This document shows, piece by piece, positions 1 to 64,000 of a DNA stretch of 64,000 nucleotides (position 1 is the first letter of the stretch; each line of letters opens with the position of its first letter). The stretch comes from a virus (taxonomy: Duplodnaviria; Heunggongvirae; Uroviricota; Caudoviricetes). Location: the IMG/VR virus record IMGVR_UViG_2718217807_000001; one strand, given 5' to 3'. The position numbers and the translations under genes were made by a program. Below the pieces are notes generated by a model. It did no database searches. It was not told the DNA's origin and was given only the letters and a program-made list of their open reading frames with translations.

Positions 1-556
1 GGGGGCAGTCTCCCAAAGCATCGTAGTGACGAAAGATCGCACCTACAAAATCGGCGTGTTTGCTCGCTGTCAGTCTGGCTCCGTTGTCGATAATCAGGGC
101 AATAACAAACTGCGTATCGGCAACTCGTCTCTGCTCGTTGACTTCCAGTTTAAGCCGGCAGACCTTCCCACTGACTCGACCTGGAAGGAGATTTCCGGGA
201 CTTGGAAGGCGACGGTATCTGGCAGTGTTGGTGTCTCTATCAACTCGTCCCTAAAATCAGGTAATCAGTATTTCGATGATTTTTACTTCATCGATATCAC
301 TGACATAGTGAACATCGACGCGACGAGCAATGCGGTTGCTAGTCTGACTTCGCGAGTTACCAGTGCGGAGGGTACTGTTTCCAGTCACACCGGGAGTATC
401 ACGAATCTGAGCAATAGCCTTAATTCGTTGAATAACAAGGTTTCTGGCAAGGCCGACGCTTCGGCTCTTCAGTCACTGCAGAACACGGTTACTCAGCAAG
501 GTAAAGACTTGTCTTCTGCGAGTGGCAGTGTCACTGACCTGAAGAGTAGCCTGAAT
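1..556 (+). pseudogene. Phage tail fiber / host-specificity protein, 5' portion. The ORF enters the window from upstream with no in-frame stop before position 26. The reading frame is interrupted at 556/557 by the transposon.
   Basis: The ORF at 26-583 is open to the window edge. The protein carries a CBM-like segment (YFDDFYFIDITD) followed by Ser/Thr/Gln-rich coiled-coil repeats. Joining 556 to 6785 restores one continuous frame into the 6851-8134 ORF. Confidence 0.6.
552..556. repeat. Target-site duplication TGAAT (left copy)
   Basis: TGAAT lies immediately outside IR-L. The identical pentamer sits immediately outside IR-R at 6780-6784. Tn3-family elements make 5-bp TSDs. Confidence 0.8.
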
Positions 557-594
557 GGGGTCGTCTCAGAAAACGGAAAATAAAGCACGCTAAG
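557..594. repeat. Terminal inverted repeat IR-L, 38 bp (GGGGTCGTCTCAGAAAACGGAAAATAAAGCACGCTAAG)
   Basis: It is the exact reverse complement of 6742-6779. Confidence 0.9.
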
Positions 595-3556
595 CCGGTT
601 GCAGCGGCCGTAGCGGCCTGAACTTGCCCGCGCCGATCTTGGCGCTGCTGCGCCAGAGGTAATCGCCGGTCAGGTTGATGTGCTCCCAGCCGAGCGGCGA
701 CAGGTACTGCAACAGGCCGTCATCGACGGCTTGACCGTGGCCACGCAAGGCGTTCGCGGCCCGCTCCAGATAGACCGTGTTCCATAGCACGATGGCCGCC
801 GTCACCAGGTTGAGGCCGCTGGCCCGGTAGCGCTGCTGCTCGAAGCTGCGGTCGCGGATTTCCCCCAGGCGGTTGAAGAACACGGCGCGGGCCAGCGCGT
901 TGCGCGCCTCGCCTTTGTTCAGCCCGGCATGCACGCGGCGGCGCAGCTCGACGCTTTGCAGCCAGTCCAGGATGAACAGTGTGCGCTCGATGCGTCCCAG
1001 CTCACGCAGGGCGACGGCCAGGCCGTTCTGGCGCGGGTAGCTGCCAAGCTTCCTGAGCATCAGCGAGGCCGTCGCCGTGCCCTGCTTGATCGAGGTGGCC
1101 ATCCGCAGGATTTCATCCCAATGGGCGCGGACGTGCTTGATGTTGAGCGTGCCGCCGATCATCGGTTTCAACGCCTCGTAGGTGGCATCGCCCTTCGGGA
1201 TGTAGAGCTTGGTGTCGCCCAGGTCACGAATGCGCGGGGCGAAGCGGAAGCCCAGCAGGTGCATCAACGCGAAGACGTGGTCCGTGAACCCTGCCGTGTC
1301 GGTGTAGTGCTCCTCGATCCGCAGGTCGGATTCGTGATACAGCAGGCCGTCGAGCACGTAGGTCGAGTCGCGCACGCCGACGTTCACGACCTTGGTGTGG
1401 AACGGCGCGTACTGGTCGGAGATATGGGTGTAGAACGTCCGCCCTGGGCTGCTGCCGTATTTCGGATTGATGTGGCCGGTGCTCTCGGCCTTGCTGCCGG
1501 TGCGGAAGTTCTGGCCGTCCGACGATGACGTGGTGCCGTCGCCCCAATGCCCGGCGAAGGGATGTCGGAACTGCGCGTTGACCAGCTCGGCCAGTGCCGC
1601 CCCGTAGGTTTCGTCGCGGATGTGCCAGGCTTGCAGCCAGGCCAGCTTGGCGTAGGTCGTGCCGGGGCACGATTCCGCCATCTTGGTCAGGCCCAGGTTG
1701 ATCGCGTCGGCGAGGATCGTGGTCAGCAACAGGTTTTTGTCCTTGGCCAGGTCGCCTGACTTCAGGTGGGCGAAGTGCCGGGTGAAGCCCGTCCATTCGT
1801 CTACCTCCAGCAGCAATTCGGTGATCTTGACGTGCGGTAGGATCATCGCCGTCTGGTCGATCAGGGCCTGTGCGGTATCGGGCACCGCCGCATCGAGCGG
1901 CGTGATCTTCAGGCCCGACTCCGTGATGATGGCGTCCGGCAGCTCGTTGGCCAGCGCCATGCGGTTGACGGTGGCGAGCTGCGTTTCCAGCAGCGTCAGC
2001 CGGTCATGCAGGTACTGGTCGCAATCGGTGGCCACGGCCAGCGGCAATTCGCTGGCCTGCTTGAGGCTGGCGAATTTCGCGGGCGGCACCAGGTAGTCCT
2101 CGAAGTCCTTGAACTGGCGCGAGCCTTGCACCCAGATGTCGCCGGAGCGCAGCGCGTTCTTCAGCTCCGACAGCGCGCACAGTTCGTAGTAGCGCCGGTC
2201 GATGCCGGTGTCGGTCATCACCAGCTTCTGCCAGCGCGGCTTGATGAACTCGGTCGGCGCGTCGGTGGGCACCTTGCGGGCGTTGTCGCTGTTAATGCTG
2301 CGCAGCACCTCGATGGCGTCGAGTACGTCCTTGGCGGCGGGCGCGGCCCGCAACTTGAGCACGTCGAGAAATTCCGGCGCGTAGCGGCGCAGCGTGGCGT
2401 AGCTCTCGCCGATGCGGTGCAGGAAATCGAAGTCCTCGGGTTGCGCGAGCCGCTGCGCTTCGGTGACGCTCTCGGCGAAAGCATCCCAGGACATGACGGC
2501 CTCGATGGCGGCGAACGGATCGCGGCCCGCTTGCTTGGCCTCGATCAGCGCCTGGCCGATGCGCCCGAACAGCCGCACCTTGGCATTGATCGCCTTGCCG
2601 GATGCCTGGAACTGCTGCTGATGCTTGTTCTTGGCGGCATTGAACAGCTTGCCCAGGATGCGGTCATGCAGGTCGATGATTTCGTCGGTGACGGTGGCCA
2701 TGCCCTCGATGGCGAGCGCCACCAGGGTCGCGTAACGCCGCTGCGGCTCGAACTTCGCCAGGTCGGCGGGCGTCATCTGGCCGCCCTCGCGGGCGATCTT
2801 GAGCAGCCGGTTCTGGTGAACCAGCCGCTCGATGCCGGAGGGCAGGTCGAGCGCCTGCCACGCCTTGAGGCGTTCGATGTGTTCCAGCATGTGCCGCGAG
2901 TTCGGTTTGACCGGGGATTGCCGCAGCCAGGCCAGCCACGTCGTCTTGCCGTTGTCGCGGCGCTTGAGCAGATCGTCGAGGCGACGGCGATGCACGTCCG
3001 TCAGCGGCTCAGCCAAGGCGTCGTAGAGACGCCGGTTGGCGCGGGTAATCGCTTCGGCGCTCGCCCGCTCGACGGCGTTGAGGGCGGGCACAATGACCGA
3101 CTGCCGCCGCAGGTGCTCGATCAAGGCTCTGGCCAGCACGATGCCCTTGTCGGTTTGCATGGCCAGCTCGGTCAGCAACTGGACAGCCTGCCGGTAGTGG
3201 CCAATCGTGAACGGCTGGAAGCCGAACACCGTTTGCAGCTCGACCAGGTGCTCGCGTCGGGTCTGCTCACGCTGCCCGTACTCGTCCCAGCTTTCGATGC
3301 CGACCTTGAGCTGGTTGGCGACCAGTCTCAGCAATGGCGGGAACGGTGGCTCATCAGCGCCAAGGATGACGCCGGGAAAGCGCAGGTAGCAGAGCTGCAC
3401 CGCGAAGCCCAGCCGATTGGCCGGGCCGCGCCGCTGCCGGATGATGGAGAGGTCGCTTTCGCTGAACGTGTAGTGACGGATCAACTCATCCTTGGTGTCC
3501 GGCAACGCCAGCAGGCTTTCGCGCTCGGCGGCGGAGAGGATCGAACGGCGGGGCAT
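590..3556 (-). CDS. tnpA: Tn3-family transposase
   Basis: 988-aa ORF whose 3' end runs into IR-L. The length and position are typical of Tn3-family TnpA. Confidence 0.9.
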
Positions 3557-3708
3557 GCGGTTTCCTTCTTCTTGAAAACGTAGGTTTGTGACAAGCCCGC
3601 CAAGGCAACCGGCGCGGCACGGGAATCAAGGCATTGCGATTCTCGAAAATAGTTCTTGAAATTCTATTCTTGATTGCATATCATCTCAACGAGTTTCGAT
3701 AAGAAAGG
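3557..3708. promoter_or_regulatory. Divergent promoter region between tnpA and mntA-hepT. Contains the palindrome TTGTGACAA. Candidate operator or res-like site.
   Basis: 152-bp gap between divergent genes. Palindrome at about 3587. No resolvase subsite architecture could be verified by eye. Confidence 0.3.
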
Positions 3709-4005
3709 ATGCGCATGCGACCGTCTGTTGTGCTTGACATGAAGCGAAGCGCAGTGCGTGAAGCGGTAGGCCGCTTTCGCGCCGCGAACCCGCGCGTCTT
3801 CGGCTCGGTGCTGCATGGCACCGACCGGGATGGCAGCGACCTCGACCTGTTGGTCGATGCGCTGCCCGGTGCCACGTTGTTGGACTTGGGCGATTTGGAA
3901 GAAGAACTGAAATCGCTGCTCGGCGTTGACGTCGATCTGCTGACTCCCGGCGACCTGCCGCCGAAGTTCCGGGCCAAGGTGCTCGCGGAGGCGCAACCGA
4001 TATGA
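3709..4005 (+). CDS. mntA: Minimal nucleotidyltransferase (MNT) antitoxin
   Basis: GS-x9-DxD motif (FGSVLHGTDRDGSDLDLLV). About 98 aa. Overlaps the downstream HEPN gene by 4 nt. Confidence 0.75.
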   Translation: MRMRPSVVLDMKRSAVREAVGRFRAANPRVFGSVLHGTDRDGSDLDLLVDALPGATLLDLGDLEEELKSLLGVDVDLLTPGDLPPKFRAKVLAEAQPI

Positions 4006-4403
4006 GCGAGAACCGCCTGCCCGATTACCTCGACCACATTCAGCAGGCCGCAACCGATGCGCGCAGCTTCGTGGAAGGGATGGCCAAGGACGACTTCTTG
4101 GCCGACAAGCGCACCCAGCAGGCCGTCATCATGAGCCTGATCGTCATCGGCGAGGCGGCCACAAAGGTGATGGATGGCTACGTCGAGTTCACCCAGGCGC
4201 ATGCCGACGTGCCGTGGCGCAGCATGCGCAATATGCGTAATCGCATGGCTCACGGCTATTTCGACATCAACCTCGATGTGGTGTGGGAGACGGTACAGGA
4301 ATGGCTGCCGGCGTTGCTCCAGCAATTGCCCGCCGTGCGTCAGGATGCCGACGATGAAGACCGTAACGACAACTGTGAAAGAGGGATCTCCGATGACTGT
4401 TGA
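4002..4403 (+). CDS. hepT: HEPN-domain toxin (HepT/DUF86-like RNase)
   Basis: C-terminal RNRMAHGY motif (Rx4HxY). 133 aa. Translationally coupled to the MNT gene. Confidence 0.8.
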   Translation: MSENRLPDYLDHIQQAATDARSFVEGMAKDDFLADKRTQQAVIMSLIVIGEAATKVMDGYVEFTQAHADVPWRSMRNMRNRMAHGYFDINLDVVWETVQEWLPALLQQLPAVRQDADDEDRNDNCERGISDDC

Positions 4404-4749
4404 ATCGAGAATATTTTCTGTAGCCGAGTATGTTCAGCCGTCCGAAGGCGAGCCTATTCGTTCCGTTGTGCTTGAAACCCGAGACTCAATTATCGTGGTT
4501 TGGCATGTCCATCCCGGGCAGGAAATTGCGGCTCACATTCATCCTCACGGCCAAGACACGTGGACTGTTTTGTCGGGAATGGCTGATTACTTTCAGGGCA
4601 ATGGGATTGTTCGTGCCCTCAGGGAAGGTGAGATAGCCGTGGCAAGACCGGGCCAAGTGCACGGGGCGCGAAATACAGGTACCGAGCCATTTGTGTTAGT
4701 CTCGGTTGTGGCATCAGCCAATGCCGGTTTCGTATTGGCTGAGCGATAG
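4393..4749 (+). CDS. Cupin-domain protein
   Basis: Two His-containing cupin motifs (HVHPGQEIAAHIHPHGQDTW and PGQVHGARN). AGAGGG RBS ahead of the ATG at 4393. Confidence 0.55.
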   Translation: MTVESRIFSVAEYVQPSEGEPIRSVVLETRDSIIVVWHVHPGQEIAAHIHPHGQDTWTVLSGMADYFQGNGIVRALREGEIAVARPGQVHGARNTGTEPFVLVSVVASANAGFVLAER

Positions 4750-5003
4750 AGCCCAATCTCTGGAGTTGGTCCAATGAGCGGTCGGGGAGATAGGTAACAG
4801 ACATGCAGCGGACACGGCTGCTAAACCAGGTCGCAAACCTCCTTGCGTCGCAGCGTGCCGCAAGCGACGCGATCAATCGAATGGGGTCGGCATGAGACTG
4901 AACACCATCCAGTTCCCGACCGCGTAGCCGCCTGTCCTGCCGATCAGGTCTTGACCATCGACGCCTGGGATCAGTCCTGAATGTTCTTGGAGACCACTAC
5001 GTT

Positions 5004-5330
5004 ATGAGCCGCAGCCGCCGCAAAACACCCATCGTCGGGCACACGACCTGCGGCAGCGAGCGCGAGGACAAGAAGCTCTGGCATCAGCGCTGGCGCACCC
5101 GTGAGCGCACGGCGCTGACCAGCGCGTCGCCCGAAGCCCTGAGCGCCCATCTGCCCCTGCTGGAAAACCAGGCCAGCAGCGTCTGGTCGATGGGCAAGGA
5201 TGGCCGCTCCTACTGGCCCGTCAAGCGCCAGGCCGCCACGGCGGATCGCATCGCCAATCACAAGGGACGCAACCCGCAAGAACGCGCCTCCCTGAAAAAG
5301 CGCCTGCTGCGCAAGTGGATGAGCAAATGA
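5004..5330 (+). CDS. Hypothetical basic protein (transposon cargo)
   Basis: 108-aa ORF with high-GC codon usage. No recognisable motif. Confidence 0.35.
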   Translation: MSRSRRKTPIVGHTTCGSEREDKKLWHQRWRTRERTALTSASPEALSAHLPLLENQASSVWSMGKDGRSYWPVKRQAATADRIANHKGRNPQERASLKKRLLRKWMSK

Positions 5331-5827
5331 AGCTCTCCTTCCATCAGCACATTGCGCTGTTCTGGATGATCGGTGCTCCGGGCGTCTTCGCGCCCGTGAT
5401 CGAGAACGCCAAGCGGCCCGATGCCGGCGCCGTCATGGCGTGGGGTGTCGCGATCGTGGCGGTGATGATCCTCTTCACCCCTTTGCTGCTGCGCTGTCCA
5501 CCATTCCGGCGCTGGTATGGCCGGACGGATGCGCTGTCGGAGCGGCAGCGCCAGGCGCTTGCCGAGCGCGGCCTGCGCCGCTACTACCAGACCGCTTTCG
5601 ATGACGGCTACGTGCCCCGCGTGATGCCCTACGTGTGGCGCATCATCTGGACGGTCGGCGGGTTGATGGCTGTGACCGCCGTACTGCCTACCAACACCGG
5701 ACGGCCAGCCTTCGATGCCTTGGTGGTCTTCTCGACCTGGTATCCGATAGGCGTGATGCTGCTGGTTTTCGCGTCGAGGCCCCTTGGCCGGTTGATTCGC
5801 CAAAGAGCACAGGAGCGGCGGAAATGA
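5315..5827 (+). CDS. Hypothetical integral membrane protein (transposon cargo)
   Basis: 170 aa with three or four hydrophobic helices. The start overlaps the stop of the previous ORF. Confidence 0.45.
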   Translation: MDEQMKLSFHQHIALFWMIGAPGVFAPVIENAKRPDAGAVMAWGVAIVAVMILFTPLLLRCPPFRRWYGRTDALSERQRQALAERGLRRYYQTAFDDGYVPRVMPYVWRIIWTVGGLMAVTAVLPTNTGRPAFDALVVFSTWYPIGVMLLVFASRPLGRLIRQRAQERRK

Positions 5828-6195
5828 GCACGTCAACCATCGAGGCGCTGGCCAGCGCCTGGGCAAGGATTGCCGAGGAAGCGGAATTCCCCGCTGACTA
5901 CGAGGGGACTGCCACACCACAAGCGCATCGGGCTAGCGAAGCTATTCAGGAGCAGATTCGGGAGCGCATCGTCGCCACCAACGACATGCGGCTGTTCAGC
6001 CTGCTGCACCTGCTGGGTCAGGCGTCGCTGCGCATGGAGCAAGCGCTGTGGCCGGAGGATTACGAGCGGATGACGCGCGAGGTTGAGGAAGCCCTGCGGC
6101 AAGCCACCGACGCCAACGCCAGATCGTACACCCACGAAGAAGTGATGCAGGCGATGCAGGAACGCATCGACCGGGCGCGAGACAAGCCATGTTGA
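5824..6195 (+). CDS. Hypothetical protein (transposon cargo)
   Basis: 123-aa acidic, helical ORF. The start overlaps the upstream stop (ATGA). The end overlaps the tnpR start. Confidence 0.4.
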   Translation: MSTSTIEALASAWARIAEEAEFPADYEGTATPQAHRASEAIQEQIRERIVATNDMRLFSLLHLLGQASLRMEQALWPEDYERMTREVEEALRQATDANARSYTHEEVMQAMQERIDRARDKPC

Positions 6196-6746
6196 TTGGC
6201 TATGCGCGCGTCTCGACGCAGGATCAGAACCTGGAGCTGCAACGCGAAGCCTTGAGCAAGGCCGGATGTAAAAAGGTCTTCGAGGACAAGGTGAGTGGCA
6301 CGCGGGCAGACCGGCCTGGCTTGGCCAAGACGCTCGAAATGCTGCGCGAAGGCGATACTTTGGTCGTCTGGAAGCTCGACCGGCTGGGCCGGTCGGTCAA
6401 GCAACTGGTCGATCTGGTCGGCGATCTGCACAAGCACGGTGTCCAGTTCAGGAGCCTCACCGACTCCATCGACACCGGCACACCATCCGGGCGGTTCTTC
6501 TTCCACGTCATGGCGAGCCTTGCCGAAATGGAGCGCGAGCTGACCGTCGAGCGCACCCGCGCCGGGCTGGAAGTCGCCAAGCAGCTCGGCCGCAAAGGCG
6601 GCCGCAAGCCGAAGATGACCGACAGCAAGATCGAGTCGGCCAAGAAGCTGCTGGCCAGCGGGGTGCCGCCCAAGGACGTGGCCAAGAACCTCGGCGTGTC
6701 CATTCCGACGCTGTACCGCTGGGTGCCAGCCTCCACGCACGCTTAG
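6189..6746 (+). CDS. tnpR: Serine recombinase (resolvase)
   Basis: N-terminal GYARVSTQDQ with catalytic Ser. C-terminal HTH. 185 aa. The gene ends inside IR-R. Confidence 0.85.
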   Translation: MLIGYARVSTQDQNLELQREALSKAGCKKVFEDKVSGTRADRPGLAKTLEMLREGDTLVVWKLDRLGRSVKQLVDLVGDLHKHGVQFRSLTDSIDTGTPSGRFFFHVMASLAEMERELTVERTRAGLEVAKQLGRKGGRKPKMTDSKIESAKKLLASGVPPKDVAKNLGVSIPTLYRWVPASTHA

Positions 6747-6779
6747 CGTGCTTTATTTTCCGTTTTCTGAGACGACCCC
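6742..6779. repeat. Terminal inverted repeat IR-R, 38 bp
   Basis: Reverse complement of 557-594 with 38/38 identity. Confidence 0.9.
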
Positions 6780-6784
6780 TGAAT
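6780..6784. repeat. Target-site duplication TGAAT (right copy)
   Basis: Identical to 552-556. Confidence 0.8.
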
Positions 6785-8134
6785 ACGCTGAAGGTCCAGA
6801 GTAACCCGTGGATCGACGGTACTTTCGAAACCTATGACAACAATCAGCAGTTGGGCGGCAGCACTGCGGTTGTAACGACGGACTTCAAGAGCACCGGCAG
6901 CAAATGTCTGAAAGTTATTCGTCCGGCCAATACTGGTGGGAATGCAGACAAGACGATCGGCTCCTATTCTGCGGTGCGCCAGAGCGCGAAATATCGCGTT
7001 GAGTTTTGGGCTATGATGCCGGCAAGTGAAGCCCCGCCGTCTGGCTGGTCTGTGGCCGTTGGTCTGCACTCGATCAACAAAGATGGTGCGAACGATTGGC
7101 AGGGCATTACGTTCAACGAGTCAGGCCTTGGCGCACGCGATCAGTGGGTCAAGTTCAGTGGCGTGCTGAAGCTGGGTCCGAGCGTAACCCGTAGCCATGT
7201 ATGGGTTTCTACTCGTGGTCAGAATGGCTCCAACACACCTGGATACGCGGCGTACATTGATGATTTCGTCATTACCGATATCACTGATGCTGCGGATGCA
7301 CAGGCTACGGCGGATGCAAACGCAACGGCAATCTCATCGTTGCAGACGAAGGTCAGCGACATCGACGGAAAAGTGACAGCCCAAACGTCGCAACTGTCTT
7401 CCATGCAGTCGAAGGTTGATGGGGCAACGTCGAAGGTTGATCAGCTGTCTAAGACCATATCTGACAGCCAGAGCACACAGGCGTCTTTAAACACGAGTCT
7501 TCAGTCTCAGATCAGTGCTCAGGCGTCGGCCAACATTGCAAATCAGGCTGATCTGAATAGCACTATGACCAGTGTGGCAACCATAAAGTCGACTCAGGCC
7601 ACTCAGGCCACTCAGTTGAGTGCCGTTGCTAAGAGCCAGACCGACATGACCGCGACTCTGAATAACCAGACCGCATCTATCCAGGTACTTCAGGAAGCCG
7701 TTTCAAATAACGACTCGCTGAACAGTACCTGGATGGTGAAGATGGAAACGAACAGCGCGGGACAGAAGTATGCGGCCGGCATTGCTCTCGGTGTCGACGG
7801 CAAAAGTCTGCAAAGCCAGTTCTTAGTTCAGGCTGACAGGTTCGCTTTAATCAATACCTCGAATGGCAGCACCACGACGCCGTTTGTTATCGATAATGGC
7901 GTTACCTATATGAACGCGGCTTACATCAAAGACGGCTCTATTACCAACGCCAAGGTAGGGGATCTTCAGTCGAGCAACTACTCCAGCGGCCAGTCTGGTT
8001 GGAGGATCGGTAAAAACGGCACGATGGAGATTAACGGCACCGGGTCGGGAAGTGCCAGAACGACCATCTCCAATGGTAAGATTGAAGTTTACGATTCGAA
8101 CAACCGTCTCCGAGTGAGAATGGGTATTTTCTAA
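6785..8134 (+). pseudogene. Phage tail fiber / host-specificity protein, 3' portion. Continuation of the frame interrupted at 556.
   Basis: Carries a second CBM-like repeat (YIDDFVITDITD) and long coiled-coil S/T/Q repeats. C-terminal block: FLVQADRFALINTSNG ... NAAYIKDGSITNAKV. Confidence 0.6.
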
Positions 8135-8181
8135 AACTAAAGCCGCCCACAGGAAGTGGGCGGCATCTCAAGGAAGAGATA

Positions 8182-9726
8182 ATGAGTATGTATGAAGTAG
8201 GCACCGTAACCGGCGCCGCAAATCAGGCGAAAGTGACCGGTGTAACGACTAAGTGGTCGCAGACAGCTCTTGGTATTCAACAAGGTTCAATACTGGTTGT
8301 CTACCGCAGCGGCAATGCTGATCTTTACGCGATTAAGTCCGTAGACAGTGACACTCAGATAACGCTAACCAGAAACATCACCACCGCGTTCTCTGGCGCG
8401 TCCTATGGCATTATCACGTCAGAGACAGCCAGCACTTCAGCTTTTGCCAATCAACTCTCCAGCGCGTTCTCTCTTTGGCGTAGTGTCGTTGAGGGCTGGT
8501 CAGCGGCATTAACGGGAAGCGGGAATATAACGTTAACAGACCCCATGACCGGCAAGTCTGTCACTGTGCCAGCGATTAAAGGGATGGCCAGCATTGCCGG
8601 TGGGAATAATTTTACTGGAACACAAAGTGTGGATAGCGACGACGCCGGCTTTATTCTCGGCAAGAACGCTGATATAGGGCTGGTTAAGAAAAACGGAACA
8701 TGGGGAAAACTCATGGTCGGGAAATCTACACGATTCTCTGTTGTCAAAAGCGCTAATGACCGGATATCTGCCACGGATGTCCAGACTGAAATATTCGGTG
8801 TTAATAGCTCTGGCGATGTTGATATTTTGGGGAATATTAATGGTAAGAAAAACGCCAACTTCACGGATGGAGGTGTTAGCGCCAGAAGCATTGAGCTTTC
8901 CTATACAACACCGTTTATCGACTTCCATTATGGGAATAGCACGGCAGACTATACTCACCGAATTATTGCGGATGACCCGGTCGCATTAGGGTTCGAGTGC
9001 AGTATTCGAGTTGCCAAAAATATTCGCTCTCAGCAGGGTATCAAAGCCGATTTATATGTGCGTGCCGCTGGTCGTGCCGGCATCATAGCGCAGTACGACA
9101 ATGATCCCTCTGTGAATTTCGGGGAAATAAGGGTTGCTCCGCAATTAACCACTCAATTTGCTACGATAGGGGCGGACTCGAACGGTCAGGCAGGGGGAAA
9201 TTTTTGGTTTGAAGAGCATGTCGGAAGCAACCACCGTCTCGTTACCCAAGTCAAAGGGTATGGCGCACCCGTACAATACTGGCATCATCGCAGCGACGGA
9301 ATGATCTGGAATAGTCAGCGAGGTGATGTAGCGTGGGCCGCAACTTCAGATAAAAACCTCAAGCATGATATTAAGCCCACAGATGGCATGAAGTCGTTGA
9401 ATAATATCAATGCCATGAAACTAGTTACTTTCATCTATAACGATGACGAGAGCGGGCGCCAGCGTCGAGGTGTGATTGCTCAGCAGCTTCAGAAAATTGA
9501 CCCGTGCTACGTGAAGGTGAGTAAAGGTGTGGTAAACCACCCAGCCATAAAGGATGATGAAGGTAATGAAATTGAATCAGAACATCAGGAGATAATTGAA
9601 AAACTTGTACTGGACTCCAATCCTTTGTTGATGGACGCCTTAAGTGCTATCCAGGTATTGTCGCGGGAGATTAGCGAACTCAGAGCTGAGAACAGAGATT
9701 TACGCTCATTTGTTCATTTTGAATAG
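8182..9726 (+). CDS. Tail fiber / tailspike protein with C-terminal intramolecular chaperone (peptidase S74-like) domain
   Basis: 514 aa. C-terminal ~120 aa (NLKHDIKPTDGMKSLNNINAMKLVTFIYNDDE...GVIAQQLQKIDP) matches the autoproteolytic chaperone module of endosialidase-type fibers. AGGAAG RBS. Confidence 0.65.
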   Translation: MSMYEVGTVTGAANQAKVTGVTTKWSQTALGIQQGSILVVYRSGNADLYAIKSVDSDTQITLTRNITTAFSGASYGIITSETASTSAFANQLSSAFSLWRSVVEGWSAALTGSGNITLTDPMTGKSVTVPAIKGMASIAGGNNFTGTQSVDSDDAGFILGKNADIGLVKKNGTWGKLMVGKSTRFSVVKSANDRISATDVQTEIFGVNSSGDVDILGNINGKKNANFTDGGVSARSIELSYTTPFIDFHYGNSTADYTHRIIADDPVALGFECSIRVAKNIRSQQGIKADLYVRAAGRAGIIAQYDNDPSVNFGEIRVAPQLTTQFATIGADSNGQAGGNFWFEEHVGSNHRLVTQVKGYGAPVQYWHHRSDGMIWNSQRGDVAWAATSDKNLKHDIKPTDGMKSLNNINAMKLVTFIYNDDESGRQRRGVIAQQLQKIDPCYVKVSKGVVNHPAIKDDEGNEIESEHQEIIEKLVLDSNPLLMDALSAIQVLSREISELRAENRDLRSFVHFE

Positions 9727-9808
9727 TTAGTAAGTATTTACTTACTTTAATTCAAGAGATATGGTATAACCGGGTGGATTTAGGTTTGACAGTCATGGAG
9801 GATTAACA

Positions 9809-10123
9809 ATGTCAAACGAAACGCCCGGTGTGAGCCACAAGGAAGTGGAGCGCATCGCTCAAATTGTCGCGAGAGAAGTCCTGCAGGGGCTTCGCGATGA
9901 GGTTGGGGAAGAGGTGGATAAGCGACTGAAAGCTTACCTGGGAGACATGACCGCGACCCAGCACAGCATTCAGCATGCCAACCTGGACAAATTACTGAAC
10001 CGAATGGATGCCATTTCAAGCGGCTTTTTCGGTGGGGTAGTGTCTAAGGTCACTTCTTTCCTGATCACCGCCTTGCTGCTGGGACTGGCAGCGTATGGCG
10101 TAAAAAGCGGTATTGGAAACTAA
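9809..10123 (+). CDS. Small membrane protein, possible holin
   Basis: 104 aa. Single C-terminal TM helix. Sits immediately upstream of the lysis genes. Confidence 0.3.
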   Translation: MSNETPGVSHKEVERIAQIVAREVLQGLRDEVGEEVDKRLKAYLGDMTATQHSIQHANLDKLLNRMDAISSGFFGGVVSKVTSFLITALLLGLAAYGVKSGIGN

Positions 10124-10133
10124 GGGGAAAAGG

Positions 10134-10826
10134 ATGACTCCAAGAGGAATACGCAACAACAACCCAGGCAACCTTGATAACACGAATCCGTGGCAAGGTC
10201 TGGTTAACAACCCGGCAGAGCCTCGCTTTGCCACCTTCAAAGATCCAACGTGGGGTGTGCGTGCGCTGGCCGTCACACTCATCACCTACCACGACAAGCG
10301 GAAGGCGAAGGACGGTTCTCGCATCGACACGATCCGCGAGGTCGTTGAGCGCTGGGCGCCGCCGGTGGAGAACGACACTGAAGCGTATGTGCAAGCTGTG
10401 GCAAAAGCCGTCGGTGTCTCCCCGGATATGGAAATCGACCTGCATCAGTACGAAATTATGCGCCCGGTCGTGGAGGCGATTATTCGCCATGAAAACGGCA
10501 AAGGCCCACTGCGTACTGAGAACACCTGGTACAACCTGGATGTGATCGAAGAGGGCCTTCGTCGCGCCGGTGTTGTTAAGCAGGTGAAGATTGCGGCGTC
10601 CATCCCTGTGACGAAGGAAACTGCTGGCGCAACGATGACAGCGGGCATTGGTTTGGCGCAGCTGGCCGATGTCGCTCCACAAATCAGTACCGCTATGGAT
10701 AAGGCCCAGGGCAACATTACCAGCGGCGATACGATTCGAATCGTGTTTGGTGTGGCGACGATAGCGGTGGCGGTTTTCATTGCCATCTCCCAGGTGCGGA
10801 AATATCAGCGAGGGGTGGTGCGATGA
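10134..10826 (+). CDS. Putative endolysin-like cell-wall hydrolase with C-terminal membrane anchor
   Basis: N-terminal GIRNNNPGNL motif, recurrent in phage lysis and virion proteins. C-terminal TM helix. Located between the holin-like and spanin genes. Confidence 0.4.
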   Translation: MTPRGIRNNNPGNLDNTNPWQGLVNNPAEPRFATFKDPTWGVRALAVTLITYHDKRKAKDGSRIDTIREVVERWAPPVENDTEAYVQAVAKAVGVSPDMEIDLHQYEIMRPVVEAIIRHENGKGPLRTENTWYNLDVIEEGLRRAGVVKQVKIAASIPVTKETAGATMTAGIGLAQLADVAPQISTAMDKAQGNITSGDTIRIVFGVATIAVAVFIAISQVRKYQRGVVR

Positions 10827-11074
10827 TTGAGGGCTTAATCGCCCGATTTAAAGCGTTCGTGATGACGGCTTCGGCCGTCATTGCTGTGCTTTTCGGAGCG
10901 TATGTGTTAGGTGGTCGCTCGGCCAGGCGCTCAATGGAGATCCAGTCGCAGCAAGAAGAGAACAAGCGATTAAAGACTACCGTTGAGGTAAAGAATGAAA
11001 CGAATGATAAAGTCAGGCACATGGACGATGATGCCGTGGATAGTGAGCTTGCTGCTAACTGGATGCGTGATTAA
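10823..11074 (+). CDS. Inner-membrane spanin (Rz-like)
   Basis: 83 aa. N-terminal TM helix. Periplasmic coiled-coil with charged residues. The start overlaps the upstream stop. Confidence 0.6.
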   Translation: MIEGLIARFKAFVMTASAVIAVLFGAYVLGGRSARRSMEIQSQQEENKRLKTTVEVKNETNDKVRHMDDDAVDSELAANWMRD

Positions 11075-11228
11075 GCCACAGCAAGGGCTTTTGTTTTGCG
11101 AGACGGCCAGCCCAATCTATCTCAGCAAGGAAGACAAGTTGACCCAAGAATCAAAACGTCAAATACTGGCACATGATATCGTCGGTGAGCGCGTTTGTGG
11201 GTGGGGGCACTCCAATCGCACCAGTTAA
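10995..11228 (+). CDS. Outer-membrane spanin lipoprotein (Rz1-like), nested in the +1 frame at the 3' end of the i-spanin
   Basis: Lipobox LLLTGC after a signal peptide. 77 aa. Embedded/overlapping architecture typical of Rz/Rz1. Confidence 0.6.
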   Translation: MKRMIKSGTWTMMPWIVSLLLTGCVIKPQQGLLFCETASPIYLSKEDKLTQESKRQILAHDIVGERVCGWGHSNRTS

Positions 11229-11231
11229 TGG

Positions 11232-11264
11232 AAAACGCCCCATAATTGCTTAGGGGCGTTTTGT
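11232..11264. terminator. Bidirectional rho-independent terminator
   Basis: Hairpin AACGCCCC-N11-GGGGCGTT flanked by an A-run and a T-run. Lies between convergent genes. Confidence 0.6.
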
Positions 11265-12452
11265 CTACTCGTTGTAATATACTAGATATTGGCATTCAAC
11301 TTTTATGGCTCTTCGCAGAAAAAGAGTCGCATTGTTTACATATTCCTTTTCTGATGCATTGATGCGATTTTTCAGACCATGCACAATTGCAGAGCGTAGT
11401 TCATAAGCTTTTTTAAGTTGTTTTTTTATTTCCTCTCTATCGTCCATGCCTTTGCCGATAAGATAAGAACACCTATCAGACAATGTTTGTGTTATACCGA
11501 CACCTTGTTCCCTTTTGTCGCCTAACAATGCTTCTAGGCCCATGCATATTTGAATGAATGACATGGTTTCATCCATAACCATCTGCGAGTTCATATACCA
11601 ATCCATTGCGGATTTTATATACATGGCTGATTCAGAACTATCACTTATCAATGAATTGATAAATGATAATTTTTCTATTGAAAGGTGTTTTTTATTTTCA
11701 TTGATCTTTAGGTCGTCTAGGAAATTAGATATTTGCAACGGCAGTACGTAATCTTCAGTTATTTGATCGTGGCTTTTGTTTTTTATTTTTGCTGTCAGTA
11801 TTGGAATGCTCTTGGTCCTTCCAGGAAGGGTTTCTTCAAAGCGATACTTATGTATTAATAGTTTGCTCTTGGTTGTGAATATTCTGTTGGTCATGAAAAC
11901 GTATAAAAAAACATTAAAGTCTTGTAGATATGGCTTAATCTCATGCGTGTTGTTTTTATGTGTTAGATACCCACTTCCGGATAATCTTAAATATCTATTT
12001 GTTATTAGATTAAATGGGGATTCATCATGGCCAAGACCAATTCCTAGATCCAATACTTCAATTTTATTAGGGTCGCCATTAAATGTTGGGATGTCTAGGT
12101 TGTGTAGCGGGATTGCGACTTTGTATTCGTGTGGCAATGCTGTAAAGTAACCGAAAAGATAATCGATTAATTCAAGCTTTTCATCTTTGGTTAATTTAAT
12201 GTTGTCATCTAATAATGGAGTAAATAAATTTCTTTTTAAACTAAATGATGTTACAGCATCAAAGAATGCCCAAATTGCTGTTTGTTCATCAATAGGTGGA
12301 GGGGTTTTATTATTTGGCTTTAATTTGTCAGTGAGAGTTTTAAATTTCTTTTGGGTTCCTTCTCTAAACGGTGTTCCATTGACTTTTACCACGACTTCGT
12401 CGACCAAGTCAGAAAAAATAATTTTGATGCTTTTGACCTGCTCAGGGTGCAT
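11265..12452 (-). CDS. HEPN-domain protein, Abi-like. AT-rich moron.
   Basis: 395 aa. C-terminal ELRSAIVHG (Rx4H) within a predicted helical ~110-aa domain. GC far below the backbone. Opposite strand to its neighbours. Confidence 0.5.
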   Translation of the reverse strand: MHPEQVKSIKIIFSDLVDEVVVKVNGTPFREGTQKKFKTLTDKLKPNNKTPPPIDEQTAIWAFFDAVTSFSLKRNLFTPLLDDNIKLTKDEKLELIDYLFGYFTALPHEYKVAIPLHNLDIPTFNGDPNKIEVLDLGIGLGHDESPFNLITNRYLRLSGSGYLTHKNNTHEIKPYLQDFNVFLYVFMTNRIFTTKSKLLIHKYRFEETLPGRTKSIPILTAKIKNKSHDQITEDYVLPLQISNFLDDLKINENKKHLSIEKLSFINSLISDSSESAMYIKSAMDWYMNSQMVMDETMSFIQICMGLEALLGDKREQGVGITQTLSDRCSYLIGKGMDDREEIKKQLKKAYELRSAIVHGLKNRINASEKEYVNNATLFLRRAIKVECQYLVYYNE

Positions 12453-12600
12453 TTGTTCGGCCTCGGAATTTTCAATTATTTGTGTAGATTATAACTTTTG
12501 TATTGAGTTCAGTCATTGACCTTTTTCGGTAGTCGGCATAACATTACACACATAAGAAAACATCTTGTTTTCAAAACTAAAGACGGTACAAGGCGAAACA

Positions 12601-13266
12601 ATGGATACCAGACTCATCATAGTTGGTGGGACGAAGGGCGGACCGGGTAAGTCCACCATCGCCCAGCAGGTAGCAGCCTGTTTGCAGCTCAAAAAGAAGA
12701 AGAAGGTTCACGTCACCGATATCGACATCCAGCGTACTACGACAACCTGGTGTGAGGATCGTCGCGGCAACAAGAAACTCGAACTGCTCCCTTTTGCCTT
12801 CGTCGGCAACGAAATAATCAAACACCTTCAATCGCTCAACGGTCGTTATGAATACATCGTAGTTGACGCCGGCGGTTTCGATTCTGAAATACAGCGTGAG
12901 GCCATGCTGATAGCTGACGCCATACTGATACCTCTTCGGCCTAAACGCAGGGACCTGAAGTCCTTGCGCGACATCGACCCGGTCCTTGAGAGCGTTAAAG
13001 CCGAGAACCCAGAGGTTCAGATCCGCGTAGTGATGAACCAATGTCCATCGCTTCCATCCCAGGTGTCTCGCATACTCGCATCAAAAGAAATTATCGAGTC
13101 GTTTGGTATCGAGCCAGTGCCAGTTAACATCTACAACCGAAATATCTACGACGATGCGGAAGAGGCTGGTCGCTCTGTTTTTGAAATGAAAGGCAAAGAA
13201 CGAGACAAGAAAGCTGAAGACGAAATTGAAGAGTTAGTTGATTATCTTATTAGTTTAGAGGGTTAG
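12601..13266 (+). CDS. parA: ParA-family partition ATPase (type Ib)
   Basis: Deviant Walker A GGTKGGPGKST. 221 aa. Confidence 0.8.
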   Translation: MDTRLIIVGGTKGGPGKSTIAQQVAACLQLKKKKKVHVTDIDIQRTTTTWCEDRRGNKKLELLPFAFVGNEIIKHLQSLNGRYEYIVVDAGGFDSEIQREAMLIADAILIPLRPKRRDLKSLRDIDPVLESVKAENPEVQIRVVMNQCPSLPSQVSRILASKEIIESFGIEPVPVNIYNRNIYDDAEEAGRSVFEMKGKERDKKAEDEIEELVDYLISLEG

Positions 13267-13270
13267 TGTC

Positions 13271-13645
13271 ATGAAAATGGGAAAAATGGGCGATCTCGCC
13301 AAGCGTACTGTTGAAGAGCAACCAGTTCAGGATACTGAAGCAAAAGCCTCTAATTCGCCAATGCGTTCACCTGTACGCCCGCAGGGTCGGCCTACCCGCG
13401 GGAAGTCCAGCATCAAAAGCCGCACAATGAGCATCGAAGACGAGTTCATCAGCCTTATCTCTGTCATGGAGAACGTCGACCGCTGGAACCGCTTTACTCG
13501 CTCTGACGTCATTCGCGCCGCCATCATGAATCTGGCAAGCGAGTCACCTAAGCAGATCGCGGAAACCATCGCCGTACTTCGCGAAACACCAGCCTCTGAA
13601 GCTGAGATGCGCGGCGAACAAATTCGCCGTGAGCTGGAGCAGTAA
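13271..13645 (+). CDS. ParG/ParB-like small partition partner protein
   Basis: 124 aa, immediately downstream of parA. Basic disordered N-terminus and helical C-terminus, as in ribbon-helix-helix centromere binders. Confidence 0.45.
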   Translation: MKMGKMGDLAKRTVEEQPVQDTEAKASNSPMRSPVRPQGRPTRGKSSIKSRTMSIEDEFISLISVMENVDRWNRFTRSDVIRAAIMNLASESPKQIAETIAVLRETPASEAEMRGEQIRRELEQ

Positions 13646-13726
13646 CATCGGCTTGTACCCCTTAATTAAAAGATTTTAAAAAGAGCTTTAAATACTATCT
13701 GGAGCCAGGTTAATTAAAGCACCAGA

Positions 13727-13750
13727 ATACCAACAGAATAAGGCGCTTTT
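13727..13750. terminator. Putative terminator hairpin
   Basis: AATAAGGCGC-TTTT-GCGCCTTATT, followed by a T-rich stretch. Confidence 0.4.
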
Positions 13751-13973
13751 GGCGCCTTATTCTTTGTGTCTGGGGTGTTATTAAAAGACCTTGCTCTGGT
13801 AGTTATTATATATCTCTCTTTTGTTTTTAAATATTATGGGGTACGAAGGAATCTCTATAAGGTTCCGGTTCAAGCCTCACCCAACCCCCTAAACAACCTG
13901 TCTTTTCCGCTTTCAAAACCCCACGCCAGCGTTTATCATCTGCGTCAAATAGTAAGTAAGAGCTTATTTAGGA

Positions 13974-14720
13974 ATGAAGCGATTATTAAACACACCAGAC
14001 GGCGAGAAGTACGAGTTCATGCGAGAGATGTCGACCTCCGACATGGACAGGTGGGTATCCGAGAACATTGGACTGTCCCGCTGCGCCGGTGAGACTGAAC
14101 TGTTTGCGACGAAGTGGTTCGACTACCGCAACATGCACCCACTGGTCGCTACCTGCCTGTTCTCTGAAATCTATAAGGTCGAGTACGCACGCATCATGCT
14201 CACGCACGGCCGCGAAGACTTCCAGCGAGCACCATACCGCATTGGTCTGAAGCGTGTTGCGTATCAGGATCACGGAATGGGCGTTAAGACGTCCCTTTGG
14301 CGTGCTCGTCAGTTTGCGGATAAGTATTGCTGTTCGTATGACTATTACATCTCAACGGTACTCAGCATCGCGGCGCAGCGTCTATGGGCGAATCTCCCAC
14401 GACCCCAGCATCTTTGGCAAGACGACCTTGTCGAGATATTCGAGCAGAAACTGGCCCGTCGCTCACAGATCCGCATCGACGATAGTATCTTCAGCTATCA
14501 CAACATGCCGCAGCTGGTGGCCCCGGAAATGCAGAAAGATTACTGCATGTGGGTTATCCGGCACATCGATGCGATGAAACCATCCTCTCGCGTGAATGGC
14601 CTCCTGTCAGCCGTATACCTACGAAAGCTGATACCTGAAGTAGTGGCCGCGAAACGCTATCCCAGCCTGATTGAAGACGCGAGAGATCTGTATTTGAGCG
14701 CCTACGAAGACGAATCATAA
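13974..14720 (+). CDS. Hypothetical protein
   Basis: 248-aa ORF. No recognisable motif. Confidence 0.45.
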   Translation: MKRLLNTPDGEKYEFMREMSTSDMDRWVSENIGLSRCAGETELFATKWFDYRNMHPLVATCLFSEIYKVEYARIMLTHGREDFQRAPYRIGLKRVAYQDHGMGVKTSLWRARQFADKYCCSYDYYISTVLSIAAQRLWANLPRPQHLWQDDLVEIFEQKLARRSQIRIDDSIFSYHNMPQLVAPEMQKDYCMWVIRHIDAMKPSSRVNGLLSAVYLRKLIPEVVAAKRYPSLIEDARDLYLSAYEDES

Positions 14721-14758
14721 TTTAGAAAACAAGTTGTTTAAAACAATAAGGAAAGCAC

Positions 14759-16120
14759 ATGACCACTACCTCTTCAGCGCTTGAAACTCCTGTCCACACA
14801 GGTCGAGCGCTTTCAGAAGAGTTCGACGCTGGGTTTGAAGACCGCCTAGCTTCGTACTACTGCCGTGACAGAGAGTTCCTGATGCGTGCTGGGGATCTTG
14901 TTCTACCTGAACAGTTCTCCAATAAAGCAAATGGGTATCTGGTTAACGTCGTCGCCGGCTATTTCCGTTCGTATAAAAGTTCGCCGTCGAAGGAATACAT
15001 CATCGACATGATTAAAGAAGCGAAGAAGCGCGGGAAAATCCGTGAAGAGTTCGTGCCTGAAATCGTCGATGCGATGAAGCGAATCCTTGGGGAAAAGCTG
15101 GAAGACACCGGCTACATGATTGACCGTGTTGTGACATTCGCGCGTTCGGTTGCTTTCGATGATGCGTTTATCAAGGCAGCAGAGCTGAAGGAGAAAGGCG
15201 AGTTCGAACGAGCGATGCAGGTCATGCAGAAGGTGGATCTGGTTGGCGCGTCCGATATGGATGATGTTTACAGCTTCTATGAGCGCTCAGGTGAACGTCA
15301 CGAGCGTCGTGAGTATGAAGCGTCAGACGACTACATCCCGAATAGCATCACAACCGGCATCCCATTGCTGGATAAAATGCTCCACCAGAAAGGCTGGGGG
15401 CGTAAAGAGCTGGTGCTGTTTATGGGCTTCGCGAAGTCTGGTAAATCGACGGCCATGGGTGAGTTCGGCATCAATGCCACGCTGAAAGGTCATAACGTCC
15501 TGTATGTCTCACTGGAGGTACATAAAGACATCCTTTCAGATCGCTGGGACGCCCGTATCTCTGAAACGGAAATGTCAAAGCTGATCGAGCGTCGTGATGA
15601 CATTGCGGAAAAGCTGCGTGCCGTTGGTGCTGATGGAAAAATTGGTGATATGTGGATTGTTGAGCGTCGCGCCAACACATTCTCACCTGCAGACCTGGAT
15701 CGCCTGTTAAACAACATGAAAGCAAACGGCATGATACCAGACATGGTCATCGTCGATTACGCCGACCTGATGCGAGCCACTACACCGACTAAAGACCCTC
15801 GGACTGATGTGAAGGACATCTATACCGATTTGCGTGCTGTTATGGATAAGCACGATGTAGCCGGTATGACAGCATCCCAGACCAACCGCGAAGGTGGTGC
15901 GGCGGAAGTAGCAACGATGATGCACGCCGCGGATAACATCGAGAAAGTGCGTATCTGTGACCTGATTATCTCTATCAACAAAACCGAAGAGGAAGAGGCT
16001 AAAGGCGAAGCTCGTTTGTTCTTTGCTGGTTCACGTAACCAGAAAGGCGGGATAAGTCTACGGGTTCTTCAGGATCTGGAGCAGATGCGGTTTATCAAGC
16101 GGATTATTGACGTGCTTTAA
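14759..16120 (+). CDS. DnaB-like replicative helicase
   Basis: RecA-fold C-terminal domain with Walker A GFAKSGKST and Walker B IVDYADLM. 453 aa. Confidence 0.7.
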   Translation: MTTTSSALETPVHTGRALSEEFDAGFEDRLASYYCRDREFLMRAGDLVLPEQFSNKANGYLVNVVAGYFRSYKSSPSKEYIIDMIKEAKKRGKIREEFVPEIVDAMKRILGEKLEDTGYMIDRVVTFARSVAFDDAFIKAAELKEKGEFERAMQVMQKVDLVGASDMDDVYSFYERSGERHERREYEASDDYIPNSITTGIPLLDKMLHQKGWGRKELVLFMGFAKSGKSTAMGEFGINATLKGHNVLYVSLEVHKDILSDRWDARISETEMSKLIERRDDIAEKLRAVGADGKIGDMWIVERRANTFSPADLDRLLNNMKANGMIPDMVIVDYADLMRATTPTKDPRTDVKDIYTDLRAVMDKHDVAGMTASQTNREGGAAEVATMMHAADNIEKVRICDLIISINKTEEEEAKGEARLFFAGSRNQKGGISLRVLQDLEQMRFIKRIIDVL

Positions 16121-16255
16121 AAAATAAAGGCGTTCCAAAACGGACCGCCTTAATTTCAAATCAGAAATTCAAGTTTTCTTTGTTGTTAAAACAACAAAAG
16201 AAAACACATGTACGGCCATATTAATTGATGGCCGGTCAAATGCAAGGTTTATCAC

Positions 16256-17371
16256 ATGTCAGATTTAAAAGAGCTATTAGAAGAGTTCGACTTTGAGCAG
16301 TGGCTTGATACTGAAGGCATCTCATATCGACGTGGCTCAAGGACAGCCAAAGGCCGGGAAGTTAACATCCGTGAATGCCCATGCTGTAAAAGCAGTAAGT
16401 GGAAGGTTTACTTCAATCTGACAACCGGTCTGGGAAAGTGCTTCGCGGGTGATCATCCCGAGGAAGTCCAGTTTAACAAGCTGAGCTTTATCAAATACCA
16501 CACCGGCGAAACGTGGCGCGGCGTTGAGCGTTACATTCGGAACGAGCTGATGCAGCAGGGCTGGCGCCCGAAAGAGGAAGAGGTCGAGCTGAAGTCCGAT
16601 GTCGAACTGACTTCTGAAGTAATCCTTCCGCCGCATTACCAGCTGCCAATCGAAGGCCAGTTACCCACATACCTCGTTGAGCGTGTCATTTCCCCGGAGT
16701 TGGCCAGCTATTTTGACCTGCGATACTGCGTGGAAGGCACACACGTCTATCTCGATGAACGTAATGGCCGGCCGCACATTCAATCCTTCGATATGCGTAT
16801 CCTGATACCAATTTATGATCTGGACGGGAAGATGCGCACGTACCAGGGACGTGACATCACTGGCGAGTCAGATCGACGCTATCTCTTCCCAATATCGCTA
16901 CCAGCATCGGGCAAGTTCCTCTACAACGGACACAACGCCATCGGGAAACGCACTGTAATCGTTTCTGAGGGGGCTTTCGACGTTATGGGTATCAAGCGTG
17001 CGCTTTTTGAGGAAGAGACGCTGAGAGAGTTTGTAGAGCCGGTAGGAACGTTCGGTATGCACTTATCCGGCACGCTCGATGGGGATGCTGACGATCAGCT
17101 GGGTGCATTCCTCAAGCTGAAGCAGCAGGGGCTTGAAACCGTCGTCATGATGTGGGACTCCGAGAAGCAGGCAATACACAACACATTCGGAGCAGCCAGG
17201 CGATTGGTTGGTATCGGATTGCGGGTGAAGATCGCGTGTCTTGGGGAGGAAGGACTGGACCCAGGCGACGCAACGGTTGAGCAGGTTCTCAAAGCGTACT
17301 ATCGAGCGAAGCCATACACCAAAATGCTCGAAATGATGGCGAAACTCCACGGGATTAAAGCACTGCTTTGA
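16256..17371 (+). CDS. DNA primase (zinc-ribbon + TOPRIM)
   Basis: CPCCKS...C zinc ribbon. TOPRIM motif VIVSEGAFDVMG. 371 aa. Confidence 0.7.
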   Translation: MSDLKELLEEFDFEQWLDTEGISYRRGSRTAKGREVNIRECPCCKSSKWKVYFNLTTGLGKCFAGDHPEEVQFNKLSFIKYHTGETWRGVERYIRNELMQQGWRPKEEEVELKSDVELTSEVILPPHYQLPIEGQLPTYLVERVISPELASYFDLRYCVEGTHVYLDERNGRPHIQSFDMRILIPIYDLDGKMRTYQGRDITGESDRRYLFPISLPASGKFLYNGHNAIGKRTVIVSEGAFDVMGIKRALFEEETLREFVEPVGTFGMHLSGTLDGDADDQLGAFLKLKQQGLETVVMMWDSEKQAIHNTFGAARRLVGIGLRVKIACLGEEGLDPGDATVEQVLKAYYRAKPYTKMLEMMAKLHGIKALL

Positions 17372-17436
17372 CCGACAAAAAGATAAGCATTTACTTATTA
17401 TTTTGTATAAGATCCACAAAAAACAAAGGAGAGCAC

Positions 17437-18345
17437 ATGTTAATCAAGAGCATTGATGATGCTGTCAGAAAGGCGGTAGCTGATGCGGGGGATGTATTTA
17501 ACGGTCAGGACATCGAGAAGATAATCCAAAAGGCGTGTGAGGAAGGTGCAAAGCGCATCGACCTCAAAATGCCCGTAACCATCGCGACGAAAGACGAGCC
17601 GTGGATTTACGTTTCATCGACCGTTACTATCGACCGCAATTTTGAGATTTATGTGATCGTCGATTTGTCCGACGTGTCCGAGGACTATCTCAAGGCGAAG
17701 GTGTATCAGGGCGTATTTCTGATGAGCAGACCACGACCAGCAATCTCTGTCTATGAGCGATCAGTGATGATTAAGGCAGAAGATTATGAGCAATACGTGG
17801 GCAGCAACGCGGTAAAGAACTTCGCAAAATTCATGAGCGTATCTAGTGCGCTGTCATCACCAGACCATGCAGAGATTCTTCGGTCGGTGGAAATGTCGCT
17901 GACGAGAGTCGTGGCTGTGATGTCTGAAATACCGTCTGTCGTTAGTGACGAAGAATTAAAAACCACAACCGCATCGACAATGAGCGTGTTCGAGGCCCCA
18001 ACTTACTCACGGTCATTCAGTCTCAATTCGCCACCTGGGATTGTCGATTTGATACTCGCCAATAATAGTGCTTCAGCGAAGACGCGTTTCAACGAAAGCA
18101 TCGACCGGCAGCTACTGTGGGAAGTCGATGGCGACATGGTCGAGCTGGAAGCTGTTAAGGCAGTGTCCAAGAGCTTCGGTGGTCTTTTTACGAAGCCGAG
18201 CAATATCATCACACGCCAAGGTTACAATAAATCTTCTGCGATTGCGGAAGGCAAGAGCTATGCCCTTGCTCACGTCCGTGAAGCCATTAAAAACGCAGAG
18301 GTCAACGCTCTCATCGCAAAAAACCCTCTCTGGGGTTCCTGGTAA
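17437..18345 (+). CDS. Hypothetical protein ending in NPLWGSW
   Basis: 302 aa. Preceded by the conserved AAAGGAGAGCACATG initiation region. Confidence 0.5.
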   Translation: MLIKSIDDAVRKAVADAGDVFNGQDIEKIIQKACEEGAKRIDLKMPVTIATKDEPWIYVSSTVTIDRNFEIYVIVDLSDVSEDYLKAKVYQGVFLMSRPRPAISVYERSVMIKAEDYEQYVGSNAVKNFAKFMSVSSALSSPDHAEILRSVEMSLTRVVAVMSEIPSVVSDEELKTTTASTMSVFEAPTYSRSFSLNSPPGIVDLILANNSASAKTRFNESIDRQLLWEVDGDMVELEAVKAVSKSFGGLFTKPSNIITRQGYNKSSAIAEGKSYALAHVREAIKNAEVNALIAKNPLWGSW

Positions 18346-18431
18346 CAACTCCCGCTAAAAAAAACTTTCATGCCTGCGCCAGAGCTTTAAACTGGCGCAA
18401 TGATAAGTAAACATTTACTATAAGAAACGCC

Positions 18432-18887
18432 ATGAAAACTGATTTCAGTAAATTCCCGTCTATCGGCGGCAGTAACAGCTATTCAATGTCATGCGAAGAA
18501 GTGCGCGTCAGCAAAAGCGCGGCTCGTGTCTCTTACTCTGTATGCCAGCACACTGTTCTGGCGTTTAAAGAGAAACGACTGCCACCAGGTTCATTCGCAG
18601 ACTGTGCCGCGGCCATCCGTGCTGGCAAATGCCAGGCAGTCAAAATGATGCTTGAAGAAGTGAAGTCAGGGGAGCGGATTTACTACATCAATGGCCTCGA
18701 AGAGATGCGTAAAGTGAGAGATGAGATCGAGCGATTTTCTTCGAAAAGCGCAGAGCGTCATCAACGTAATGCCTCTTTTGGAACCAGACTCTTGCCAAAA
18801 ACTGAAACAAAGAAACCCACCGTCCTCGTCGATATTTACGCCGAAGCGGTTAATGCAGAAGCAAACAAAACAAAGGAAAACACATGA
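18432..18887 (+). CDS. Hypothetical protein
   Basis: 151-aa ORF. Confidence 0.4.
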   Translation: MKTDFSKFPSIGGSNSYSMSCEEVRVSKSAARVSYSVCQHTVLAFKEKRLPPGSFADCAAAIRAGKCQAVKMMLEEVKSGERIYYINGLEEMRKVRDEIERFSSKSAERHQRNASFGTRLLPKTETKKPTVLVDIYAEAVNAEANKTKENT

Positions 18888-19348
18888 ACTATTTAGAGCT
18901 ACACGCAGGTATGCGCTGCCAGTTTATTCACAATGCGTCTGACAACCCTCAGTGGGTGAATTGCTCCATTAAGGCTATCTCAGACGAAGGCGTAGCGATG
19001 GGTGTGGATGTCATTGAAGAAGGTCATAAAACGATTTGGTTTGACCGCTATCAAGCTGAAGTGGATCTCGTGTTCCGTCCGGTGATTGACTTCACTATCA
19101 ACTGGCAGCATCACACCGGCAAACGCTACGACATGATCTGTGTAGCCAATGAGCGCACTACCAAAAAGGGGTTTGAGCGTGTTGTGGTCTATCGCAACTC
19201 AGAGACTGGTGAAGTATTTGCTCGACCTGTCGAAGAGTTCATCCAGAAATTCATTCCGGTTTCCGACCCGATGCCAATTGCGCCTGAGTCTGATGAGATC
19301 CTCGACTCCCAGCACGCGCCGGTAGTTGTTTCTGAGGGTGTTCGATAA
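18884..19348 (+). CDS. Hypothetical protein
   Basis: 154-aa ORF. The start is preceded by AAAGGAAAACACATG. Confidence 0.5.
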   Translation: MNYLELHAGMRCQFIHNASDNPQWVNCSIKAISDEGVAMGVDVIEEGHKTIWFDRYQAEVDLVFRPVIDFTINWQHHTGKRYDMICVANERTTKKGFERVVVYRNSETGEVFARPVEEFIQKFIPVSDPMPIAPESDEILDSQHAPVVVSEGVR

Positions 19349-20676
19349 TGGAGAAGCTGATTGCCCTGCGTGGAAAACTGGACGCCATCAAAGAGATGGG
19401 AACCAACGCCAAGAAAGCAGCCCTTGCTGAGCTGGACTCGTTCGAGCAAAGCATGGTGTCAATGATGCTTAACCCATTCATCCGATTCGGGGTGAAGAAA
19501 TACAGCGTCGTAGAGCCAGCGCTTGAGAACAAAATTGCTGACGAAGACGCTATTCAGATCCTGAACTCTTTGGCCTGTCGTCAGCTTACCGGTGGCAGCG
19601 CGATTGCGGTGGTAGAGCAAGCAATTTCAGATATGACGGAAGAGGGGCAAGACGTATTCCGCCGCTTCCTGCTTAAAGATCCGAAAGCCGGCATCGGAAT
19701 CAGCCTGTGTAATAAAATTTTCGAAAACCCGATACCGGTGTTCGAGGTGCAGCTGGCGACGTCGTACAAAGAGAAAGGCGACAAGTACCCGTTCAAGGAA
19801 AACCCGAAAGCCAAGTTCCCGATGATTGCCAGTCTCAAGCTGGACGGTATGCGCGTCATTGCGGAAGTGATTGTCGACGAGGAAGAGGTTAACTTCCTGT
19901 CCAGAACCGGCAACCCTATAACGTCGCTTGACCACCTGAAGCCAGCAGTATTGGATCTCGCACGTCGAACACCTCACAAGCACATCTTCTTCGACGGCGA
20001 AGCGACTGCAGGCTCGTTTAATGCTTCTGTGTCAGCGCTGCGCAAGAAGAACGTTAAGGCGGTCGGCGCGGTGTTCCATGTCTTCGATTACTTCCTGCCA
20101 GAATGGAAGGCGATCGCTAAAACGAAGGAGTACAAAAAGACTGGTCGCAAGCTCAAAGACCGCCATATCGATTTGTGCAGCTGGACTAACTGGAAGTGCC
20201 GCCCGGACAACGAGTACAAAAACGACGTGCGTCTGCATCCGTTCCAGCTAGTGCATAGTCATAAAGAGTTTATCGATCTCTTCATGCAGGCTCTGGACGA
20301 CAACGAAGAGGGTTTCATGGGTAAAGATCCGTTCTCAGCCTATGAATTTAAGCGAACCAAAAGCTGGTGGAAGATGAAGGATGAGAATGAGGCTGATGGC
20401 GAGATCGTCGGATTCTTACCGGGCGACCCGGATGCCGGATTCGCACATACTCTTGGCAAAATCGTTGTTCGCCTGGAGGATGGGACTGAGGTGCGTGCGT
20501 CAGGTCTAAAGCACCGGTATCTCGATGAGATCTGGCTGAATCAGGACAAATACATGGGGCGTATTGTGAAGGTTAACTTCCACGAATACACGCCAGACGG
20601 CAGTCTGCGCCACCCACGCCTGAAATGGCCATCTTGTCTTCGTGATACTGAAAGCCGAATTGGAGACAAGGAATGA
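19348..20676 (+). CDS. ATP-dependent DNA ligase
   Basis: Adenylation motif I KLDGMR (lysine nucleophile). 442 aa. Confidence 0.75.
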   Translation: MEKLIALRGKLDAIKEMGTNAKKAALAELDSFEQSMVSMMLNPFIRFGVKKYSVVEPALENKIADEDAIQILNSLACRQLTGGSAIAVVEQAISDMTEEGQDVFRRFLLKDPKAGIGISLCNKIFENPIPVFEVQLATSYKEKGDKYPFKENPKAKFPMIASLKLDGMRVIAEVIVDEEEVNFLSRTGNPITSLDHLKPAVLDLARRTPHKHIFFDGEATAGSFNASVSALRKKNVKAVGAVFHVFDYFLPEWKAIAKTKEYKKTGRKLKDRHIDLCSWTNWKCRPDNEYKNDVRLHPFQLVHSHKEFIDLFMQALDDNEEGFMGKDPFSAYEFKRTKSWWKMKDENEADGEIVGFLPGDPDAGFAHTLGKIVVRLEDGTEVRASGLKHRYLDEIWLNQDKYMGRIVKVNFHEYTPDGSLRHPRLKWPSCLRDTESRIGDKE

Positions 20677-20888
20677 TCAAGTTGACCAAGCGAGAGCGTG
20701 ACACGCTGCGCGAAATAAACCAGTGGGAGGCGTTCTACGAACACTGGCGCCCGATGACTCGTGCAAAGCTGGAGCGAATGGGGTTCGTTGAAAACGTAGC
20801 TGATGAAGGTCAGCAAAAGAATTTTAAACTGACGGACAAGGGAACAACTGTTCTATCTGAACTTATCATTGCAGGGGCTTTTAATTGA
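20673..20888 (+). CDS. Hypothetical small protein
   Basis: 71 aa. Start overlaps the ligase stop (ATGA). Confidence 0.4.
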   Translation: MIKLTKRERDTLREINQWEAFYEHWRPMTRAKLERMGFVENVADEGQQKNFKLTDKGTTVLSELIIAGAFN

Positions 20889-21042
20889 TCCCATACATTT
20901 TGATGGGTGCTATCGCCGGCTTCATTGCCGGCGCTACCATAGCCCATGACTTGATTAAGCAGGAAATCAAAACAGGCGTTGTCCGACTCGGTCGACGTGT
21001 ATACCGGGTAGTTCACTCAACGGATGTAAGGAACGTAAAAAA

Positions 21043-21294
21043 ATGACCGACTACATAGTTGCCATCATCTCGCTGGTCTGCATCTTCTACACCGTCACGA
21101 AGATTGTTGGGTATAGCATCGATGTCTTTGTTGCGAAGTTCGTTGCCACTGATGCGAAGCTGGAGAAAACGGTATCGAGCTTGATCAGCTTAACTGCGCT
21201 GCGCTGGGGCAGCATTGAAGATAATAGAAATTATACTGTAAAAACAAATGGTTACGTTATCATTGTTAAAAAAAATACGGATAAGGATAAATAA
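21043..21294 (+). CDS. Hypothetical small membrane protein
   Basis: 83 aa with an N-terminal hydrophobic helix. Confidence 0.35.
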   Translation: MTDYIVAIISLVCIFYTVTKIVGYSIDVFVAKFVATDAKLEKTVSSLISLTALRWGSIEDNRNYTVKTNGYVIIVKKNTDKDK

Positions 21295-21994
21295 GCGTTT
21301 ACTTATCTATAAGAAATCAATAAGATTAACTCGTTTTCGACGTTAAGCGACTTTGCGGCCTTTAAGAAACTGACCATAAAAGTAAATGCAAACGACAATG
21401 TAGTTCTGATGGCGGCTTAACAGCCTATAAATCAGTGAGGTCTTCCGATTCCTCATTATCAAATTCGGCGCACTGATCCGGTGTGATTACGAATGGATAG
21501 CAGAGACTTACTGGTGAACCGGCGATACTGACCCACTAGCCCGTAACCATCGATAGAGTCAGACGGTGAGTCTCTGCGCACGTTTTAGCTGTTTGGGTGG
21601 TTAGACACATTCCACCAACCATGTCCCGGTTTCAGTTCGTGACTGACCGCCCAAACAGCTGCGTCGTGTGTGATTACTTTATGTCTCATTTCAACTTGGG
21701 TTAATTTGAAATTGCGACGCAGCGCCTTTCTCAAAGTTGAGCAGAGGACTTTGAGAAAGTGCGTGCTTACGATCGGACTTTCTTCTGCCATTGACAGTCT
21801 TCTTCAACGACTTGATATGTTGACCATAAGCCCAGCCGGAGGTGGCGTGATAACACCGGCAGATTGAGATGTTTGTCTAAGGAAAGAGGTTTCATACATG
21901 GGAGCCTCCGATCTCACCTCCAGACCATCAGACATGCCTCCGCTGTTTGATGACAGGCTCAATCCGTTTCCTCTTTACGATAAAAGAGGTGCAA

Positions 21995-22076
21995 GCGAAC
22001 AAAGCAGTTAGGTTACTGCGACCGAGGAAGGCGCCTGAGTCGGTAGAGAGTGGTTCGAGTCCACTTGTTCGCGCCA
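21995..22076 (+). ncRNA. tRNA-like element (acceptor stem, D-arm, GGTTCGAGTCC T-arm, CCA end). Non-canonical oversized anticodon region.
   Basis: A 7-bp acceptor GCGAACA/TGTTCGC, D-stem GCAG/CTGC, T-stem AGTGG/CCACT with loop TTCGAGT and a 3' GCCA can all be drawn. The region between the D and T arms is 28 nt, so no standard anticodon arm fits. Confidence 0.3.
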
Positions 22077-22161
22077 ATCTAAAGGGCTTTTGCGAGAGTC
22101 TTTCAGATTGGCCCGGGAGCAGAGAAGACGCCTTAGCGCAAAGGACGGTCTTTGGGAGGTT

Positions 22162-22241
22162 GCCCTTAGTTTGCTCGCAGCTGGTGGAGACGCGTTGAAG
22201 CCAGCTGTTAATCATAGGTTCGAATCCTGTGACGGGCGCCA
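22162..22241 (+). ncRNA. Second tRNA-like element (GGTTCGAATCC T-loop + CCA), non-canonical
   Basis: T-arm ATAGG-TTCGAAT-CCTGT followed by 7 nt + GCCA. A 7-bp stem CAGCTGG/CCAGCTG encloses a 16-nt loop. The acceptor pairing is imperfect. Confidence 0.25.
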
Positions 22242-22441
22242 AATCTAAGACGATGTGATTCCATACATCTCTTAGTGTCGAGGCCAAAATGGTGCGGCCA
22301 TCAACCGCATAAACAGCCATTATGCCCGAGCCACAAGCCTCGTCTGGCACTAACGTAAAGTGCAAGTAGCGTGAAATTCAGGTAGTGCGACCAGAAAAGT
22401 AACGCTGCGAACCATACAAATAAACTACAAAGAGAAAACAC

Positions 22442-23053
22442 ATGTCTGAAGTCAAAAAAGTCATTACCGTAGCAGAACGCTCCACTAAAGCACTGGTTAA
22501 AGTTGTAGCTGACGGCCAGAAGCTGTTTTCTGAACTGGCGTCTCTGTCTCAGTCCACTGTTTTACTGACCGAAGAAATCGAATTTAAGCAGGGTCAACTG
22601 GCTGATATCGACAACCAGATCGCGGCAACCGAGCGTGAAGCAAAGGCCCAGCTGCGTTTGCGCGTTATCGAAAATGAAGATAAGGTTCTTGCTGAGCTGA
22701 TGCGTTCTCGCGGTTATGCAGTAATCTCTCACGTTGAGCTGGATGCGCTGAACTCTGATCTGGTTGCGGCCAAGACTGACAACGACTTTGCAGTATCCGA
22801 AGCACGTGAAGCCGGCTACCAGGCTGCGGCTTCTAAGTACAGTGCAGAGAACCGTGAACTGATGTCTCAGCACAAGGTTGAACTGGCAGAGCATAAAGCC
22901 CAGGCAACCGCTAAAAACCAGCGTATCGGCGACCTGGAAGCACAGGTTACTGAACTGCGTGACCAGATCACCGCAGAGCGCGATACTCGTTTGGAGATTG
23001 CTCGTGCCGATGCTGGCCGCGCAGGTGTTGTGGTTAACGCCGGCAAGAACTAA
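22442..23053 (+). CDS. Coiled-coil protein, function unknown
   Basis: 203 aa, highly helical and charged. Preceded by AGAGAAAACACATG. Confidence 0.5.
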   Translation: MSEVKKVITVAERSTKALVKVVADGQKLFSELASLSQSTVLLTEEIEFKQGQLADIDNQIAATEREAKAQLRLRVIENEDKVLAELMRSRGYAVISHVELDALNSDLVAAKTDNDFAVSEAREAGYQAAASKYSAENRELMSQHKVELAEHKAQATAKNQRIGDLEAQVTELRDQITAERDTRLEIARADAGRAGVVVNAGKN

Positions 23054-23163
23054 CCACAGTCGTAGCCTCTTCGGAGGCTACAGCTGAAAGCTTTATAAGC
23101 TATTGGGCTTTCAGCTGTACTTCGACCCACAGCACTCTTTTTTTGCTTCACACCCCCCCCCCA

Positions 23164-23190
23164 AAGGAGCCGCAAGGCTCCTTTTTTATT
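23164..23190 (+). terminator. Rho-independent terminator
   Basis: GGAGCC-GCAA-GGCTCC followed by TTTTTTA. Preceded by further hairpins at 23062-23119. Confidence 0.65.
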
Positions 23191-23262
23191 GCCAAATTTA
23201 ACTAAGTGTATCAATATGAAACAGCATATCAGTCGGGATTTTTATAAAAAATAAGGAAAATT

Positions 23263-23733
23263 ATGTTAAGGCGTGCGGTGCTTTTATTACCTATTTTGTT
23301 CTCGATACCTGCTGCAAATGCTTTGGATGCGAATTATGAAAACTGTCTAAAGAAAACATCTAGCAGAGGGGATGTAGATGGATTCAGAAGCTGCGTAATT
23401 AGCCACATTAACAAGGGGAATACAAACAGAGTATTGCCCAATGGGTTAATTTTAAAAAATATTAGCCATTCAAACGGATTTTTAATAAAGAATTTGAAGA
23501 TAGAAGGCATAAAGTATGAGAAAGGTGATCCAGACTCCGAGCGTGCAAAGGCTAGTTTTATTGAATCTGTAGAAAGCACAAATGAAAGAGCTATTCAGAT
23601 TCATGCATACTGTGTAACTCTCGCAAAAGAATACAGAAAAATATTTAATGATGGCGCAATGATAAGATACTACGACCAGCGTGACAGGGTCATATACACC
23701 TCTTATGTGAAAAGTCGAGAATGTAATCCCTAA
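23263..23733 (+). CDS. Secreted hypothetical protein (AT-rich moron)
   Basis: Signal peptide ending ANA|LD. 156 aa. Low GC. Confidence 0.45.
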   Translation: MLRRAVLLLPILFSIPAANALDANYENCLKKTSSRGDVDGFRSCVISHINKGNTNRVLPNGLILKNISHSNGFLIKNLKIEGIKYEKGDPDSERAKASFIESVESTNERAIQIHAYCVTLAKEYRKIFNDGAMIRYYDQRDRVIYTSYVKSRECNP

Positions 23734-23812
23734 ACCCAGAAATAAGTAATGACTTACCTACTAATTAACTATATGATTCCTTTCTAAACATAACCATTTG
23801 AAGGGAATCATA

Positions 23813-24349
23813 ATGGATTCATCAAACAAGCAAACGCTTAAACTGCCGAAATACCAAAGCATCAAAATCGTCGAAGCGGCCGAGATTTTCAAAATCGAAA
23901 AAAAGACGCTAATGGTGTCTTTTCGCAAGCATGTGGCCAAAATTGAAGTCGACCAGTCTTATCTAGATAAACACAAGCCGGAAGTTGGCGGATATTTTGT
24001 TCGCTACGAAGACGGCTACGAATCCTTTTCTCCAAAGGGGCCATTTGAAAGCGGTTATTTGTCGGTCGATCTGGGAGAGTTCTTCCCCGACGTAGAATTA
24101 CCATTTTCTTACGCTCTGGAAGCATTGAAGGAAGGCGTTGCTGTCGCCCGGAAAGGCTGGAACGGAAAGGCTATGCACCTGCGCCTGGTCGATAGCAAGC
24201 ACTACGACGTTGGCAATGGAATTGCTCGCGACCTGGAGCTGGCATCATGGATCGGTATGAAGACGGCAGACGGAAAATTCGTACCGTGGCTGGCATCCCA
24301 GACTGATATTCTGGCCGAGGATTGGGTGATTTTGGGGATGGCTCCATGA
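23813..24349 (+). CDS. Hypothetical protein
   Basis: About 178-aa ORF. Confidence 0.45.
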   Translation: MDSSNKQTLKLPKYQSIKIVEAAEIFKIEKKTLMVSFRKHVAKIEVDQSYLDKHKPEVGGYFVRYEDGYESFSPKGPFESGYLSVDLGEFFPDVELPFSYALEALKEGVAVARKGWNGKAMHLRLVDSKHYDVGNGIARDLELASWIGMKTADGKFVPWLASQTDILAEDWVILGMAP

Positions 24350-24591
24350 AAGATCAACACACCAAAATTAAAGGCTATCGTGACCTGTCCGCCGAAGAAA
24401 TTGCGCTGATGAACGAAGGCAAAGAACTAGCCCAGAAAGTCGGCGGGTTTGTAGAGAAGCTGGAAGCCGCAGAGTTCGCGAAAAGCAATCTTCAGGTCCC
24501 GGATAAGCGTTGGCTTGCCATCGGAAAAACTGATCTGCAGAAAGGCTTTATGGCCGTTATTCGCAGCATCGCAAAACCAACGACTTTTTAA
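24346..24591 (+). CDS. Hypothetical small protein
   Basis: 81 aa. Start overlaps the upstream stop (ATGA). Confidence 0.4.
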   Translation: MKDQHTKIKGYRDLSAEEIALMNEGKELAQKVGGFVEKLEAAEFAKSNLQVPDKRWLAIGKTDLQKGFMAVIRSIAKPTTF

Positions 24592-24602
24592 AGGGAATTA
24601 AA

Positions 24603-24848
24603 ATGAAAATTACTATCTATGGGAAGGATAATTGTTCTTTCTGCAAACGTGCTGTTGAGCTTTCTAAGCAGTTGAAGTCACAGGGACATGGCGACTTCGA
24701 GTATATTGACATCGTTGCTTCTGGTATCGATGCAACAGCGCTGGGAGAGCTTGTAGGAAAGCCAGTGCGAACAGTCCCGCAAATCTTCGTCGACGGTGAG
24801 CCGATTGGCGGATACACTGAGTTGGCGGTCTTCGCCTCCATATCATAA
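24603..24848 (+). CDS. Glutaredoxin (NrdH/NrdC-like)
   Basis: CSFC active site near the N-terminus. 81 aa with a thioredoxin-fold pattern. PxxFxxG. Confidence 0.7.
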   Translation: MKITIYGKDNCSFCKRAVELSKQLKSQGHGDFEYIDIVASGIDATALGELVGKPVRTVPQIFVDGEPIGGYTELAVFASIS

Positions 24849-24880
24849 CAATAAGGGGCCAACTGGCCCCTTATTGTTAT
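24847..24880. terminator. Perfect 13-bp stem hairpin (ACAATAAGGGGCC-AACT-GGCCCCTTATTGT), likely a terminator
   Basis: Lies immediately after the glutaredoxin stop. Confidence 0.55.
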
Positions 24881-25061
24881 GATATGGACACCCTTTCTGT
24901 ATACCCTTAATGATAAGAAATGAATCAGTCATATAACGTTCTGATATATCTATACATCTTGGGGATAGTTTTGATAAGCTGTTATTATACTAAACAACCT
25001 TATAATGCGGCATTTTTATATAATTCATACATATTTCAGTTAATTAACAAGGAGTGGTGAA

Positions 25062-25397
25062 GTGGAAAGTCATTCGTATACAGAGTGGGGTGAAATCTTT
25101 GCCAAGCGTATAGCACGCTGCAAAGATGGAGATGATCGCCTGTTAGAACTAGCTAATATTTGGAGTGACATTCAGCGGTTAACGACTAATGGTAAGCCTT
25201 TGAATGAAAGTCAAAAGAACCGCATACTTCAGGAGCTTAAAAAGGCTCTTGAGAAACTTGGCTATGATGTTTCGCACCTTACTCTTGAAGACTATAAGGG
25301 TACAGAAGATTACCAGGAGTTATTGAAGAGTGGTTCAATCAGCAATGATGAGCTTCGCGAAATGATGAGAATGGTAGCAAAGGGACCAAAACCATGA
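25062..25397 (+). CDS. Hypothetical protein (AT-rich)
   Basis: GTG start preceded by an AAGGAG RBS. 111 aa. Confidence 0.4.
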   Translation: MESHSYTEWGEIFAKRIARCKDGDDRLLELANIWSDIQRLTTNGKPLNESQKNRILQELKKALEKLGYDVSHLTLEDYKGTEDYQELLKSGSISNDELREMMRMVAKGPKP

Positions 25398-25909
25398 GTG
25401 AGCATACAGTAGATTACATTGCTATTGCGATTTCAATCGGCGCTTTGATTGTTTCAGGATACTCAGCAATTCAGTATCGCAAAGCCAACTCAATCGCCAA
25501 AAAAGCACTGGACAAGACTGATAGTGCCATTAACATACAACAGTCCGCTTTAAAATTGCAGGAAGCAGCATTGGAAAACCAGATCACCAATTCTATCGGC
25601 ATGGCAAGTAAGGAGATCCGTGAGGCAGTACTAGCCTTATCGAATGTTACGACTGAATCATCAAACTATGATTTCTTTCAAAAAAATTTAAGGTCAGCGC
25701 AGGAAGCATGGTTAAATGCACACGATCAAGCATGCATGAGCTACCGCGAAGGAAAACTGAACAAAGAAACGTTCAAAAAAACCTATCTGGTTCCTATCAG
25801 GAACATTTTTGAAGACAAAGAATTCCAGCATTTCTTTAATCCACCTGATACCTCAAACTACCCATCAATCATTCACGTATATCGCGAATGGGTAACATCA
25901 CAACGATAA
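25394..25909 (+). CDS. Hypothetical protein with an N-terminal TM helix
   Basis: 171 aa. Overlapping ATGA start. Confidence 0.4.
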   Translation: MSEHTVDYIAIAISIGALIVSGYSAIQYRKANSIAKKALDKTDSAINIQQSALKLQEAALENQITNSIGMASKEIREAVLALSNVTTESSNYDFFQKNLRSAQEAWLNAHDQACMSYREGKLNKETFKKTYLVPIRNIFEDKEFQHFFNPPDTSNYPSIIHVYREWVTSQR

Positions 25910-26089
25910 TTTCAGGGCCAGTTTCGCCCCTCAAGTTCCGATAATATTGGCAGATCCGAGAGACTGATTGTTTCTTTGAAATGGCCATCGATTACAATCA
26001 AGAGCCAACTAAGACACAATCTCTTAATGAGTATTAATAGTTGGGGGCGCTATTTCGTGAAAAGGATAAGTTCGGATTTGTTAAATAGT

Positions 26090-26110
26090 AAAGCCTCTTT
26101 CGAGGCTTTA
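26090..26110. terminator. Putative bidirectional terminator hairpin
   Basis: AAAGCCTC-TTTC-GAGGCTTT lying between convergent gene sets. Confidence 0.4.
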
Positions 26111-26221
26111 CTTTAGGCTTTAGACAGAAGCTTCTCTTTACCTTTTCTCTGAAAAAAGTCATGAGTTTCTTTCATACGAGCCGCTTTCAACCGAAGAGCC
26201 TCTTCCAGTGTCAGAGGTTCT

Positions 26222-26719
26222 TTACGAGTTTTCTTTGGTTTTAAATTCAATGACATACCCTCTTCCTCCTGGTTCTAAATGAGTGTGGATCTTATCGATT
26301 CTGTCGCTAAATTCATGTCTTAACTTCATTAGCGTTCGCATGTAAAGCCGTGACAGAGCTGGCGAGTACGCCAAGAACGTATAACAATATGGCCTATGCC
26401 TATTGTAGTGGTAGATGATAGCACGGTCAATTATTGTACCAAGCTTGTTCGGGTCGTAAGACTTCGGTGGTTCGAACGAGGTGCCTTTTTTGATGTTGCT
26501 GACGAGGTCGAAGGCGATTTCGTAACATCCACCCATTTGATTCAGGAGTGTCGGCCGGACTCCAGTGAGAATGCCGTCCGGGATCTCTAAAAGAGAGTCA
26601 TCATAATCAACAATTTCGTTGAAGTGTACTTCATATACTTCAGGTGGGGTACCTACGGTATACAACATGCGATGCCGACCGTCAGGCATTAAGGCCTGCA
26701 ACTTGCTGAACATATGCAT
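26222..26719 (-). CDS. Hypothetical protein, paralog A of the minus-strand island
   Basis: 165 aa. Shares the blocks FEPP/FEKPPG, (Y/L)TF(L/E)AYS(P/A)(A/E)L(S/N)R(L/V)Y and H(L/I)E..G.YVI with the 26999-27490 protein. Confidence 0.5.
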   Translation of the reverse strand: MHMFSKLQALMPDGRHRMLYTVGTPPEVYEVHFNEIVDYDDSLLEIPDGILTGVRPTLLNQMGGCYEIAFDLVSNIKKGTSFEPPKSYDPNKLGTIIDRAIIYHYNRHRPYCYTFLAYSPALSRLYMRTLMKLRHEFSDRIDKIHTHLEPGGRGYVIEFKTKENS

Positions 26720-26825
26720 AATGATTGCTTATAAGTCTTATGAAACATGTGCAGGAAGGGATACCATTTCCGCAGAGAATCATTGCTTCGGAAGAAGAAT
26801 GCGCTTGGTCTTGATAAATGGTAAA

Positions 26826-26856
26826 CAAAAGGCTCCCATTGGGAGCCCTTTTCGTT
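26826..26856. terminator. Bidirectional terminator hairpin
   Basis: AAAAGGCTCCC-ATT-GGGAGCCCTTTT. Confidence 0.55.
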
Positions 26857-26868
26857 TAGCTGATTGAA

Positions 26869-26994
26869 TCAGACAGCAATCGGCTTAGTCACAACCTGCC
26901 CGTTCTGCTCAGCTTTCTTCTTAGCCTGCAGGAAACGCTGGATCATATCGTTCTTCTGAGCGCGGATTGCGTCGTAATTGATGTTCTTGTTCAT
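26869..26994 (-). CDS. 41-aa basic helical micro-protein (MNKNINYDAIRAQKNDMIQRFLQAKKKAEQNGQVVTKPIAV)
   Basis: Not in the supplied ORF track (<60 aa). Starts 5 nt downstream of the stop of the 26999-27490 gene on the same strand. Confidence 0.35.
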   Translation of the reverse strand: MNKNINYDAIRAQKNDMIQRFLQAKKKAEQNGQVVTKPIAV

Positions 26995-26998
26995 TTTC

Positions 26999-27490
26999 TC
27001 AGTTACTCGTCCGTATAACATAGCAAGCCCCCTCAATGTGTACTATCAGGTTCTTGTCCTGTGCATACTTCCTAACAAGTCGGTTATAGACTCGGTTCAG
27101 TTCTGCTGAGTATGCTTCAAATGTCAAAACTTGGATGCGTTCAGTTTCGGATATTCGAAGAATAATGTCAATTAGTGTTCTGTAAAGGTACTGCATCTCC
27201 GAAGGGTTCAGATCTGGCGCACCAGGTGGTTTCTCAAACATTGAATCACAAGCTTCATTGCTTTCGGCCTCGATGTTGTAAAAACTCACTACACTTATTG
27301 ATAGTGTAGCAAGTTCTGCACCAAAAAGTTGATTCAAGGTGCCATTTTCAGATTGGTCTTCGGCACAGAAAACTAACCTGAATGTAATCTGCCTGGTTTC
27401 ATCGCCTGAAAAAGTGAAGCAAACATCCGTATACTTAAAAACCTCAAAACCTTGCAATTCATCGTGCAAGATTTCGTGAAAATGCTTCAT
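26999..27490 (-). CDS. Hypothetical protein, paralog B of the minus-strand island
   Basis: 163 aa. Conserved blocks shared with 26222-26719. Confidence 0.5.
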   Translation of the reverse strand: MKHFHEILHDELQGFEVFKYTDVCFTFSGDETRQITFRLVFCAEDQSENGTLNQLFGAELATLSISVVSFYNIEAESNEACDSMFEKPPGAPDLNPSEMQYLYRTLIDIILRISETERIQVLTFEAYSAELNRVYNRLVRKYAQDKNLIVHIEGACYVIRTSN

Positions 27491-27646
27491 ATCTTTCTCT
27501 CTAAGATTAAGACTAATTGCTGAGAGGGTGGAAAAGTTGTAGTCATTCTACAGCAAAATTAAAGGGATGGGAGTAGTTCCGCACAGTTTTGCAAATCACT
27601 AAAAGATATACGCAAAAAAATTTAGTTTCCATTAAAACGCCCTTTT

Positions 27647-27677
27647 GTGATTCCATACTATATAAGTATGGAATCAC
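27647..27677. promoter_or_regulatory. Perfect 13-bp-arm palindrome GTGATTCCATACT-ATATA-AGTATGGAATCAC. Candidate operator.
   Basis: Located in the divergent intergenic region between the minus-strand island and the recombinase gene. Confidence 0.4.
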
Positions 27678-27708
27678 AGTGAAAAAGAGGGTACATTGCC
27701 GTTGACCG

Positions 27709-27732
27709 ATACAGTTAAATACAGTTAAATAC
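27709..27732. repeat. Tandem direct repeat ACAGTTAAAT x2
   Basis: Immediately upstream of the recombinase GTG start. Confidence 0.5.
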
Positions 27733-27763
27733 TGTTTATTCATACAGTGTTACGGAGGCGCAA

Positions 27764-28798
27764 GTGTATAATTCTTTTGATATTGACCGTGCATCAGAAA
27801 ATTGCTCCGCCGAAACTGTTGAATATTTGAAACAGTGCCAGGCCTTGACCGGAAAACAGATTATCTCACTCAGAGGCGATTCGTCGTTCGATGAGGCATT
27901 TATGCTTTTTACACGGCTGTCGTTGCTGGTGACTCGCCGCCGCCCGGAGCTTGGCGTTCACTGCATACTGATCCACGCTATGCCGGTGATTGGCGGAATG
28001 AAAGTTGAAGACATGAACCGCCTGGCAATCAACCGTCTGATCAATGCGCTCGTTCTGGATGGTAAGCTAGTCCAGAGCCGCCGTGTATTTTCTGTTATTA
28101 AACAGTTTCTTGGTTGGTGTGAGTTCCAGGGTATTATCGAGTCGTCGCCACTCGCCACGATGTCTCTAAACAAAGTGGCTGGCGGAGCAAAACCAAAACC
28201 GCGGGAACGAGTGCTTAGCGACGATGAGCTGGAGAAATTTTGGCATATGTGGGATTTTGCTGAAGTGTCAGAAAGTACGCGCTGGGCGGCTCGCTTTATT
28301 CTTTGCTCAGCCAGAAGACCTGATGAAGTTCTCCGGGCCAGACGAGACGAGTTCGACCTTCATAAAGATGTATGGAATCAGGGTGAGCGCAACAAATCTG
28401 GCCGCGATCACTCTCTCCCTATCAGTCCAATAATGAGGATGTGCATCGACAAAATGATAGACGCCGCTGGTGACAGTGAGTGGCTCGTACCGTCCCCAAA
28501 GACTACCGCGAAGCCAGCGTCAAAGGTGATGGTGGCACAAGCCTCGCGGCGGATAATGGCGAAGAAATATCTATCAGACGCTCTACCGGAACCGTTTGAA
28601 ATCAGAGATTTAAGACGGACAGCCAGAAGCTCACTGTCCAGACTTAACGTAGATCAGGATGTGGCCCGTAAGATAATGAACCACAGCCTTGAGGGGATAG
28701 ATCGCGTCTACAACCGACACGACTATATGGATAGGATGATCGAGGCAATGTTAGCTTACTCTGATTTTTTGATGGAAAAATGTAAAATCAATCAGTAA
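27764..28798 (+). CDS. Tyrosine recombinase / integrase
   Basis: 344 aa. C-terminal catalytic region with conserved R, H-x-x-R and Y (RDLRRTARS ... NHSLEGIDRVYNRHDY). GTG start. Confidence 0.6.
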   Translation: MYNSFDIDRASENCSAETVEYLKQCQALTGKQIISLRGDSSFDEAFMLFTRLSLLVTRRRPELGVHCILIHAMPVIGGMKVEDMNRLAINRLINALVLDGKLVQSRRVFSVIKQFLGWCEFQGIIESSPLATMSLNKVAGGAKPKPRERVLSDDELEKFWHMWDFAEVSESTRWAARFILCSARRPDEVLRARRDEFDLHKDVWNQGERNKSGRDHSLPISPIMRMCIDKMIDAAGDSEWLVPSPKTTAKPASKVMVAQASRRIMAKKYLSDALPEPFEIRDLRRTARSSLSRLNVDQDVARKIMNHSLEGIDRVYNRHDYMDRMIEAMLAYSDFLMEKCKINQ

Positions 28799-29102
28799 TG
28801 CCTAGTTTTTTCTTCATTTCATCGTTCTCTTGCTTCAGCTTTTGGATGAATTGGTAAACCTCTGGCTGACGTTCAGCGAGGTACATCATCATAAACTCGT
28901 CAGGTGGTGCGCCAACCGATTTGGCAAAAGGAATTACCTTATCGATAGAAAGATGAGCGCGGCCAGATTTGATAAGAGAGATGTTATTGGCATTTTCAAA
29001 ACCAATCTCTTTGGCCACCTGGACTTGCGTCTTACCACAGGTCAACATAGCTGCGGTCATAAATGGACGATAACGACCTTTTGACTCTTGCATGAAATTC
29101 AC
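28788..29102 (-). CDS. XRE-family HTH transcriptional regulator (repressor-like)
   Basis: 104 aa. HTH_XRE pattern QVQVAKEIGFENANNISLIKSGRAHLS. Divergent from a long AT-rich region at 29103-29697. Confidence 0.55.
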   Translation of the reverse strand: MNFMQESKGRYRPFMTAAMLTCGKTQVQVAKEIGFENANNISLIKSGRAHLSIDKVIPFAKSVGAPPDEFMMMYLAERQPEVYQFIQKLKQENDEMKKKLGITD

Positions 29103-29697
29103 TCCGCCTTGTATTTAAATTTTATATTAGTATTTACATACTTACCGTGAGCAGTAAGTAATTACATATTTATGTATTGCTCAAGACTAAACCACCAGAT
29201 GAAAAATGTAAATACACGCCGTAATTTTTGGTACGTAACCGCTCACCTACATTATGTAACCTAATATGTCAATAGGTGATCAACGTAATTTTTGTGCAAA
29301 ATTGTTGTAATTCTAAGGAAATAATAGTAATTTTGATTCGCGTCAAAATTAGGACACATTAATAAACAATAACCTATTAGATGGTACCAACATGAATACA
29401 GTTTTGAATTGGATGTACTCAGCATGTGAACAATCAGCAACCACTGTAACTGATCAGATTGGTGCAGATTTGATTTGCGAGCTGGGTGCTGAAGACCATC
29501 AAATTTCGGGTATAGATGATGTTTTTTTTCATATTAATCACTTACATAAGGAGTTTATTTTAATGCAAAGCATGTCATGTTTCATCCTCATCTGTTCCCG
29601 AATTAAGTAATATTTCGCCCCTTCTTTTTTGTCTTTTTATTTACATTGATTATGTTTATTATGCCCATAAAAGTAAGTAATCATTTATGGGCTAGGT

Positions 29698-31668
29698 ATG
29701 AAAAAAACATCTGTTAAAGACGTCATTAAGTTCCGCGAGGCAATAAAGAACATTGTATCAATGCTGGTCGATCGAGACATCCCTGTCATCGAGCGAGGCG
29801 CCAAAGCGTATGTCGAGTACAACGTCAAAGGCGAACCAGTTCTAATCTGCATACCATCCATTCCCGATGACGCCAGCGATAAATTTCTCATGACAATACG
29901 TGGATTTATCGACCATGAGGTTGCACACGTGCTGTTTACCGATGGCGTCGTTGGGAAGGGTTATGTATGGAATGCTGTAGAAGACACCTTCATCGAACGC
30001 AAAATGGGCGAGATGTTTAAAGGCTCGAAAGCGAACCTTCTTAACACTCAGCGCCATGTCATCGACACGGTATTCACTCCTAAAGAAAGCGAAGCGATCG
30101 CCGACAAATCTGGCGATCCTACGCGCATGTTTCTTGAGTTTTACCTTGTTCCAGTGCTTCGTGCGTGGAGTGGCCAGCTGCCGTTTTCTGACTATATGGC
30201 TGACCGCTGGGAACGCGTCAAAGAGCCTGTTTCTCTCTTACTGAAACACGGCGTTGATAAAATGATACCCAATATCCAGTCCACCAACGACAGCGTGGCC
30301 GTGGCCGCTAAAATCGTTCAGCTGCTGGTCGATAAACCAATGAAGGATAAGAGCGACCCGTCAGAAAGTGAAGAAACCCCGCCTGAAAAGAAAAAATCTG
30401 ACAGCTCGTCACCGACTCCAGAACCAAGCGAAGACGAATGTGACGGTGAAGACGATGCCCCTAGGCCTGATGACGGCGAGTGTGAGCCGAATGAAGACGA
30501 TAAAGCTAAAGGTGGTGATGGCGAGCCTGAGAGCGACGGCGAATCTGAAGACGACGAATCGGAGAGCGATGGTGGTGATGGCGATGGGTCGACTGGAACC
30601 GGTGATATACCAAAGCCATCTAAAGAAGATTTAGACCGTCTGGGGGCGATGGAGCTGGCTGAAGGCTCCGATGACATGTCAATGGAAGGCGCGATGAAAA
30701 GCATAATAGCCAGTGAGTCCGAGTTTTTGACCGGTTATCGCCCGTATGAAAGAACCTATGATTTCATGGGTAAAATGGAAGATGCTTACGGTTTTTTCGA
30801 AAACATAATATCCAGTGGCGTGAAAGAGTTCGATATGTACGGCTACCCAGGCAATTATAGCGTTTTACCTGCACACGAATCGATGTTTGAGAAACATATA
30901 AAGCCTTTGATAGCCGGCGACATTGTCGCGACGCTGGCTAAGGATCTTGAGCGAGCGATAGCCAGTCAGAACCGTACTCAGTTTATCCCTGGGCAGAGGA
31001 AAGGCAGACTACATGGGCCGAGTCTTCATCGTCTCACACTTAACGATGACCGGGTTTTCCGTAAAAAGGACATTCGCCGCGCGGTTAACTCGTGTGTCCA
31101 GATTGTGATTGATATGTCAGGCTCAATGAATGGCACAAAGATAAAAACAGCGTGCGCTGCCGCCTACACATTGGCTGACGCTCTGTCACGTATCAACGTT
31201 AAGACAATGATTACAGGCTTCACCACTTCCACACGACCAGTTCCAGGCAAAGGAGAGTTTAACCGCTCCGAGGCTCTTTTCCTGCCGATTATCAAGACGT
31301 GGGAAGCGCCTGTATCGGGTAAGCAGACCATGATTAATATGGGCGCAACTGCTAAAACAATGGTTCTGGCCGAGAATATCGATGGTGAAAGTATTTTAGC
31401 CTTATTGCAGCACTTCTCTGGCCGTCAGGAGGATCGGAAAATCATGCTCGTACTCAGTGACGGAATGCCACAAGCACAGGGCCGCGGATTGTCTGAGCAC
31501 CTGAAGCAAGTTACCAAGCAGATAGAGGAAGAGTCGGATATTCACCTAATGGGGATAGGCATAATGACGTCTGCGCCGCGGCACTACTATCGTGACAACA
31601 TCTGCCTGAGCAGTGTAGGCGAGCTGTCTGAGACACTGATAAATCAAATGCAACGCCTACTTTCGTAG
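29698..31668 (+). CDS. vWA-domain protein with long acidic linker (CobT-like)
   Basis: MIDAS motif DMSGSMNG. ~90-aa D/E/G/S-rich segment. 656 aa. Confidence 0.6.
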   Translation: MKKTSVKDVIKFREAIKNIVSMLVDRDIPVIERGAKAYVEYNVKGEPVLICIPSIPDDASDKFLMTIRGFIDHEVAHVLFTDGVVGKGYVWNAVEDTFIERKMGEMFKGSKANLLNTQRHVIDTVFTPKESEAIADKSGDPTRMFLEFYLVPVLRAWSGQLPFSDYMADRWERVKEPVSLLLKHGVDKMIPNIQSTNDSVAVAAKIVQLLVDKPMKDKSDPSESEETPPEKKKSDSSSPTPEPSEDECDGEDDAPRPDDGECEPNEDDKAKGGDGEPESDGESEDDESESDGGDGDGSTGTGDIPKPSKEDLDRLGAMELAEGSDDMSMEGAMKSIIASESEFLTGYRPYERTYDFMGKMEDAYGFFENIISSGVKEFDMYGYPGNYSVLPAHESMFEKHIKPLIAGDIVATLAKDLERAIASQNRTQFIPGQRKGRLHGPSLHRLTLNDDRVFRKKDIRRAVNSCVQIVIDMSGSMNGTKIKTACAAAYTLADALSRINVKTMITGFTTSTRPVPGKGEFNRSEALFLPIIKTWEAPVSGKQTMINMGATAKTMVLAENIDGESILALLQHFSGRQEDRKIMLVLSDGMPQAQGRGLSEHLKQVTKQIEEESDIHLMGIGIMTSAPRHYYRDNICLSSVGELSETLINQMQRLLS

Positions 31669-31764
31669 CATTTCTTTGGCCAAAAAAGATAAGTAAATAC
31701 TTATTTCATTGCCTATTACATATAAGTATTATTAGCACACCAAAACAATTCAAAAGGAAAACAC

Positions 31765-33003
31765 ATGACGGTCAAATCGCAAAACCAAGAGTCAGCGCCA
31801 GACTCGCCGGATGAAAAGCCAATTTCGTGCAAGTGGTGTGAGGGTGACACGCATCATGTAGGCTCTCACTTTATTCGTAAGAAGTGCAGCGCCATTCCGA
31901 CTGAGCATAAGGGGAAAACACCGGAAGAGCTGATCCGCGCTTATGTGGCGCAGTTCCCCGAAGCCCCAACGATGTCAGCTGCCGCAGCTAAAAAACTGAA
32001 AGAGAAAGAAGCAGAGAAGAAGAGTGTAAAAGAAGCTGCGGTTGTGGGTTATGCCGGTTTCGAAGATTACATGGTCGAAAAGGTAGCTGTGCATGAGGTT
32101 ATGGGTCTTGACCCGGAACTGCTTATGTCAGCGTCTGGCGAACCTCTTCGCATTACCGTGAACATCAACAAGCCATTCCCAGAGTTCGTACCAAAGGCGA
32201 AACCAGACTATGTATTCGGTGACATCGATCTGCTGAAAGATGTCCTGATGATGATCGAAATGGGTATGCCTGGTTATTTATGGGGCCACGCTGGAACCGG
32301 CAAGAGTACGCTTCCAACTCAGATTTGCGCACGTCTGAATCGCCCCATCATTCGCTCCCAGCACACCGCCTCGACTGAAGAGTCGCATATTTGCGGTCAG
32401 ATTCTGGTTAAAAGCGGGGCGACTTATTTTGAACCGGGATTACTGGCAAGCGCTATGCGTAATGGCTGGGTATATCTGGCTGATGAGTACGACTTTGCCT
32501 ATCCGCAAATCCTCGGCGTGTACCAGCCAGTGCTGGAAGGTGAACCACTGATCATCAAAGAAGCGACACCGGAATGGCGCTACGTTGAGCCTCACAAACG
32601 ATTTGCCTTTATCGGAACTGGCAACACTAACGGCTCTGGTGACGAGACTGGTCTGTATCAAGGCACCAACATTCAGAATGCGGCGAACTTCTCACGCTTC
32701 GGCATCGTCTCCCATGTTAAGTACATGAGTGTAGACCAGGAGCGGTTGATGCTGGAGCAGATGGGCCTACCAAAAGCTCACGCGACTATGCTTGTCGATT
32801 TTGCCACTCGTATTCGTAACGGCTATGAAGCGGGGAGCATTAGCCAGCCAATCGGACCTCGTGAACTGCGCAATGCAGCGATGCTCGGCATGGCTCATCA
32901 CAACTTCAGGAAAGGCGTTACAAAGTCATTCATTAACAAACTGCCATCCACCAGCGCTCTCGCGGCGACAGAGATGGCTCAGCGTGTATTCGGTGATGGA
33001 TAA
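31765..33003 (+). CDS. AAA+ ATPase, MoxR/CobS-like
   Basis: Walker A GHAGTGKST. Walker B VYLADEYDF. 412 aa. Adjacent to its vWA partner. Confidence 0.65.
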   Translation: MTVKSQNQESAPDSPDEKPISCKWCEGDTHHVGSHFIRKKCSAIPTEHKGKTPEELIRAYVAQFPEAPTMSAAAAKKLKEKEAEKKSVKEAAVVGYAGFEDYMVEKVAVHEVMGLDPELLMSASGEPLRITVNINKPFPEFVPKAKPDYVFGDIDLLKDVLMMIEMGMPGYLWGHAGTGKSTLPTQICARLNRPIIRSQHTASTEESHICGQILVKSGATYFEPGLLASAMRNGWVYLADEYDFAYPQILGVYQPVLEGEPLIIKEATPEWRYVEPHKRFAFIGTGNTNGSGDETGLYQGTNIQNAANFSRFGIVSHVKYMSVDQERLMLEQMGLPKAHATMLVDFATRIRNGYEAGSISQPIGPRELRNAAMLGMAHHNFRKGVTKSFINKLPSTSALAATEMAQRVFGDG

Positions 33004-33180
33004 AGGTTGTTTTGGTTCGGCGCTAACAGCGTCAGAAAAAAGCGAGGTCTGCGCCCGTTGTGGTGACAGGCCTCGCTGTCATGATGAAGCTCGTAAAAAC
33101 ATTGAGTCCATGTTTGGAAAGTTCGCTGGTTTCCCGGTCGACAGCATCAAAAATAAAAAGAAAACAAAGAAGGAAAGCAC

Positions 33181-35553
33181 ATGAAAGCATTAATGGTACG
33201 CACTGACTTTTCCCTCGGGGAGTCGGCGTTAAAAGTCGGTTGTGTCGTGCAAGTGGCAAAAGAGCTTGGTTACTCAGCCGTCATTAGCGCTGACACAATG
33301 AACCTGGCATCAATCATCCCGCTGCAGCAATCAGCCGGCGACGACATGGCCGTCGTCTGCGGCGTTCGTCTTATCGTTAGTGATAACCCATTCCATGAAG
33401 GACTGGTGAAGAAAGCAAAAGAATCAGGTGAGGAAGTACCCGTTTGCAAAATGGGTCGCCAGTACAGCTTTACTGCGCTGATCAAAAACAACGAAGGGTA
33501 TAAAGACCTTTGCGAGCTGATGACGCTGGGCAACCGCCGCGAGCAGTTTTACTTTATACCGCGGATCTCATTGAGGCAGCTGATTGAGACATATGCCAAA
33601 GGCAACATCTTACTTCTGACTTCTGACCGTGACAGCATCTTCCACCGGCCTGATTTCGTCAGTATTTTATCCGCCCTACTTTCTACGGGTGGTCGCGACA
33701 ACTTCTATAGCGTCGTGTACCCCATTTCCACGCCTTTGTATGACCAGTTGAACAAGAAGGCAATGAGCGTCGCACAGGCTCTTAAAATCGCTCCTGTGGC
33801 ATTCTATCCTGCATATTACGAAAAGGAAGAGGATGCTGACCTGCGTGACATCGCGCACATGGTTATCAATAACATCAAAACAGATCAGCCTTATCGCTTC
33901 CATATCCCTCACCAACGCGATAACTCAATTCAGGATCGCAAGCATTTGCTGGTTCGCCTGATGGAGTTCGCCAAGCGCATGAACGTCGAGGGCGTCAGTT
34001 CTGCCATGGTTAACGACACTCAGGATGAGATCATCGCGGAGTGCAGCTGGCGATGGCATGAAATGCCGGTGAGTCTTCCAGTAATGGCAGAAGACGAAGG
34101 CGAAAAGCTAACTCGCATGGCAGCTGAAGGTCTGAAACGACGCTTAACGACGCTTGAGTTTGGGTGGAAGCCACCGGCCGAACAGTACCCAATGTATATC
34201 AACCGTCTCCGCTATGAGTTATCTGTGCTGAAGCGCCTGGGTTTCTGCGGTTACTTCCTGATGGTGGAGAACCTGCTTACGTGGGCGCGAGAAGAAGATA
34301 TTCCCGTTGGTCCTGGTCGCGGTTCATCTGCAGGCTCATTGGTTGCATGGGCTATTGGGATCACCAATATTGACCCTCTACGTCATGGATTGCTGTTTGA
34401 GCGTTTCATCAACCCGGAGCGTCTCGACTTACCAGATGCTGATCTGGACTTCAGCCAGGCACAGCGCCAGCGTGTTCTTGAATATCTTGAAGAGCATTAC
34501 GGTGAAGACTATGTCGCCGGCATTCCAAACTTCTCATACCTGGGCATGGCTTCGGCATTGCGTGACACTGCGCGAATTTATGGCGTGTCGTCTGAAGATA
34601 TGGCCGTATCAAAGCAGCTGAAGCCATTCGATGACGAGGGCTTATCTCTCGAAGAAACACGCGAGCAGCTGGGGGCGTTGGACAAATATGCTAAAGCCAA
34701 TCCAGAAGCCTTCGACGCGGCTTGTAAACTCCAGTCACTGATGCGCAGCTTCAGCAAACACGCTGCAGGGGTAATTGTGTCTGGTGTTCCGTTGACAGAA
34801 CGTACACCAGTGGAATTACGCAACGGTGTGCGCTGTATCGCGTTTGACAAACGTTTCTGTGAATCCATGGGGCTTATCAAACTGGACGTGTTAGGGCTGG
34901 CTACGCTCGACCTGCTGGCGCTGGCTAAGCGCTATATCAAAGAGAATGAGGGTGTAGACGTCAACCTCGATGCGATCCCTCTGGACGACAAGCGCGTACT
35001 CGACGGCATGGCGCTGGGCGAAACAACCGGCGTATTCCAGTTCGAGTCTGGCGGCATGAGAAACCTGCTTAAAAATTTGGGAAGCGGCATAAAGCCCATG
35101 TCGTTTGAGATGGCCGTTGCCACGACAGCGCTCTACCGACCTGGCCCGATGCAGTCGGGCATGATGGATACCTACGTCAGTGTTGCGCGTGGCTATGAAG
35201 ACGCTTCGTCGCTTCACCCAAGTCTTGACGATCTGACAAGAGAGACAAACGGCGTTTTGGTCTATCAGGAACAGATCATGAAGGCGTCGCAGATTCTGGC
35301 TGGGTTCTCACTGGCGGAGGCTGACATGGTTAGGAAAGCGATCGGTAAAAAAGACATCGAGAAGATGAAAAAGATCGGTGCTGATTTCTCAGAACGTGCG
35401 CAGCTGGGTTGGCTGGAGGTTCAAACTGATGATGGCCAGACTGTCATTGTTCACCGCGCAGCACTTCACCCATGCACTGACGGCAAAAAGCGAACTGCCA
35501 TCCAGGCGATGGAAGACGATGCCGACATTATTGAATTTGACACCTCAAAATAA
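33181..35553 (+). CDS. dnaE: DNA polymerase III alpha (DnaE-type), N-terminal 790-aa part: PHP, palm, thumb and part of fingers
   Basis: N-terminal PHP-like segment. The ...EADMVRKAIGKK... block aligns with E. coli DnaE ...EADMLRRAMGKK.... The ORF then ends after a 49-aa non-homologous tail. Confidence 0.7.
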   Translation: MKALMVRTDFSLGESALKVGCVVQVAKELGYSAVISADTMNLASIIPLQQSAGDDMAVVCGVRLIVSDNPFHEGLVKKAKESGEEVPVCKMGRQYSFTALIKNNEGYKDLCELMTLGNRREQFYFIPRISLRQLIETYAKGNILLLTSDRDSIFHRPDFVSILSALLSTGGRDNFYSVVYPISTPLYDQLNKKAMSVAQALKIAPVAFYPAYYEKEEDADLRDIAHMVINNIKTDQPYRFHIPHQRDNSIQDRKHLLVRLMEFAKRMNVEGVSSAMVNDTQDEIIAECSWRWHEMPVSLPVMAEDEGEKLTRMAAEGLKRRLTTLEFGWKPPAEQYPMYINRLRYELSVLKRLGFCGYFLMVENLLTWAREEDIPVGPGRGSSAGSLVAWAIGITNIDPLRHGLLFERFINPERLDLPDADLDFSQAQRQRVLEYLEEHYGEDYVAGIPNFSYLGMASALRDTARIYGVSSEDMAVSKQLKPFDDEGLSLEETREQLGALDKYAKANPEAFDAACKLQSLMRSFSKHAAGVIVSGVPLTERTPVELRNGVRCIAFDKRFCESMGLIKLDVLGLATLDLLALAKRYIKENEGVDVNLDAIPLDDKRVLDGMALGETTGVFQFESGGMRNLLKNLGSGIKPMSFEMAVATTALYRPGPMQSGMMDTYVSVARGYEDASSLHPSLDDLTRETNGVLVYQEQIMKASQILAGFSLAEADMVRKAIGKKDIEKMKKIGADFSERAQLGWLEVQTDDGQTVIVHRAALHPCTDGKKRTAIQAMEDDADIIEFDTSK

Positions 35554-35623
35554 TAAGTAACATGTGAAAACAAGTTGTTTTCTAAACACGTAAACAGCTT
35601 GTTTTTCTAACAAAGGAAAACAC

Positions 35624-36784
35624 ATGAAGATCACTAAAATCGTTTCAGAGCGCCCAGGACTCGGTGAGCTGAAAGCTAAAGAAGTATGGGACGCCTTCGA
35701 GAAGTTCGGATCGTATGGTTTTAACAAATCCCACGCAGTGGCGTACACCGCGATCAGCTATCAGTCGATGTATCTGAAGACACATCACCCAGCGGCGTTC
35801 TTTGCGGCCGCATTGACCATTCAAGACGATGAGAAGCATCGCGCAGTGGTTAAAGATGCGCTGGCGCGTGGGGTCATCGTCATGCCGCCCGACATTAACA
35901 TCTCAACTGAGCGTATCGAGATAAAGGAGCTGTCAGACGGCCGCACTGCTCTTTATGCCCCCTTCTCCGCTGTTAAAGGTTGTTCTGAGAAAGGCTGTTT
36001 CGCCATCGTTCGTGCTCGCGAACGTGTCGGCGGAGCTTTCGAGTCCAGAGCGCAATTCAAAGAGGCGATCGAAGCCAGGCTGTGCAATATCCGTGTACAG
36101 GAAGCGCTGGACGCCGTTGGCGCATTTGCCAGTATTGAACCGGGGAGCGAGCCAGCGCTGGCTGAGTCACGACGCAAGGCTCAATCTGAGCTGATGGGTA
36201 GTCTTATTATCGACGCTGTGAAAATTGACCGTCCGTTCGAGATGAACCCGAAGCGCCAGGCGGAAGTTTCTATGCTGATGGAAGAGCTTCGCAGAGAGGT
36301 TGGTATAGAGGAAGATCTAGTGACTCCGCACATCGGCGTCTCTCCTAAATTGATGATTATCCTCGACACGGCCAATGGCAACGATATCAGGACGGGGATC
36401 TTCATGGAGAACGGCTACGACGACCTGAAGGCCAAGATGCTTGTTAACGGTGATCTGCGTATGAGCGAGGTGTATGTCACCGGCGTCATCAAGCAGGACA
36501 AAAAGCTACCGCTGTCCCGCGATGCAGAAAACACCTATATCGAGTTCATGAAGAAAGAGTTGGAGCTGATCAAGCCAACCTACGTCCTGACGTGTGGCCG
36601 AATCTCGTCAGCGCTTTTTAACGACAAAACGAAACCGACGGATCTGGTCGGGCGTAAAGAGTATTTCTCAGCAATGGATTTGACCGTCTTCTACGGGTTT
36701 AATCCGGGCATTCTTCACTTCCGCCCAGAGGAAGGTGAAAAGCTGGAGCTGATTATGGAAGACATCAAAGAGGCATTAGCATGA
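35624..36784 (+). CDS. dnaE: DNA polymerase III alpha (DnaE-type), C-terminal 386-aa part
   Basis: FGSYGFNKSHAVAYTAISYQSMYLKTHHPAAFFAAALT aligns with E. coli DnaE [35 protein letters not shown]. The ORF has its own AAAGGAAAACACATG initiation region. Confidence 0.7.
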   Translation: MKITKIVSERPGLGELKAKEVWDAFEKFGSYGFNKSHAVAYTAISYQSMYLKTHHPAAFFAAALTIQDDEKHRAVVKDALARGVIVMPPDINISTERIEIKELSDGRTALYAPFSAVKGCSEKGCFAIVRARERVGGAFESRAQFKEAIEARLCNIRVQEALDAVGAFASIEPGSEPALAESRRKAQSELMGSLIIDAVKIDRPFEMNPKRQAEVSMLMEELRREVGIEEDLVTPHIGVSPKLMIILDTANGNDIRTGIFMENGYDDLKAKMLVNGDLRMSEVYVTGVIKQDKKLPLSRDAENTYIEFMKKELELIKPTYVLTCGRISSALFNDKTKPTDLVGRKEYFSAMDLTVFYGFNPGILHFRPEEGEKLELIMEDIKEALA

Positions 36785-37203
36785 CAGAAGTTACCGTGTC
36801 ACAAGAGTTTATCGACAAGGCCAGCGTTGCTGTAAACAAATCTGCTTTCTGGGAGATAGCCGATAGCCCTGTCACTGTTCGCCTCGCGATGAAAGTTGCC
36901 GTTCTTGGCGGCGAACGCGCGAATAAGGCGGCACGTAGTTGCGCCAGAGTGATGTTGAAACGGGTAAATAACTCCGAGGTGCGCGGGCGTCTAGTCAAAC
37001 TGGCAAAAGCAACGGATGTCGAGAAGGAGCTGACTGAGTTCGAAGCATTCAGGGATTCTCTAATCATGAAGGTGGCGAGAGAGTTTATGGAAGTCGAAAA
37101 GTCCAACAGCGTGAGAGACTATCGCAAGCATCGCGCACAGCGGATAATGACCGCATGCAAGGATGCAGGTCAAAATTCAAATGCAGGGAGTATTGCTGCA
37201 TAA
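36781..37203 (+). CDS. Hypothetical protein
   Basis: 140 aa. Start overlaps the dnaE-C stop. Confidence 0.45.
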   Translation: MTEVTVSQEFIDKASVAVNKSAFWEIADSPVTVRLAMKVAVLGGERANKAARSCARVMLKRVNNSEVRGRLVKLAKATDVEKELTEFEAFRDSLIMKVAREFMEVEKSNSVRDYRKHRAQRIMTACKDAGQNSNAGSIAA

Positions 37204-37499
37204 ATCCTAACGTCAGGCTATTTGTGTCTCATATAGCCTGACGTCTCTTCTGCTAGATGCTTTGCTCACCTAATAATCAACAAGTCTCAATCAAAGCCCC
37301 TTGAGTGAATTTATGGTTCACGGTGAACCATATTTAGGTATACAGAAACATCAAAAAATTACATTTTAATCATTAAAATCAAATATATATAATTACAGTG
37401 CTAACTCATATCTTTCTAGATAGATTTTACTGAAGGCGTTACAACGCCTTCAGGCTCTGACATAATTTCTTCAACGAGGGCAAACAAAAAGGCAAAAAG

Positions 37500-37637
37500 A
37501 TGATTAAAACGACTGAACAGATTGTGTCTCTAGCAGAGCGGCTTTCGAAAGTGGCTGTGGTTATCACTAACCTTGTGTTATCACTTGCTCTACTTGGTAT
37601 GGTCTACTTTATCTTTCAAAATGTTACGCTGAGGTAA
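37500..37637 (+). CDS. 45-aa small membrane protein
   Basis: Not in the ORF track. MIKTTEQIVSLAERLSKVAVVITNLVLSLALLGMVYFIFQNVTLR with one TM helix. Ends 3 nt before the next start. Confidence 0.35.
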   Translation: MIKTTEQIVSLAERLSKVAVVITNLVLSLALLGMVYFIFQNVTLR

Positions 37638-37640
37638 TTT

Positions 37641-38351
37641 ATGCTTTACTGGAAAAAAATGCCGTCACTATGGATTGGAAACAGGATCTCAGAATTTGGG
37701 GAACTTGATACTGCAAAAGCGATAGCGGCGTTGAAAATTTATTTAACCTTCTGTTTATTCAGCAAGAATAATGAATCTAACATTCGAACTATCGAACTAA
37801 CCTTCAGTAATCTGTGCGAAATTGCATCATTAAGCCGTTCATTGGTAAACGAGGGGCTTAAGATTTTGTATGCAAAAGACCTGATCAGGAACATCTCCCC
37901 TACTGTGAGGAAGAAAATTTATACTGTTGATGTGCTTGAAGAACACAATGATGGTTGGTGCAAACTACCGTTTAAAGGGGTTGTTGGCGAGGACGGAAAA
38001 ATCGGTGCGTTTCAGTCAATGCACAACCGATACCCCTTTGAGTTAGTTGCCCTGCAGGTCTACATGTATCTTCTTTACGCGAGAGACAACAATGATGACT
38101 TTACGCTGGCCAGAAAACATACGATATGTAAAAAATTAAAGTGCCGACTGCCTGATCTCAACAAGGCAATTACCAATCTTATTCACATTGGTCTGCTTGA
38201 TAAGATAGTAAAAAAATCGATCGAAAACCGTCCGAGCGATTTGTTCCATGATTCTTACTATTTCTATGTAAAAACAGGCATTAAAGGCGCATTAACATAC
38301 CGAGTAAAGTCACTGGCTAATACAATTACGGATGGGGACATACCGTTCTAA
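37641..38351 (+). CDS. Hypothetical protein ending ...TDGDIPF (SSB C-terminal-tip-like). AT-rich moron.
   Basis: 236 aa. Low GC. The last four residues, DIPF, are preceded by acidic residues. Confidence 0.45.
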   Translation: MLYWKKMPSLWIGNRISEFGELDTAKAIAALKIYLTFCLFSKNNESNIRTIELTFSNLCEIASLSRSLVNEGLKILYAKDLIRNISPTVRKKIYTVDVLEEHNDGWCKLPFKGVVGEDGKIGAFQSMHNRYPFELVALQVYMYLLYARDNNDDFTLARKHTICKKLKCRLPDLNKAITNLIHIGLLDKIVKKSIENRPSDLFHDSYYFYVKTGIKGALTYRVKSLANTITDGDIPF

Positions 38352-38511
38352 TTTCATCCTACAGAATCAAAATGCCTTGGTCTAAGCAAAGACCGACTAC
38401 AAGCTCACGTAAGTCTACTCGTTCTACATAAATTACTTCCCCCTTATAATCCATGCTAGCATAGTGATAACTAAACACTTACTTAGTTGCATTGAGATTA
38501 TAGAGACCTAA

Positions 38512-38952
38512 ATGGATAAAAACATAATCCGGGAAGTTATGGACGACATCCGTCTGAATACGAACGATTTAGATGCTGTATGGCGCCGACAGCCAGAGCT
38601 AGTTGCCATCTATGGCTTTAAACAAGTTGAAGCTGAACATGCTGCCACAACTGCAAAACGTGACCTTGAATCTGCTGAGTCACGGCTTTACTCAACAACC
38701 CGCGCAGCGTTGAGTTTTGACGGTGTGAAGATCAGTGAATCCATCATTGAAGCGAAGGTCAAGTCATCCCCTGTCTATTTAGCCGCTCGCCAGAATTACG
38801 ATGATGCAAAGTACCTGTCTGACTTCTACAAGCAGGTAACAAATGCGCTAAGTCATCGTCGAGACATGATTGTCCAGGCATCAAAAAAGGCAATTTCAGA
38901 GTACGAGAAAACAGGCGCCGATCGGTTTCACGCCCCTAAAAATGTATCTTGA
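38512..38952 (+). CDS. Hypothetical protein (possible recombination mediator by position)
   Basis: 146-aa helical protein. Placement ahead of the SSB and recombinase genes is the only basis for the function. Confidence 0.35.
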   Translation: MDKNIIREVMDDIRLNTNDLDAVWRRQPELVAIYGFKQVEAEHAATTAKRDLESAESRLYSTTRAALSFDGVKISESIIEAKVKSSPVYLAARQNYDDAKYLSDFYKQVTNALSHRRDMIVQASKKAISEYEKTGADRFHAPKNVS

Positions 38953-39018
38953 TAATAAGTGATCGCTTATCTATCATAGCCAAAAACTAATAAAGCTATT
39001 AACAACAAAGGAAATCAC

Positions 39019-39999
39019 ATGTCCGCCTTAATGAAACTCCTGAAGAAAAGCCAAGACGTTGCGAAAAGTGCTCGTAACAACCGCGGCAGCGATCTGCAAA
39101 AGATGCAGACAGGCGAGAACTACGTTCGCATCATCTTGAACAAAGATGACCCGGAAAACGCGCCATTCTCCCATAAATACGGCATCCACTACGCCAAGAC
39201 CAAAGGCGAAGACGGAAAGGACGTGTATAGCGCACACCTTTGCTTCCAGCATACTCACGACAAGCCGTGTGAAATGTGTGAGATGGTCATGGAAGCCAAA
39301 GCGAAGTACAAAGGCAACAAAGCCATGGAGAAAGTCATCGACGACATGCGTGCCTCTCCGCGTATGGCTGTTGTCGGTATGTACTCGCAGAAAGAAGACT
39401 TCAGCGATACTGAAAAAACCTCTCTGATTGACATGCCTATTTCCGTCTTTGATGACCTGATGGATGCCATCATGCAGGACATGAACGACGAAATTGGTGA
39501 GCCGCTTGATCGCGAAAAAGGTTACGCATATCAGATCCTGCGAACTGGTTCCGGTATGGATACTGATTACAAAGTTAAGCCAATGCGTAAAAACAAAATG
39601 GCGGTTCCGTCTAAGTTCTGGGACAACCAGCCTTCACTGGAAAATTTCGCCAATCAGTCCGATCCGACAAAACTGATGGCGACCTCGAAAATGATCGCTC
39701 GTGCAACCGGTGTAGCTCTGCCAGCTTCCATGGGGTCAACTGCGGGTACTCTGCCAGCAGCAGCTGGTACGGCCGCTCTTCTCCCAGGCATGGGCAGTGC
39801 GTCGATTACCGGCGTGGATGACTCAACCCCAGAGGCTTCACTGTTGGATAAGGAAGTGGAGTACGCGAAAGACGCGGTATTCGAGCCAACCGCTGAAGAG
39901 AAAGCAGTTACCCCAGCGGCTGAAGAACCAGCAGCCACCCCGCCAGCAGACGAAGACCTGGACGACATCTACGCGCAGCTTTCCGCGCTCGCTATGTAA
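39019..39999 (+). CDS. T4 gp32-like single-stranded DNA-binding protein
   Basis: H-x-C ... C-x-x-C zinc motif (HLCFQHTHDKPCEMCE). Acidic C-terminus. 326 aa. Confidence 0.5.
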   Translation: MSALMKLLKKSQDVAKSARNNRGSDLQKMQTGENYVRIILNKDDPENAPFSHKYGIHYAKTKGEDGKDVYSAHLCFQHTHDKPCEMCEMVMEAKAKYKGNKAMEKVIDDMRASPRMAVVGMYSQKEDFSDTEKTSLIDMPISVFDDLMDAIMQDMNDEIGEPLDREKGYAYQILRTGSGMDTDYKVKPMRKNKMAVPSKFWDNQPSLENFANQSDPTKLMATSKMIARATGVALPASMGSTAGTLPAAAGTAALLPGMGSASITGVDDSTPEASLLDKEVEYAKDAVFEPTAEEKAVTPAAEEPAATPPADEDLDDIYAQLSALAM

Positions 40000-40044
40000 C
40001 CCAGCCGTTGATTCAAGAGGCGTCTTCGGACGCCTTATTTATTC

Positions 40045-41022
40045 GTGGAGAATAATGCCGTGAACATCTTAATAATCGACGGAAACAGCCTCGGTTACTA
40101 CCACCAGCAGCAGCCTAAAAAGCTGCATAGCGGTGACATGGAGACTCAAGCAGTCTTCGGTTTCATTACCAACATGCGTCGCTATGCGTCCCTGTTAAAA
40201 GCGCGTCCAGTCGTGTTGTGGGACGGATTCAGCGATGCGCGTCGCAGCTACTACCCGGAATACAAAGCGAATCGCGACGACAACCTAGAGATGACGAAAA
40301 TGAAGGAAGGCTTCGCCATTCAGAAGCCATTCATTAAGAAGGCGATCACTTCGCTGGGTGTCGACCAAATTACAGCGTTAGACGGTGAGGCTGATGATTT
40401 GGCCGGCATTCTGAAAAAACGCTATGTGGCGAACAAAGAGGTCGAGCACATTTACCTGCTAACAGCTGACTCTGACTGGATTCAGCTTGTTGACGAAAAG
40501 GTTACGTGGGTCAGTCTGCGGGAAGATGCTAAGCACAAGCGTATCACCATTGAAGCGTTCTCTGAGCTTACCGGCTACCCACACCAGCGCGGCTTTTTGG
40601 AAGGTAAAGCGCTGCAGGGCGATAAGTCAGACAACATTCAGCAAGTCGGCGGCATTGGTGAAAAAGGCGCGATGGATCTGATTAATGAATATGGCTCGAT
40701 GGTCACGCTTGTTAAGGGCATCTGCGACGGCTCTATCGTCATAGACAAGGGGCGTAACAAGACAGCAGTTAACAACCTGGCCAAGAATGCGTTCAACGAG
40801 AAAACCGGTTGTCGGATGCTTGAGGCGTTCATGCGGAACATCAAACTGATGGACCTGATTGACACGAAGTTCCTGCCTCAGAAACTGGAAGTAACCCGCG
40901 GCGAGCAGAGTCTGGAAACCTTTAAGCAAATCTGTATGCAGCTGAGTTTCCAGTCAATCATGAGCGACCTCGAAGTATTCATCGTGCCGTTCGTTAAGCG
41001 TTGTGGGTTGGTGCCTGAATGA
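40045..41022 (+). CDS. 5'-3' exonuclease / flap endonuclease (Pol I N-terminal domain-like)
   Basis: ILIIDGNSLGY motif. Acidic clusters. H3TH motif GIGEKGAMDLI. Confidence 0.75.
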   Translation: MENNAVNILIIDGNSLGYYHQQQPKKLHSGDMETQAVFGFITNMRRYASLLKARPVVLWDGFSDARRSYYPEYKANRDDNLEMTKMKEGFAIQKPFIKKAITSLGVDQITALDGEADDLAGILKKRYVANKEVEHIYLLTADSDWIQLVDEKVTWVSLREDAKHKRITIEAFSELTGYPHQRGFLEGKALQGDKSDNIQQVGGIGEKGAMDLINEYGSMVTLVKGICDGSIVIDKGRNKTAVNNLAKNAFNEKTGCRMLEAFMRNIKLMDLIDTKFLPQKLEVTRGEQSLETFKQICMQLSFQSIMSDLEVFIVPFVKRCGLVPE

Positions 41023-41279
41023 TTACGTCAATCGTTAACGGGAAATCGACCACCCCGACCGCACTGGCGAAAGAACTGGTGTTCACGTATGGCGAGTACG
41101 CCTTGTCTGATTTTAAAACCTGCATCTCCGGCCACAAAATCGCACTGACCGCTCGTGAAGTAGACATCGTGAAAAACCACGTTGTCACCATTATCGAGCG
41201 TTCGGCCAAGATGATGAATTGTGACACCGTCACTTTCAATCGCGAACTGGCCGAAAAAGAAATTGGCTTAACCAAATAA
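41019..41279 (+). CDS. Hypothetical small protein
   Basis: 86 aa. Overlapping start. Confidence 0.4.
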   Translation: MITSIVNGKSTTPTALAKELVFTYGEYALSDFKTCISGHKIALTAREVDIVKNHVVTIIERSAKMMNCDTVTFNRELAEKEIGLTK

Positions 41280-41296
41280 TAAACAAAGGAAAACAC

Positions 41297-42334
41297 ATGA
41301 AAAAGTCACCATTAGCAGCCGCAATGAAAAAACGTATCGGTGGAAACGATGAGATCCAAAAAGTAGAGCAGTGGCTGGATACCGGATACCCGCCATTAAA
41401 CGAAGCCGTTTCTGGGGATCTGGAAGGTGGTCTTCCTTGCGGCCGCATCGTTGAAATCTTTGGACCTCCAAGCGCAGGTAAAACATACCTGGCTACGAAA
41501 GCCATGGTATCCGCTCAGAAGAAAGGTGGCATCGCTGTATTCCTTGACCATGAAAACAGCTTCGACGTTGGCCTGGCAGAAGCGAACGGGCTTCAATCCG
41601 ATGAGGATGAAGGCAATTGGGTTTATAAGCAGCCAGATACGTTTGAGGATGCTATCGATCTGACAGGTCAAATTTTGTCTCTAGTTCGCAAAGAGAAACT
41701 CATCCCTGAAGATGCTCCGATCGTCATCGTTTATGACTCTCTGGCCTCCATGGTTCCACGCCAGAAGTTTGAGAAATTCGAGAAGATGGCTGATGGTACG
41801 GCCAAAGAGAAAGACGAGCTGAACATGAACGACAACACTGCTCTGGCACGTGCTACTTCCGCGAATCTCCCGACACTAGCTAAGTGGGCGCAGAAGTATA
41901 ATGCCTGTCTTATCTTCCTGAACCAGACTCGTACCAAAATGGGCGTTATGTTTGGTGATCCAACGACTTCGCCAGGCGGCGATTCTCCAAAGTTCTACGC
42001 TTCCGTCCGTATTAAGTTGGGAGGTGGCCAGCTGAAGGAAGGATCTGAACGCGTCGGCCAACTGGTCAAAGCAGAGTGCGTCAAAAACAAGGTGGCACCA
42101 CCTTTCCAGAAATGCGAGTGGAACTTCTACTTTGACCCTGCGCGTGGTCTGGACGTCATTGAGTCGCTCGTAGAGTACATGCTCGACAAGGGCTACATTC
42201 CGAAGACGTCAACCGGGCGCATTGAGATTGGCGATAAGAAGTACACCAAGTCGCAGATCGTCGACATGTACCGCGAGAAGGATTTAACCGAAATCGTGAA
42301 GGCTGTTAAGTCGATTCAGGCTAAGGCCCACTAA
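41297..42334 (+). CDS. RecA/RadA-family recombinase (UvsX/Sak4-like)
   Basis: Walker A GPPSAGKT. Walker B IVYDSLAS. 345 aa. Confidence 0.65.
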   Translation: MKKSPLAAAMKKRIGGNDEIQKVEQWLDTGYPPLNEAVSGDLEGGLPCGRIVEIFGPPSAGKTYLATKAMVSAQKKGGIAVFLDHENSFDVGLAEANGLQSDEDEGNWVYKQPDTFEDAIDLTGQILSLVRKEKLIPEDAPIVIVYDSLASMVPRQKFEKFEKMADGTAKEKDELNMNDNTALARATSANLPTLAKWAQKYNACLIFLNQTRTKMGVMFGDPTTSPGGDSPKFYASVRIKLGGGQLKEGSERVGQLVKAECVKNKVAPPFQKCEWNFYFDPARGLDVIESLVEYMLDKGYIPKTSTGRIEIGDKKYTKSQIVDMYREKDLTEIVKAVKSIQAKAH

Positions 42335-43040
42335 TAACAACCATAGGGGCAGGAGAAGCTTGCCCCTTACTTTTATGGTAAATCTGTATCGCTTCAACCA
42401 TTTCTTTAAGATATCGGCTCAACTCTTCAACTACGTAGTCAAGAAAATCATCACCTAAGTCCACTTTCCCAAAGATCACCTGTATATCTGCCCCTTCATC
42501 TTCAGCTCTTTTAACTGCTTTCTTTTCATTTTCCCGCAGGATGCCGTCATTATGAGCCATAATATTTCTAATCTTATTGATATGGCTGACATCTCTAACA
42601 TTACCTCCTATTACCTCCGTAAGTACTTTATGTGTTTGACCCGTCACGCCATCCCTGATCCGTGCGTTATATCCTGAGATATGTCGCATCAACTCCAGAG
42701 ATCCATTAATGCCATGCTCAAACAGACCATAAATAGTGAGCAAAGCTGAGCGGCGAGTTAGTTGCGTTATCAAGTTATCGTACTCCAACAAAACCTCGTA
42801 TTTATTGTCCTGATAGCAGGGGCCATAAGCATAATAGGTTACAGGATATGGAGTAGGCTCCCCGTCATCACCGGTACGCAAACCTTCTATTTCCATCTCT
42901 CTAATAGCCCCAGGTTCTCTGGCTTCTCTGAGAGCTAGGTCAATATTTCTACGGGCTTGCTCAGCCAGCATCTTCATCGTCTCGATCGAAGATGTCGCCT
43001 CGTAAAGTCGAACACTAAATAAGAAACCAAGATTCGCCAT
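42321..43040 (-). CDS. HEPN-domain protein (standalone, opposite strand)
   Basis: C-terminal KIRNIMAHNDG (Rx4H). GGAG RBS 8 nt ahead of the ATG at 43040. About 239 aa. Confidence 0.5.
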   Translation of the reverse strand: MANLGFLFSVRLYEATSSIETMKMLAEQARRNIDLALREAREPGAIREMEIEGLRTGDDGEPTPYPVTYYAYGPCYQDNKYEVLLEYDNLITQLTRRSALLTIYGLFEHGINGSLELMRHISGYNARIRDGVTGQTHKVLTEVIGGNVRDVSHINKIRNIMAHNDGILRENEKKAVKRAEDEGADIQVIFGKVDLGDDFLDYVVEELSRYLKEMVEAIQIYHKSKGQASPAPMVVISGP

Positions 43041-43124
43041 ATCAAAACTCCAATGAAAAAACGACTTGATGATAAGTAAGCACTTATCTATCATGTATAA
43101 GTTTGTTAAAACAAGAGAAAACAC

Positions 43125-43328
43125 ATGTCCTCAAAACTGTATTTCAATATCTGTCTGCTGGGCGCTGTAGCCATGGCGATGTTCGGTTTGATCATCCCCT
43201 ACTTCGTGTCTCAGAAGAGCGATGTCGCTGTCCTGATTGGATTCGCTCTGATGTTCGCAACCCCCTTCGTCTCTTACAAAGCGGCGAAACATATTATTCA
43301 ACAAGTTATCAAAGGAACCAAAAAATGA
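43125..43328 (+). CDS. Small 2-TM membrane protein
   Basis: 67 aa. Its stop overlaps the start of the SPFH gene. Confidence 0.45.
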   Translation: MSSKLYFNICLLGAVAMAMFGLIIPYFVSQKSDVAVLIGFALMFATPFVSYKAAKHIIQQVIKGTKK

Positions 43329-44152
43329 AAAAGGGAATTTTCGCGCTGGCTATCGTTGCAGCTATGACCGCACTGACCGGCTGCGAGTACGTTAAGCCGG
43401 GTGAAGTGGGCATCAAGGTTAACAAATTAGGCGACGACAAAGGTGTTGGCGAAGTCGTTGGTGTTGGTCGTGTCTGGACTGGTATCAACACAACGCTGTA
43501 TACGTTCCCGACATTCAAACAGATGAAATCCTATGAGGATGCCTTCAACTTCCAAATGAGCGACGGTACAGCTATTGGTTATCACGTCGGCGTTACGTAC
43601 AAAGTCGACCCAACCAAAATTACTACTATCTTCCAGACGTACCGTAAAGGTGTGGATGATATTACCGATACCGATCTTAAGCAGAAGATTGCCGATGTAC
43701 TGATTAAGCAAGCCAGTCGCATGACCACCGACCGTTTCATTGACGGCGGTAAGACCGAACTTCTCGAAACTGCGCTGAAGTCGATTCAATCTGAAATGGG
43801 GCCGGTTGGCATTCAGGTAATCAGTCTTTCATGGATGGGCAAACCTGATTACCCAGCTACGGTAATCGACTCTATCAACGCCAAAGTGACGGCGAACCAG
43901 ACCACACTACAACGTGAGCAGCAGGTTAAGCAGAAGGAAGCGGAGGCGAATATGAACCGCGCCCAAGCAGCCGGTGAAGCTGACGCTATACGCACCCGCG
44001 CTCGGGCAGAAGCTGACGCTATCAAATTGCGTGGCGACGCTCTCCGAGAGAATCCTGGCGTAATGCAGCTGGAAGCCATCAACAAATGGAACGGCACCCT
44101 GCCGCAGTACATGACCGCAGGAACCAGCACCCCGTTCATTACCGTTAAGTAA
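43327..44152 (+). CDS. SPFH/band-7 (stomatin/prohibitin-like) lipoprotein
   Basis: Lipobox LTGC. SPFH core followed by an A/E-rich coiled-coil (REQQVKQKEAEANMNRAQAAGEADAIRTRARAEADAIKLRGDA). Confidence 0.6.
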
Positions 44153-44287
44153 TCGAACAATCCCAAAGGCGTCATTTTTGGCGCCTTTTCTTTCTCCGTA
44201 AAATATCAAGCATAAGAAAACAACTTGTTTAAGGAGTTGCTATGAATACAGAGGCTGATTCATACCCCGTAATGTGTGAGAGAGAAA

Positions 44288-45028
44288 ACAATGGCGAGAA
44301 TTAAACAGAAGCCTGAAGAGAGAAGCGGCGAAGCGTTCAAAGGTCGGGATATGGTGACGCACCCAGCGTTTGGTCTGGTACGAGTTGGTCGCGTCAGTTC
44401 GTCCGGTACAAATCTGTTCGACTCAGACATCGATCATAGTGAGCTGATTGAATTAACGTTCCATCGAGCGGCTATCGAGCGGGATGGCTACAGCTATCGA
44501 GTCACAAAGTCAGAAGACCGTAGCGCTCTTATGGTGGTTCAACTCAGCGCAGCACAGTGGGCGGCGATGGTGTCCAGTTTCGGCGTTGGTGAGGGCGTCC
44601 CATGTACTCTTTCATCGATCCGCGACGGAAAGCTGGTTCACCTTCCCGAAATAGAGAAGGCTGAGACGATGCACGAGCGGTTCTCTAAAGATATTGCTGC
44701 ACGGGTTCGGAAAGACGTTGCCGGCATCGAGAACCTCGTCGACCAACTCGGTGCGCTGATTGCCACCGGTAAGGCTGGCAAGCGCGATCTCCGCGCCATT
44801 TACGAATCACTGTCCAGCGCGGTAATCAATCTTCCAGGCAATATGGCGTTCGGCGCGGAACTCACGCAGGAAGCTGTCGACAACATCGTCTCAGCTGGCA
44901 AAGCAGAAGTTGAGGCGTATGTGGCTGGCGCCGCGATGCGTCTGGGTCTTGACCAAATAACTTCAGCGCCAGAAATCGATCTCAACGAGTCAATCAGACT
45001 TCTGCTGGAAGCTCGAGATGACGCCTAA
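44288..45028 (+). CDS. Hypothetical protein
   Basis: 246-aa ORF. Confidence 0.45.
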   Translation, partial: TMARIKQKPEERSGEAFKGRDMVTHPAFGLVRVGRVSSSGTNLFDSDIDHSELIELTFHRAAIERDGYSYRVTKSEDRSALMVVQLSAAQWAAMVSSFGVGEGVPCTLSSIRDGKLVHLPEIEKAETMHERFSKDIAARVRKDVAGIENLVDQLGALIATGKAGKRDLRAIYESLSSAVINLPGNMAFGAELTQEAVDNIVSAGKAEVEAYVAGAAMRLGLDQITSAPEIDLNESIRLLLEARDDA

Positions 45029-45111
45029 TATCCAACTCAACGGCGAAATGAGCGTCCGCCAGCAGGAAGCCTTTTTAAACACGTTTGCCACTAAACACGA
45101 AAGGAATTCAG

Positions 45112-45264
45112 ATGCGTAACAAATACCCCGGTTGCTGCTACTACTGCAAAAATTGGGTCGCCAAAGGAGAAGGACATTTTGAACGATTCGCTGGGAGGTT
45201 CCGCGTCATTCACGCCGAATGCGTGCTAAAGCAACGCCAAGAAAAATCCGCGGCCGCAGCGTAA
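45112..45264 (+). CDS. 50-aa Cys-rich zinc-ribbon-like micro-protein
   Basis: CCYYC ... H ... C pattern. Not in the ORF track. Confidence 0.3.
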   Translation: MRNKYPGCCYYCKNWVAKGEGHFERFAGRFRVIHAECVLKQRQEKSAAAA

Positions 45265-45310
45265 TACGGCTCCTATCCAAAGCATGTTGTAACTATACAA
45301 GGTAAATAAA

Positions 45311-45565
45311 ATGATCACTATCGAATGCACCGGCACACGTCCAGGCATCAACTGGTTTACTCCGGGGAAAACATACTCTGGCTACTCCGACGCTGATGGA
45401 CAGGCTATACACACGAAAGACGATCTCGGTCGCGATGCGTTTGTGTTTATCAACGCCTCTCTTCACGGAACGTTCCGCGAGATCAAGAGCCAATCCATTG
45501 AGTCGCCAGTAGTTCGCCAGAGAAACACCGTGATGGCAGAAGCATTCGCTAACTGCGGTATGTGA
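45311..45565 (+). CDS. Hypothetical small protein
   Basis: 84 aa. Confidence 0.4.
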   Translation: MITIECTGTRPGINWFTPGKTYSGYSDADGQAIHTKDDLGRDAFVFINASLHGTFREIKSQSIESPVVRQRNTVMAEAFANCGM

Positions 45566-45639
45566 CCGTGTAACGTTTTTGATTGACCTTAATTAAACAC
45601 ATAAGATAACAACTTGTTTATTACAATAAAGGAAAACAC

Positions 45640-45912
45640 ATGAAAGCTTTGCTGCACGTATGCGCCTCACTTAACACGTCATACTCACCTTATTCGATTC
45701 TGGACGTGCCAGAAGGCACCGGGGGGGATGAATTGCGGATTATCGCAGATCAGATTTTACCATCGCTCTATGGTAGCGAAGACACCGTAGCAGTCGATAA
45801 GGACGGGGTTTGCTGGAACAATGGTGAATGCTGGTATATCGAGGGATTGCACTTCATTAGCGAAGAAGACGCAGAGCACTTAACCCGTATTCTGGGCATT
45901 TGCACGCTCTAA
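45640..45912 (+). CDS. Hypothetical small protein
   Basis: 90 aa. Preceded by AAAGGAAAACACATG. Confidence 0.45.
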   Translation: MKALLHVCASLNTSYSPYSILDVPEGTGGDELRIIADQILPSLYGSEDTVAVDKDGVCWNNGECWYIEGLHFISEEDAEHLTRILGICTL

Positions 45913-45946
45913 ATAATAAGTAGACATTTATCTAATGAGGTGTATT

Positions 45947-46099
45947 ATGCCGCTCCTGTATTTAGCTACATCAATTTTTTTACTTTTTGACAGCATCTTT
46001 ATCGGCAGTTTTCGACAATCACTGAAACCTGTTAACGGACGAATCGTCGACATCATTGTAGGCGCATTCATCGCACTCACGATGGAGAAGCTGCTTTGA
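45947..46099 (+). CDS. 50-aa small membrane protein
   Basis: Two hydrophobic helices. Not in the ORF track. Confidence 0.3.
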   Translation: MPLLYLATSIFLLFDSIFIGSFRQSLKPVNGRIVDIIVGAFIALTMEKLL

Positions 46100-46443
46100 C
46101 TGTAAATAAACTCGTTGCCGCTGGTCTGGCGTTATTTTCCTCATACGCATTTAGTAGCGAGGAAGCGGTCATGAAGTGCCAGATGAGCATTTTAAAGTTC
46201 AAAGACGGTCAGATGATTGGCGAGCCTCACCAAGTGGCGGAAGCCATACTGACAGCCGATAGCCAACAATTTTACGCGGTTATCGGGGAGAGAGTGATCA
46301 ACTCACCGGTCTTATTTGAGCATAAAGGCGACATGGCCGGATACCATGCTGGCGCCGCATATTTCATAAGAAAAGCCAGCTACGGCGTTATGTATGATGA
46401 CTTTGGGTATGTGTTTGACGAATGTGTAAAGGTGACGGCATGA
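46096..46443 (+). CDS. Secreted hypothetical protein
   Basis: TTG start. Signal peptide (AFS|SEE). 115 aa. Confidence 0.4.
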   Translation: MTVNKLVAAGLALFSSYAFSSEEAVMKCQMSILKFKDGQMIGEPHQVAEAILTADSQQFYAVIGERVINSPVLFEHKGDMAGYHAGAAYFIRKASYGVMYDDFGYVFDECVKVTA

Positions 46444-46652
46444 ACTTAGCAAATAGCATGGAAATGGAAAAGAGCCGAGGCTACTGGCGCTCGAAGGGCT
46501 TCACTCGTCCGGCTGATTATTCTGTCCGTCTTGACCGCGATGATTGTCGAGTTGTCTACAGATACAACTCATGGCAGATGATCGAGAACGGGGAAACCAA
46601 GCCGAGGCATAAGTCAAAAAGTCTTTATACTCTGCTGTCATCATTCACCTAA
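46440..46652 (+). CDS. Hypothetical small protein
   Basis: 70 aa. Start overlaps the upstream stop (ATGA). Confidence 0.35.
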   Translation: MNLANSMEMEKSRGYWRSKGFTRPADYSVRLDRDDCRVVYRYNSWQMIENGETKPRHKSKSLYTLLSSFT

Positions 46653-46925
46653 TTACCGCTCATAGCATACTTGCCTTGTAGCACCGCTGCCAGCATATAC
46701 AGATGCCGCTGGCAGCATATCAAATACCGCTCACAGCATATGTTCAAAGAAAACTACCGCTGACAACATACGTTTACTCCGGTAACAGACAAAAGCCCCC
46801 TCCCCTCTTCACCCATAAAACTATTTCGAGTACCGCTGGCAGCATACAAACAGCCGCTGACAGCATACTAATAAGCCTATTTGCCGCTGACAGCATACTC
46901 AATACCGCTGACAACATATCAAACA
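46650..46925. repeat. Iteron array (~9 copies of CCGCTGACAGCATA-like 14-16-mers), incA-like, downstream of repA
   Basis: Copies start at about 46655, 46683, 46707, 46729, 46757, 46833, 46855, 46886 and 46905. Confidence 0.75.
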
Positions 46926-48043
46926 AGCTTCAGGCTGTTGCTAAGGATCTCAATAAGCCTAATATTCTCGGGGGTCAGGTCCTTGGAAAGCTCAGCTATC
47001 TTATTGATAAGATTCTGCTTAGTGTCCGAATTACCTTCCACTGGAGGCTTCTCTTTAGGTGGTTCATCAGGCTTGCCACCAGTGACTTTCAGCTTCGGAT
47101 TTCGGTTATGAATTTGGATATAGACAGACCGGCCACGCTTGATCTCGCTGTAGTCGAGATACCCAAGTTCCTGGAGAGACTTGAGGCCATTTCGGATCGT
47201 CTGATTTTGGGAGCTAACGTTGTTCGAACTCAGATTGAGTCTGGCTCTTAGCCTCGCTAGGGAGATGGGGGCCGGCTTTGTTGGGAGACTTTCGATGAAC
47301 GTATACAGCGCCTGGGCCGTCTCCTTACGCGGGAGTTTGTTTATGACCTTCAGTTGCAGGAGCACCTTATGGTCGAACCTATACAGCTCTGACAGCTTAG
47401 GCTCGGCCTGAAAAATGATGGTGTCTTTCTTCTCGTTGTAATCAACGCTGTTTATGAGGTGCATCATCAGGAGCGAGATCTTATTCGAGCCGTCGACGTT
47501 CTTCTCTTCATACGTGCGCTGGAAGGAAAGCGTCGTCCGCATTATTTTCAGAAGGCTATTTGTGAGCCTGTCACGTAATGTTTTGCGGATTTGCGATGAA
47601 GGATAGCCGCAGAATTTTGCAAACTTCGTAATGCTCAACTCCACGCGCCCACTGGCCTCGCCGTATTCAGCTAAAGAACGAACCACCCCAACCCATGTTT
47701 TGAAGTCGTGATCCATGTCCAGTCTGGGGCCGGTGATTTTGATGTCGGCATAACCTTCGGAACGAGCGACTTCCAGCTGAACCAGCTCTTTCGAGGCGTC
47801 TATCTCATTCGACTTGTTTCGTTTACTATTCCTTGTGCCTTTTAGTGTCGGGACAAATAAACCAAGTCGCATTAACGCGATAGGTTGAACTGTGTTGTTG
47901 CTATTGGGGGTCAGATCGCCTGTATAAAGTTTGAGAGAGCCTTCATCAAGGTCATCTGGCTCTGTGGATGAGTCCACATCAAAGATCTCATTTTCTGAAT
48001 CTTCAGCTATGTTTTTTCTGCCTTTTTTCTTGGCTGTGGACAT
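46919..48043 (-). CDS. repA: Plasmid replication initiator (RepA, iteron-binding)
   Basis: 374-aa ORF bracketed by iteron arrays, which is the layout of iteron-controlled plasmid replicons. Confidence 0.6.
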   Translation of the reverse strand: MSTAKKKGRKNIAEDSENEIFDVDSSTEPDDLDEGSLKLYTGDLTPNSNNTVQPIALMRLGLFVPTLKGTRNSKRNKSNEIDASKELVQLEVARSEGYADIKITGPRLDMDHDFKTWVGVVRSLAEYGEASGRVELSITKFAKFCGYPSSQIRKTLRDRLTNSLLKIMRTTLSFQRTYEEKNVDGSNKISLLMMHLINSVDYNEKKDTIIFQAEPKLSELYRFDHKVLLQLKVINKLPRKETAQALYTFIESLPTKPAPISLARLRARLNLSSNNVSSQNQTIRNGLKSLQELGYLDYSEIKRGRSVYIQIHNRNPKLKVTGGKPDEPPKEKPPVEGNSDTKQNLINKIAELSKDLTPENIRLIEILSNSLKLV

Positions 48044-48062
48044 GTGGATACCTCTTCAGATC

Positions 48063-48175
48063 TACCGCTGACAGCATACACGGCTTACCGCTGACAGCAT
48101 GTGTTTTACTGGTGACAGCATACAGTAAACCGCTAGCAGCATATAGTAAACCGTCGACAGCATACGAGAACATGC
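48063..48175. repeat. Iteron array (5 copies at ~22-bp spacing), incC/origin-like, upstream of repA
   Basis: ACCGCTGACAGCATAC, TACCGCTGACAGCATG, CTGGTGACAGCATAC, CCGCTAGCAGCATAT, CCGTCGACAGCATAC. Confidence 0.75.
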
Positions 48176-48205
48176 TCTCAGACCAGATACAGCGCGGCTC
48201 TCAGC

Positions 48206-48291
48206 GATCGGGGATCTATTTAGGATCTGCTTATGATCTCATTATGATCTTACTTATTGGGATCTATCCGGTTGATATGTGGATAACTTTT
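48206..48291. promoter_or_regulatory. Origin region: cluster of 7 GATC (Dam) sites plus a perfect DnaA box TGTGGATAA (48278-48286). A second near-consensus box lies at 48043-48051.
   Basis: GATC at 48206, 48213, 48224, 48235, 48246 and 48261. AT-rich. Confidence 0.6.
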
Positions 48292-48361
48292 TTCAGGCTA
48301 TTTTCAACCTCAGCCTGAAATTTGGTTTAGTGTGATAAAAAAGTACAAGGCCACAATAACA

Positions 48362-49009
48362 ATGGATATCAAACAGTCACGCTACATCAGAAGGCTAGAG
48401 GATGGGACTTACACCATCAAGCCTGATTCAAAACTGGCCGCGTCAAAGGAGATGTGTGACGTTTGCGGCATAAAGACCGCCTGCCCAATTTACAAGACCC
48501 GGTCATCACTACTGAAGCAAGGCGCGTCGTTCGAAATTAACACCTGTGCTCGATACGTTCCGCTAATCTCGTTTAGAAAGCCTTACCTGGGGTTGAAAGA
48601 CGCCTACTTCAATACGATGCGAAGCGGTGTCACATGGGTAAATCGCGTCAGCGAAAACTCCATTGTCTGCCTAGTTGGCGCAGAAGACGGTGAGATAATC
48701 CGTTTTGCTCGTGTCGCTAAAGTCTTTTCAGGTCCCGTCGAGGATATGCTGAGGAAGCACGCCAGGTTCAATCACCTGTGCGTAGGCGGCAAAAAGCAGG
48801 AAGATGTCAGAACAGTGATTAAGAAGTCATACGGACATTTCCTGAAAGACGACAGCACGCTAACCGCCATCTATCTTAAAAGCCTGAAATACGAATACGA
48901 TTGGGAGTATCACACTGATGAAGAGATCAGGATGATGGAAGACGTAACCCCGCCAGATAACGTTGTCAGCCTCGGCGAACTTAGACGCCGCTTCGAATCA
49001 AAGATATAA
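48362..49009 (+). CDS. Hypothetical protein
   Basis: About 215-aa ORF next to the replicon. Confidence 0.4.
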   Translation: MDIKQSRYIRRLEDGTYTIKPDSKLAASKEMCDVCGIKTACPIYKTRSSLLKQGASFEINTCARYVPLISFRKPYLGLKDAYFNTMRSGVTWVNRVSENSIVCLVGAEDGEIIRFARVAKVFSGPVEDMLRKHARFNHLCVGGKKQEDVRTVIKKSYGHFLKDDSTLTAIYLKSLKYEYDWEYHTDEEIRMMEDVTPPDNVVSLGELRRRFESKI

Positions 49010-49245
49010 CGCCAATTTAAGCCCCCTCTACGTCGCTCTGAGGGGCTTTCAGCCATAAACCACACATTCACTTAAACCTAAAGCACTGACCTCTCAGAAA
49101 GCGTCTGACGCCCTCTTGTGTTTTCGTACAATCAAAATTAAATAAGTAATTACTTACTATTTGGTGTTTAATATGTGCCTTGTGAAGTTGCTTGGTGGCC
49201 TGTTAACCCACTCTATCATCGAATAAAACAACGACAGGAAAACAC

Positions 49246-50331
49246 ATGAAAACGATCTACGGTGTGATCTCCGATCCGCACTATCATAGCTGGTCTGCTT
49301 TTTCGACGATCAGCGTAAACGGTTTAAATTCACGTCTCAAAATCCAGCTCGAAGCTACCATCGAAGCGGCGAAAGCCATTAAAGCATCTGGTGCGAAATA
49401 CATGCTGGTGGCTGGTGACACGTTCCACACGCGCGGCTCTATCACCCCGACAGTCCTTCACTTTGTAACTGAAGCATACAAAGAGATCATCAACGAAATT
49501 GGCCTGGAAGTCTGGATGCTGGCCGGTAATCATGATCTGGAAACAAACGACTCAGTATTCTCCGCAAATGCTGCGGCGTCATTGCAGTCTATCGGCGTCA
49601 ATATTGTTTGTGGACCTGCCCAAAGCCTCAAAATCGATGACGTGACCGTCCACTTTATCAGCTGGCGTAACAGCCATGCTGAGCTTCTGGCCGACATGAA
49701 AGCGTTGCGTGAAAAAGCTGGCGACGGTATTCACGACATCGTGATCCACACCGGAATTAACAAGGCGATTCCGACGATGCCTGATGTGGGAATTGAGGCT
49801 AACGACCTGAAAGAGCTGGGCTACCGTCTGGTGCTGTCTGGTCACTACCACAACCACAAAGAAATCATCCCTGGCGTTGTATCCGTTGGCGCTCTGACGC
49901 ACCAGAATTGGGGCGACGTAGGGACGTTGGCTGGTTACATGCTGGTCAATGAGGATGCCTCTTTCACTCATCACGAAACGAAAGCACCGAAGTTCGTCTC
50001 TCTCGAAGGTGATGTCACTGAAGATGAGATCCGCGGCAACTACATTCGCTATCGCGCTGTGATTGAGGACGAAAACGAAGGCATCCAGATCAAAGAGCAA
50101 TTGGTGACGCTGGGCGCTGCCGGCGTTGTGACGAATCTCATCAAAAAAGCATCAATGATGGCCGGCACTGCCAGCACTGAGTCCACCAGCAAAATTGACA
50201 GCTTGTCTGAGTCCATTAGTGCCTATTGCAAGGTTGTTCACGACACTGACGGCGGTTTCGATCTATCAAAACTCGACTCACTGTGTAGCGAAATTCTCTT
50301 AGAAGCGGAAAGCGCGGGGGCGTCTGAATGA
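49246..50331 (+). CDS. sbcD: SbcD/Mre11-family nuclease
   Basis: Calcineurin-like phosphoesterase motifs: DPH, GDTFH, GNHD, GHYH. Confidence 0.8.
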   Translation: MKTIYGVISDPHYHSWSAFSTISVNGLNSRLKIQLEATIEAAKAIKASGAKYMLVAGDTFHTRGSITPTVLHFVTEAYKEIINEIGLEVWMLAGNHDLETNDSVFSANAAASLQSIGVNIVCGPAQSLKIDDVTVHFISWRNSHAELLADMKALREKAGDGIHDIVIHTGINKAIPTMPDVGIEANDLKELGYRLVLSGHYHNHKEIIPGVVSVGALTHQNWGDVGTLAGYMLVNEDASFTHHETKAPKFVSLEGDVTEDEIRGNYIRYRAVIEDENEGIQIKEQLVTLGAAGVVTNLIKKASMMAGTASTESTSKIDSLSESISAYCKVVHDTDGGFDLSKLDSLCSEILLEAESAGASE

Positions 50332-52244
50332 AATTCCTGAACCTGAAAGTAGAAAACTTCATGGTCATCGCCGACGCCAGCGTCGATCTCGACAGTCGCG
50401 GTCTTGTGCTGGTTCAGGGCATCAACTCTGCTGACTCCAGCGCTGCCAGCAATGGCGCCGGTAAATCAACGCTGATGAATGCGCTAATGTGGTGCCTGTA
50501 TGGTGAGACAGCGACCGGCTACAAGGGCGACGATGTCCTGAACTCCACCACACCAAAGAACTGCCGCGTGGCTGTGACGATTGAGGATGAGGGCCGAACT
50601 TATGCGGTGATCCGCCATCGCGCTCACAAGGAGTTCAAGAACCGCCTCATCGTTCGCAGTGAAGATGGTGATCTGACGAAGGGCAAAGACACGCTGACAC
50701 AGACACTGGTAGAGCGCCTGATCGGCTCGTCGAAGGAGGTGTTTATGGCTTCCATCTATGCCAGTCAGGAAGCGATGCCGGATTTGCCAGGTATGACGGA
50801 CAAGAATTTAAAGGGCATTGTCGAAGAAGCGGCCGGCATCGACCGTCTGACTAAGGCTTATACAATTGCTCGCGACAGAGCGAACGCGATGACGGCACGT
50901 TTGGATCGAGCGACTGCTCAGGCTGATAACGCTGTTTCGTTAATCACTTCCACGGAGTCGGAGATCGAGACAAGCAGCGCGGCCGTGTCGAGCTGGGAGA
51001 AGACCAGGATAGAACGTCTATCGGCGGCGCGTGTTTACGCGAACGAAATGGAGGTGAAAGTAACTGAGGTCAGCATGGAGCTGTCCGACATACCTCTTAC
51101 GATAAAAACGATTGAGAATAAGATCACGGATGAAAAGAAAAAACTATCAGGTCGGACTGAACATGATAAGAAAGTTCAGGCAGCGAACACAATGGTGGCT
51201 GATGCAGCGGCGGAGATCCGAGCGACAGAAGCAGCCCGAGACAAAGCCGTCAGCGCAGCCAAAAGAGCCAAGCTCAACGCAGACAACGTAAGTTCCAGTG
51301 TCGGGAAGCCATGCTTAACGTGCGGCAAGCCATACACCAGCGATGATCTATCACACGTTCACGACACTCATGCTGGTGAAGTCCGCAAGCAGGTCGATGA
51401 GGCCAAATCACTGACTGCTGACTTAGCGGCCAAAAAAGAACGTTACGATAAAATGGTCGCACTGCGTGACAGACTTGTTGAGTCGACACCGGACGTCTCC
51501 GCAATCACTGAGCGCATCTCTGGGCTTACCCGCGAGCTGGGTGATGTGAAGTCACGTCAGATTGAAATAAAAGCGGCAGAGAGCGCCCTGCAGCGTGCTA
51601 ATGCGCAAGTCTTGTCTATTTCCGAAGAGAGCAATCCGCATAACGCGGCCGTTCAGCGACATCGCGAAAATCTGGCTACGCACAAAGATAAGCTGAAAGA
51701 GATCCGCCGCGAAATCGAAGGAATGAAGGATCAGGCGCTACTGCTTGAGAAAGCGCGTCAGGTTTACTCGCCATCTGGCGTCCGCTCCCACGTTCTGACG
51801 GCGGTGACGCCATTCTTGAATGACAAAACAGCCGAGTATCTGAGCACGATGTCAGACGGCAATATCACTGCGGTCTGGTCGACAATGGATACCACCAAGA
51901 AAGGCGAGATCCGCGACAAATTCAACATTGCCGTCGAGAAAATCGGTTTCAGCAAAGACTTCCGTGGTTTGTCCGGTGGTGAAAAGCGAAAAGTCCGTTT
52001 GGCGTGTGCGCTGGCGCTTCAGGACATGGTTGCTAACCGTGCCAGCAAAAGCATTCAGCTGTTTATCGGTGACGAGATTGATGATGCACTGGATCAGGCT
52101 GGGCTTGAGCGTTTGATGGGTATTCTGGAAGCGAAGGCGCGTGAGCGTGGCACGGTGATGATCGTCTCTCACAAAGAGATGAAGTCGTGGTTCCGCGAAA
52201 CGGTAACGCTGGAAGTGAAAGAGGGCCGCAGTTATGTCGTCTAA
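50328..52244 (+). CDS. sbcC: SbcC/Rad50-family ATPase
   Basis: Walker A SNGAGKST. CxxC zinc hook CLTCGKP within a central coiled coil. ABC signature LSGGEKRK. Walker B LFIGDEIDD. Confidence 0.8.
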   Translation: MKFLNLKVENFMVIADASVDLDSRGLVLVQGINSADSSAASNGAGKSTLMNALMWCLYGETATGYKGDDVLNSTTPKNCRVAVTIEDEGRTYAVIRHRAHKEFKNRLIVRSEDGDLTKGKDTLTQTLVERLIGSSKEVFMASIYASQEAMPDLPGMTDKNLKGIVEEAAGIDRLTKAYTIARDRANAMTARLDRATAQADNAVSLITSTESEIETSSAAVSSWEKTRIERLSAARVYANEMEVKVTEVSMELSDIPLTIKTIENKITDEKKKLSGRTEHDKKVQAANTMVADAAAEIRATEAARDKAVSAAKRAKLNADNVSSSVGKPCLTCGKPYTSDDLSHVHDTHAGEVRKQVDEAKSLTADLAAKKERYDKMVALRDRLVESTPDVSAITERISGLTRELGDVKSRQIEIKAAESALQRANAQVLSISEESNPHNAAVQRHRENLATHKDKLKEIRREIEGMKDQALLLEKARQVYSPSGVRSHVLTAVTPFLNDKTAEYLSTMSDGNITAVWSTMDTTKKGEIRDKFNIAVEKIGFSKDFRGLSGGEKRKVRLACALALQDMVANRASKSIQLFIGDEIDDALDQAGLERLMGILEAKARERGTVMIVSHKEMKSWFRETVTLEVKEGRSYVV

Positions 52245-52932
52245 GCTGACTGGCAATCAGTTTGGTCAGATTGCTACCTGTGTTGCAGCTGCACGACACA
52301 TGGCCGTTCGTTTTGGCGGTAATGTGGATTTTGGCTCTTTCGATAGCCATTACAAAGATGCAGTAACGCGCCAGCGTCTCATTGAAGGGAGTGAAGCTCT
52401 GTTCGATGCACAGCGCGGCGGTAGCTGTGAGCTGTGTTATCTGGGTAACGTATTTGGCCCAGACCACTTGGGGAGAGGTGTGATTATGTCGTCCAATGAG
52501 GATAATGAAATCACCTTCCACGCCACTGAGTCCGGGAAAGCGACTGATCGCGTTCAGCATATGAGCGCCAGACTTGCTGTTCGTCGCGTTCAAGGTGAAA
52601 TGGCGCGATATGGAAAACGAGACAAATCCAGACCATTCAGAAAGGTTGAAATGCCAGTGACACTGATGGGTGAAGGCACTTTGTATTTTGGTATTTGTTT
52701 CGATGATGAGGTGAAGACAGGCTTCATTGTGACGACCGCTGAACCGAGCGACGCAAAAGATAGCCTGCAGTACGCCACCGATGTCATGAAAAAACTCGCT
52801 GATGCCATCACTGAAGTCTGGCCTACTGTGATCAATGGCTTTTTCGAAAGCCAGCCAGCTGAAGGCGTTCTGGATGAGTTCAGTGGAATTAGGGAACTTA
52901 GAAAATCAAACCCTCTGTGGGGTTCGTGGTAA
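52234..52932 (+). CDS. Hypothetical protein ending in NPLWGSW
   Basis: 232 aa. Its C-terminal heptapeptide and the underlying DNA are shared with the 17437-18345 gene. Confidence 0.45.
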   Translation: MSSKLTGNQFGQIATCVAAARHMAVRFGGNVDFGSFDSHYKDAVTRQRLIEGSEALFDAQRGGSCELCYLGNVFGPDHLGRGVIMSSNEDNEITFHATESGKATDRVQHMSARLAVRRVQGEMARYGKRDKSRPFRKVEMPVTLMGEGTLYFGICFDDEVKTGFIVTTAEPSDAKDSLQYATDVMKKLADAITEVWPTVINGFFESQPAEGVLDEFSGIRELRKSNPLWGSW

Positions 52933-52948
52933 TAACAAAGGAAAGCAC

Positions 52949-53521
52949 ATGAGTAGTAAAATTATTCGATTTGCAGGTTTTGACCCTAGTCTGCGTAATT
53001 TTGGGGTCGTCACCGGTCTGCTGAACCTGGATACATCCAGAATTAGCGAGGTGGAGATAAAGTTAATTGAAACTGAGGCCACTGCGTCAAAGAAAACAGT
53101 CCGTACCAACAGTGATGATCTGCGACGGGCTAACGAGCTGTGGCGCGGCATAAAGCCCATCGTCGATAGCGTGAATATCGTCTTTGCTGAGCTGCCTGTT
53201 GGTAGCCAGTCATCTCGTGCGCAAACCTCATATGGTCTGTGCCTGGGGGTTCTGGCTTGTATCGATAAACCTATTATTCAGTTGACTCCTAATGACATCA
53301 AAATGCACATTGGCGGAAAAAAAGACACCTCCAAAAACACCATCATCGAGTGGGCTGTATCTAAACACCCGGACGCTGGTTGGTTTACGAAAAAGACTAA
53401 AGGTGAAGTAAGTCTTTTAGCTAAAAACGAACACCCAGCCGACGCACTGGCCGCTGTCTATACCGGTTTGGAAACTGACCAGTATCGCCAAGCCGTATCA
53501 ATGATGAGGGCTTTCTTTTAA
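52949..53521 (+). CDS. RuvC-like Holliday-junction resolvase
   Basis: N-terminal IRFAGFDPSLRNFG (RuvC-like DxS/G motif). C-terminal EHPADALAAVYTG (RuvC-like D-A-x-A). Confidence 0.5.
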   Translation: MSSKIIRFAGFDPSLRNFGVVTGLLNLDTSRISEVEIKLIETEATASKKTVRTNSDDLRRANELWRGIKPIVDSVNIVFAELPVGSQSSRAQTSYGLCLGVLACIDKPIIQLTPNDIKMHIGGKKDTSKNTIIEWAVSKHPDAGWFTKKTKGEVSLLAKNEHPADALAAVYTGLETDQYRQAVSMMRAFF

Positions 53522-53563
53522 CTTCACTCGTATTGATAAGTAAGGGTTTACTTATTACTATAG

Positions 53564-53589
53564 GCCACTACATTTAGTGGCCTTTTTTA
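53564..53589 (+). terminator. Rho-independent terminator
   Basis: GGCCACTA-CATT-TAGTGGCC followed by TTTTTTAT. Confidence 0.65.
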
Positions 53590-53603
53590 TTTCGGACAAC
53601 AAC

Positions 53604-55934
53604 ATGATTCAAATTACCAAACGGAACGGCAGCGCAGAGCCACTGTGCGAAGAGAAGTATAACCGTGTCGTCTTATGGGCGACGGATGGTATCGAAGGCG
53701 TAAGCGCCTCCGCAATCGCCATGGGAGCGGCGGCAAGTATCGTTAATGGGATGGCCACCAGCCAGGTGCATGACGCACTGATCAAAGCTGCTGCTGATCT
53801 CATTAGCGCTGACAATCCGAATTACAGCAAAGTTGCTGCACGCCTGGCCATCTTCAAGATCCGCAAAGATGCCCATGGCCAGTACGAATACCCGGACTTC
53901 TACGAACATATCCTGAAGAACGTTACCCGCGGCGTTTATGACCGCGAACTCATGGACAAATACAGCTGCGAAGAAATCAACCAGCTGGGTGTTTACATGA
54001 GACCTGAGCGTGATGACAAGTTTGGTTATGCGGCCACCACTCAGCTGCGTGGCAAATATTTGGTTCAACACCGAGTGAACGGGGAAGTTTATGAGTCACC
54101 TCAACATATCTACATGCTGGTGGGCATGTGTCTATATCAGAGCTGGGTTGATGGCGATATGGGCAAAACCCGCCTGGAAATGGTCAAGGGCTTCTACGAC
54201 GTCACCAGTACGTTTAAGTTGTCGCTTCCTACTCCGATTATGGCTGGCGTCCGCACCCCTACTCGTCAGTTCTCCAGCTGCGTTCTGATTGAATCTGGCG
54301 ACTCGCTGAAGTCAATCAACGCAACCACTGCGGCTATCGTCGAGTACATTTCTCAGCGTGCCGGCATTGGCGTTAACTTCGGATCTCTTCGTGCGCTGGG
54401 CAGTCCGATCCGCAACGGTGAAGCGACGCATACCGGTGTCATTCCATTCCTGAAGCTATTCCAGGCGGCGGTGAAGTCCTGCTCTCAAGGCGGTGTTCGT
54501 GGCGGCGCAGCAACGGCGTACTACCCGCTATGGCACCTCGAAACAAACAGCCTGCTGGTGCTGAAGAACAACCGCGGCGTTGAAAGCAATCGCGTGCGTC
54601 ACATGGATTACGGTGTCGAGCTGAACCGTCTCATGTATCGTCGTCTTCTGGAAGGTGGCAAGATCACGCTGTTTAGTCCTCATGACGTTCCTGGGTTACT
54701 GGATGCGTTCTATGCCAATCAGGACGAATTTGACCGTCTGTATGTTCAGTACGAGAACGACCCGTCCATTCGTAAAGAGTCAGTCCCTGCGGTCGACCTG
54801 TTCTCTTCTCTGATGCAGGAGCGAGCATCCACCGGCCGCATTTACATCGCGAACATTGACCACATGAATACGCATGGCGCGTTCGATGAAGCGGTTGCCC
54901 CGATTAAGCAGTCAAACCTCTGCGCTGAAATCGCTCTACCAACGAAGCCACTCGCCTTCACTGACGATCCGAACGGTGAAATTGCCCTTTGCACGTTGTC
55001 CGCGTTCAACCTCGGTGCGCTGGAGTCACTGGACGATCTGGAAGAAGTCGCCTTCTATGCTGTATCTGCGCTGGATTGTCTGTTGGATTACCAGAATTAC
55101 CCTATGTTGGCAGCGGAGATCCCCGCTAAAGCGCGTCGCAGTCTGGGTGTGGGCGTGACTAACTTCGCTTACTGGTTGGCTAAGAACGGCGTGAAGTATT
55201 CCGGCGTCGACGGCAATAAGCTGGTTCACGAAACGTTCGAAGCGGTCCAATTCTATCTGCTGAAGGCCAGCAATCTGCTTGCAGCACACAAAGGCGCCTG
55301 TGAGTGGTTTGGTCAGACCAAGTATGCAAAAGGTTTGCTGCCTATCGACCATTACCGTAAGCAGCTGGACGCCGCTGATCTGAACGCTAACCACCCTCTT
55401 CTACTGGATTGGGAAAGTCTGCGTACCGATATTGCGACTCACGGTTTGCGCAACTCCACGCTATCAGCGCAGATGCCTTGTGAGACGTCGAGCCAGATCA
55501 CCAACTCCACCAATGGCATTGAGCCATCGCGTGGCCCAGTATCCGTCAAGTCGTCCAAAGATGGTGTCGTGAAAATGGTTGTGCCGGAGTTCTCCCGCAT
55601 CGGTCACCAGTATGAATACCTGTGGGACATTGCTGACAATTTTGGCTACCTGACCAAAGTCGCGATCATGCAGAAATTCATCGACCAGTCGATTTCGGCC
55701 AATACCAACTATGACCCTTCGCGCTTCCAGAGCGGCCGCGTGCCGATGCAGCAAATGCTGACTGATTTGCTGGATGCATACCGCATGGGCGTTAAAACGC
55801 TTTATTACCACAATACCCGCGATGGTGCTGGTGCGCGTGAAGAAGACAAAGTCATACACCAGGCTCATCTCCCAACGTCGCCAGAAGTTATTGAAGAGGA
55901 TGACGACGAGTGCGGGGGCGCCTGCAAGATCTAA
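53604..55934 (+). CDS. nrdA: Ribonucleotide reductase class Ia alpha subunit
   Basis: ATP-cone at the N-terminus. Active-site NLCAEI. C-terminal CGGAC-like tail (DECGGACKI). Confidence 0.9.
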   Translation: MIQITKRNGSAEPLCEEKYNRVVLWATDGIEGVSASAIAMGAAASIVNGMATSQVHDALIKAAADLISADNPNYSKVAARLAIFKIRKDAHGQYEYPDFYEHILKNVTRGVYDRELMDKYSCEEINQLGVYMRPERDDKFGYAATTQLRGKYLVQHRVNGEVYESPQHIYMLVGMCLYQSWVDGDMGKTRLEMVKGFYDVTSTFKLSLPTPIMAGVRTPTRQFSSCVLIESGDSLKSINATTAAIVEYISQRAGIGVNFGSLRALGSPIRNGEATHTGVIPFLKLFQAAVKSCSQGGVRGGAATAYYPLWHLETNSLLVLKNNRGVESNRVRHMDYGVELNRLMYRRLLEGGKITLFSPHDVPGLLDAFYANQDEFDRLYVQYENDPSIRKESVPAVDLFSSLMQERASTGRIYIANIDHMNTHGAFDEAVAPIKQSNLCAEIALPTKPLAFTDDPNGEIALCTLSAFNLGALESLDDLEEVAFYAVSALDCLLDYQNYPMLAAEIPAKARRSLGVGVTNFAYWLAKNGVKYSGVDGNKLVHETFEAVQFYLLKASNLLAAHKGACEWFGQTKYAKGLLPIDHYRKQLDAADLNANHPLLLDWESLRTDIATHGLRNSTLSAQMPCETSSQITNSTNGIEPSRGPVSVKSSKDGVVKMVVPEFSRIGHQYEYLWDIADNFGYLTKVAIMQKFIDQSISANTNYDPSRFQSGRVPMQQMLTDLLDAYRMGVKTLYYHNTRDGAGAREEDKVIHQAHLPTSPEVIEEDDDECGGACKI

Positions 55935-56029
55935 CAAACAGGTGGGCGAAAGCCCACCTCATCTATCTGATTAGTAAGCCTATAAACCCCAATTAACATA
56001 GCTCCACTGATAAACAAAGCGGAATTGAA

Positions 56030-56434
56030 ATGACCATTTACGATCTGTCTGAGTTCGACATTAACAAACGTCTAGCCAATTTATTAGAGTTGGAAGTTCA
56101 GGAAATTGACAACACTCGTTCAACCGGTATGACGGCATGGTATCACCACCACTTTCCTCACACGGTTTGGGTGACAGACCAGGAAACGCCTTGGCGTCAG
56201 TTCTGTGCCACTCGTACATGGGAAGACATCGGTCCGACAATCACTCGCCTGCATATCTCACTGTCACCCGAATCGCATGATGGTCGTGAAGGCACTGAAA
56301 ACTCAGAAAGATGGATGGCCAACGTCTATTACTCAGGCGGTGAAGAGTTCACTACCCAATATGTCGAGCGACCAGAGCTGGCTGCATCCCTCGCTGCGCT
56401 GGTTGCACTAAGCGGCACTGAATTTATTAAATAA
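56030..56434 (+). CDS. Hypothetical protein between nrdA and nrdB
   Basis: 134 aa. Confidence 0.4.
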
Positions 56435-56447
56435 CAAAGGAAAATAC

Positions 56448-57590
56448 ATGTCTTATTCAACCTTCCGTCTCGGCGCCAACGATGCGACGAAAGAGCCGAT
56501 GTTCCTCGGCAATTCCGTAAACGTGTCGCGCTACGACATTCAAAAGTACCGTGAGTTTGAAAAGCTGATCGAGAAACAGCTGTCATTCTTCTGGCGCCCG
56601 GAAGAAGTAGACATCTCACAAGACCGTATCGACTTCCAGACGAAGCTGGCCCCGCACGAACGACAGATCTTTATCAACAACCTGCGTTACCAGACACTTC
56701 TGGACAGCGTTCAGGGTCGAAGCCCAAACGTGACTCTTCTGCCGCTGGCCTCTATCCCAGAGCTGGAAACGTGGATCGAGACTTGGTCATTCTCTGAAAC
56801 GATTCATAGCCGCAGCTATACGCATATTATCCGCGGCATGGTGGACGATCCGAGCGTAGTCTTCGACGGTATCGTGACGGACGAGGAAATTATCAGCCGC
56901 GCATCAAGCGTCTCGGCGGAATACGATAAGCTGTATCAGATGATCTGTGCGCGTGAGTATCTCGGTGAGGATGAATTTGAGCGTCTGTATGCAGGAGATT
57001 TCAATGGCTACCCATATCCTATGCATCGCCAGATTTATCGCACCCTCGTCGCTGTGAACGCGCTGGAGGCCATTCGCTTCTATGTCAGCTTTGCGTGTAC
57101 GTTCGCGTTTGGTGAAAGAAAGCTGCTGGAAGGCAACGCAAAAATAATGCGACTGATTGCGCGTGATGAGGCGCTTCACTGCGAAGGCACTGAGCGCATG
57201 ATGCGTAACATCAAAGCCGGTCGCGAAGGGTTGCTCTGGAAGCAGATCGCCGAAGACGAAGAACCGTTCGTCTATCAAACCATGCTCGATGTGGCCGAGC
57301 AGGAAATGCGCTGGGCTGACTACCTGTTTAAAGACGGTTCGATGATTGGTCTGAACGCGAAGATCCTGAAGCAGTACGTTAAATACCGTACCAACCTGGC
57401 CATGCGTCGCCTACACCTCAACCCACTCTTTGACGACGTCACTTCTGATCCGCTGCCGTGGATGAGTAGCTGGTTGTTAACCGACAACGTTCAGGTTGCT
57501 CCGCAAGAGACGGAGATCCCGTCTTATCTGGTTGGGCAGATTGACGCCGCGGTCGACACGTCCTCGCTGGGTGGATTTGGCGACCTGTAA
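56448..57590 (+). CDS. nrdB: Ribonucleotide reductase class Ia beta subunit
   Basis: FFWRPEEVD and [12 protein letters not shown] iron-ligand motifs. Confidence 0.85.
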
Positions 57591-57663
57591 ACCTTGCTTT
57601 TTATCTTTGTGGCCTAGGTTGCTGGGTCACAATGAACGAATCGAAACGAACGGAATTATAAAA

Positions 57664-58530
57664 ATGTTGAAGAAATTATTAGAAAATCACCGCCTGAAGT
57701 CAGATGCAAAAAATGGCGCTGTCATTGAACAATTCCATGAGGCTTACCCGGGCGGGATTGACACCACAATGAAAATTGGAGAGATGGTGTGCGAGTTCCA
57801 TGAGCTGTTTCAGCATCCTATTGCGGCAGAGATTACGCCAGAACTGTTAGAGCTTCGCGCTCGCCTTATCCGCGAAGAGGCGGTAGATGAGGCAGCTGAA
57901 GCCGTTGAGTTGCTGGATCTGGACAAGGTGCTGGATGCCATGGCTGATGGCCTGTACGTGGGTATTGGTACGATGATCAGCTTGCGTGGCGGCGTGACAA
58001 ATGCCATGGCGTATTTCACAAAAGAGCAAAGCGAAGACACCTACAACAACTATGTTCACGCTCATAGCAAAAAGCCGCAGGATGACATCATCCTTGGTCT
58101 GTCTCAATTTGTGGTCGTCGTGGACGAAATTGAGGCTATTGCTGCCAAAATCCGCTCTGGTTATGTCGATGAGACGAAGCTGGCGATTGAGATGCGCGGT
58201 GCGATGAACCGAATTTACGTGGCATCCCAGATGACCTACCAATTGGCGGATCTGATGAACGTACCCGTTGTCGAGCTGGTGGCCGAAGTCCACCGCAGTA
58301 ATATGACAAAGCTTTGGCCGTCAGACGCAGGACTGCGTACTGAGTTGGTTGCGAACTGCAAATATGACAAAGACGACCTGGCTTTCCGCGTCGCTGAAGG
58401 GCGCGATGGTATGATCGGCTATCGTATTTCTGATGGGAAAATCCTGAAATCGCCAACGTATGAGCCGGCCGACTTGTCCAGGTTTGTTGATATGGCTCTC
58501 AACTCAGTAATCGGGCGTCATTTTTTCTAA
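57664..58530 (+). CDS. Putative MazG-like NTP pyrophosphohydrolase-domain protein
   Basis: N-terminal EExxE-type helical pattern (ELRARLIREEAVDEAAEAVELLD ... DGLYV). 288 aa. Confidence 0.35.
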   Translation: MLKKLLENHRLKSDAKNGAVIEQFHEAYPGGIDTTMKIGEMVCEFHELFQHPIAAEITPELLELRARLIREEAVDEAAEAVELLDLDKVLDAMADGLYVGIGTMISLRGGVTNAMAYFTKEQSEDTYNNYVHAHSKKPQDDIILGLSQFVVVVDEIEAIAAKIRSGYVDETKLAIEMRGAMNRIYVASQMTYQLADLMNVPVVELVAEVHRSNMTKLWPSDAGLRTELVANCKYDKDDLAFRVAEGRDGMIGYRISDGKILKSPTYEPADLSRFVDMALNSVIGRHFF

Positions 58531-58726
58531 AAAAATGATGGGTTTTTGTTGATAAGTAAGTGCTTATTAATATATATTCCCTACCGCCTTGTATCACATA
58601 GATTATTTTCAATTCATATATAGCATTCCTTTTGCGGTCAGCCTTTTAGTTGACCGTTTTTTTTTCTTTAACGCCTCCTTTTGTTGTGTAAAATAAGTAA
58701 ACGAATACTTATTAATAAGGGACAGC

Positions 58727-59818
58727 ATGAACGAATCCTTCGACAATGGCCTTTTGACTGATGCAGCTTATGGCTGTGTTCTGGCTGAAGCCGTATCTAC
58801 CGGCATCAAATCCGACAATCGAACCGGCGTGCCAACAGTTGGGACTTGCTACGTCAACTCACAATATCCGCTGTGGGGCGCTGCTGTGCCTCTCATCTCA
58901 TCTAAAGCCGTAAACCTGAAGCCGCTGCTGGTCGAACTTGAGTGGTATCTGAAAGGAACCGGCGACGTAGCGTTTCTCCGCGAGCATGACGTCAAAATCT
59001 GGGAAGCCTGGACGCGCGAGGATGGGACATTAGGCCCGGTATACGGCAAGCAGTGGCGCCGTTGGAGCGATACCCGGATTGTTGAGCGCTATGACTTCGT
59101 TAAAAACGGTCTGGACTACCGCGCTCGCGGATACAAAGTTGAGGGGTATCTGGGAGCCGACGAAGATCGCGTCGTCCTCTCTCGCGAAATCGACCAGCTA
59201 CAGCGCATCGTCGACAAACTGCGAAGCGACCCCGCCGATCGTCGCATTATGATGAGCGCCTGGAACGTTGGTGAACTCGAAGATATGGCGCTGCCACCTT
59301 GCCACTTCCTCTACCACACCTGGAGCCGCGAGATGGGGTTTGAAGAGCGTCTGCGCCAGGCTAATGCTGTTGGCGAAGCCCACGCTAAATATCTCCATGA
59401 ATCACGTTATACAGCGCTTTTGGCCGAGATAGCACGACGTGGCGAAGCCACTGAGGAAATACTGGACGAGCTGGGTATCCCGCGTCGTGCCCTGTGTGCT
59501 GCCATGATTCAGCGCAGTGTCGATGTGTTTGTTGGGATGCCATTCAACATCTCCGGCTATGGCGTGCTGACTGCGCTGATCGCCCAGGTAACAAACCACA
59601 TGCCGATGATGCTCTCCCATTTTGGTATGGACGTTCACGTCTACGAAAACCATATGGACGGCGTTAACGAGATGATGGATCGCGACATCCCTGAAGACTC
59701 AAACCCTGTCGTTCTTCTGCCTGACTCATGGGAAGAGGTCGACGATTTCCGCTGGCAGGATGTCCGTATCGAGGGCTACAACCCGCTGCCGTGGATCAAA
59801 GTGCCGGTGGCTGTCTGA
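58727..59818 (+). CDS. thyA: Thymidylate synthase (ThyA) with a ~50-aa in-frame insertion after the catalytic Cys
   Basis: LPPCH catalytic motif. QRS.D.F.G.PFNI block. Confidence 0.85.
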   Translation: MNESFDNGLLTDAAYGCVLAEAVSTGIKSDNRTGVPTVGTCYVNSQYPLWGAAVPLISSKAVNLKPLLVELEWYLKGTGDVAFLREHDVKIWEAWTREDGTLGPVYGKQWRRWSDTRIVERYDFVKNGLDYRARGYKVEGYLGADEDRVVLSREIDQLQRIVDKLRSDPADRRIMMSAWNVGELEDMALPPCHFLYHTWSREMGFEERLRQANAVGEAHAKYLHESRYTALLAEIARRGEATEEILDELGIPRRALCAAMIQRSVDVFVGMPFNISGYGVLTALIAQVTNHMPMMLSHFGMDVHVYENHMDGVNEMMDRDIPEDSNPVVLLPDSWEEVDDFRWQDVRIEGYNPLPWIKVPVAV

Positions 59819-59819
59819 T

Positions 59820-60233
59820 ATGGCAAAGGGAATGTTTGCAGTTGTCGAGATTGATGATGTTGTCGCAGACAGCAGGCATCGTGCCGCCGCAGACATTGAG
59901 AAAGATCGCATCAACCTGATGGCTGGCGATGAGCTGGTGTATCCGACGAGCAGAATGCTGAAAGGCTTCTATCGCTCCGGTATCGAGGTTGTTCTGGTGA
60001 CGAGCAAGCGTCTCCTGAAAGAAGAGAGGGAGGTCACGCGAGCGTGGCTTTCCGCTCATGGCATCGGTTACGACTATCTGGTTCAGGTAGAAGCACCCGA
60101 GCATCTGGCTCAATGGATAAAAGAAAACCAGCGGGAAAATATATTTGTCATGGCGATCTGCGCCAGTAATCAGCTGATCACCATGGCGAACAACCACCCG
60201 CACAAGCCTCATATTTACCGAGTACACCGATGA
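59820..60233 (+). CDS. Hypothetical protein (possible HAD-like phosphatase)
   Basis: 137 aa. N-terminal VVEIDDVVAD resembles a DxD motif. Confidence 0.35.
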   Translation: MAKGMFAVVEIDDVVADSRHRAAADIEKDRINLMAGDELVYPTSRMLKGFYRSGIEVVLVTSKRLLKEEREVTRAWLSAHGIGYDYLVQVEAPEHLAQWIKENQRENIFVMAICASNQLITMANNHPHKPHIYRVHR

Positions 60234-60706
60234 GAATGATAGTGGCCGTTGGCCAAAATTTTGAGATTGGCAAAGGAAATGATCTGCCGTGGAAATGCCC
60301 TGCAGATCTGCAACTTTTCAAAGAGCTGACGCACGGCTTTACGGTCATCATGGGGAGAAAGACAGCAGAGAGTTTGGGAAGGCCTCTACCCGGACGTCGC
60401 AATGTCATGCTCACTCATGGTGGTGAGGCGCCGTCAGGCTTTCACGTGGCCTCTTTGGCGCGGTGTCTGCGTGAGTTCCCCAATGCCTGGGTTATTGGGG
60501 GCGGCGTTGTATATGAGGCGATGCTTTCGCATGTCGATGAGATCTGGATTAGTCATATCGATACCAGCGTGCCGGCCGCTGACGCATTCTTCCCATTTGA
60601 GAAAATGCGTCAGATGGGGTTTGAAGCAGTTGCTACCACTCATGAATACGCAGGTGATGGATATTCACCAGCGTTTAAACAAATTGTTTACAGGAAGTTG
60701 AAATGA
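60230..60706 (+). CDS. folA: Dihydrofolate reductase
   Basis: MIVAVGQNFEIG ... LPW ... GRKT motifs. 158 aa. Confidence 0.85.
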   Translation: MRMIVAVGQNFEIGKGNDLPWKCPADLQLFKELTHGFTVIMGRKTAESLGRPLPGRRNVMLTHGGEAPSGFHVASLARCLREFPNAWVIGGGVVYEAMLSHVDEIWISHIDTSVPAADAFFPFEKMRQMGFEAVATTHEYAGDGYSPAFKQIVYRKLK

Positions 60707-61353
60707 AAATAGGCCTTTGCGGTGCGCAGGGAACTGGCAAAACAACACTGGCAAAAGCATACAGTGAGGCCACTGGCATTCCATATATCGATGCGAAAGT
60801 CGGCGACTTCCTTCTGGATAGTGGCGTAGATCTGTCACGCAGCGACATTCCCGTCATTGAGCGAATGAAGGCTCAACTTATGGTGGCTGGGCATATCGCG
60901 TCGACAATTGAAGCCCCTGGGCTTAGCAAGACCGGATTCATTACCGACAGAACGCCGATCGATGTTATGGCTCATACGCACGATATTGCGGCGCCGCACT
61001 ACAAAAATGACGAGGTCATGGAACTGTACACCCAGACTCACATGGTATGCACAGAGACGACCATCGAAAACTTCAACCTGAGCCTGATACTCCGCCCGGG
61101 TGTTCCGTTAACTGAAGAAGATCACCAGCGACAGCAGCGAGGATCGCTAAACCCCTTCTATGTGAACCACATGGATATGCTGATGTCGTCATTCATCCTC
61201 TCATTCTCAAAATTACCGAACCGCGGGATGTTGTCGCGCTTTGCTTTTATGAAGGATGAGGTCATTGATTTGGATCTCCGAGTGGAGTCTCTGGCAGAGG
61301 TCGTGAATACGATCGCCACTGATTCCGGGCATTCCTGCGAACCTATCCATTGA
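60703..61353 (+). CDS. P-loop NTPase, putative (deoxy)nucleotide kinase
   Basis: Walker A GLCGAQGTGKTT at the N-terminus. Sits in the nucleotide-metabolism cluster. Confidence 0.45.
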   Translation: MKIGLCGAQGTGKTTLAKAYSEATGIPYIDAKVGDFLLDSGVDLSRSDIPVIERMKAQLMVAGHIASTIEAPGLSKTGFITDRTPIDVMAHTHDIAAPHYKNDEVMELYTQTHMVCTETTIENFNLSLILRPGVPLTEEDHQRQQRGSLNPFYVNHMDMLMSSFILSFSKLPNRGMLSRFAFMKDEVIDLDLRVESLAEVVNTIATDSGHSCEPIH

Positions 61354-61406
61354 TGTTGAGTCCCTTCCAGGATGGGTGAAAATAATAAAAAAACAGAGGA
61401 AAACAC

Positions 61407-61814
61407 ATGTATAGCGTCGATGAAGAGCTGGATAGAAAGGTGTCTGAGACACTCGTGGACATCATCACAAAGCAGACCAGTGGGTTGATGCCTACATATG
61501 AGGCTAGAGCAGCAATCCATGCGGTGTTTTGCTCTGTCATGGGGTTGGTCGGTACTGAAGTGGCTGAACTTCTCGAAGAGGCAATGAACTCGATAGAAAA
61601 AGAGCCTCCTTCCCCGTTCCCACTTTATTTGAAAACAACCGGTGGCGTTTATATCTCCGTGTCGCCGGATACCACGACAAGAAAGGTCAAGGTTCGCGTC
61701 ATGGCGAGTGAATACAAGCCAGTCGAATATGAATGCGACAGTGCTGCCGCGACTATGAAAAAGGCACTCAGCGTAGTGCATTTACTTATTAAACAGGGTG
61801 CAGAACGCTTATGA
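61407..61814 (+). CDS. Hypothetical protein
   Basis: 135 aa. Preceded by GAGGAAAACACATG. Confidence 0.45.
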   Translation: MYSVDEELDRKVSETLVDIITKQTSGLMPTYEARAAIHAVFCSVMGLVGTEVAELLEEAMNSIEKEPPSPFPLYLKTTGGVYISVSPDTTTRKVKVRVMASEYKPVEYECDSAAATMKKALSVVHLLIKQGAERL

Positions 61815-62353
61815 CAGTTGCAACGGGCATAGACATTGAGACAACTGGGCTTGATGTCTATAGCGGCCACAAAATTATCGAAATCGCCCTCGTATCTTAT
61901 GAGATCGAGACAGCAAATAAACTCAGAGAGGTATCTCTTCGCTTTAACCCACGTCGAAATATCGACGCAAAGGCCCAAGCGATTCATGGGATCTCGCTGG
62001 AAATGTTAGCCGATTCTCCGCTGTTCGAAGACAAAGCCGCAGCGCTGGCAAAAGCGATGGCCGCGTCCGACATCTGGGTTGCGCACAACGGGCGTAAGTT
62101 CGATATTCCATTCATCACCAAGCAAATGAGTGATTGCGGCGTAGAGCTGGTGCAGCGCCCTCTGATCGACACAATGGATGCACGATGGGCGTGCGAGAAT
62201 GGCAAGATCCCACGCCTGCAGGAATTGGCCGTTGCCATGGGATTCGTCTACGACGAAGAGAAAGCGCACGGGGCGCTTTATGATACGGACCTCATGATGA
62301 AGTGTTTTATCAAGGCCAGAAAAGACTACGGATTCTTCCCCATCCCCGCTTGA
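61811..62353 (+). CDS. DnaQ-like 3'-5' exonuclease (DEDDh)
   Basis: Exo I GIDIETTG. Exo II HNGRKFDIPF. Exo III HGALYDTD. Confidence 0.75.
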   Translation: MTVATGIDIETTGLDVYSGHKIIEIALVSYEIETANKLREVSLRFNPRRNIDAKAQAIHGISLEMLADSPLFEDKAAALAKAMAASDIWVAHNGRKFDIPFITKQMSDCGVELVQRPLIDTMDARWACENGKIPRLQELAVAMGFVYDEEKAHGALYDTDLMMKCFIKARKDYGFFPIPA

Positions 62354-62356
62354 CAG

Positions 62357-62380
62357 AAAGCCGCCGATTGGCGGCTTTTC
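62357..62380 (+). terminator. Rho-independent terminator
   Basis: AAAGCCGCC-GATT-GGCGGCTTTTCTT. Confidence 0.65.
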
Positions 62381-62487
62381 TTATGCCTCAAAACAACTTG
62401 TTTACCTGTTTTATTTACTTCTTTGCCTGATGACACATGACAAAATATATCCATCGAAACGATTACAATAAAACAAAGGAAAAACAC

Positions 62488-63300
62488 ATGAGCGCTATTC
62501 ATTCAACTGGTAAAGATAATAGCAATGCAGACCTGATCGCTATGCTGTCAGAACTCGATGCGCTGGAAGAGCCAAGCACCGAAAAAACTGAAGTCGTCGA
62601 GGTGAAAAAAACATCCACCTTCACAACTGATGATCTGTTCAGTGAGCTGCTTCCGCTGGTGGCTTCACCTAAGTCCGAAGTCAATAAAAGTGAGAAAGAG
62701 GTGATCGCAACGTTGCTGGGTGACATCGAGGATGAAATCGAGGTCGTGATCCCGCCACCAGCTGAAGAAAAACCGATTGTTGAGACTGTGGCTGAAACGA
62801 AAGCAGAACAAGAGGGAGATAAGCCTGCAGAAGAGCCAGTCATTGAGGCTGCACCGGAACCAGCGCCGGCACCAGCTAAAAGAGAGCCTGCAGCGCGTCG
62901 TAAACGCTTCTCTCTGGATCAGCTTTCCGACGAGACGATGGCCAGCCTGGGTTTTGAGAGAAAAACCTTTATGGATGGGTATAACGCGTGTCCAGTTAAA
63001 GCGATGGATAAGGTGCAGAACGTCATGGCATGGAGCCAGGGGTTATCAGATCTAAGTATCTATACGATAATTTCCGTGAACCACCTCATTAAATCAGGAT
63101 CAGCAGATACCGCTGGGTTCCGTCTGGCTATGATGAGTAACCCGGAAAAGCCATACCCATCCTCTACCGCTTCAGCTCAGGCTGGGCAGATGATGAGCAT
63201 CCTGCCGGTGCTAGGCATGGCGACGAGAGACGATAAAATTTTAAAGATCGACGAAGATTCACCGTTGGTTAAAAAATTTAGAAGGGAAATACTTTCGTAA
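62488..63300 (+). CDS. Acidic hypothetical protein
   Basis: 270 aa with an E/P/A-rich low-complexity middle. Preceded by AAAGGAAAAACACATG. Confidence 0.45.
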   Translation: MSAIHSTGKDNSNADLIAMLSELDALEEPSTEKTEVVEVKKTSTFTTDDLFSELLPLVASPKSEVNKSEKEVIATLLGDIEDEIEVVIPPPAEEKPIVETVAETKAEQEGDKPAEEPVIEAAPEPAPAPAKREPAARRKRFSLDQLSDETMASLGFERKTFMDGYNACPVKAMDKVQNVMAWSQGLSDLSIYTIISVNHLIKSGSADTAGFRLAMMSNPEKPYPSSTASAQAGQMMSILPVLGMATRDDKILKIDEDSPLVKKFRREILS

Positions 63301-63561
63301 AGAAACATTATCATCGATAGTTACTTTTCGATAACACACACCGTGTTACTTATGTGTGATGTTGAGATTATATACAATTTTTTTGAAGTGCAGTTCTGTA
63401 TGTTTGAAACACAGACGACTACCTTCTTAGCTTGCTAAATGATTTCATGAGTTAGATAATGCCGCTTAGGGTGTTATAAGACGAAGAGAGTCTTAAGCAT
63501 TCAGTTAGTGAGTTGGTTAAATTATCTGCGATTTGTATATTGCCAAGATGGATAAACTAAT

Positions 63562-63990
63562 ATGGTTATAAAAATGAAAAAACAAATCATCGCATCCTTG
63601 CTGCTTATGGTTGGCTTTAATGCGTCGGCAGAACCTGTTTGTCGTTACGCAGCATTTCAATTAAATGATCCTTCGACAGAAGTATTGCTTTGTAAAAATA
63701 CAACTGGAAATCTAATAATAGCAAGTAGAGTAAATGGAAGGATAGATAATCATTTTTGGGGCGTTCCAGATAAACAACTGAAAAAAATAGAAAAGATAGA
63801 AAACGGCTCAAATGTAAAGGGCTATCAAGTTACTTACTATAATTTATTGAATCATAAGGTGGTTGTTTCTCTCTTAGTTAAAGATAATAATGGAAAAATA
63901 ACATCTGAAATGAGAAAGGTGAATAAACAAGAACATGTGGATGACACTATCAAAATGAATCCAAATGGTATGACATTCAATTTTTATTGA
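63562..63990 (+). CDS. Secreted hypothetical protein (AT-rich moron)
   Basis: Signal peptide ...GFNASA|EP. 142 aa. Very low GC. Confidence 0.4.
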   Translation: MVIKMKKQIIASLLLMVGFNASAEPVCRYAAFQLNDPSTEVLLCKNTTGNLIIASRVNGRIDNHFWGVPDKQLKKIEKIENGSNVKGYQVTYYNLLNHKVVVSLLVKDNNGKITSEMRKVNKQEHVDDTIKMNPNGMTFNFY

Positions 63991-64000
63991 AAGGTCGTCG

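What the first reader, a model, noticed from the sequence alone, without database searches (positions are those of the whole stretch)
33181..36784. DnaE-type polymerase encoded as two separate ORFs split inside the fingers region, with a normal intergenic initiation signal between them
Part 1 ends just after the conserved EADMVRKAIGKK block and then has a 49-aa unique tail. Part 2 starts 70 nt later with its own AAAGGAAAACACATG initiation region and a 16-aa leader. It then resumes at the conserved FGSYGFNKSHAVAY block. The two parts are in different frames. No split-intein signatures (Cys-start N-intein, HN-ending C-intein) are present. This is either a true two-subunit polymerase, a frameshift or pseudogene, or programmed recoding.
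Basis: seen in the sequence. Interest (0 to 1): 0.55.

Follow-up and report, generated by a model that had tools for sequence, protein, structure and literature searches.

The report
Split polymerase joined by intein relic
This Klebsiella phage-plasmid encodes its DnaE-type DNA polymerase as two conserved, separately translated proteins, and the extra peptides at the break are leftover pieces of a split intein that cannot splice but probably still hold the two halves together.

Summary
Part 1 is 33181-35553 (790 aa) and part 2 is 35624-36784 (386 aa). They lie in different frames, 70 nt apart.

It is not an error or a pseudogene. 29 Klebsiella plasmids at about 81% DNA identity keep the same two ORFs without an indel. 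dN/dS is 0.03 for the cores, 0.07 for the tail and 0.13 for the leader.

Nothing of the polymerase is missing. The break carries an insertion: a 48-aa tail on part 1 and a 12-aa leader on part 2.

In distant relatives a free-standing HNH homing endonuclease gene sits exactly between the halves. One relative keeps a deleted remnant of that gene. SSU5 itself carries the insertion in-frame in a single ORF. Many relatives lack the insertion altogether.

A profile of the insertion finds only DnaE split inteins at the top of the PDB (E = 1e-6). It matches intein residues about 55-107, around the canonical split site. An AlphaFold model agrees.

Intein blocks A, F and G and the nucleophiles are absent, so canonical splicing is excluded.

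Best reading: a two-subunit polymerase made by a mobile endonuclease-plus-intein-fragment cassette. The endonuclease has since been lost. The intein relic probably serves as a non-covalent docking module; this last step is inferred, not tested.

The parts
33181..35553 (+). Part 1 ORF (790 aa + stop): PHP, palm/thumb and the N-terminal two thirds of the fingers of a DnaE-type (family C) polymerase, plus the intein-derived tail
   Evidence: Pfam PHP at aa 6-152, DNA_pol3_alpha at 309-572, DNA_pol3_finger at 575-740. dN/dS of the core against K. pneumoniae plasmids is 0.034.
35407..35550 (+). Tail, aa 743-790 (GWLEVQTDDGQTVIVHRAALHPCTDGKKRTAIQAMEDDADIIEFDTSK): relic of the C-terminal half of an N-intein (block B region up to the canonical split site). 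The TxxH motif is degenerate (AALH). Net charge is -5.
   Evidence: The segment is absent from intact homologues. The tail+leader profile matches DnaE inteins in the PDB with E = 1.2e-6 to 1e-3. hhalign gives 88% probability, P = 3e-6. Genuine N-inteins are retrieved from 1.84e9 proteins. The AF2 model has pLDDT 81-86 in this part, and the top 10 Foldseek hits are Npu/Ssp DnaE inteins. dN/dS is 0.07. Charge.
35551..35556 (+). Tandem stop codons TAA TAA ending part 1
35554..35623 (+). 70-nt spacer. It occupies the position held in relatives by a free-standing HNH homing endonuclease gene.
   Evidence: The last ~18 nt are shared with HEG-bearing p4727. 52 of 70 nt are identical to the K. pneumoniae plasmids.
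35568..35580 (.). Palindrome AAACAAGTTGTTT, copy 1 of an intergenic element that recurs through the phage-plasmid
   Evidence: 17 strand-matches at 9 sites against 1.7 expected. Eight of the nine sites are intergenic, 7-58 nt upstream of + strand gene starts. The copy is conserved in L001/L002.
35592..35604 (.). Palindrome AAACAGCTTGTTT, copy 2 of the same element
   Evidence: As RNA, the two copies can pair with each other (dG -19 kcal/mol, z = -3.5).
35612..35626 (+). Shine-Dalgarno-like AAAGGAAAA followed by the ATG of part 2
   Evidence: The sequence is conserved in L001, L002 and L004.
35624..35659 (+). Leader, aa 1-12 (MKITKIVSERPG): resembles the first strand of a C-intein (compare MIKIATRKYLG of Npu DnaE-C, recalled from memory, and MQKSRIKTIKYLG in L094). 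Net charge is +2.
   Evidence: Absent from intact homologues. An MKIxxI... start is conserved in relatives whose part-2 proteins are only 33% identical. The resemblance to IntC is by eye, plus two aligned residues, so it is weak. Charge. dN/dS is 0.13.
35624..36784 (+). Part 2 ORF (386 aa + stop): leader, remainder of the fingers (GYGFNKSH block onward), helix-hairpin-helix domain and a C-terminal degenerate UDG-like domain
   Evidence: HHH_6 at aa 83-172; UDG at E = 0.006, below the Pfam cutoff. The UDG domain is significant in the fused homologue RHEph10 gp048. dN/dS is 0.02-0.03.

Best explanation
The window comes from a Klebsiella oxytoca SSU5-like phage-plasmid of about 111 kb. Its DnaE-type replicative polymerase is a real two-polypeptide enzyme. 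A mobile cassette entered a surface loop of the fingers domain, at about E. coli alpha residue 735. The cassette consists of the last ~46 residues of an N-intein, a free-standing HNH homing endonuclease gene, and the first ~10 residues of a C-intein. It still exists complete in relatives. It spreads among polymerases that are otherwise continuous. In the lineage of this window the endonuclease gene has been lost and replaced by a 70-nt spacer. The spacer carries two copies of the element's usual intergenic palindrome and a ribosome-binding site, so part 2 is expressed as an ordinary gene. The intein fragments remain as a 48-aa acidic tail on part 1 and a 12-aa basic leader on part 2. Blocks A, F and G, the first-residue nucleophile, the terminal Asn and the +1 nucleophile are all absent. 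Canonical protein splicing therefore cannot occur. The inferred mechanism is that the halves re-associate without a covalent bond. They would be held together by the interrupted fingers fold and by the intein relic, which keeps the part of a split intein that mediates fragment recognition. The split, its conservation, the endonuclease link and the intein homology are shown. The docking role and the absence of ligation are inferred.
For: Identity of the element: 100% DNA match to K. oxytoca plasmids.

Split conserved and under selection: 29 records cover the whole 3604 nt in one piece of equal length at about 81% identity. They are annotated as two CDS. dN/dS is 0.034 (core), 0.07 (tail), 0.13 (leader) and 0.02-0.03 (part 2), with dS of 1.2-2.4. 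Split C-halves of 385-417 aa starting MKI... occur down to 33% identity.

Insertion, not deletion.

Endonuclease between the halves: p4727, Acinetobacter brisouii L011, L012 and L013, and L015, L021, L036 and L040. Two HNH architectures occur at the site. L041 has an internally deleted remnant.

Other states of the site: the relic is contiguous in-frame in SSU5, Cyrano and others. There is no insertion in RHEph10 and at least 20 other loci.

Mobility: carriers are interspersed with non-carriers in a tree of the C-terminal region. L040's part 1 is about 61% identical (part 2 about 50%) to insertion-free RHEph10 gp048, yet L040 carries tail + HEG + leader. Identity falls to 47-53% within ~150 nt of the junction against an 80% background.

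Intein homology: hhalign 87.8%, P = 3.3e-6. The top 14 PDB sequence hits are all DnaE inteins, E = 1.2e-6 to 1e-3, over intein residues ~55-107. The tails-only profile has the same top hit. Genuine N-intein ends (P0253, P0255, P0258, P0261) are found among only 37 hits in 1.84e9 proteins and align without gaps. P0253's locus is a true split intein with a HEG and a C-intein beginning MQKSRIKTIKYLG. In the AF2 model (overall mean pLDDT 77.9, tail part 81-86), the top 10 Foldseek hits are Npu/Ssp DnaE inteins at rmsd 1.7-2.8 A.

Charge complementarity: the tail end is negative in 13 of 13 loci and the leader start positive in 11 of 13. This is the polarity described for split-intein capture (PMC11766414).

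Precedent: tails essential for a HEG-fragmented RNR (PMC3045599).
Against: No experiment or structure of the complex supports docking. The AF2 model is weakest (pLDDT 57) exactly where tail and leader meet.

The leader's resemblance to a C-intein start rests on about 10 residues judged by eye.

The intein match covers only ~45 residues. The AF2 alignment contained four genuine intein fragments, so the structural agreement is not fully independent of the sequence evidence.

No relative with a complete intein at this exact site was found.

In the Aeh1 precedent the tails were not needed for heterodimer formation but for a later assembly step. 'Docking' may therefore be too simple a description.

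Contiguous-relic alleles show that the relic is tolerated as a plain insertion, so it could have a function unrelated to assembly.
Confidence: 0.68

Rival explanations
1. The split is real and endonuclease-driven, but the tail and leader do not help assembly. The two fingers fragments would associate through their own hydrophobic interface. The relic would be retained for another reason, such as folding, binding another replisome protein, or simple constraint as a tolerated surface insertion.
For: SSU5, Cyrano and other phages keep the same ~55-aa segment in-frame in a continuous polymerase, so it exists without any need for docking. In Aeh1 NrdA the tails were not required for heterodimer formation. 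The AF2 model gives low confidence for the tail-leader contact.
Against: Tail and leader are under purifying selection in the HEG-free split lineage (dN/dS 0.07 and 0.13). Their opposite charges are conserved across 13 divergent loci. The retained intein parts are those flanking the fragment-association site.
Confidence: 0.17
2. The insertion is an unrelated small beta-rich domain that the polymerase acquired first, and endonucleases later invaded it. Its resemblance to inteins would be convergent, a common LEDG beta-hairpin.
For: Pfam finds no HINT family in the tail alone, only a sub-threshold SH3-like match. Contiguous forms are common in the enterobacterial clade. The TxxH motif is not conserved. 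No full intein was found at this site.
Against: Unbiased searches rank DnaE inteins first, and exclusively so, by sequence (14 of 14 top hits) and by predicted structure (top 10). Genuine N-intein ends align without gaps at about 36% identity, including the shared F.C(S/T)DG motif. The homology stops at the canonical intein split site, which is exactly where the gene is broken and where the HEG sits. The whole tail-HEG-leader unit is patchy across the polymerase tree.
Confidence: 0.1
3. Programmed recoding re-joins the two ORFs: ribosomes bypass the 70-nt gap, as in T4 gene 60, or shift frame, and make one polypeptide.
For: In the window the last sense codon of part 1 is AAA (35549-51), followed by TAA. 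AAA codons in frame with part 2 lie at 35612-14 and 35618-20. The spacer RNA folds better than shuffles (z = -3.5).
Against: AAA is expected by chance in an A-rich ribosome-binding site. Klebsiella sp. PO552 ends part 1 with CAT and, by my reading of its sequence, has no matching in-frame codon upstream of part 2. Relatives have 650-780 nt with a whole gene between the halves. Every relative keeps an SD plus an MKI start. The hairpin-forming sequences are copies of a palindrome found upstream of many other genes. Rfam finds nothing.
Confidence: 0.02
4. Sequencing or assembly error, or a recently inactivated pseudogene.
For: Some close relatives (SSU5, Cyrano) have one continuous ORF.
Against: Three independent K. 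oxytoca assemblies have identical sequence. 29 records keep the same two ORFs at 81% identity with no indel. dN/dS is 0.02-0.13 with saturated dS. Clusters of split C-halves contain hundreds to more than a thousand member sequences. Continuous relatives differ by the whole stop-spacer-start segment, not by one indel.
Confidence: 0.01

Closest known systems
Aeromonas phage Aeh1 NrdA-a / mobE / NrdA-b: a ribonucleotide reductase fragmented by a free-standing HNH endonuclease and reassembled with the help of terminal tails (Friedrich 2007; Crona et al. 2010, PMC3045599)
   Same: An essential replication-related enzyme is cut inside a folded domain by a free-standing HNH endonuclease gene. The two products carry a C-terminal and an N-terminal tail, of opposite charge, that are absent from intact homologues. 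There is no splicing, and the halves are translated independently. The authors themselves proposed that such tails might be remnants of a degenerate intein.
   Different: Here the host protein is a family C polymerase. The tails can be traced by sequence and predicted structure to a DnaE-type split intein. The cassette is found in many divergent polymerases and with two endonuclease architectures. In this window the endonuclease gene is gone while the split persists. The charge polarity is reversed (acidic C-terminal tail, basic N-terminal leader). The function of the tails is untested here.
[quoted passage not shown] 2009, PMC2677866)
   Same: The gene order is the same: host N-part + IntN, then HEG, then IntC + host C-part. 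The setting is phage, and DnaE is among the hosts. True examples occur in this same polymerase family at other sites: L009 has two split inteins, and L094 has one at the FNK|SH site.
   Different: Fractured genes carry complete split inteins with all catalytic residues and are presumed to trans-splice. Here only the endonuclease-proximal pieces remain (about 46 + 10 aa), without blocks A, F and G or any nucleophile, so ligation is excluded.
Cyanobacterial split DnaE intein (Ssp/Npu DnaE-n and DnaE-c)
   Same: The host protein is the same (Pol III alpha). The break is in the same fingers region, about 23 residues upstream of the cyanobacterial FAEY|CFNKSH site (site sequence recalled from memory). 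These inteins are the best sequence and structure matches of the relic.
   Different: The cyanobacterial genes lie at separate loci, carry full inteins and trans-splice to one chain. Here the genes are adjacent, the insertion site differs, and the intein is truncated and catalytically dead.
T4 gp39/gp60 topoisomerase with mobA, and split gp43 polymerases of some T4-like Aeromonas phages (from my own knowledge and the discussion in PMC3045599)
   Same: Phage replication enzymes work as non-covalent assemblies of fragments created next to a homing endonuclease gene.
   Different: No intein-derived tails have been shown there. T4 gene 60 also uses translational bypass, for which there is no support here.

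Membership tests
Split intein (trans-splicing HINT domain) | Block A with a Cys/Ser (or Ala) first residue at the N-extein/intein junction | tested here: not met
   The sequence immediately upstream of the tail is polymerase (extein) up to ...FSERAQL. There are no ~55 N-terminal intein residues, and no conserved C/S/T at the boundary in 16 relatives.
Split intein (trans-splicing HINT domain) | Block B region (TxxH) and the following strands of the N-intein | tested here: inconclusive
   The region is homologous. The TxxH motif is degenerate: AALH in the window, TSMH in PO552, and no His at that position in p4727.
Split intein (trans-splicing HINT domain) | Blocks F and G ending in (H)N, followed by a Cys/Ser/Thr +1 residue | tested here: not met
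   The leader is only ~12 aa (MKITKIVSERPG) and runs straight into extein (LGELKAKEVW). There is no HN and no conserved nucleophile. The upstream reading frame is closed 10 codons before the ATG.
Split intein (trans-splicing HINT domain) | Ligation of the exteins into one polypeptide | not testable with these tools
   Needs mass spectrometry or western blotting of the expressed proteins.
Fractured gene / genes-in-pieces made by a free-standing homing endonuclease | A host gene that is continuous in relatives is broken at one point | tested here: met
   RHEph10 gp048 and at least 20 other loci are continuous without the insertion. SSU5 and others are continuous with it.
Fractured gene / genes-in-pieces made by a free-standing homing endonuclease | A free-standing homing endonuclease gene lies between the two pieces | tested here: not met
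   Not met in the window: the spacer is 70 nt and there is no HEG homologue anywhere in the 64 kb. Met in relatives at the same site: L004, L011, L012, L013, L015, L021, L036, L040. L041 has a remnant.
Fractured gene / genes-in-pieces made by a free-standing homing endonuclease | Non-host tails at the new C- and N-termini (Aeh1 NrdA type) | tested here: met
   A 48-aa tail and a 12-aa leader are absent from insertion-free homologues and oppositely charged.
Fractured gene / genes-in-pieces made by a free-standing homing endonuclease | Both pieces retained as functional genes | tested here: met
   dN/dS is 0.02-0.13 in all segments, and there are no indels in 29 plasmids. Activity itself was not tested.
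Fractured gene / genes-in-pieces made by a free-standing homing endonuclease | Tails needed for assembly or activity | not testable with these tools
   Needs deletion mutants and biochemistry, as in PMC3045599.
DnaE-type family C DNA polymerase (Pol III alpha) | PHP, palm (DNA_pol3_alpha), fingers and HhH domains in order | tested here: met
   Pfam matches are above the curated cutoffs across the two ORFs. The junction region aligns colinearly to Taq and E. coli alpha.
DnaE-type family C DNA polymerase (Pol III alpha) | C-terminal OB fold and tau-binding domain of cellular DnaE | tested here: not met
   No tRNA_anti-codon (OB) match. The C-terminus is instead a UDG-like domain, weak here (E = 0.006) and significant in RHEph10 (E = 1.2e-9).
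Programmed translational bypass (T4 gene 60 type) | Matched take-off and landing codons and a conserved short coding gap | tested here: not met
   An AAA/AAA match exists in the window only. By my reading of the sequence it is not matched in PO552. The gap is 650-780 nt with a gene in many relatives.

The most novel reading that the evidence does not exclude
A natural, catalytically dead, minimal split-intein fragment pair (about 46 + 10 residues, the parts next to the split site) travels together with HNH homing endonuclease genes as a self-contained 'gene-splitting cassette'. It breaks DnaE polymerases in two and at the same time supplies the non-covalent clasp that keeps them working. The clasp outlives the endonuclease. 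This would be the first traceable case of the route proposed by Crona et al. (2010), in which the assembly tails of fragmented genes are intein remnants. It would also show that intein fragment recognition can be kept and selected without splicing.
Probability: 0.5. Interest if true: 0.78.

Novelty: new variant of a known kind. Interest (0 to 1): 0.66.

Why it matters
Genes broken by homing endonucleases, and split inteins, are both known. How a broken gene stays functional without splicing has been worked out for only one enzyme, and the origin of its assembly tails was left open.

Here the tails can be traced to a specific part of a DnaE-type split intein. Public genomes hold a full series of states: empty site, in-frame relic, relic split by an endonuclease gene, decaying endonuclease gene, and endonuclease gene lost with the split kept. 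This makes the question directly testable with a handful of constructs.

If the relic does clasp the halves, it is also a very small natural heterodimerisation pair derived from an intein, which may be useful in protein engineering.

It also corrects an annotation. In these clinically common Klebsiella and E. coli phage-plasmids, the second ORF is often named 'uracil-DNA glycosylase' or 'hypothetical protein', but it is the C-terminal subunit of the replicative polymerase.

Tried and rejected
1. Sequencing error or pseudogene: rejected by conservation and dN/dS.

2. Group I intron or another known RNA in the spacer: Rfam found nothing at E <= 1.

3. Sigma-70 promoter or intrinsic terminator in the spacer: none on the + strand.

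4. Translational bypass: formally possible in the window only, and not conserved.

5. Short target-site-like duplication (FSERAQLG versus VSERPGLG at the two ends): 14 of 24 nt identical by my own count on the sequence. This is not more than suggestive, and it is not seen in distant relatives. Dropped.

6. One protein search was wasted. The search for homologous proteins lists only proteins up to about 1.75 times the query length. Fused forms were therefore invisible, and one search returned only fragments. The survey of fused versus split forms was done on DNA loci instead.

7. MAFFT misplaced the tails whenever long flanks or leader-only rows were included (A1, A4, A5). Those alignments were not used for any inference.

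8. The first AF2 run with 8 rows gave pLDDT 54.7 and was not used for a fold search.

9. Pfam on the tail alone gave only a sub-threshold Myosin_N SH3-like match.

10. Search for a complete intein at this exact site among 80 viral loci and 1.84e9 representative proteins: none found.

11. Literature: no paper combines SSU5 with inteins, and no paper was found on natural truncated intein relics as assembly tails. The library lacks most subscription journals.

Full report
**What is in the window**

ORF 33181-35553 (790 aa) and ORF 35624-36784 (386 aa) lie on the + strand in different frames. Between them are TAA TAA and a 70-nt spacer that ends in AAAGGAAAACAC-ATG. Pfam places PHP, DNA_pol3_alpha and DNA_pol3_finger in the first ORF. 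It places HHH_6 and a weak UDG-like match in the second. The 3.6-kb stretch is 100% identical to three Klebsiella oxytoca plasmids of about 111-118 kb. Its neighbours in related plasmids are CobT-like and CobS-like genes upstream and a 5'-3' exonuclease gene downstream; more distant relatives also carry gp32-like and RecA-like genes nearby. This is the SSU5-type phage-plasmid replication module.

**Not an error, not a pseudogene**

29 plasmid records match the whole 3604 nt as one ungapped piece of the same length at about 81% identity. They are annotated with the same two CDS. A more distant plasmid, Klebsiella sp. PO552 p2, has the same layout with an 84-nt spacer.

Against the K. pneumoniae versions, synonymous sites are saturated (dS 1.2-2.4). 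dN/dS by segment:

| Segment | dN/dS |
|---|---|
| Part 1 core | 0.034 |
| Tail | 0.07 |
| Leader | 0.13 |
| Part 2, including the UDG-like domain | 0.02-0.03 |

Split C-terminal halves of 385-417 aa that begin MKI... are found down to 33% identity, for example in Acinetobacter. Some clusters hold hundreds to more than a thousand member sequences.

**An insertion, not a gap**

I aligned the two ORFs with continuous homologues such as Rhizobium phage RHEph10 gp048 (1137 aa, same gene neighbourhood). Part 1 follows the polymerase up to ...FSERAQL. Part 2 resumes at GLGELKAKEVW.... I then removed the intervening residues in silico. The joined sequence aligns colinearly with Taq alpha 755-875 and E. 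coli alpha 697-817. The break is therefore in the fingers domain at about E. coli residue 735. The extra material is a 48-aa tail (aa 743-790) and a 12-aa leader.

**A homing endonuclease sits at this site in relatives**

In Klebsiella phage vB_KpnS_p4727 a 233-aa ORF lies between the halves. It carries NUMOD4, HNH_3 and HTH domains and starts 3 nt after the stop of part 1. The same arrangement occurs in Acinetobacter brisouii (L011), in L012 and L013, and in viral contigs L015, L021, L036 and L040.

Two endonuclease architectures use the site:
- NUMOD4-HNH_3-HTH
- HTH-NUMOD3-HNH_3

L041 keeps only residues 1-23 and 148-186 of the L011-type protein, so its endonuclease gene is internally deleted. 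The window has no homologue of either endonuclease anywhere in its 64 kb.

The site therefore exists in five states:

| State | Examples |
|---|---|
| No insertion | RHEph10 and at least 20 other loci |
| Insertion in-frame in one ORF | SSU5 SSU5_052, Cyrano, ST13-OXA48phi12.3, pJN2-26, CMS-2020a, PhiR41_1, L006, L016 |
| Split with an endonuclease gene | p4727, L011, L012, L013, L015, L021, L036, L040 |
| Split with a decayed endonuclease gene | L041 |
| Split with a short spacer | window, L001-L003, L014 |

**The cassette behaves as a mobile unit**

In a neighbour-joining tree of the region downstream of FNKSH, carriers of the insertion are scattered among non-carriers. L040 pairs with L044, L036 with L028, L021 with L022, L012 with L039, and L011/L041 with L033/L038. 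L040's part 1 is about 61% identical (part 2 about 50%) to insertion-free RHEph10 gp048, yet L040 carries tail, endonuclease gene and leader.

Between p4727 and the continuous Cyrano or SSU5 genes, nucleotide identity is about 80% overall. It drops to 47-53% within about 150 nt of the junction. In Cyrano it rises to 95-97% just upstream of that. This is a mosaic pattern centred on the insertion point.

**The tail and leader are intein fragments**

By eye, the tail resembled the block B region of inteins, and the leader resembled the start of a C-intein. I tested this in five ways.

1. A profile-profile comparison of 19 insertion sequences with five split inteins gave 87.8% probability and P = 3.3e-6 over 35 columns. 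Two of the five inteins came from locus L009.
2. An HMM of the 19 sequences was searched against all 177,635 distinct PDB sequences. The top 14 hits were DnaE inteins and nothing else (7QIL 1.2e-6, Npu 2KEQ 3.9e-6, Ssp 1ZD7 3.2e-5). The match covers intein residues about 55-107, that is, from block B through the canonical split site into the first residues of the C-intein.
3. A tails-only profile of 7 sequences has the same top hit at E = 0.0086.
4. The tails-only profile was searched against 1.84 billion representative proteins and found only 37 proteins. Most are C-terminal ends of part-1-like DnaE pieces. Four are genuine N-intein ends with a TxxH motif (P0253, P0255, P0258, P0261). They align with the relics without gaps and share the F.C(S/T)DG motif. 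P0253's locus is a true fractured DnaE at the FNK|SH site, with a LAGLIDADG gene and a C-intein MQKSRIKTIKYLGKQ...SN|SH.
5. An AlphaFold2 model of the in-frame relic was built with a 33-row alignment. Mean pLDDT is 77.9 overall and 81-86 in the tail part. The fold is four strands and a helix. Foldseek against the PDB returns Npu and Ssp DnaE inteins as its top ten hits, at rmsd 1.7-2.8 A over 38-46 residues.

Two caveats apply. The AF2 alignment contained four genuine intein fragments. The Foldseek E-values are modest (0.009 and above) for so short a model.

**What is missing from the intein**

Upstream of the tail the sequence is polymerase. There is no block A and no first-residue nucleophile. 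The leader runs into polymerase after 12 residues. There are no blocks F or G, no terminal Asn and no +1 Cys/Ser/Thr. No nucleophile is conserved at either boundary in 16 relatives. Canonical protein splicing is therefore excluded.

**How it most likely works**

Shown:
- There are two independently initiated ORFs, both under selection.
- The intein-derived tail and leader are also under selection.

Inferred:
- The products assemble without a covalent link.
- The retained intein pieces are those next to the split site.
- The last 20 residues of the tail are net negative in 13 of 13 loci. The first 8 residues of the leader are net positive in 11 of 13.
- This is the polarity described for the initial 'capture' step of split-intein association.

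The only worked-out precedent is the Aeh1 ribonucleotide reductase. There, tails created with the mobE insertion are essential for activity. The authors speculated that they might be remnants of a degenerate intein.

A plausible origin follows the same authors' transposition model. An endonuclease gene moved out of a true split intein, such as the FNK|SH-site one 23 residues downstream. It took only the adjoining intein-coding DNA with it. This is inference.

**The spacer**

The spacer holds two copies of the palindrome AAACAnnTTGTTT. This motif gives 17 strand-matches at 9 sites in the window, against 1.7 expected. Eight of the nine sites lie between genes, 7-58 nt upstream of + strand starts. 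Both copies are kept in the 81%-identical plasmids while the bases between them changed. Part 2 therefore carries the same upstream element as other independent genes of the phage-plasmid. As RNA, the two copies can pair and enclose the start region (dG -19 kcal/mol, z = -3.5). I did not resolve what the motif does.

**Rivals**

| Rival | Confidence | Main basis |
|---|---|---|
| Relic present but irrelevant to assembly | 0.17 | for; against |
| Convergent, non-intein domain | 0.10 | for; against |
| Translational bypass | 0.02 | AAA/AAA match in the window only |
| Error or pseudogene | 0.01 | Refuted |

**Comparison and novelty**

The system works like the Aeh1 NrdA genes-in-pieces case. It is descended from the 'fractured gene' kind of split intein. 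It fails the defining tests of a split intein because it lacks the catalytic blocks. In this window it also lacks the endonuclease gene. I found no paper linking SSU5-type polymerases to inteins, and none describing truncated intein relics as assembly tails. The library is incomplete. I rate it a new variant of a known kind.

**Confidence by step**

| Step | Confidence |
|---|---|
| Real, selected two-gene polymerase | about 0.95 |
| Endonuclease-linked origin | about 0.9 |
| Intein origin of the tail | about 0.85 |
| Non-covalent clasp function | about 0.55-0.6 |

Noticed in passing
window 12558, 13891, 14727, 35568, 35592, 44218, 45607, 60677, 62391 (13-nt sites): The palindrome AAACAnnTTGTTT, often preceded by CATAAG(A), recurs at 9 sites (17 strand-matches against 1.7 expected). 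Eight of the nine sites are intergenic, 7-58 nt upstream of + strand gene starts; 13891 lies 83 nt upstream of a start, inside a 108-aa ORF. It is probably a promoter, operator or RNA-level element specific to the phage-plasmid. Its function is unknown.
   Followed up: partly
window 36314-36781 (aa ~231-386 of part 2): The C-terminus of the polymerase is a UDG-like domain in place of the OB and tau-binding domains of cellular DnaE. It is below the Pfam cutoff here (E = 0.006) but significant in RHEph10 (1.2e-9). By eye, the Cys-rich segment seen in distant relatives (for example CEDCSLRG in P0035) is lost in the Klebsiella proteins, which suggests a non-catalytic role. Databases often name the whole ORF 'uracil-DNA glycosylase'.
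   Followed up: partly
L009 1634-7650 (Logan SRR24750912, 107-kb contig): A relative encodes the same polymerase in three pieces with two complete split inteins (GPGRGS|CFLAG...VHN|SSGS and FQFE|CLSGE...VVHN|SGGMR). Each has a free-standing ORF between the halves. One is HNH_3. The other is a 339-aa ORF with no Pfam hit, possibly a new endonuclease family. There is no insertion at the window's site.
   Followed up: partly
L011 691-6254 and 9517-11046 (Acinetobacter brisouii GCA_008980645.1): The DnaE homologue is in three pieces: an upstream break with a faint Hint hit and a 308-aa intervening ORF, plus the relic/HEG break. The neighbouring RecA-like gene carries an intein (PF14890). This replication module is heavily colonised by inteins and HEGs.
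   Followed up: no
L094 1-7282 (JGI 3300037067, 121-kb contig): A phage DnaE has several unrelated genes (DNA methylase, RNase_T-like) between its first and second pieces. It also has a cis mini-intein at LRK|C...HN|SIGKK, and a split intein at YAFNK|C...SN|SH with a LAGLIDADG gene between the halves.
   Followed up: partly
P0017, P0024, P0025 (proteins): These are chimeric ORFs in assemblies of p4727-like elements: PHP joined directly to the HhH region, part 2 joined to a gp32-like protein, and the HNH endonuclease joined to the middle of part 2. They look like deletion variants or misassemblies of the replication module.
   Followed up: no
L006 ~5860-5960 (ENA ERZ28620899 scaffold): A run of N with duplicated flanks interrupts the polymerase gene. 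The 544-aa 'protein' P0007 is therefore an artefact of a scaffold gap, not a third kind of split. Two other assemblies break at the same place.
   Followed up: yes
window 35561-35626: CAUGUG (35561-66) can pair with CACAUG (35621-26), which includes the start codon of part 2, closing a structure around the two palindromes (dG -19 kcal/mol, z = -3.5). This may affect translation of part 2.
   Followed up: no
window 36781-37203: The ORF downstream of part 2 overlaps its stop codon (ATGA). It is conserved in the related plasmids as a 140-aa hypothetical protein, which suggests translational coupling within the replication operon.
   Followed up: no

What the first reader, a model, noticed from the sequence alone, without database searches (positions are those of the whole stretch)
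46650..48300. P1-type plasmid replicon: repA flanked by 5-iteron (origin-side) and 9-iteron (control-side) arrays, with DnaA boxes and a GATC cluster
Upstream of repA (minus strand) lie a perfect DnaA box (TGTGGATAA), seven GATC sites within 60 bp, an AT-rich segment and five 22-bp-spaced iterons. Downstream are about nine more iterons. This reproduces the oriR–repA–incA architecture of P1-like replicons. It explains the plasmid lifestyle together with parA. The spurious ORFs at 46703-47251 and 47968-48318 are iteron read-throughs.
Basis: partly seen in the sequence, partly recalled or inferred. Interest (0 to 1): 0.55.

Follow-up and report, generated by a model that had tools for sequence, protein, structure and literature searches.

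The report
P1-type iteron plasmid replicon

Summary
repA (46919-48043, minus strand, 374 aa) is a true homologue of phage P1 RepA: 43.9% identity, E 1e-67, Pfam Rep3_N, and a winged-helix fold that matches RepE, pi and RctB.

Upstream of repA:
- five iterons with consensus GTATGCTGTCAGCGGTA, spaced 21/21/21/23 bp;
- a G+C-rich spacer;
- six (not seven) GATC sites in 59 bp;
- one perfect DnaA box.

This core aligns base for base with the annotated P1 oriR (64% identity).

Downstream, nine more iterons start right after the repA stop codon, as in P1 incA. Six relatives (P1, SSU5, RCS47, JK004 and two SSU5-like phage-plasmids) have the same layout, with lineage-specific iteron sequences. In a 97%-identical sister plasmid, the iteron cores are conserved while the bases between them diverge (p = 4e-8).

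Differences from P1:
- all nine control iterons are direct repeats;
- only one DnaA box is intact;
- RepA carries a C-terminal extension of about 55 aa;
- the partition genes are a different type and lie 34 kb away.

The window is 100% identical to plasmid pCAV1099-111. The verdict is a new member of a known kind, of low interest. The mechanism is inferred from P1, not tested here.

The parts
46919..48043 (-). repA, the replication initiator (374 aa). The conserved core is aa 43-320. It has a disordered N-terminus and a C-terminal extension (aa ~321-374) that P1 RepA lacks.
   Evidence: ORF. Pfam Rep3_N 8.7e-10, above the curated cut-off; Rep3_C 0.061, below it. 43.9% identity to P1 RepA (E 1e-67) and 53.6% to SSU5 RepA. 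Alignment. The AlphaFold model matches RctB, RepE, pPS10 RepA and pi. RefSeq names it 'RepB family plasmid replication initiator protein'.
48063..48165 (-). Origin-side iteron array, the counterpart of P1 incC. Five direct 17-bp repeats (GTATGCTGTCAGCGGTA on the repA strand). Core starts are 48065, 48088, 48109, 48130 and 48151, spaced 23/21/21/21 bp.
   Evidence: P1 incC has five iterons spaced 21/21/21/22 bp at the same position relative to repA.
48168..48205 (-). G+C-rich spacer between the GATC repeats and the iterons (..GAGAGCCGCGCTGTATCTGG..).
   Evidence: 42-45% A+T in the 40-bp windows that cover it, against 50% for the whole window. The CCGCGC..CTGG motif is shared with five of the six relatives, P1 included; SSU5 is diverged here.
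48206..48267 (-). GATC repeat block. Six GATC sites at 48206, 48213, 48224, 48235, 48246 and 48261. Five sit in (T/A/G)AGATC(C/A) heptamers about 11 bp apart. This is the relatively A+T-rich part and the presumed unwinding and Dam/SeqA-sensitive region.
   Evidence: densest GATC cluster in the window; about 0.06 expected. It aligns with the stretch of P1 oriR that holds the five annotated Dam sites.
48278..48286 (-). Perfect DnaA box (TTATCCACA on the repA strand) at the outer end of the origin. The adjacent second-box position (48269-48277, TATCAACCG) is degenerate.
   Evidence: P1 has two tandem boxes here, annotated as a DnaA binding site.
48043..48051 (-). One-mismatch DnaA-like box (GTATCCACA on the repA strand) overlapping the repA start codon. 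The ribosome-binding site AGAGG lies at 48051-48055. Whether it functions as a DnaA box is uncertain.
   Evidence: Conserved in the K. pneumoniae relative; two mismatches in the E. coli relative. P1 and JK004 have a box 27-28 bp before repA.
48122..48150 (-). Weak candidate repA promoter inside the iteron array: -35 TTTACT at 48150-48145, 17-bp spacer, -10 TACTGT at 48127-48122. Only 7 of 12 consensus matches.
   Evidence: the standard scan found nothing on this strand. The position is comparable with annotated P1 PrepA, which lies in the inter-iteron spacers. Not conserved in close relatives, so this is inference only.
46654..46918 (-). Control-side iteron array, the counterpart of P1 incA. 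Nine direct repeats, all in the same orientation as the origin iterons. Core starts are 46656, 46684, 46706, 46727, 46757, 46833, 46854, 46884 and 46905. They form two groups (5 + 4) separated by a 76-bp start-to-start step. The first core begins 1 nt after the repA stop codon.
   Evidence: In P1, JK004, RCS47, SSU5 and the K. pneumoniae and E. coli relatives the first downstream iteron also lies 0-5 nt from the repA stop. Against pCAV1752-111 the cores are conserved and the spacers are not (4/126 vs 37/139 differences, p = 3.8e-8). One 21-bp unit is deleted in pRHBSTW-00909_5.
46703..47251 (+). Spurious ORF (182 aa) running through the control iterons and antisense to the 3' end of repA.
   Evidence: The translation shows iteron-derived PLAAY/PLTAY repeats. 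No PHROG hit, not annotated in RefSeq, extent not conserved in relatives. The 21-bp period equals 7 codons, which keeps the frame open.
47968..48318 (+). Spurious ORF (116 aa) running through the origin iterons and the GATC block.
   Evidence: for the same reasons as the other spurious ORF.

Best explanation
This is the low-copy plasmid (prophage-state) replicon of an SSU5-related phage-plasmid of the 'pCAV' group. It is built and most probably works like the P1 R replicon and RepFIB.

Shown here:
- A Rep_3 winged-helix initiator homologous to P1 RepA.
- Fourteen copies of its presumed binding site, in an origin array of five and a control array of nine.
- An origin core (DnaA box, GATC heptamers, G+C-rich spacer) that is sequence-homologous to P1 oriR.

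Inferred from P1:
- RepA monomers, produced from dimers by DnaK/DnaJ/GrpE or ClpA, fill the five helically phased origin iterons.
- Host DnaA, bound at the box at 48278-48286, opens the GATC-rich block together with RepA, and the helicase is then loaded.
- The GATC sites must be Dam-methylated for the origin to fire. While hemimethylated after replication they are sequestered by SeqA, which limits re-initiation.
- RepA bound to the origin iterons represses its own promoter.
- The nine downstream iterons hold copy number down by titrating RepA and by RepA-mediated pairing ('handcuffing') with origin iterons.

The iteron sequence differs from that of P1, so the element should be compatible with IncY/P1. 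It shares its iteron consensus with the pKPHS1-type Klebsiella and E. coli phage-plasmids, so incompatibility with those is predicted.
For: - RepA homology: Pfam Rep3_N; tblastn to P1, P7, RCS47 and SSU5 RepA; alignment with 75 invariant columns across seven proteins.
- Fold: the top matches of the model are all iteron-binding initiators, namely RctB domains 2-3, RepE, MSBI1.176 WH1, pPS10 RepA and pi.
- Iterons: 14 clustered copies against 0.46 expected in the whole window.
- Layout: the 5 + n arrangement, the 21-bp phasing and the first control iteron abutting the stop codon recur in six relatives. These include P1, where the record annotates the sites as RepA-binding iterons of incC and incA, DnaA site, Dam sites and PrepA.
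- Origin core: aligns with P1 oriR at 64% identity over 123 columns.
- Co-variation: the iteron consensus changes with the RepA lineage, with four different consensus sequences for four RepA clades.
- Selection: purifying selection acts on the iteron cores but not the spacers.
- Other replicon types: no antisense-RNA family was detected in the region. MOB-suite reports a single replicon cluster for the plasmid.
- P1 mechanism literature: DnaA plus RepA opening, chaperone-driven monomerisation, a single DnaA box being sufficient, and the critical 7-bp repeats are cited in PMC5043065 and PMC4980987.
Against: - Nothing here tests function. There is no replication, binding or copy-number data for this element or, as far as I found, for any pCAV or pKPHS1-type plasmid.
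- No convincing sigma-70 promoter lies inside the iterons (best 7/12), so autorepression by promoter occlusion is not supported by sequence.
- Only one DnaA box is intact.
- All nine control iterons are direct, whereas in P1 six of nine are inverted, so the pairing geometry may differ.
- The element carries its own DnaB-like helicase, primase and Pol III alpha genes, so its dependence on host replication proteins may differ from that of P1.
- Rep3_C falls below Pfam's cut-off, and the TM-scores of the fold matches are low (0.3-0.6).
Confidence: 0.92

Rival explanations
1. The replicon is P1-like in parts, but the downstream array controls copy number only by titrating RepA (a sink), not by handcuffing. 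The all-direct orientation and different spacing would reflect this.
For: All nine control iterons are direct and spaced 21-30 bp with one 76-bp gap. P1 has 3 direct and 6 inverted at 30-41 bp. A natural variant with eight iterons exists, which suggests a dose-like, additive role.
Against: Sequence alone cannot separate titration from pairing. In P1 both contribute (my knowledge of the Chattoraj and Austin work; reference lists). The iteron and RepA dimerisation domains are conserved.
Confidence: 0.2
2. The repA-iteron unit is a relic or auxiliary element. Maintenance replication is driven by another origin served by the element's own helicase, primase and polymerase genes.
For: The window encodes a DnaB-like helicase (14759-16120), a primase (16256-17371), a ligase and a Pol III alpha homologue (33181-36784).
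Against: - repA is intact.
- Within window 36000-60000, repA and nrdA are the only DNA that reaches megablast similarity with pKpn-type phage-plasmids, and repA is the more similar of the two.
- The iteron cores are under purifying selection.
- The origin differs at only 1 position from pCAV1752-111.
- The family is found on about 337 plasmid records.
- MOB-suite finds no other replicon.
- P1 likewise has separate lytic and plasmid replicons.
Confidence: 0.04
3. The repeats are recombination (att) sites or a partition centromere rather than initiator-binding sites.
For: The GenBank record of Klebsiella phage pJN2-26 labels two 20-bp copies flanking repA as attL and attR.
Against: - Those 'att' sites are just two of 13 iteron copies in that locus.
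- The repeats flank a Rep_3 initiator in the exact P1 incC/incA layout.
- The element is a circular 111-kb plasmid.
- parA lies 34 kb away.
Confidence: 0.02

Closest known systems
Phage P1 plasmid (R) replicon: oriR (DnaA boxes, five GATC heptamers, G+C-rich spacer, incC iterons) - repA - incA (IncY)
   Same: - RepA is 43.9% identical over aa 43-320.
- Five origin iterons are phased at 21 bp and end 34-75 bp before repA.
- The DnaA box, GATC heptamers and G+C-rich spacer align at 64% identity.
- There are nine control iterons, the first abutting the repA stop codon.
   Different: - The iteron sequence differs: GTATGCTGTCAGCGGTA here, GATGTGTGCTGGAGGGAA in P1.
- All nine control iterons are direct (P1: 3 direct, 6 inverted) and more tightly spaced.
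- One intact distal DnaA box instead of two.
- Six GATC sites instead of five.
- RepA has about 42 extra N-terminal and about 55 extra C-terminal residues.
- No parAB next to the control array. The partition ATPase is a 221-aa type Ib protein 34 kb away.
pKPHS1-type ('IncpKPHS1', pKpn group) and related E. coli SSU5-like phage-plasmid replicons (e.g. Klebsiella phage pJN2-26, Escherichia phage PhiR41_1)
   Same: - RepA is 81-86% identical.
- The iteron consensus GTATGCTGTCAGCGGT is identical.
- The origin has the same five iterons at 21/21/21/23 bp.
- The downstream iterons are all direct.
- The C-terminal RepA extension is the same.
- The neighbouring divergent 215-aa ORF is the same.
   Different: - Only about 77% nucleotide identity, confined to repA.
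- These relatives keep two DnaA boxes.
- The number and spacing of control iterons differ: 8 clear copies plus one degenerate in pJN2-26, and 9 spread over 430 bp in PhiR41_1.
- The rest of the genome belongs to a different phage-plasmid community, pCAV versus pKpn (PMC7969092).
- The published description of IncpKPHS1 reports only four iterons downstream of repA and no known RepA domain (PMC6735626).
Salmonella phage SSU5 / pHCM2 replicon
   Same: RepA is 53.6% identical and carries the C-terminal extension. There are origin iterons upstream and a long iteron array from 3 nt after the stop codon. A DnaA box and a GATC-containing core are present.
   Different: The iteron is different (TAACCACTGTAGTGAGTA). 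There are 13 downstream copies, about half of them inverted. The origin core is less conserved (51% identity).
RepFIB / Rep_3 (PF01051) winged-helix initiators of iteron plasmids (F RepE, R6K pi, pPS10 RepA)
   Same: Pfam Rep3_N hit. The model has the WH1-WH2 fold, with RepE, pPS10 RepA, pi and RctB as the best PDB matches. Database homologues are named RepFIB RepA or RepB family.
   Different: No sequence-level match to any solved structure. F RepE is autoregulated through an inverted-repeat operator; no conserved equivalent was seen here.

Membership tests
P1-type (oriR-repA-incA) iteron replicon | Initiator homologous to P1 RepA | tested here: met
   43.9% identity over aa 43-320, E 1e-67. 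75 invariant columns in a 7-protein alignment.
P1-type (oriR-repA-incA) iteron replicon | Five helically phased (about 21 bp) direct iterons immediately upstream of repA | tested here: met
   Five copies spaced 23/21/21/21 bp at 48063-48165; P1 has 21/21/21/22.
P1-type (oriR-repA-incA) iteron replicon | DnaA box(es) at the outer end of the origin | tested here: met
   Perfect TTATCCACA at 48278-48286. The second box is degenerate. By the title of Abeles et al. 1990, listed, one box suffices in P1.
P1-type (oriR-repA-incA) iteron replicon | Core of GATC-containing 7-bp repeats followed by a G+C-rich spacer | tested here: met
   Six GATC sites in 59 bp, five of them in AGATC(C/A) heptamers, followed by GCCGCGC..CTGG. 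The core aligns with P1 oriR at 64% identity.
P1-type (oriR-repA-incA) iteron replicon | Second iteron array (control locus) starting at the end of repA | tested here: met
   Nine copies at 46654-46918. The first core starts 1 nt after the stop codon. Their orientation differs from P1 (all direct).
P1-type (oriR-repA-incA) iteron replicon | repA promoter embedded in the origin iterons (autorepression) | tested here: inconclusive
   The best candidate scores only 7/12 (48150-48122) and is not conserved in close relatives. The standard scan found none.
P1-type (oriR-repA-incA) iteron replicon | Autonomous replication dependent on RepA, DnaA, Dam and DnaK/J; copy-number rise when the control array is deleted | not testable with these tools
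   Requires experiments. No such data were found for pCAV or pKPHS1-type elements in the literature searches.
IncY (P1/P7 incompatibility group) | Iterons of P1 sequence (GATGTGTGCTGGAGGGAA) recognised by P1 RepA | tested here: not met
   The window iteron is GTATGCTGTCAGCGGTA. P1 and JK004 share the P1-type iteron; the window, pJN2-26 and PhiR41_1 share another.
Rep_3 / RepE-class winged-helix initiators (Pfam PF01051 + PF21205) | WH1 domain (Rep3_N) | tested here: met
   39.6 bits against a cut-off of 22.4, E 8.7e-10. WH1 structures 6h24 and 1hkq are among the fold hits.
Rep_3 / RepE-class winged-helix initiators (Pfam PF01051 + PF21205) | WH2 domain (Rep3_C) | tested here: inconclusive
   The Pfam score of 14.0 is below the cut-off of 21.1. 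However, two-domain matches to RepE (2z9o, E 8e-6) and RctB domains 2-3 (E 5e-7) cover 210-290 columns.
P1 plasmid maintenance region (rep + adjacent type Ia parAB-parS) | parA-parB operon immediately downstream of the control iterons | tested here: not met
   Small phage ORFs lie downstream (PHROG families of unknown function). The only ParA-like gene is a 221-aa ATPase at 12601-13266.

The most novel reading that the evidence does not exclude
The most novel reading not excluded is as follows. In the SSU5/pCAV lineage the P1-type origin has been re-wired to the element's own replication proteins. The conserved C-terminal helical hairpin of RepA (aa ~340-373, absent from P1 RepA) would recruit the element-encoded DnaB-like helicase and primase. 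The element's own Dam methylase would license the GATC block. Plasmid-state replication would then be partly independent of host DnaB/DnaC and host Dam. No evidence here supports this beyond the co-occurrence of the parts.
Probability: 0.08. Interest if true: 0.5.

Novelty: new member of a known kind. Interest (0 to 1): 0.2.

Why it matters
It gives base-level coordinates for the origin, iterons and control locus of a clinically occurring Klebsiella phage-plasmid group whose public records annotate only 'RepB family protein'.

It predicts which elements should be incompatible: those carrying the same iteron as the pKPHS1-type phage-plasmids. It also predicts which should be compatible: P1/IncY, p0111 and SSU5/pHCM2.

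It exposes recurrent annotation errors. Initiator genes are extended through the origin iterons, and iterons are labelled as att sites.

It does not change what is understood about iteron replicons.

Tried and rejected
- NCBIfam gave no hit for RepA.
- Sequence searches of the PDB with RepA alone and with a 7-sequence profile found nothing meaningful. The fold-level link needed a model.
I rebuilt it from homologous-protein hits.
- The sigma-70 and terminator scan gave nothing useful on the repA strand. A lenient scan gave only a 7/12 candidate.
- An Rfam scan of 46300-48500 at E <= 1 found no RNA family, so an antisense-RNA-controlled replicon (IncFII or ColE1 style) was rejected.
- The inverted half-iteron next to the outermost origin iteron (48170-48181, I12) was considered as a RepE-like operator. 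I dropped it because it is not conserved in the E. coli relative.
- The single iteron-like site at 55103 inside nrdA is what chance predicts (0.46 expected).
- The 2026 bioRxiv paper on a phage-plasmid RepA concerns a CopA/CopT (IncFII-type) replicon and is irrelevant here.
- The old P1 papers PMC523184 and PMC208038 are not held. P1 facts therefore rest on the GenBank annotation, on reviews and on my own knowledge.
Full report
**Origin of the window.** Region 46600-48350 is 100% identical to three Klebsiella oxytoca plasmids, among them pCAV1099-111 (NZ_CP011594.1, 111 kb, circular, non-mobilizable, MOB-suite rep_cluster_711). The surrounding genes are tail, DNA-metabolism and nucleotide-metabolism genes of an SSU5-related phage-plasmid. 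Plasmids of this name gave the 'pCAV' community its name; it is a distant relative of the SSU5 supergroup (PMC7969092).

**The observation.**
- repA: a single long ORF, 46919-48043 on the minus strand (374 aa), lies between two repeat arrays.
- Iterons: the 14-nt core CCGCTGACAGCATA (+ strand) with up to 2 mismatches occurs 15 times in the window, against 0.46 expected from shuffles.
  - Nine copies lie at 46656-46918, downstream of repA.
  - Five lie at 48065-48164, upstream of repA.
  - All 14 have the same orientation.
  - The fifteenth copy, at 55103 inside nrdA, is the number chance predicts.
  - The full conserved unit is 17 bp, GTATGCTGTCAGCGGTA on the repA strand.
- Spacing: the origin-side copies are spaced 23/21/21/21 bp. 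The control-side copies are spaced 28/22/21/30/76/21/30/21 bp.
- DnaA box: a perfect box (TGTGGATAA) lies at 48278-48286. It is one of three perfect TTATNCACA sites in 64 kb.
- GATC cluster: six GATC sites fall in 48206-48264. This is the densest cluster in the window, with about 0.06 such clusters expected.
- Base composition: the A+T-rich part (65-70%) is the GATC block itself. The stretch between it and the iterons is G+C-rich.

**The protein.**
- RepA matches Pfam Rep3_N (WH1) at 8.7e-10, above the curated threshold. Rep3_C is sub-threshold.
- It matches PHROG 775 at 2.5e-131.
- By tblastn it is 81-86% identical to the initiators of Klebsiella and E. coli SSU5-like phage-plasmids. It is 53.6% identical to SSU5 RepA, 43.9% to P1 and P7 RepA (E 1e-67, aa 43-320) and 41.7% to the RCS47/p0111-type RepA.
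- A seven-protein alignment has 75 invariant columns.
- No solved structure is detectable by sequence.
- An AlphaFold model built from 38 homologues has mean pLDDT 72 and a confident core at aa 80-315. Its best PDB matches are exclusively iteron-binding initiators: RctB domains 2-3, F RepE, MSBI1.176 WH1, pPS10 RepA and R6K pi.
- Compared with P1 RepA (286 aa), the window protein has a disordered, acidic/lysine-rich N-terminus of about 42 aa. It also has a C-terminal extension of about 55 aa: a Pro/Glu/Lys linker followed by two short helices, pLDDT 82-87. SSU5 and the K. pneumoniae and E. coli relatives share this extension.

**Comparison with the annotated P1 replicon.** GenBank AF234172 annotates, in order:
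- a DnaA site;
- five Dam sites;
- five RepA-binding iterons of incC, with PrepA inside them;
- repA;
- nine RepA-binding iterons of incA, the first overlapping the end of repA;
- then parA and parB.

I searched for iterons de novo in six relatives, each oriented on repA. In every one:
- five origin iterons are spaced 21/21/21/22-23 bp (SSU5: four clear ones);
- a downstream array has its first copy 0-5 nt from the stop codon.

The iteron consensus differs between RepA clades:
- window, pJN2-26 and PhiR41_1: GTATGCTGTCAGCGGT;
- P1 and JK004: ATGTG(T/C)GCTGGAGGGA;
- SSU5: TAACCACTGTAGTGAGTA;
- RCS47: GTTGACTATACGCGAT.

This is the pattern expected of a protein and its binding site evolving together.

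The origin core is more than analogous to that of P1. From the DnaA box to the first iteron, the window aligns with P1 at 64% identity. The shared blocks are:
- TTATCCACA;
- GGATAGATCC-AATAA;
- AGATCC heptamers;
- AGATCCCnGATCG;
- a G+C-rich CCGCGC..CTGG spacer.

This matches the title-level description of the P1 core in Brendler et al. 1991. Abeles et al. 1990 report that a single DnaA box suffices for P1. Both are listed; their content beyond the titles is from my own knowledge.

**Evidence of constraint.** The sister plasmid pCAV1752-111 is 96.9% identical over the region.
- Only 5 differences fall in the 1.1 kb of repA, and 1 in the origin.
- Forty-one fall in the control array.
- Within that array the 14-nt cores carry 4 differences in 126 positions, against 37 in the 139 positions between them (Fisher p = 3.8e-8).
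- Three of the four core changes switch between the consensus base and a variant base already seen in other copies.

pRHBSTW-00909_5 (98.6% identical) lacks exactly one 21-bp unit (46884-46904), which leaves eight control iterons. That is the kind of change expected from slippage between tandem iterons.

**Mechanism (inferred, not tested).** By homology with P1:
1. RepA monomers bind the five origin iterons.
2. DnaA at the distal box, together with RepA, opens the GATC-rich block.
3. Dam methylation licenses the origin, and SeqA sequesters it while it is hemimethylated.
4. RepA represses its own promoter.
5. The nine downstream iterons lower copy number by titration and by RepA-mediated pairing with the origin.

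The reviews PMC5043065 and PMC4980987 support DnaA- plus RepA-dependent opening, chaperone-driven monomerisation and the roles of the DnaA-box arrays. The roles of handcuffing, Dam and SeqA are from my knowledge of the P1 literature.

The weakest link here is the promoter. The best sigma-70-like site in the iterons (-35 TTTACT at 48150-48145, -10 TACTGT at 48127-48122) matches only 7 of 12 positions and is not conserved. No Rfam family lies in the region, so control by an antisense RNA is not indicated.

**Differences from P1.**
1. All nine control iterons are direct. In P1 and JK004 the distal ones are inverted, and SSU5 and RCS47 also have inverted groups.
2. Only one DnaA box is intact. The second position reads TATCAACCG.
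3. RepA carries N- and C-terminal extensions.
4. There is no adjacent parAB. The only ParA-like gene is a 221-aa type Ib ATPase at 12601-13266, with a 124-aa partner, 34 kb away.
5. The element has its own helicase, primase, ligase and Pol III alpha genes. It also has a Dam-family methylase just outside the window.

**What is already known.**
- Typing tools already include SSU5-type rep genes under IncFIB (bioRxiv 10.1101/2025.09.12.675607).
- Wang et al. 2019 called the related pKPHS1 plasmids an iteron-regulated Inc group. They reported only four iterons downstream of repA and no recognisable RepA domain (PMC6735626).
- I found no description of the full P1-like origin anatomy for the pCAV or pKPHS1 lineages. 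The public records annotate no origin.

The finding is therefore a correct identification of a new member of a well-understood kind.

**The spurious ORFs.** ORFs 46703-47251 and 47968-48318 (+ strand) translate the iterons as PLTAY/PLAAY repeats. The 21-bp period is seven codons, which keeps frames open. They have no PHROG match, are not annotated in RefSeq, and the corresponding open stretches differ in extent between relatives.

The same effect corrupts public annotation on the repA strand, where the iteron reads ATG CTG TCA GCG GTA (MLSAV). Three database clusters, representing 100, 667 and 640 sequences, begin MLSAVxDxLSAV..., which is the origin iterons translated. In the window an in-frame TGA 15 nt before the ATG at 48043 closes that frame. 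The extension is therefore not conserved, and 48043 is the true start.

Noticed in passing
P0003, P0004, P0013 (public homologues); L004:1381-1503: Many public 'RepB family' entries for this lineage are 403-405 aa and begin MLSAVxDxLSAV.... That is the five origin iterons translated (ATGCTGTCAGCGGTA = MLSAV). The clusters stand for 100, 667 and 640 sequences. In the window the frame is closed by a TGA 15 nt before the real ATG, so these starts are over-extensions.
   Followed up: yes
L004:1378-1397 and L004:2648-2667 (Klebsiella phage pJN2-26, MZ779062.1): The GenBank record labels two 20-bp sequences flanking repA as phage attachment sites attR and attL. They are copies of the iteron (one origin copy, one control copy), not att sites.
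   Followed up: yes
window 46884-46904 vs L011 (pRHBSTW-00909_5, K. michiganensis): A 98.6%-identical plasmid lacks exactly one 21-bp iteron unit. Its control array therefore has eight rather than nine iterons.
   Followed up: yes
window 46600-46880 vs L010 (pCAV1752-111): Divergence between two plasmids from the same hospital collection is mosaic. There are 52 differences in 46600-46880 (the control array and the end of the neighbouring ORF), only 5 in repA and 1 in the origin. This suggests a recombination tract ending near the repA stop.
   Followed up: partly
L009:13922-14533 (NZ_CP011594.1 107921-108532, 1.3 kb beyond the window end): The same plasmid encodes a Dam-family N6-adenine methyltransferase (Pfam PF05869, 2.2e-35). 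It could methylate the GATC block of its own origin. The specificity was not tested.
   Followed up: partly
window 48332-49009 (+) (RefSeq start 48362): A conserved ORF of about 215 aa lies beside the origin on the opposite strand to repA. It has no Pfam or NCBIfam hit and matches PHROG 2105 (unknown function). It has a Cys-rich stretch near the N-terminus. A gene of the same size (645 bp) sits at the same position in SSU5, pJN2-26 and PhiR41_1.
   Followed up: partly
window 12601-13266 and 13271-13645 (+): The only ParA-like gene is a 221-aa type Ib (MinD/ParA/MipZ-like) ATPase with a 124-aa partner that has no Pfam match. It lies 34 kb from the replicon, next to a HEPN-domain gene on the opposite strand. 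No centromere was looked for.
   Followed up: partly
window 14759-17371, 19348-20676, 33181-36784 (+): The element carries its own DnaB-like helicase, primase, DNA ligase and a Pol III alpha homologue. The polymerase is split into two ORFs: 790 aa (PHP, core and finger domains) and 386 aa (HHH_6). These are presumably for lytic replication; the split was not examined.
   Followed up: no
window 49254-49320 (+): The second-densest GATC cluster in the window, four sites within 70 bp, lies in the first codons of the metallophosphoesterase (SbcD-like) gene that starts at 49246. It may be chance.
   Followed up: no
window 55103-55116 (-): A single iteron-like site (2 mismatches, opposite orientation) lies inside nrdA. 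This is consistent with the 0.46 chance matches expected.
   Followed up: yes
window 36000-60000: Against pKpn-type Klebsiella and E. coli phage-plasmids, only repA (76-77%) and nrdA (71-73%) reach megablast-level DNA similarity in this 24-kb stretch. The replicon is thus among the best conserved DNA shared by the pCAV and pKpn groups, and they share one iteron consensus.
   Followed up: partly
window 48170-48181: An inverted half-iteron (ACATGCTCTCAG) abuts the outermost origin iteron. It recalls the inverted-repeat operators of RepE and pPS10 RepA, but it is not conserved in the E. coli relative and lies far from the repA start.
   Followed up: partly
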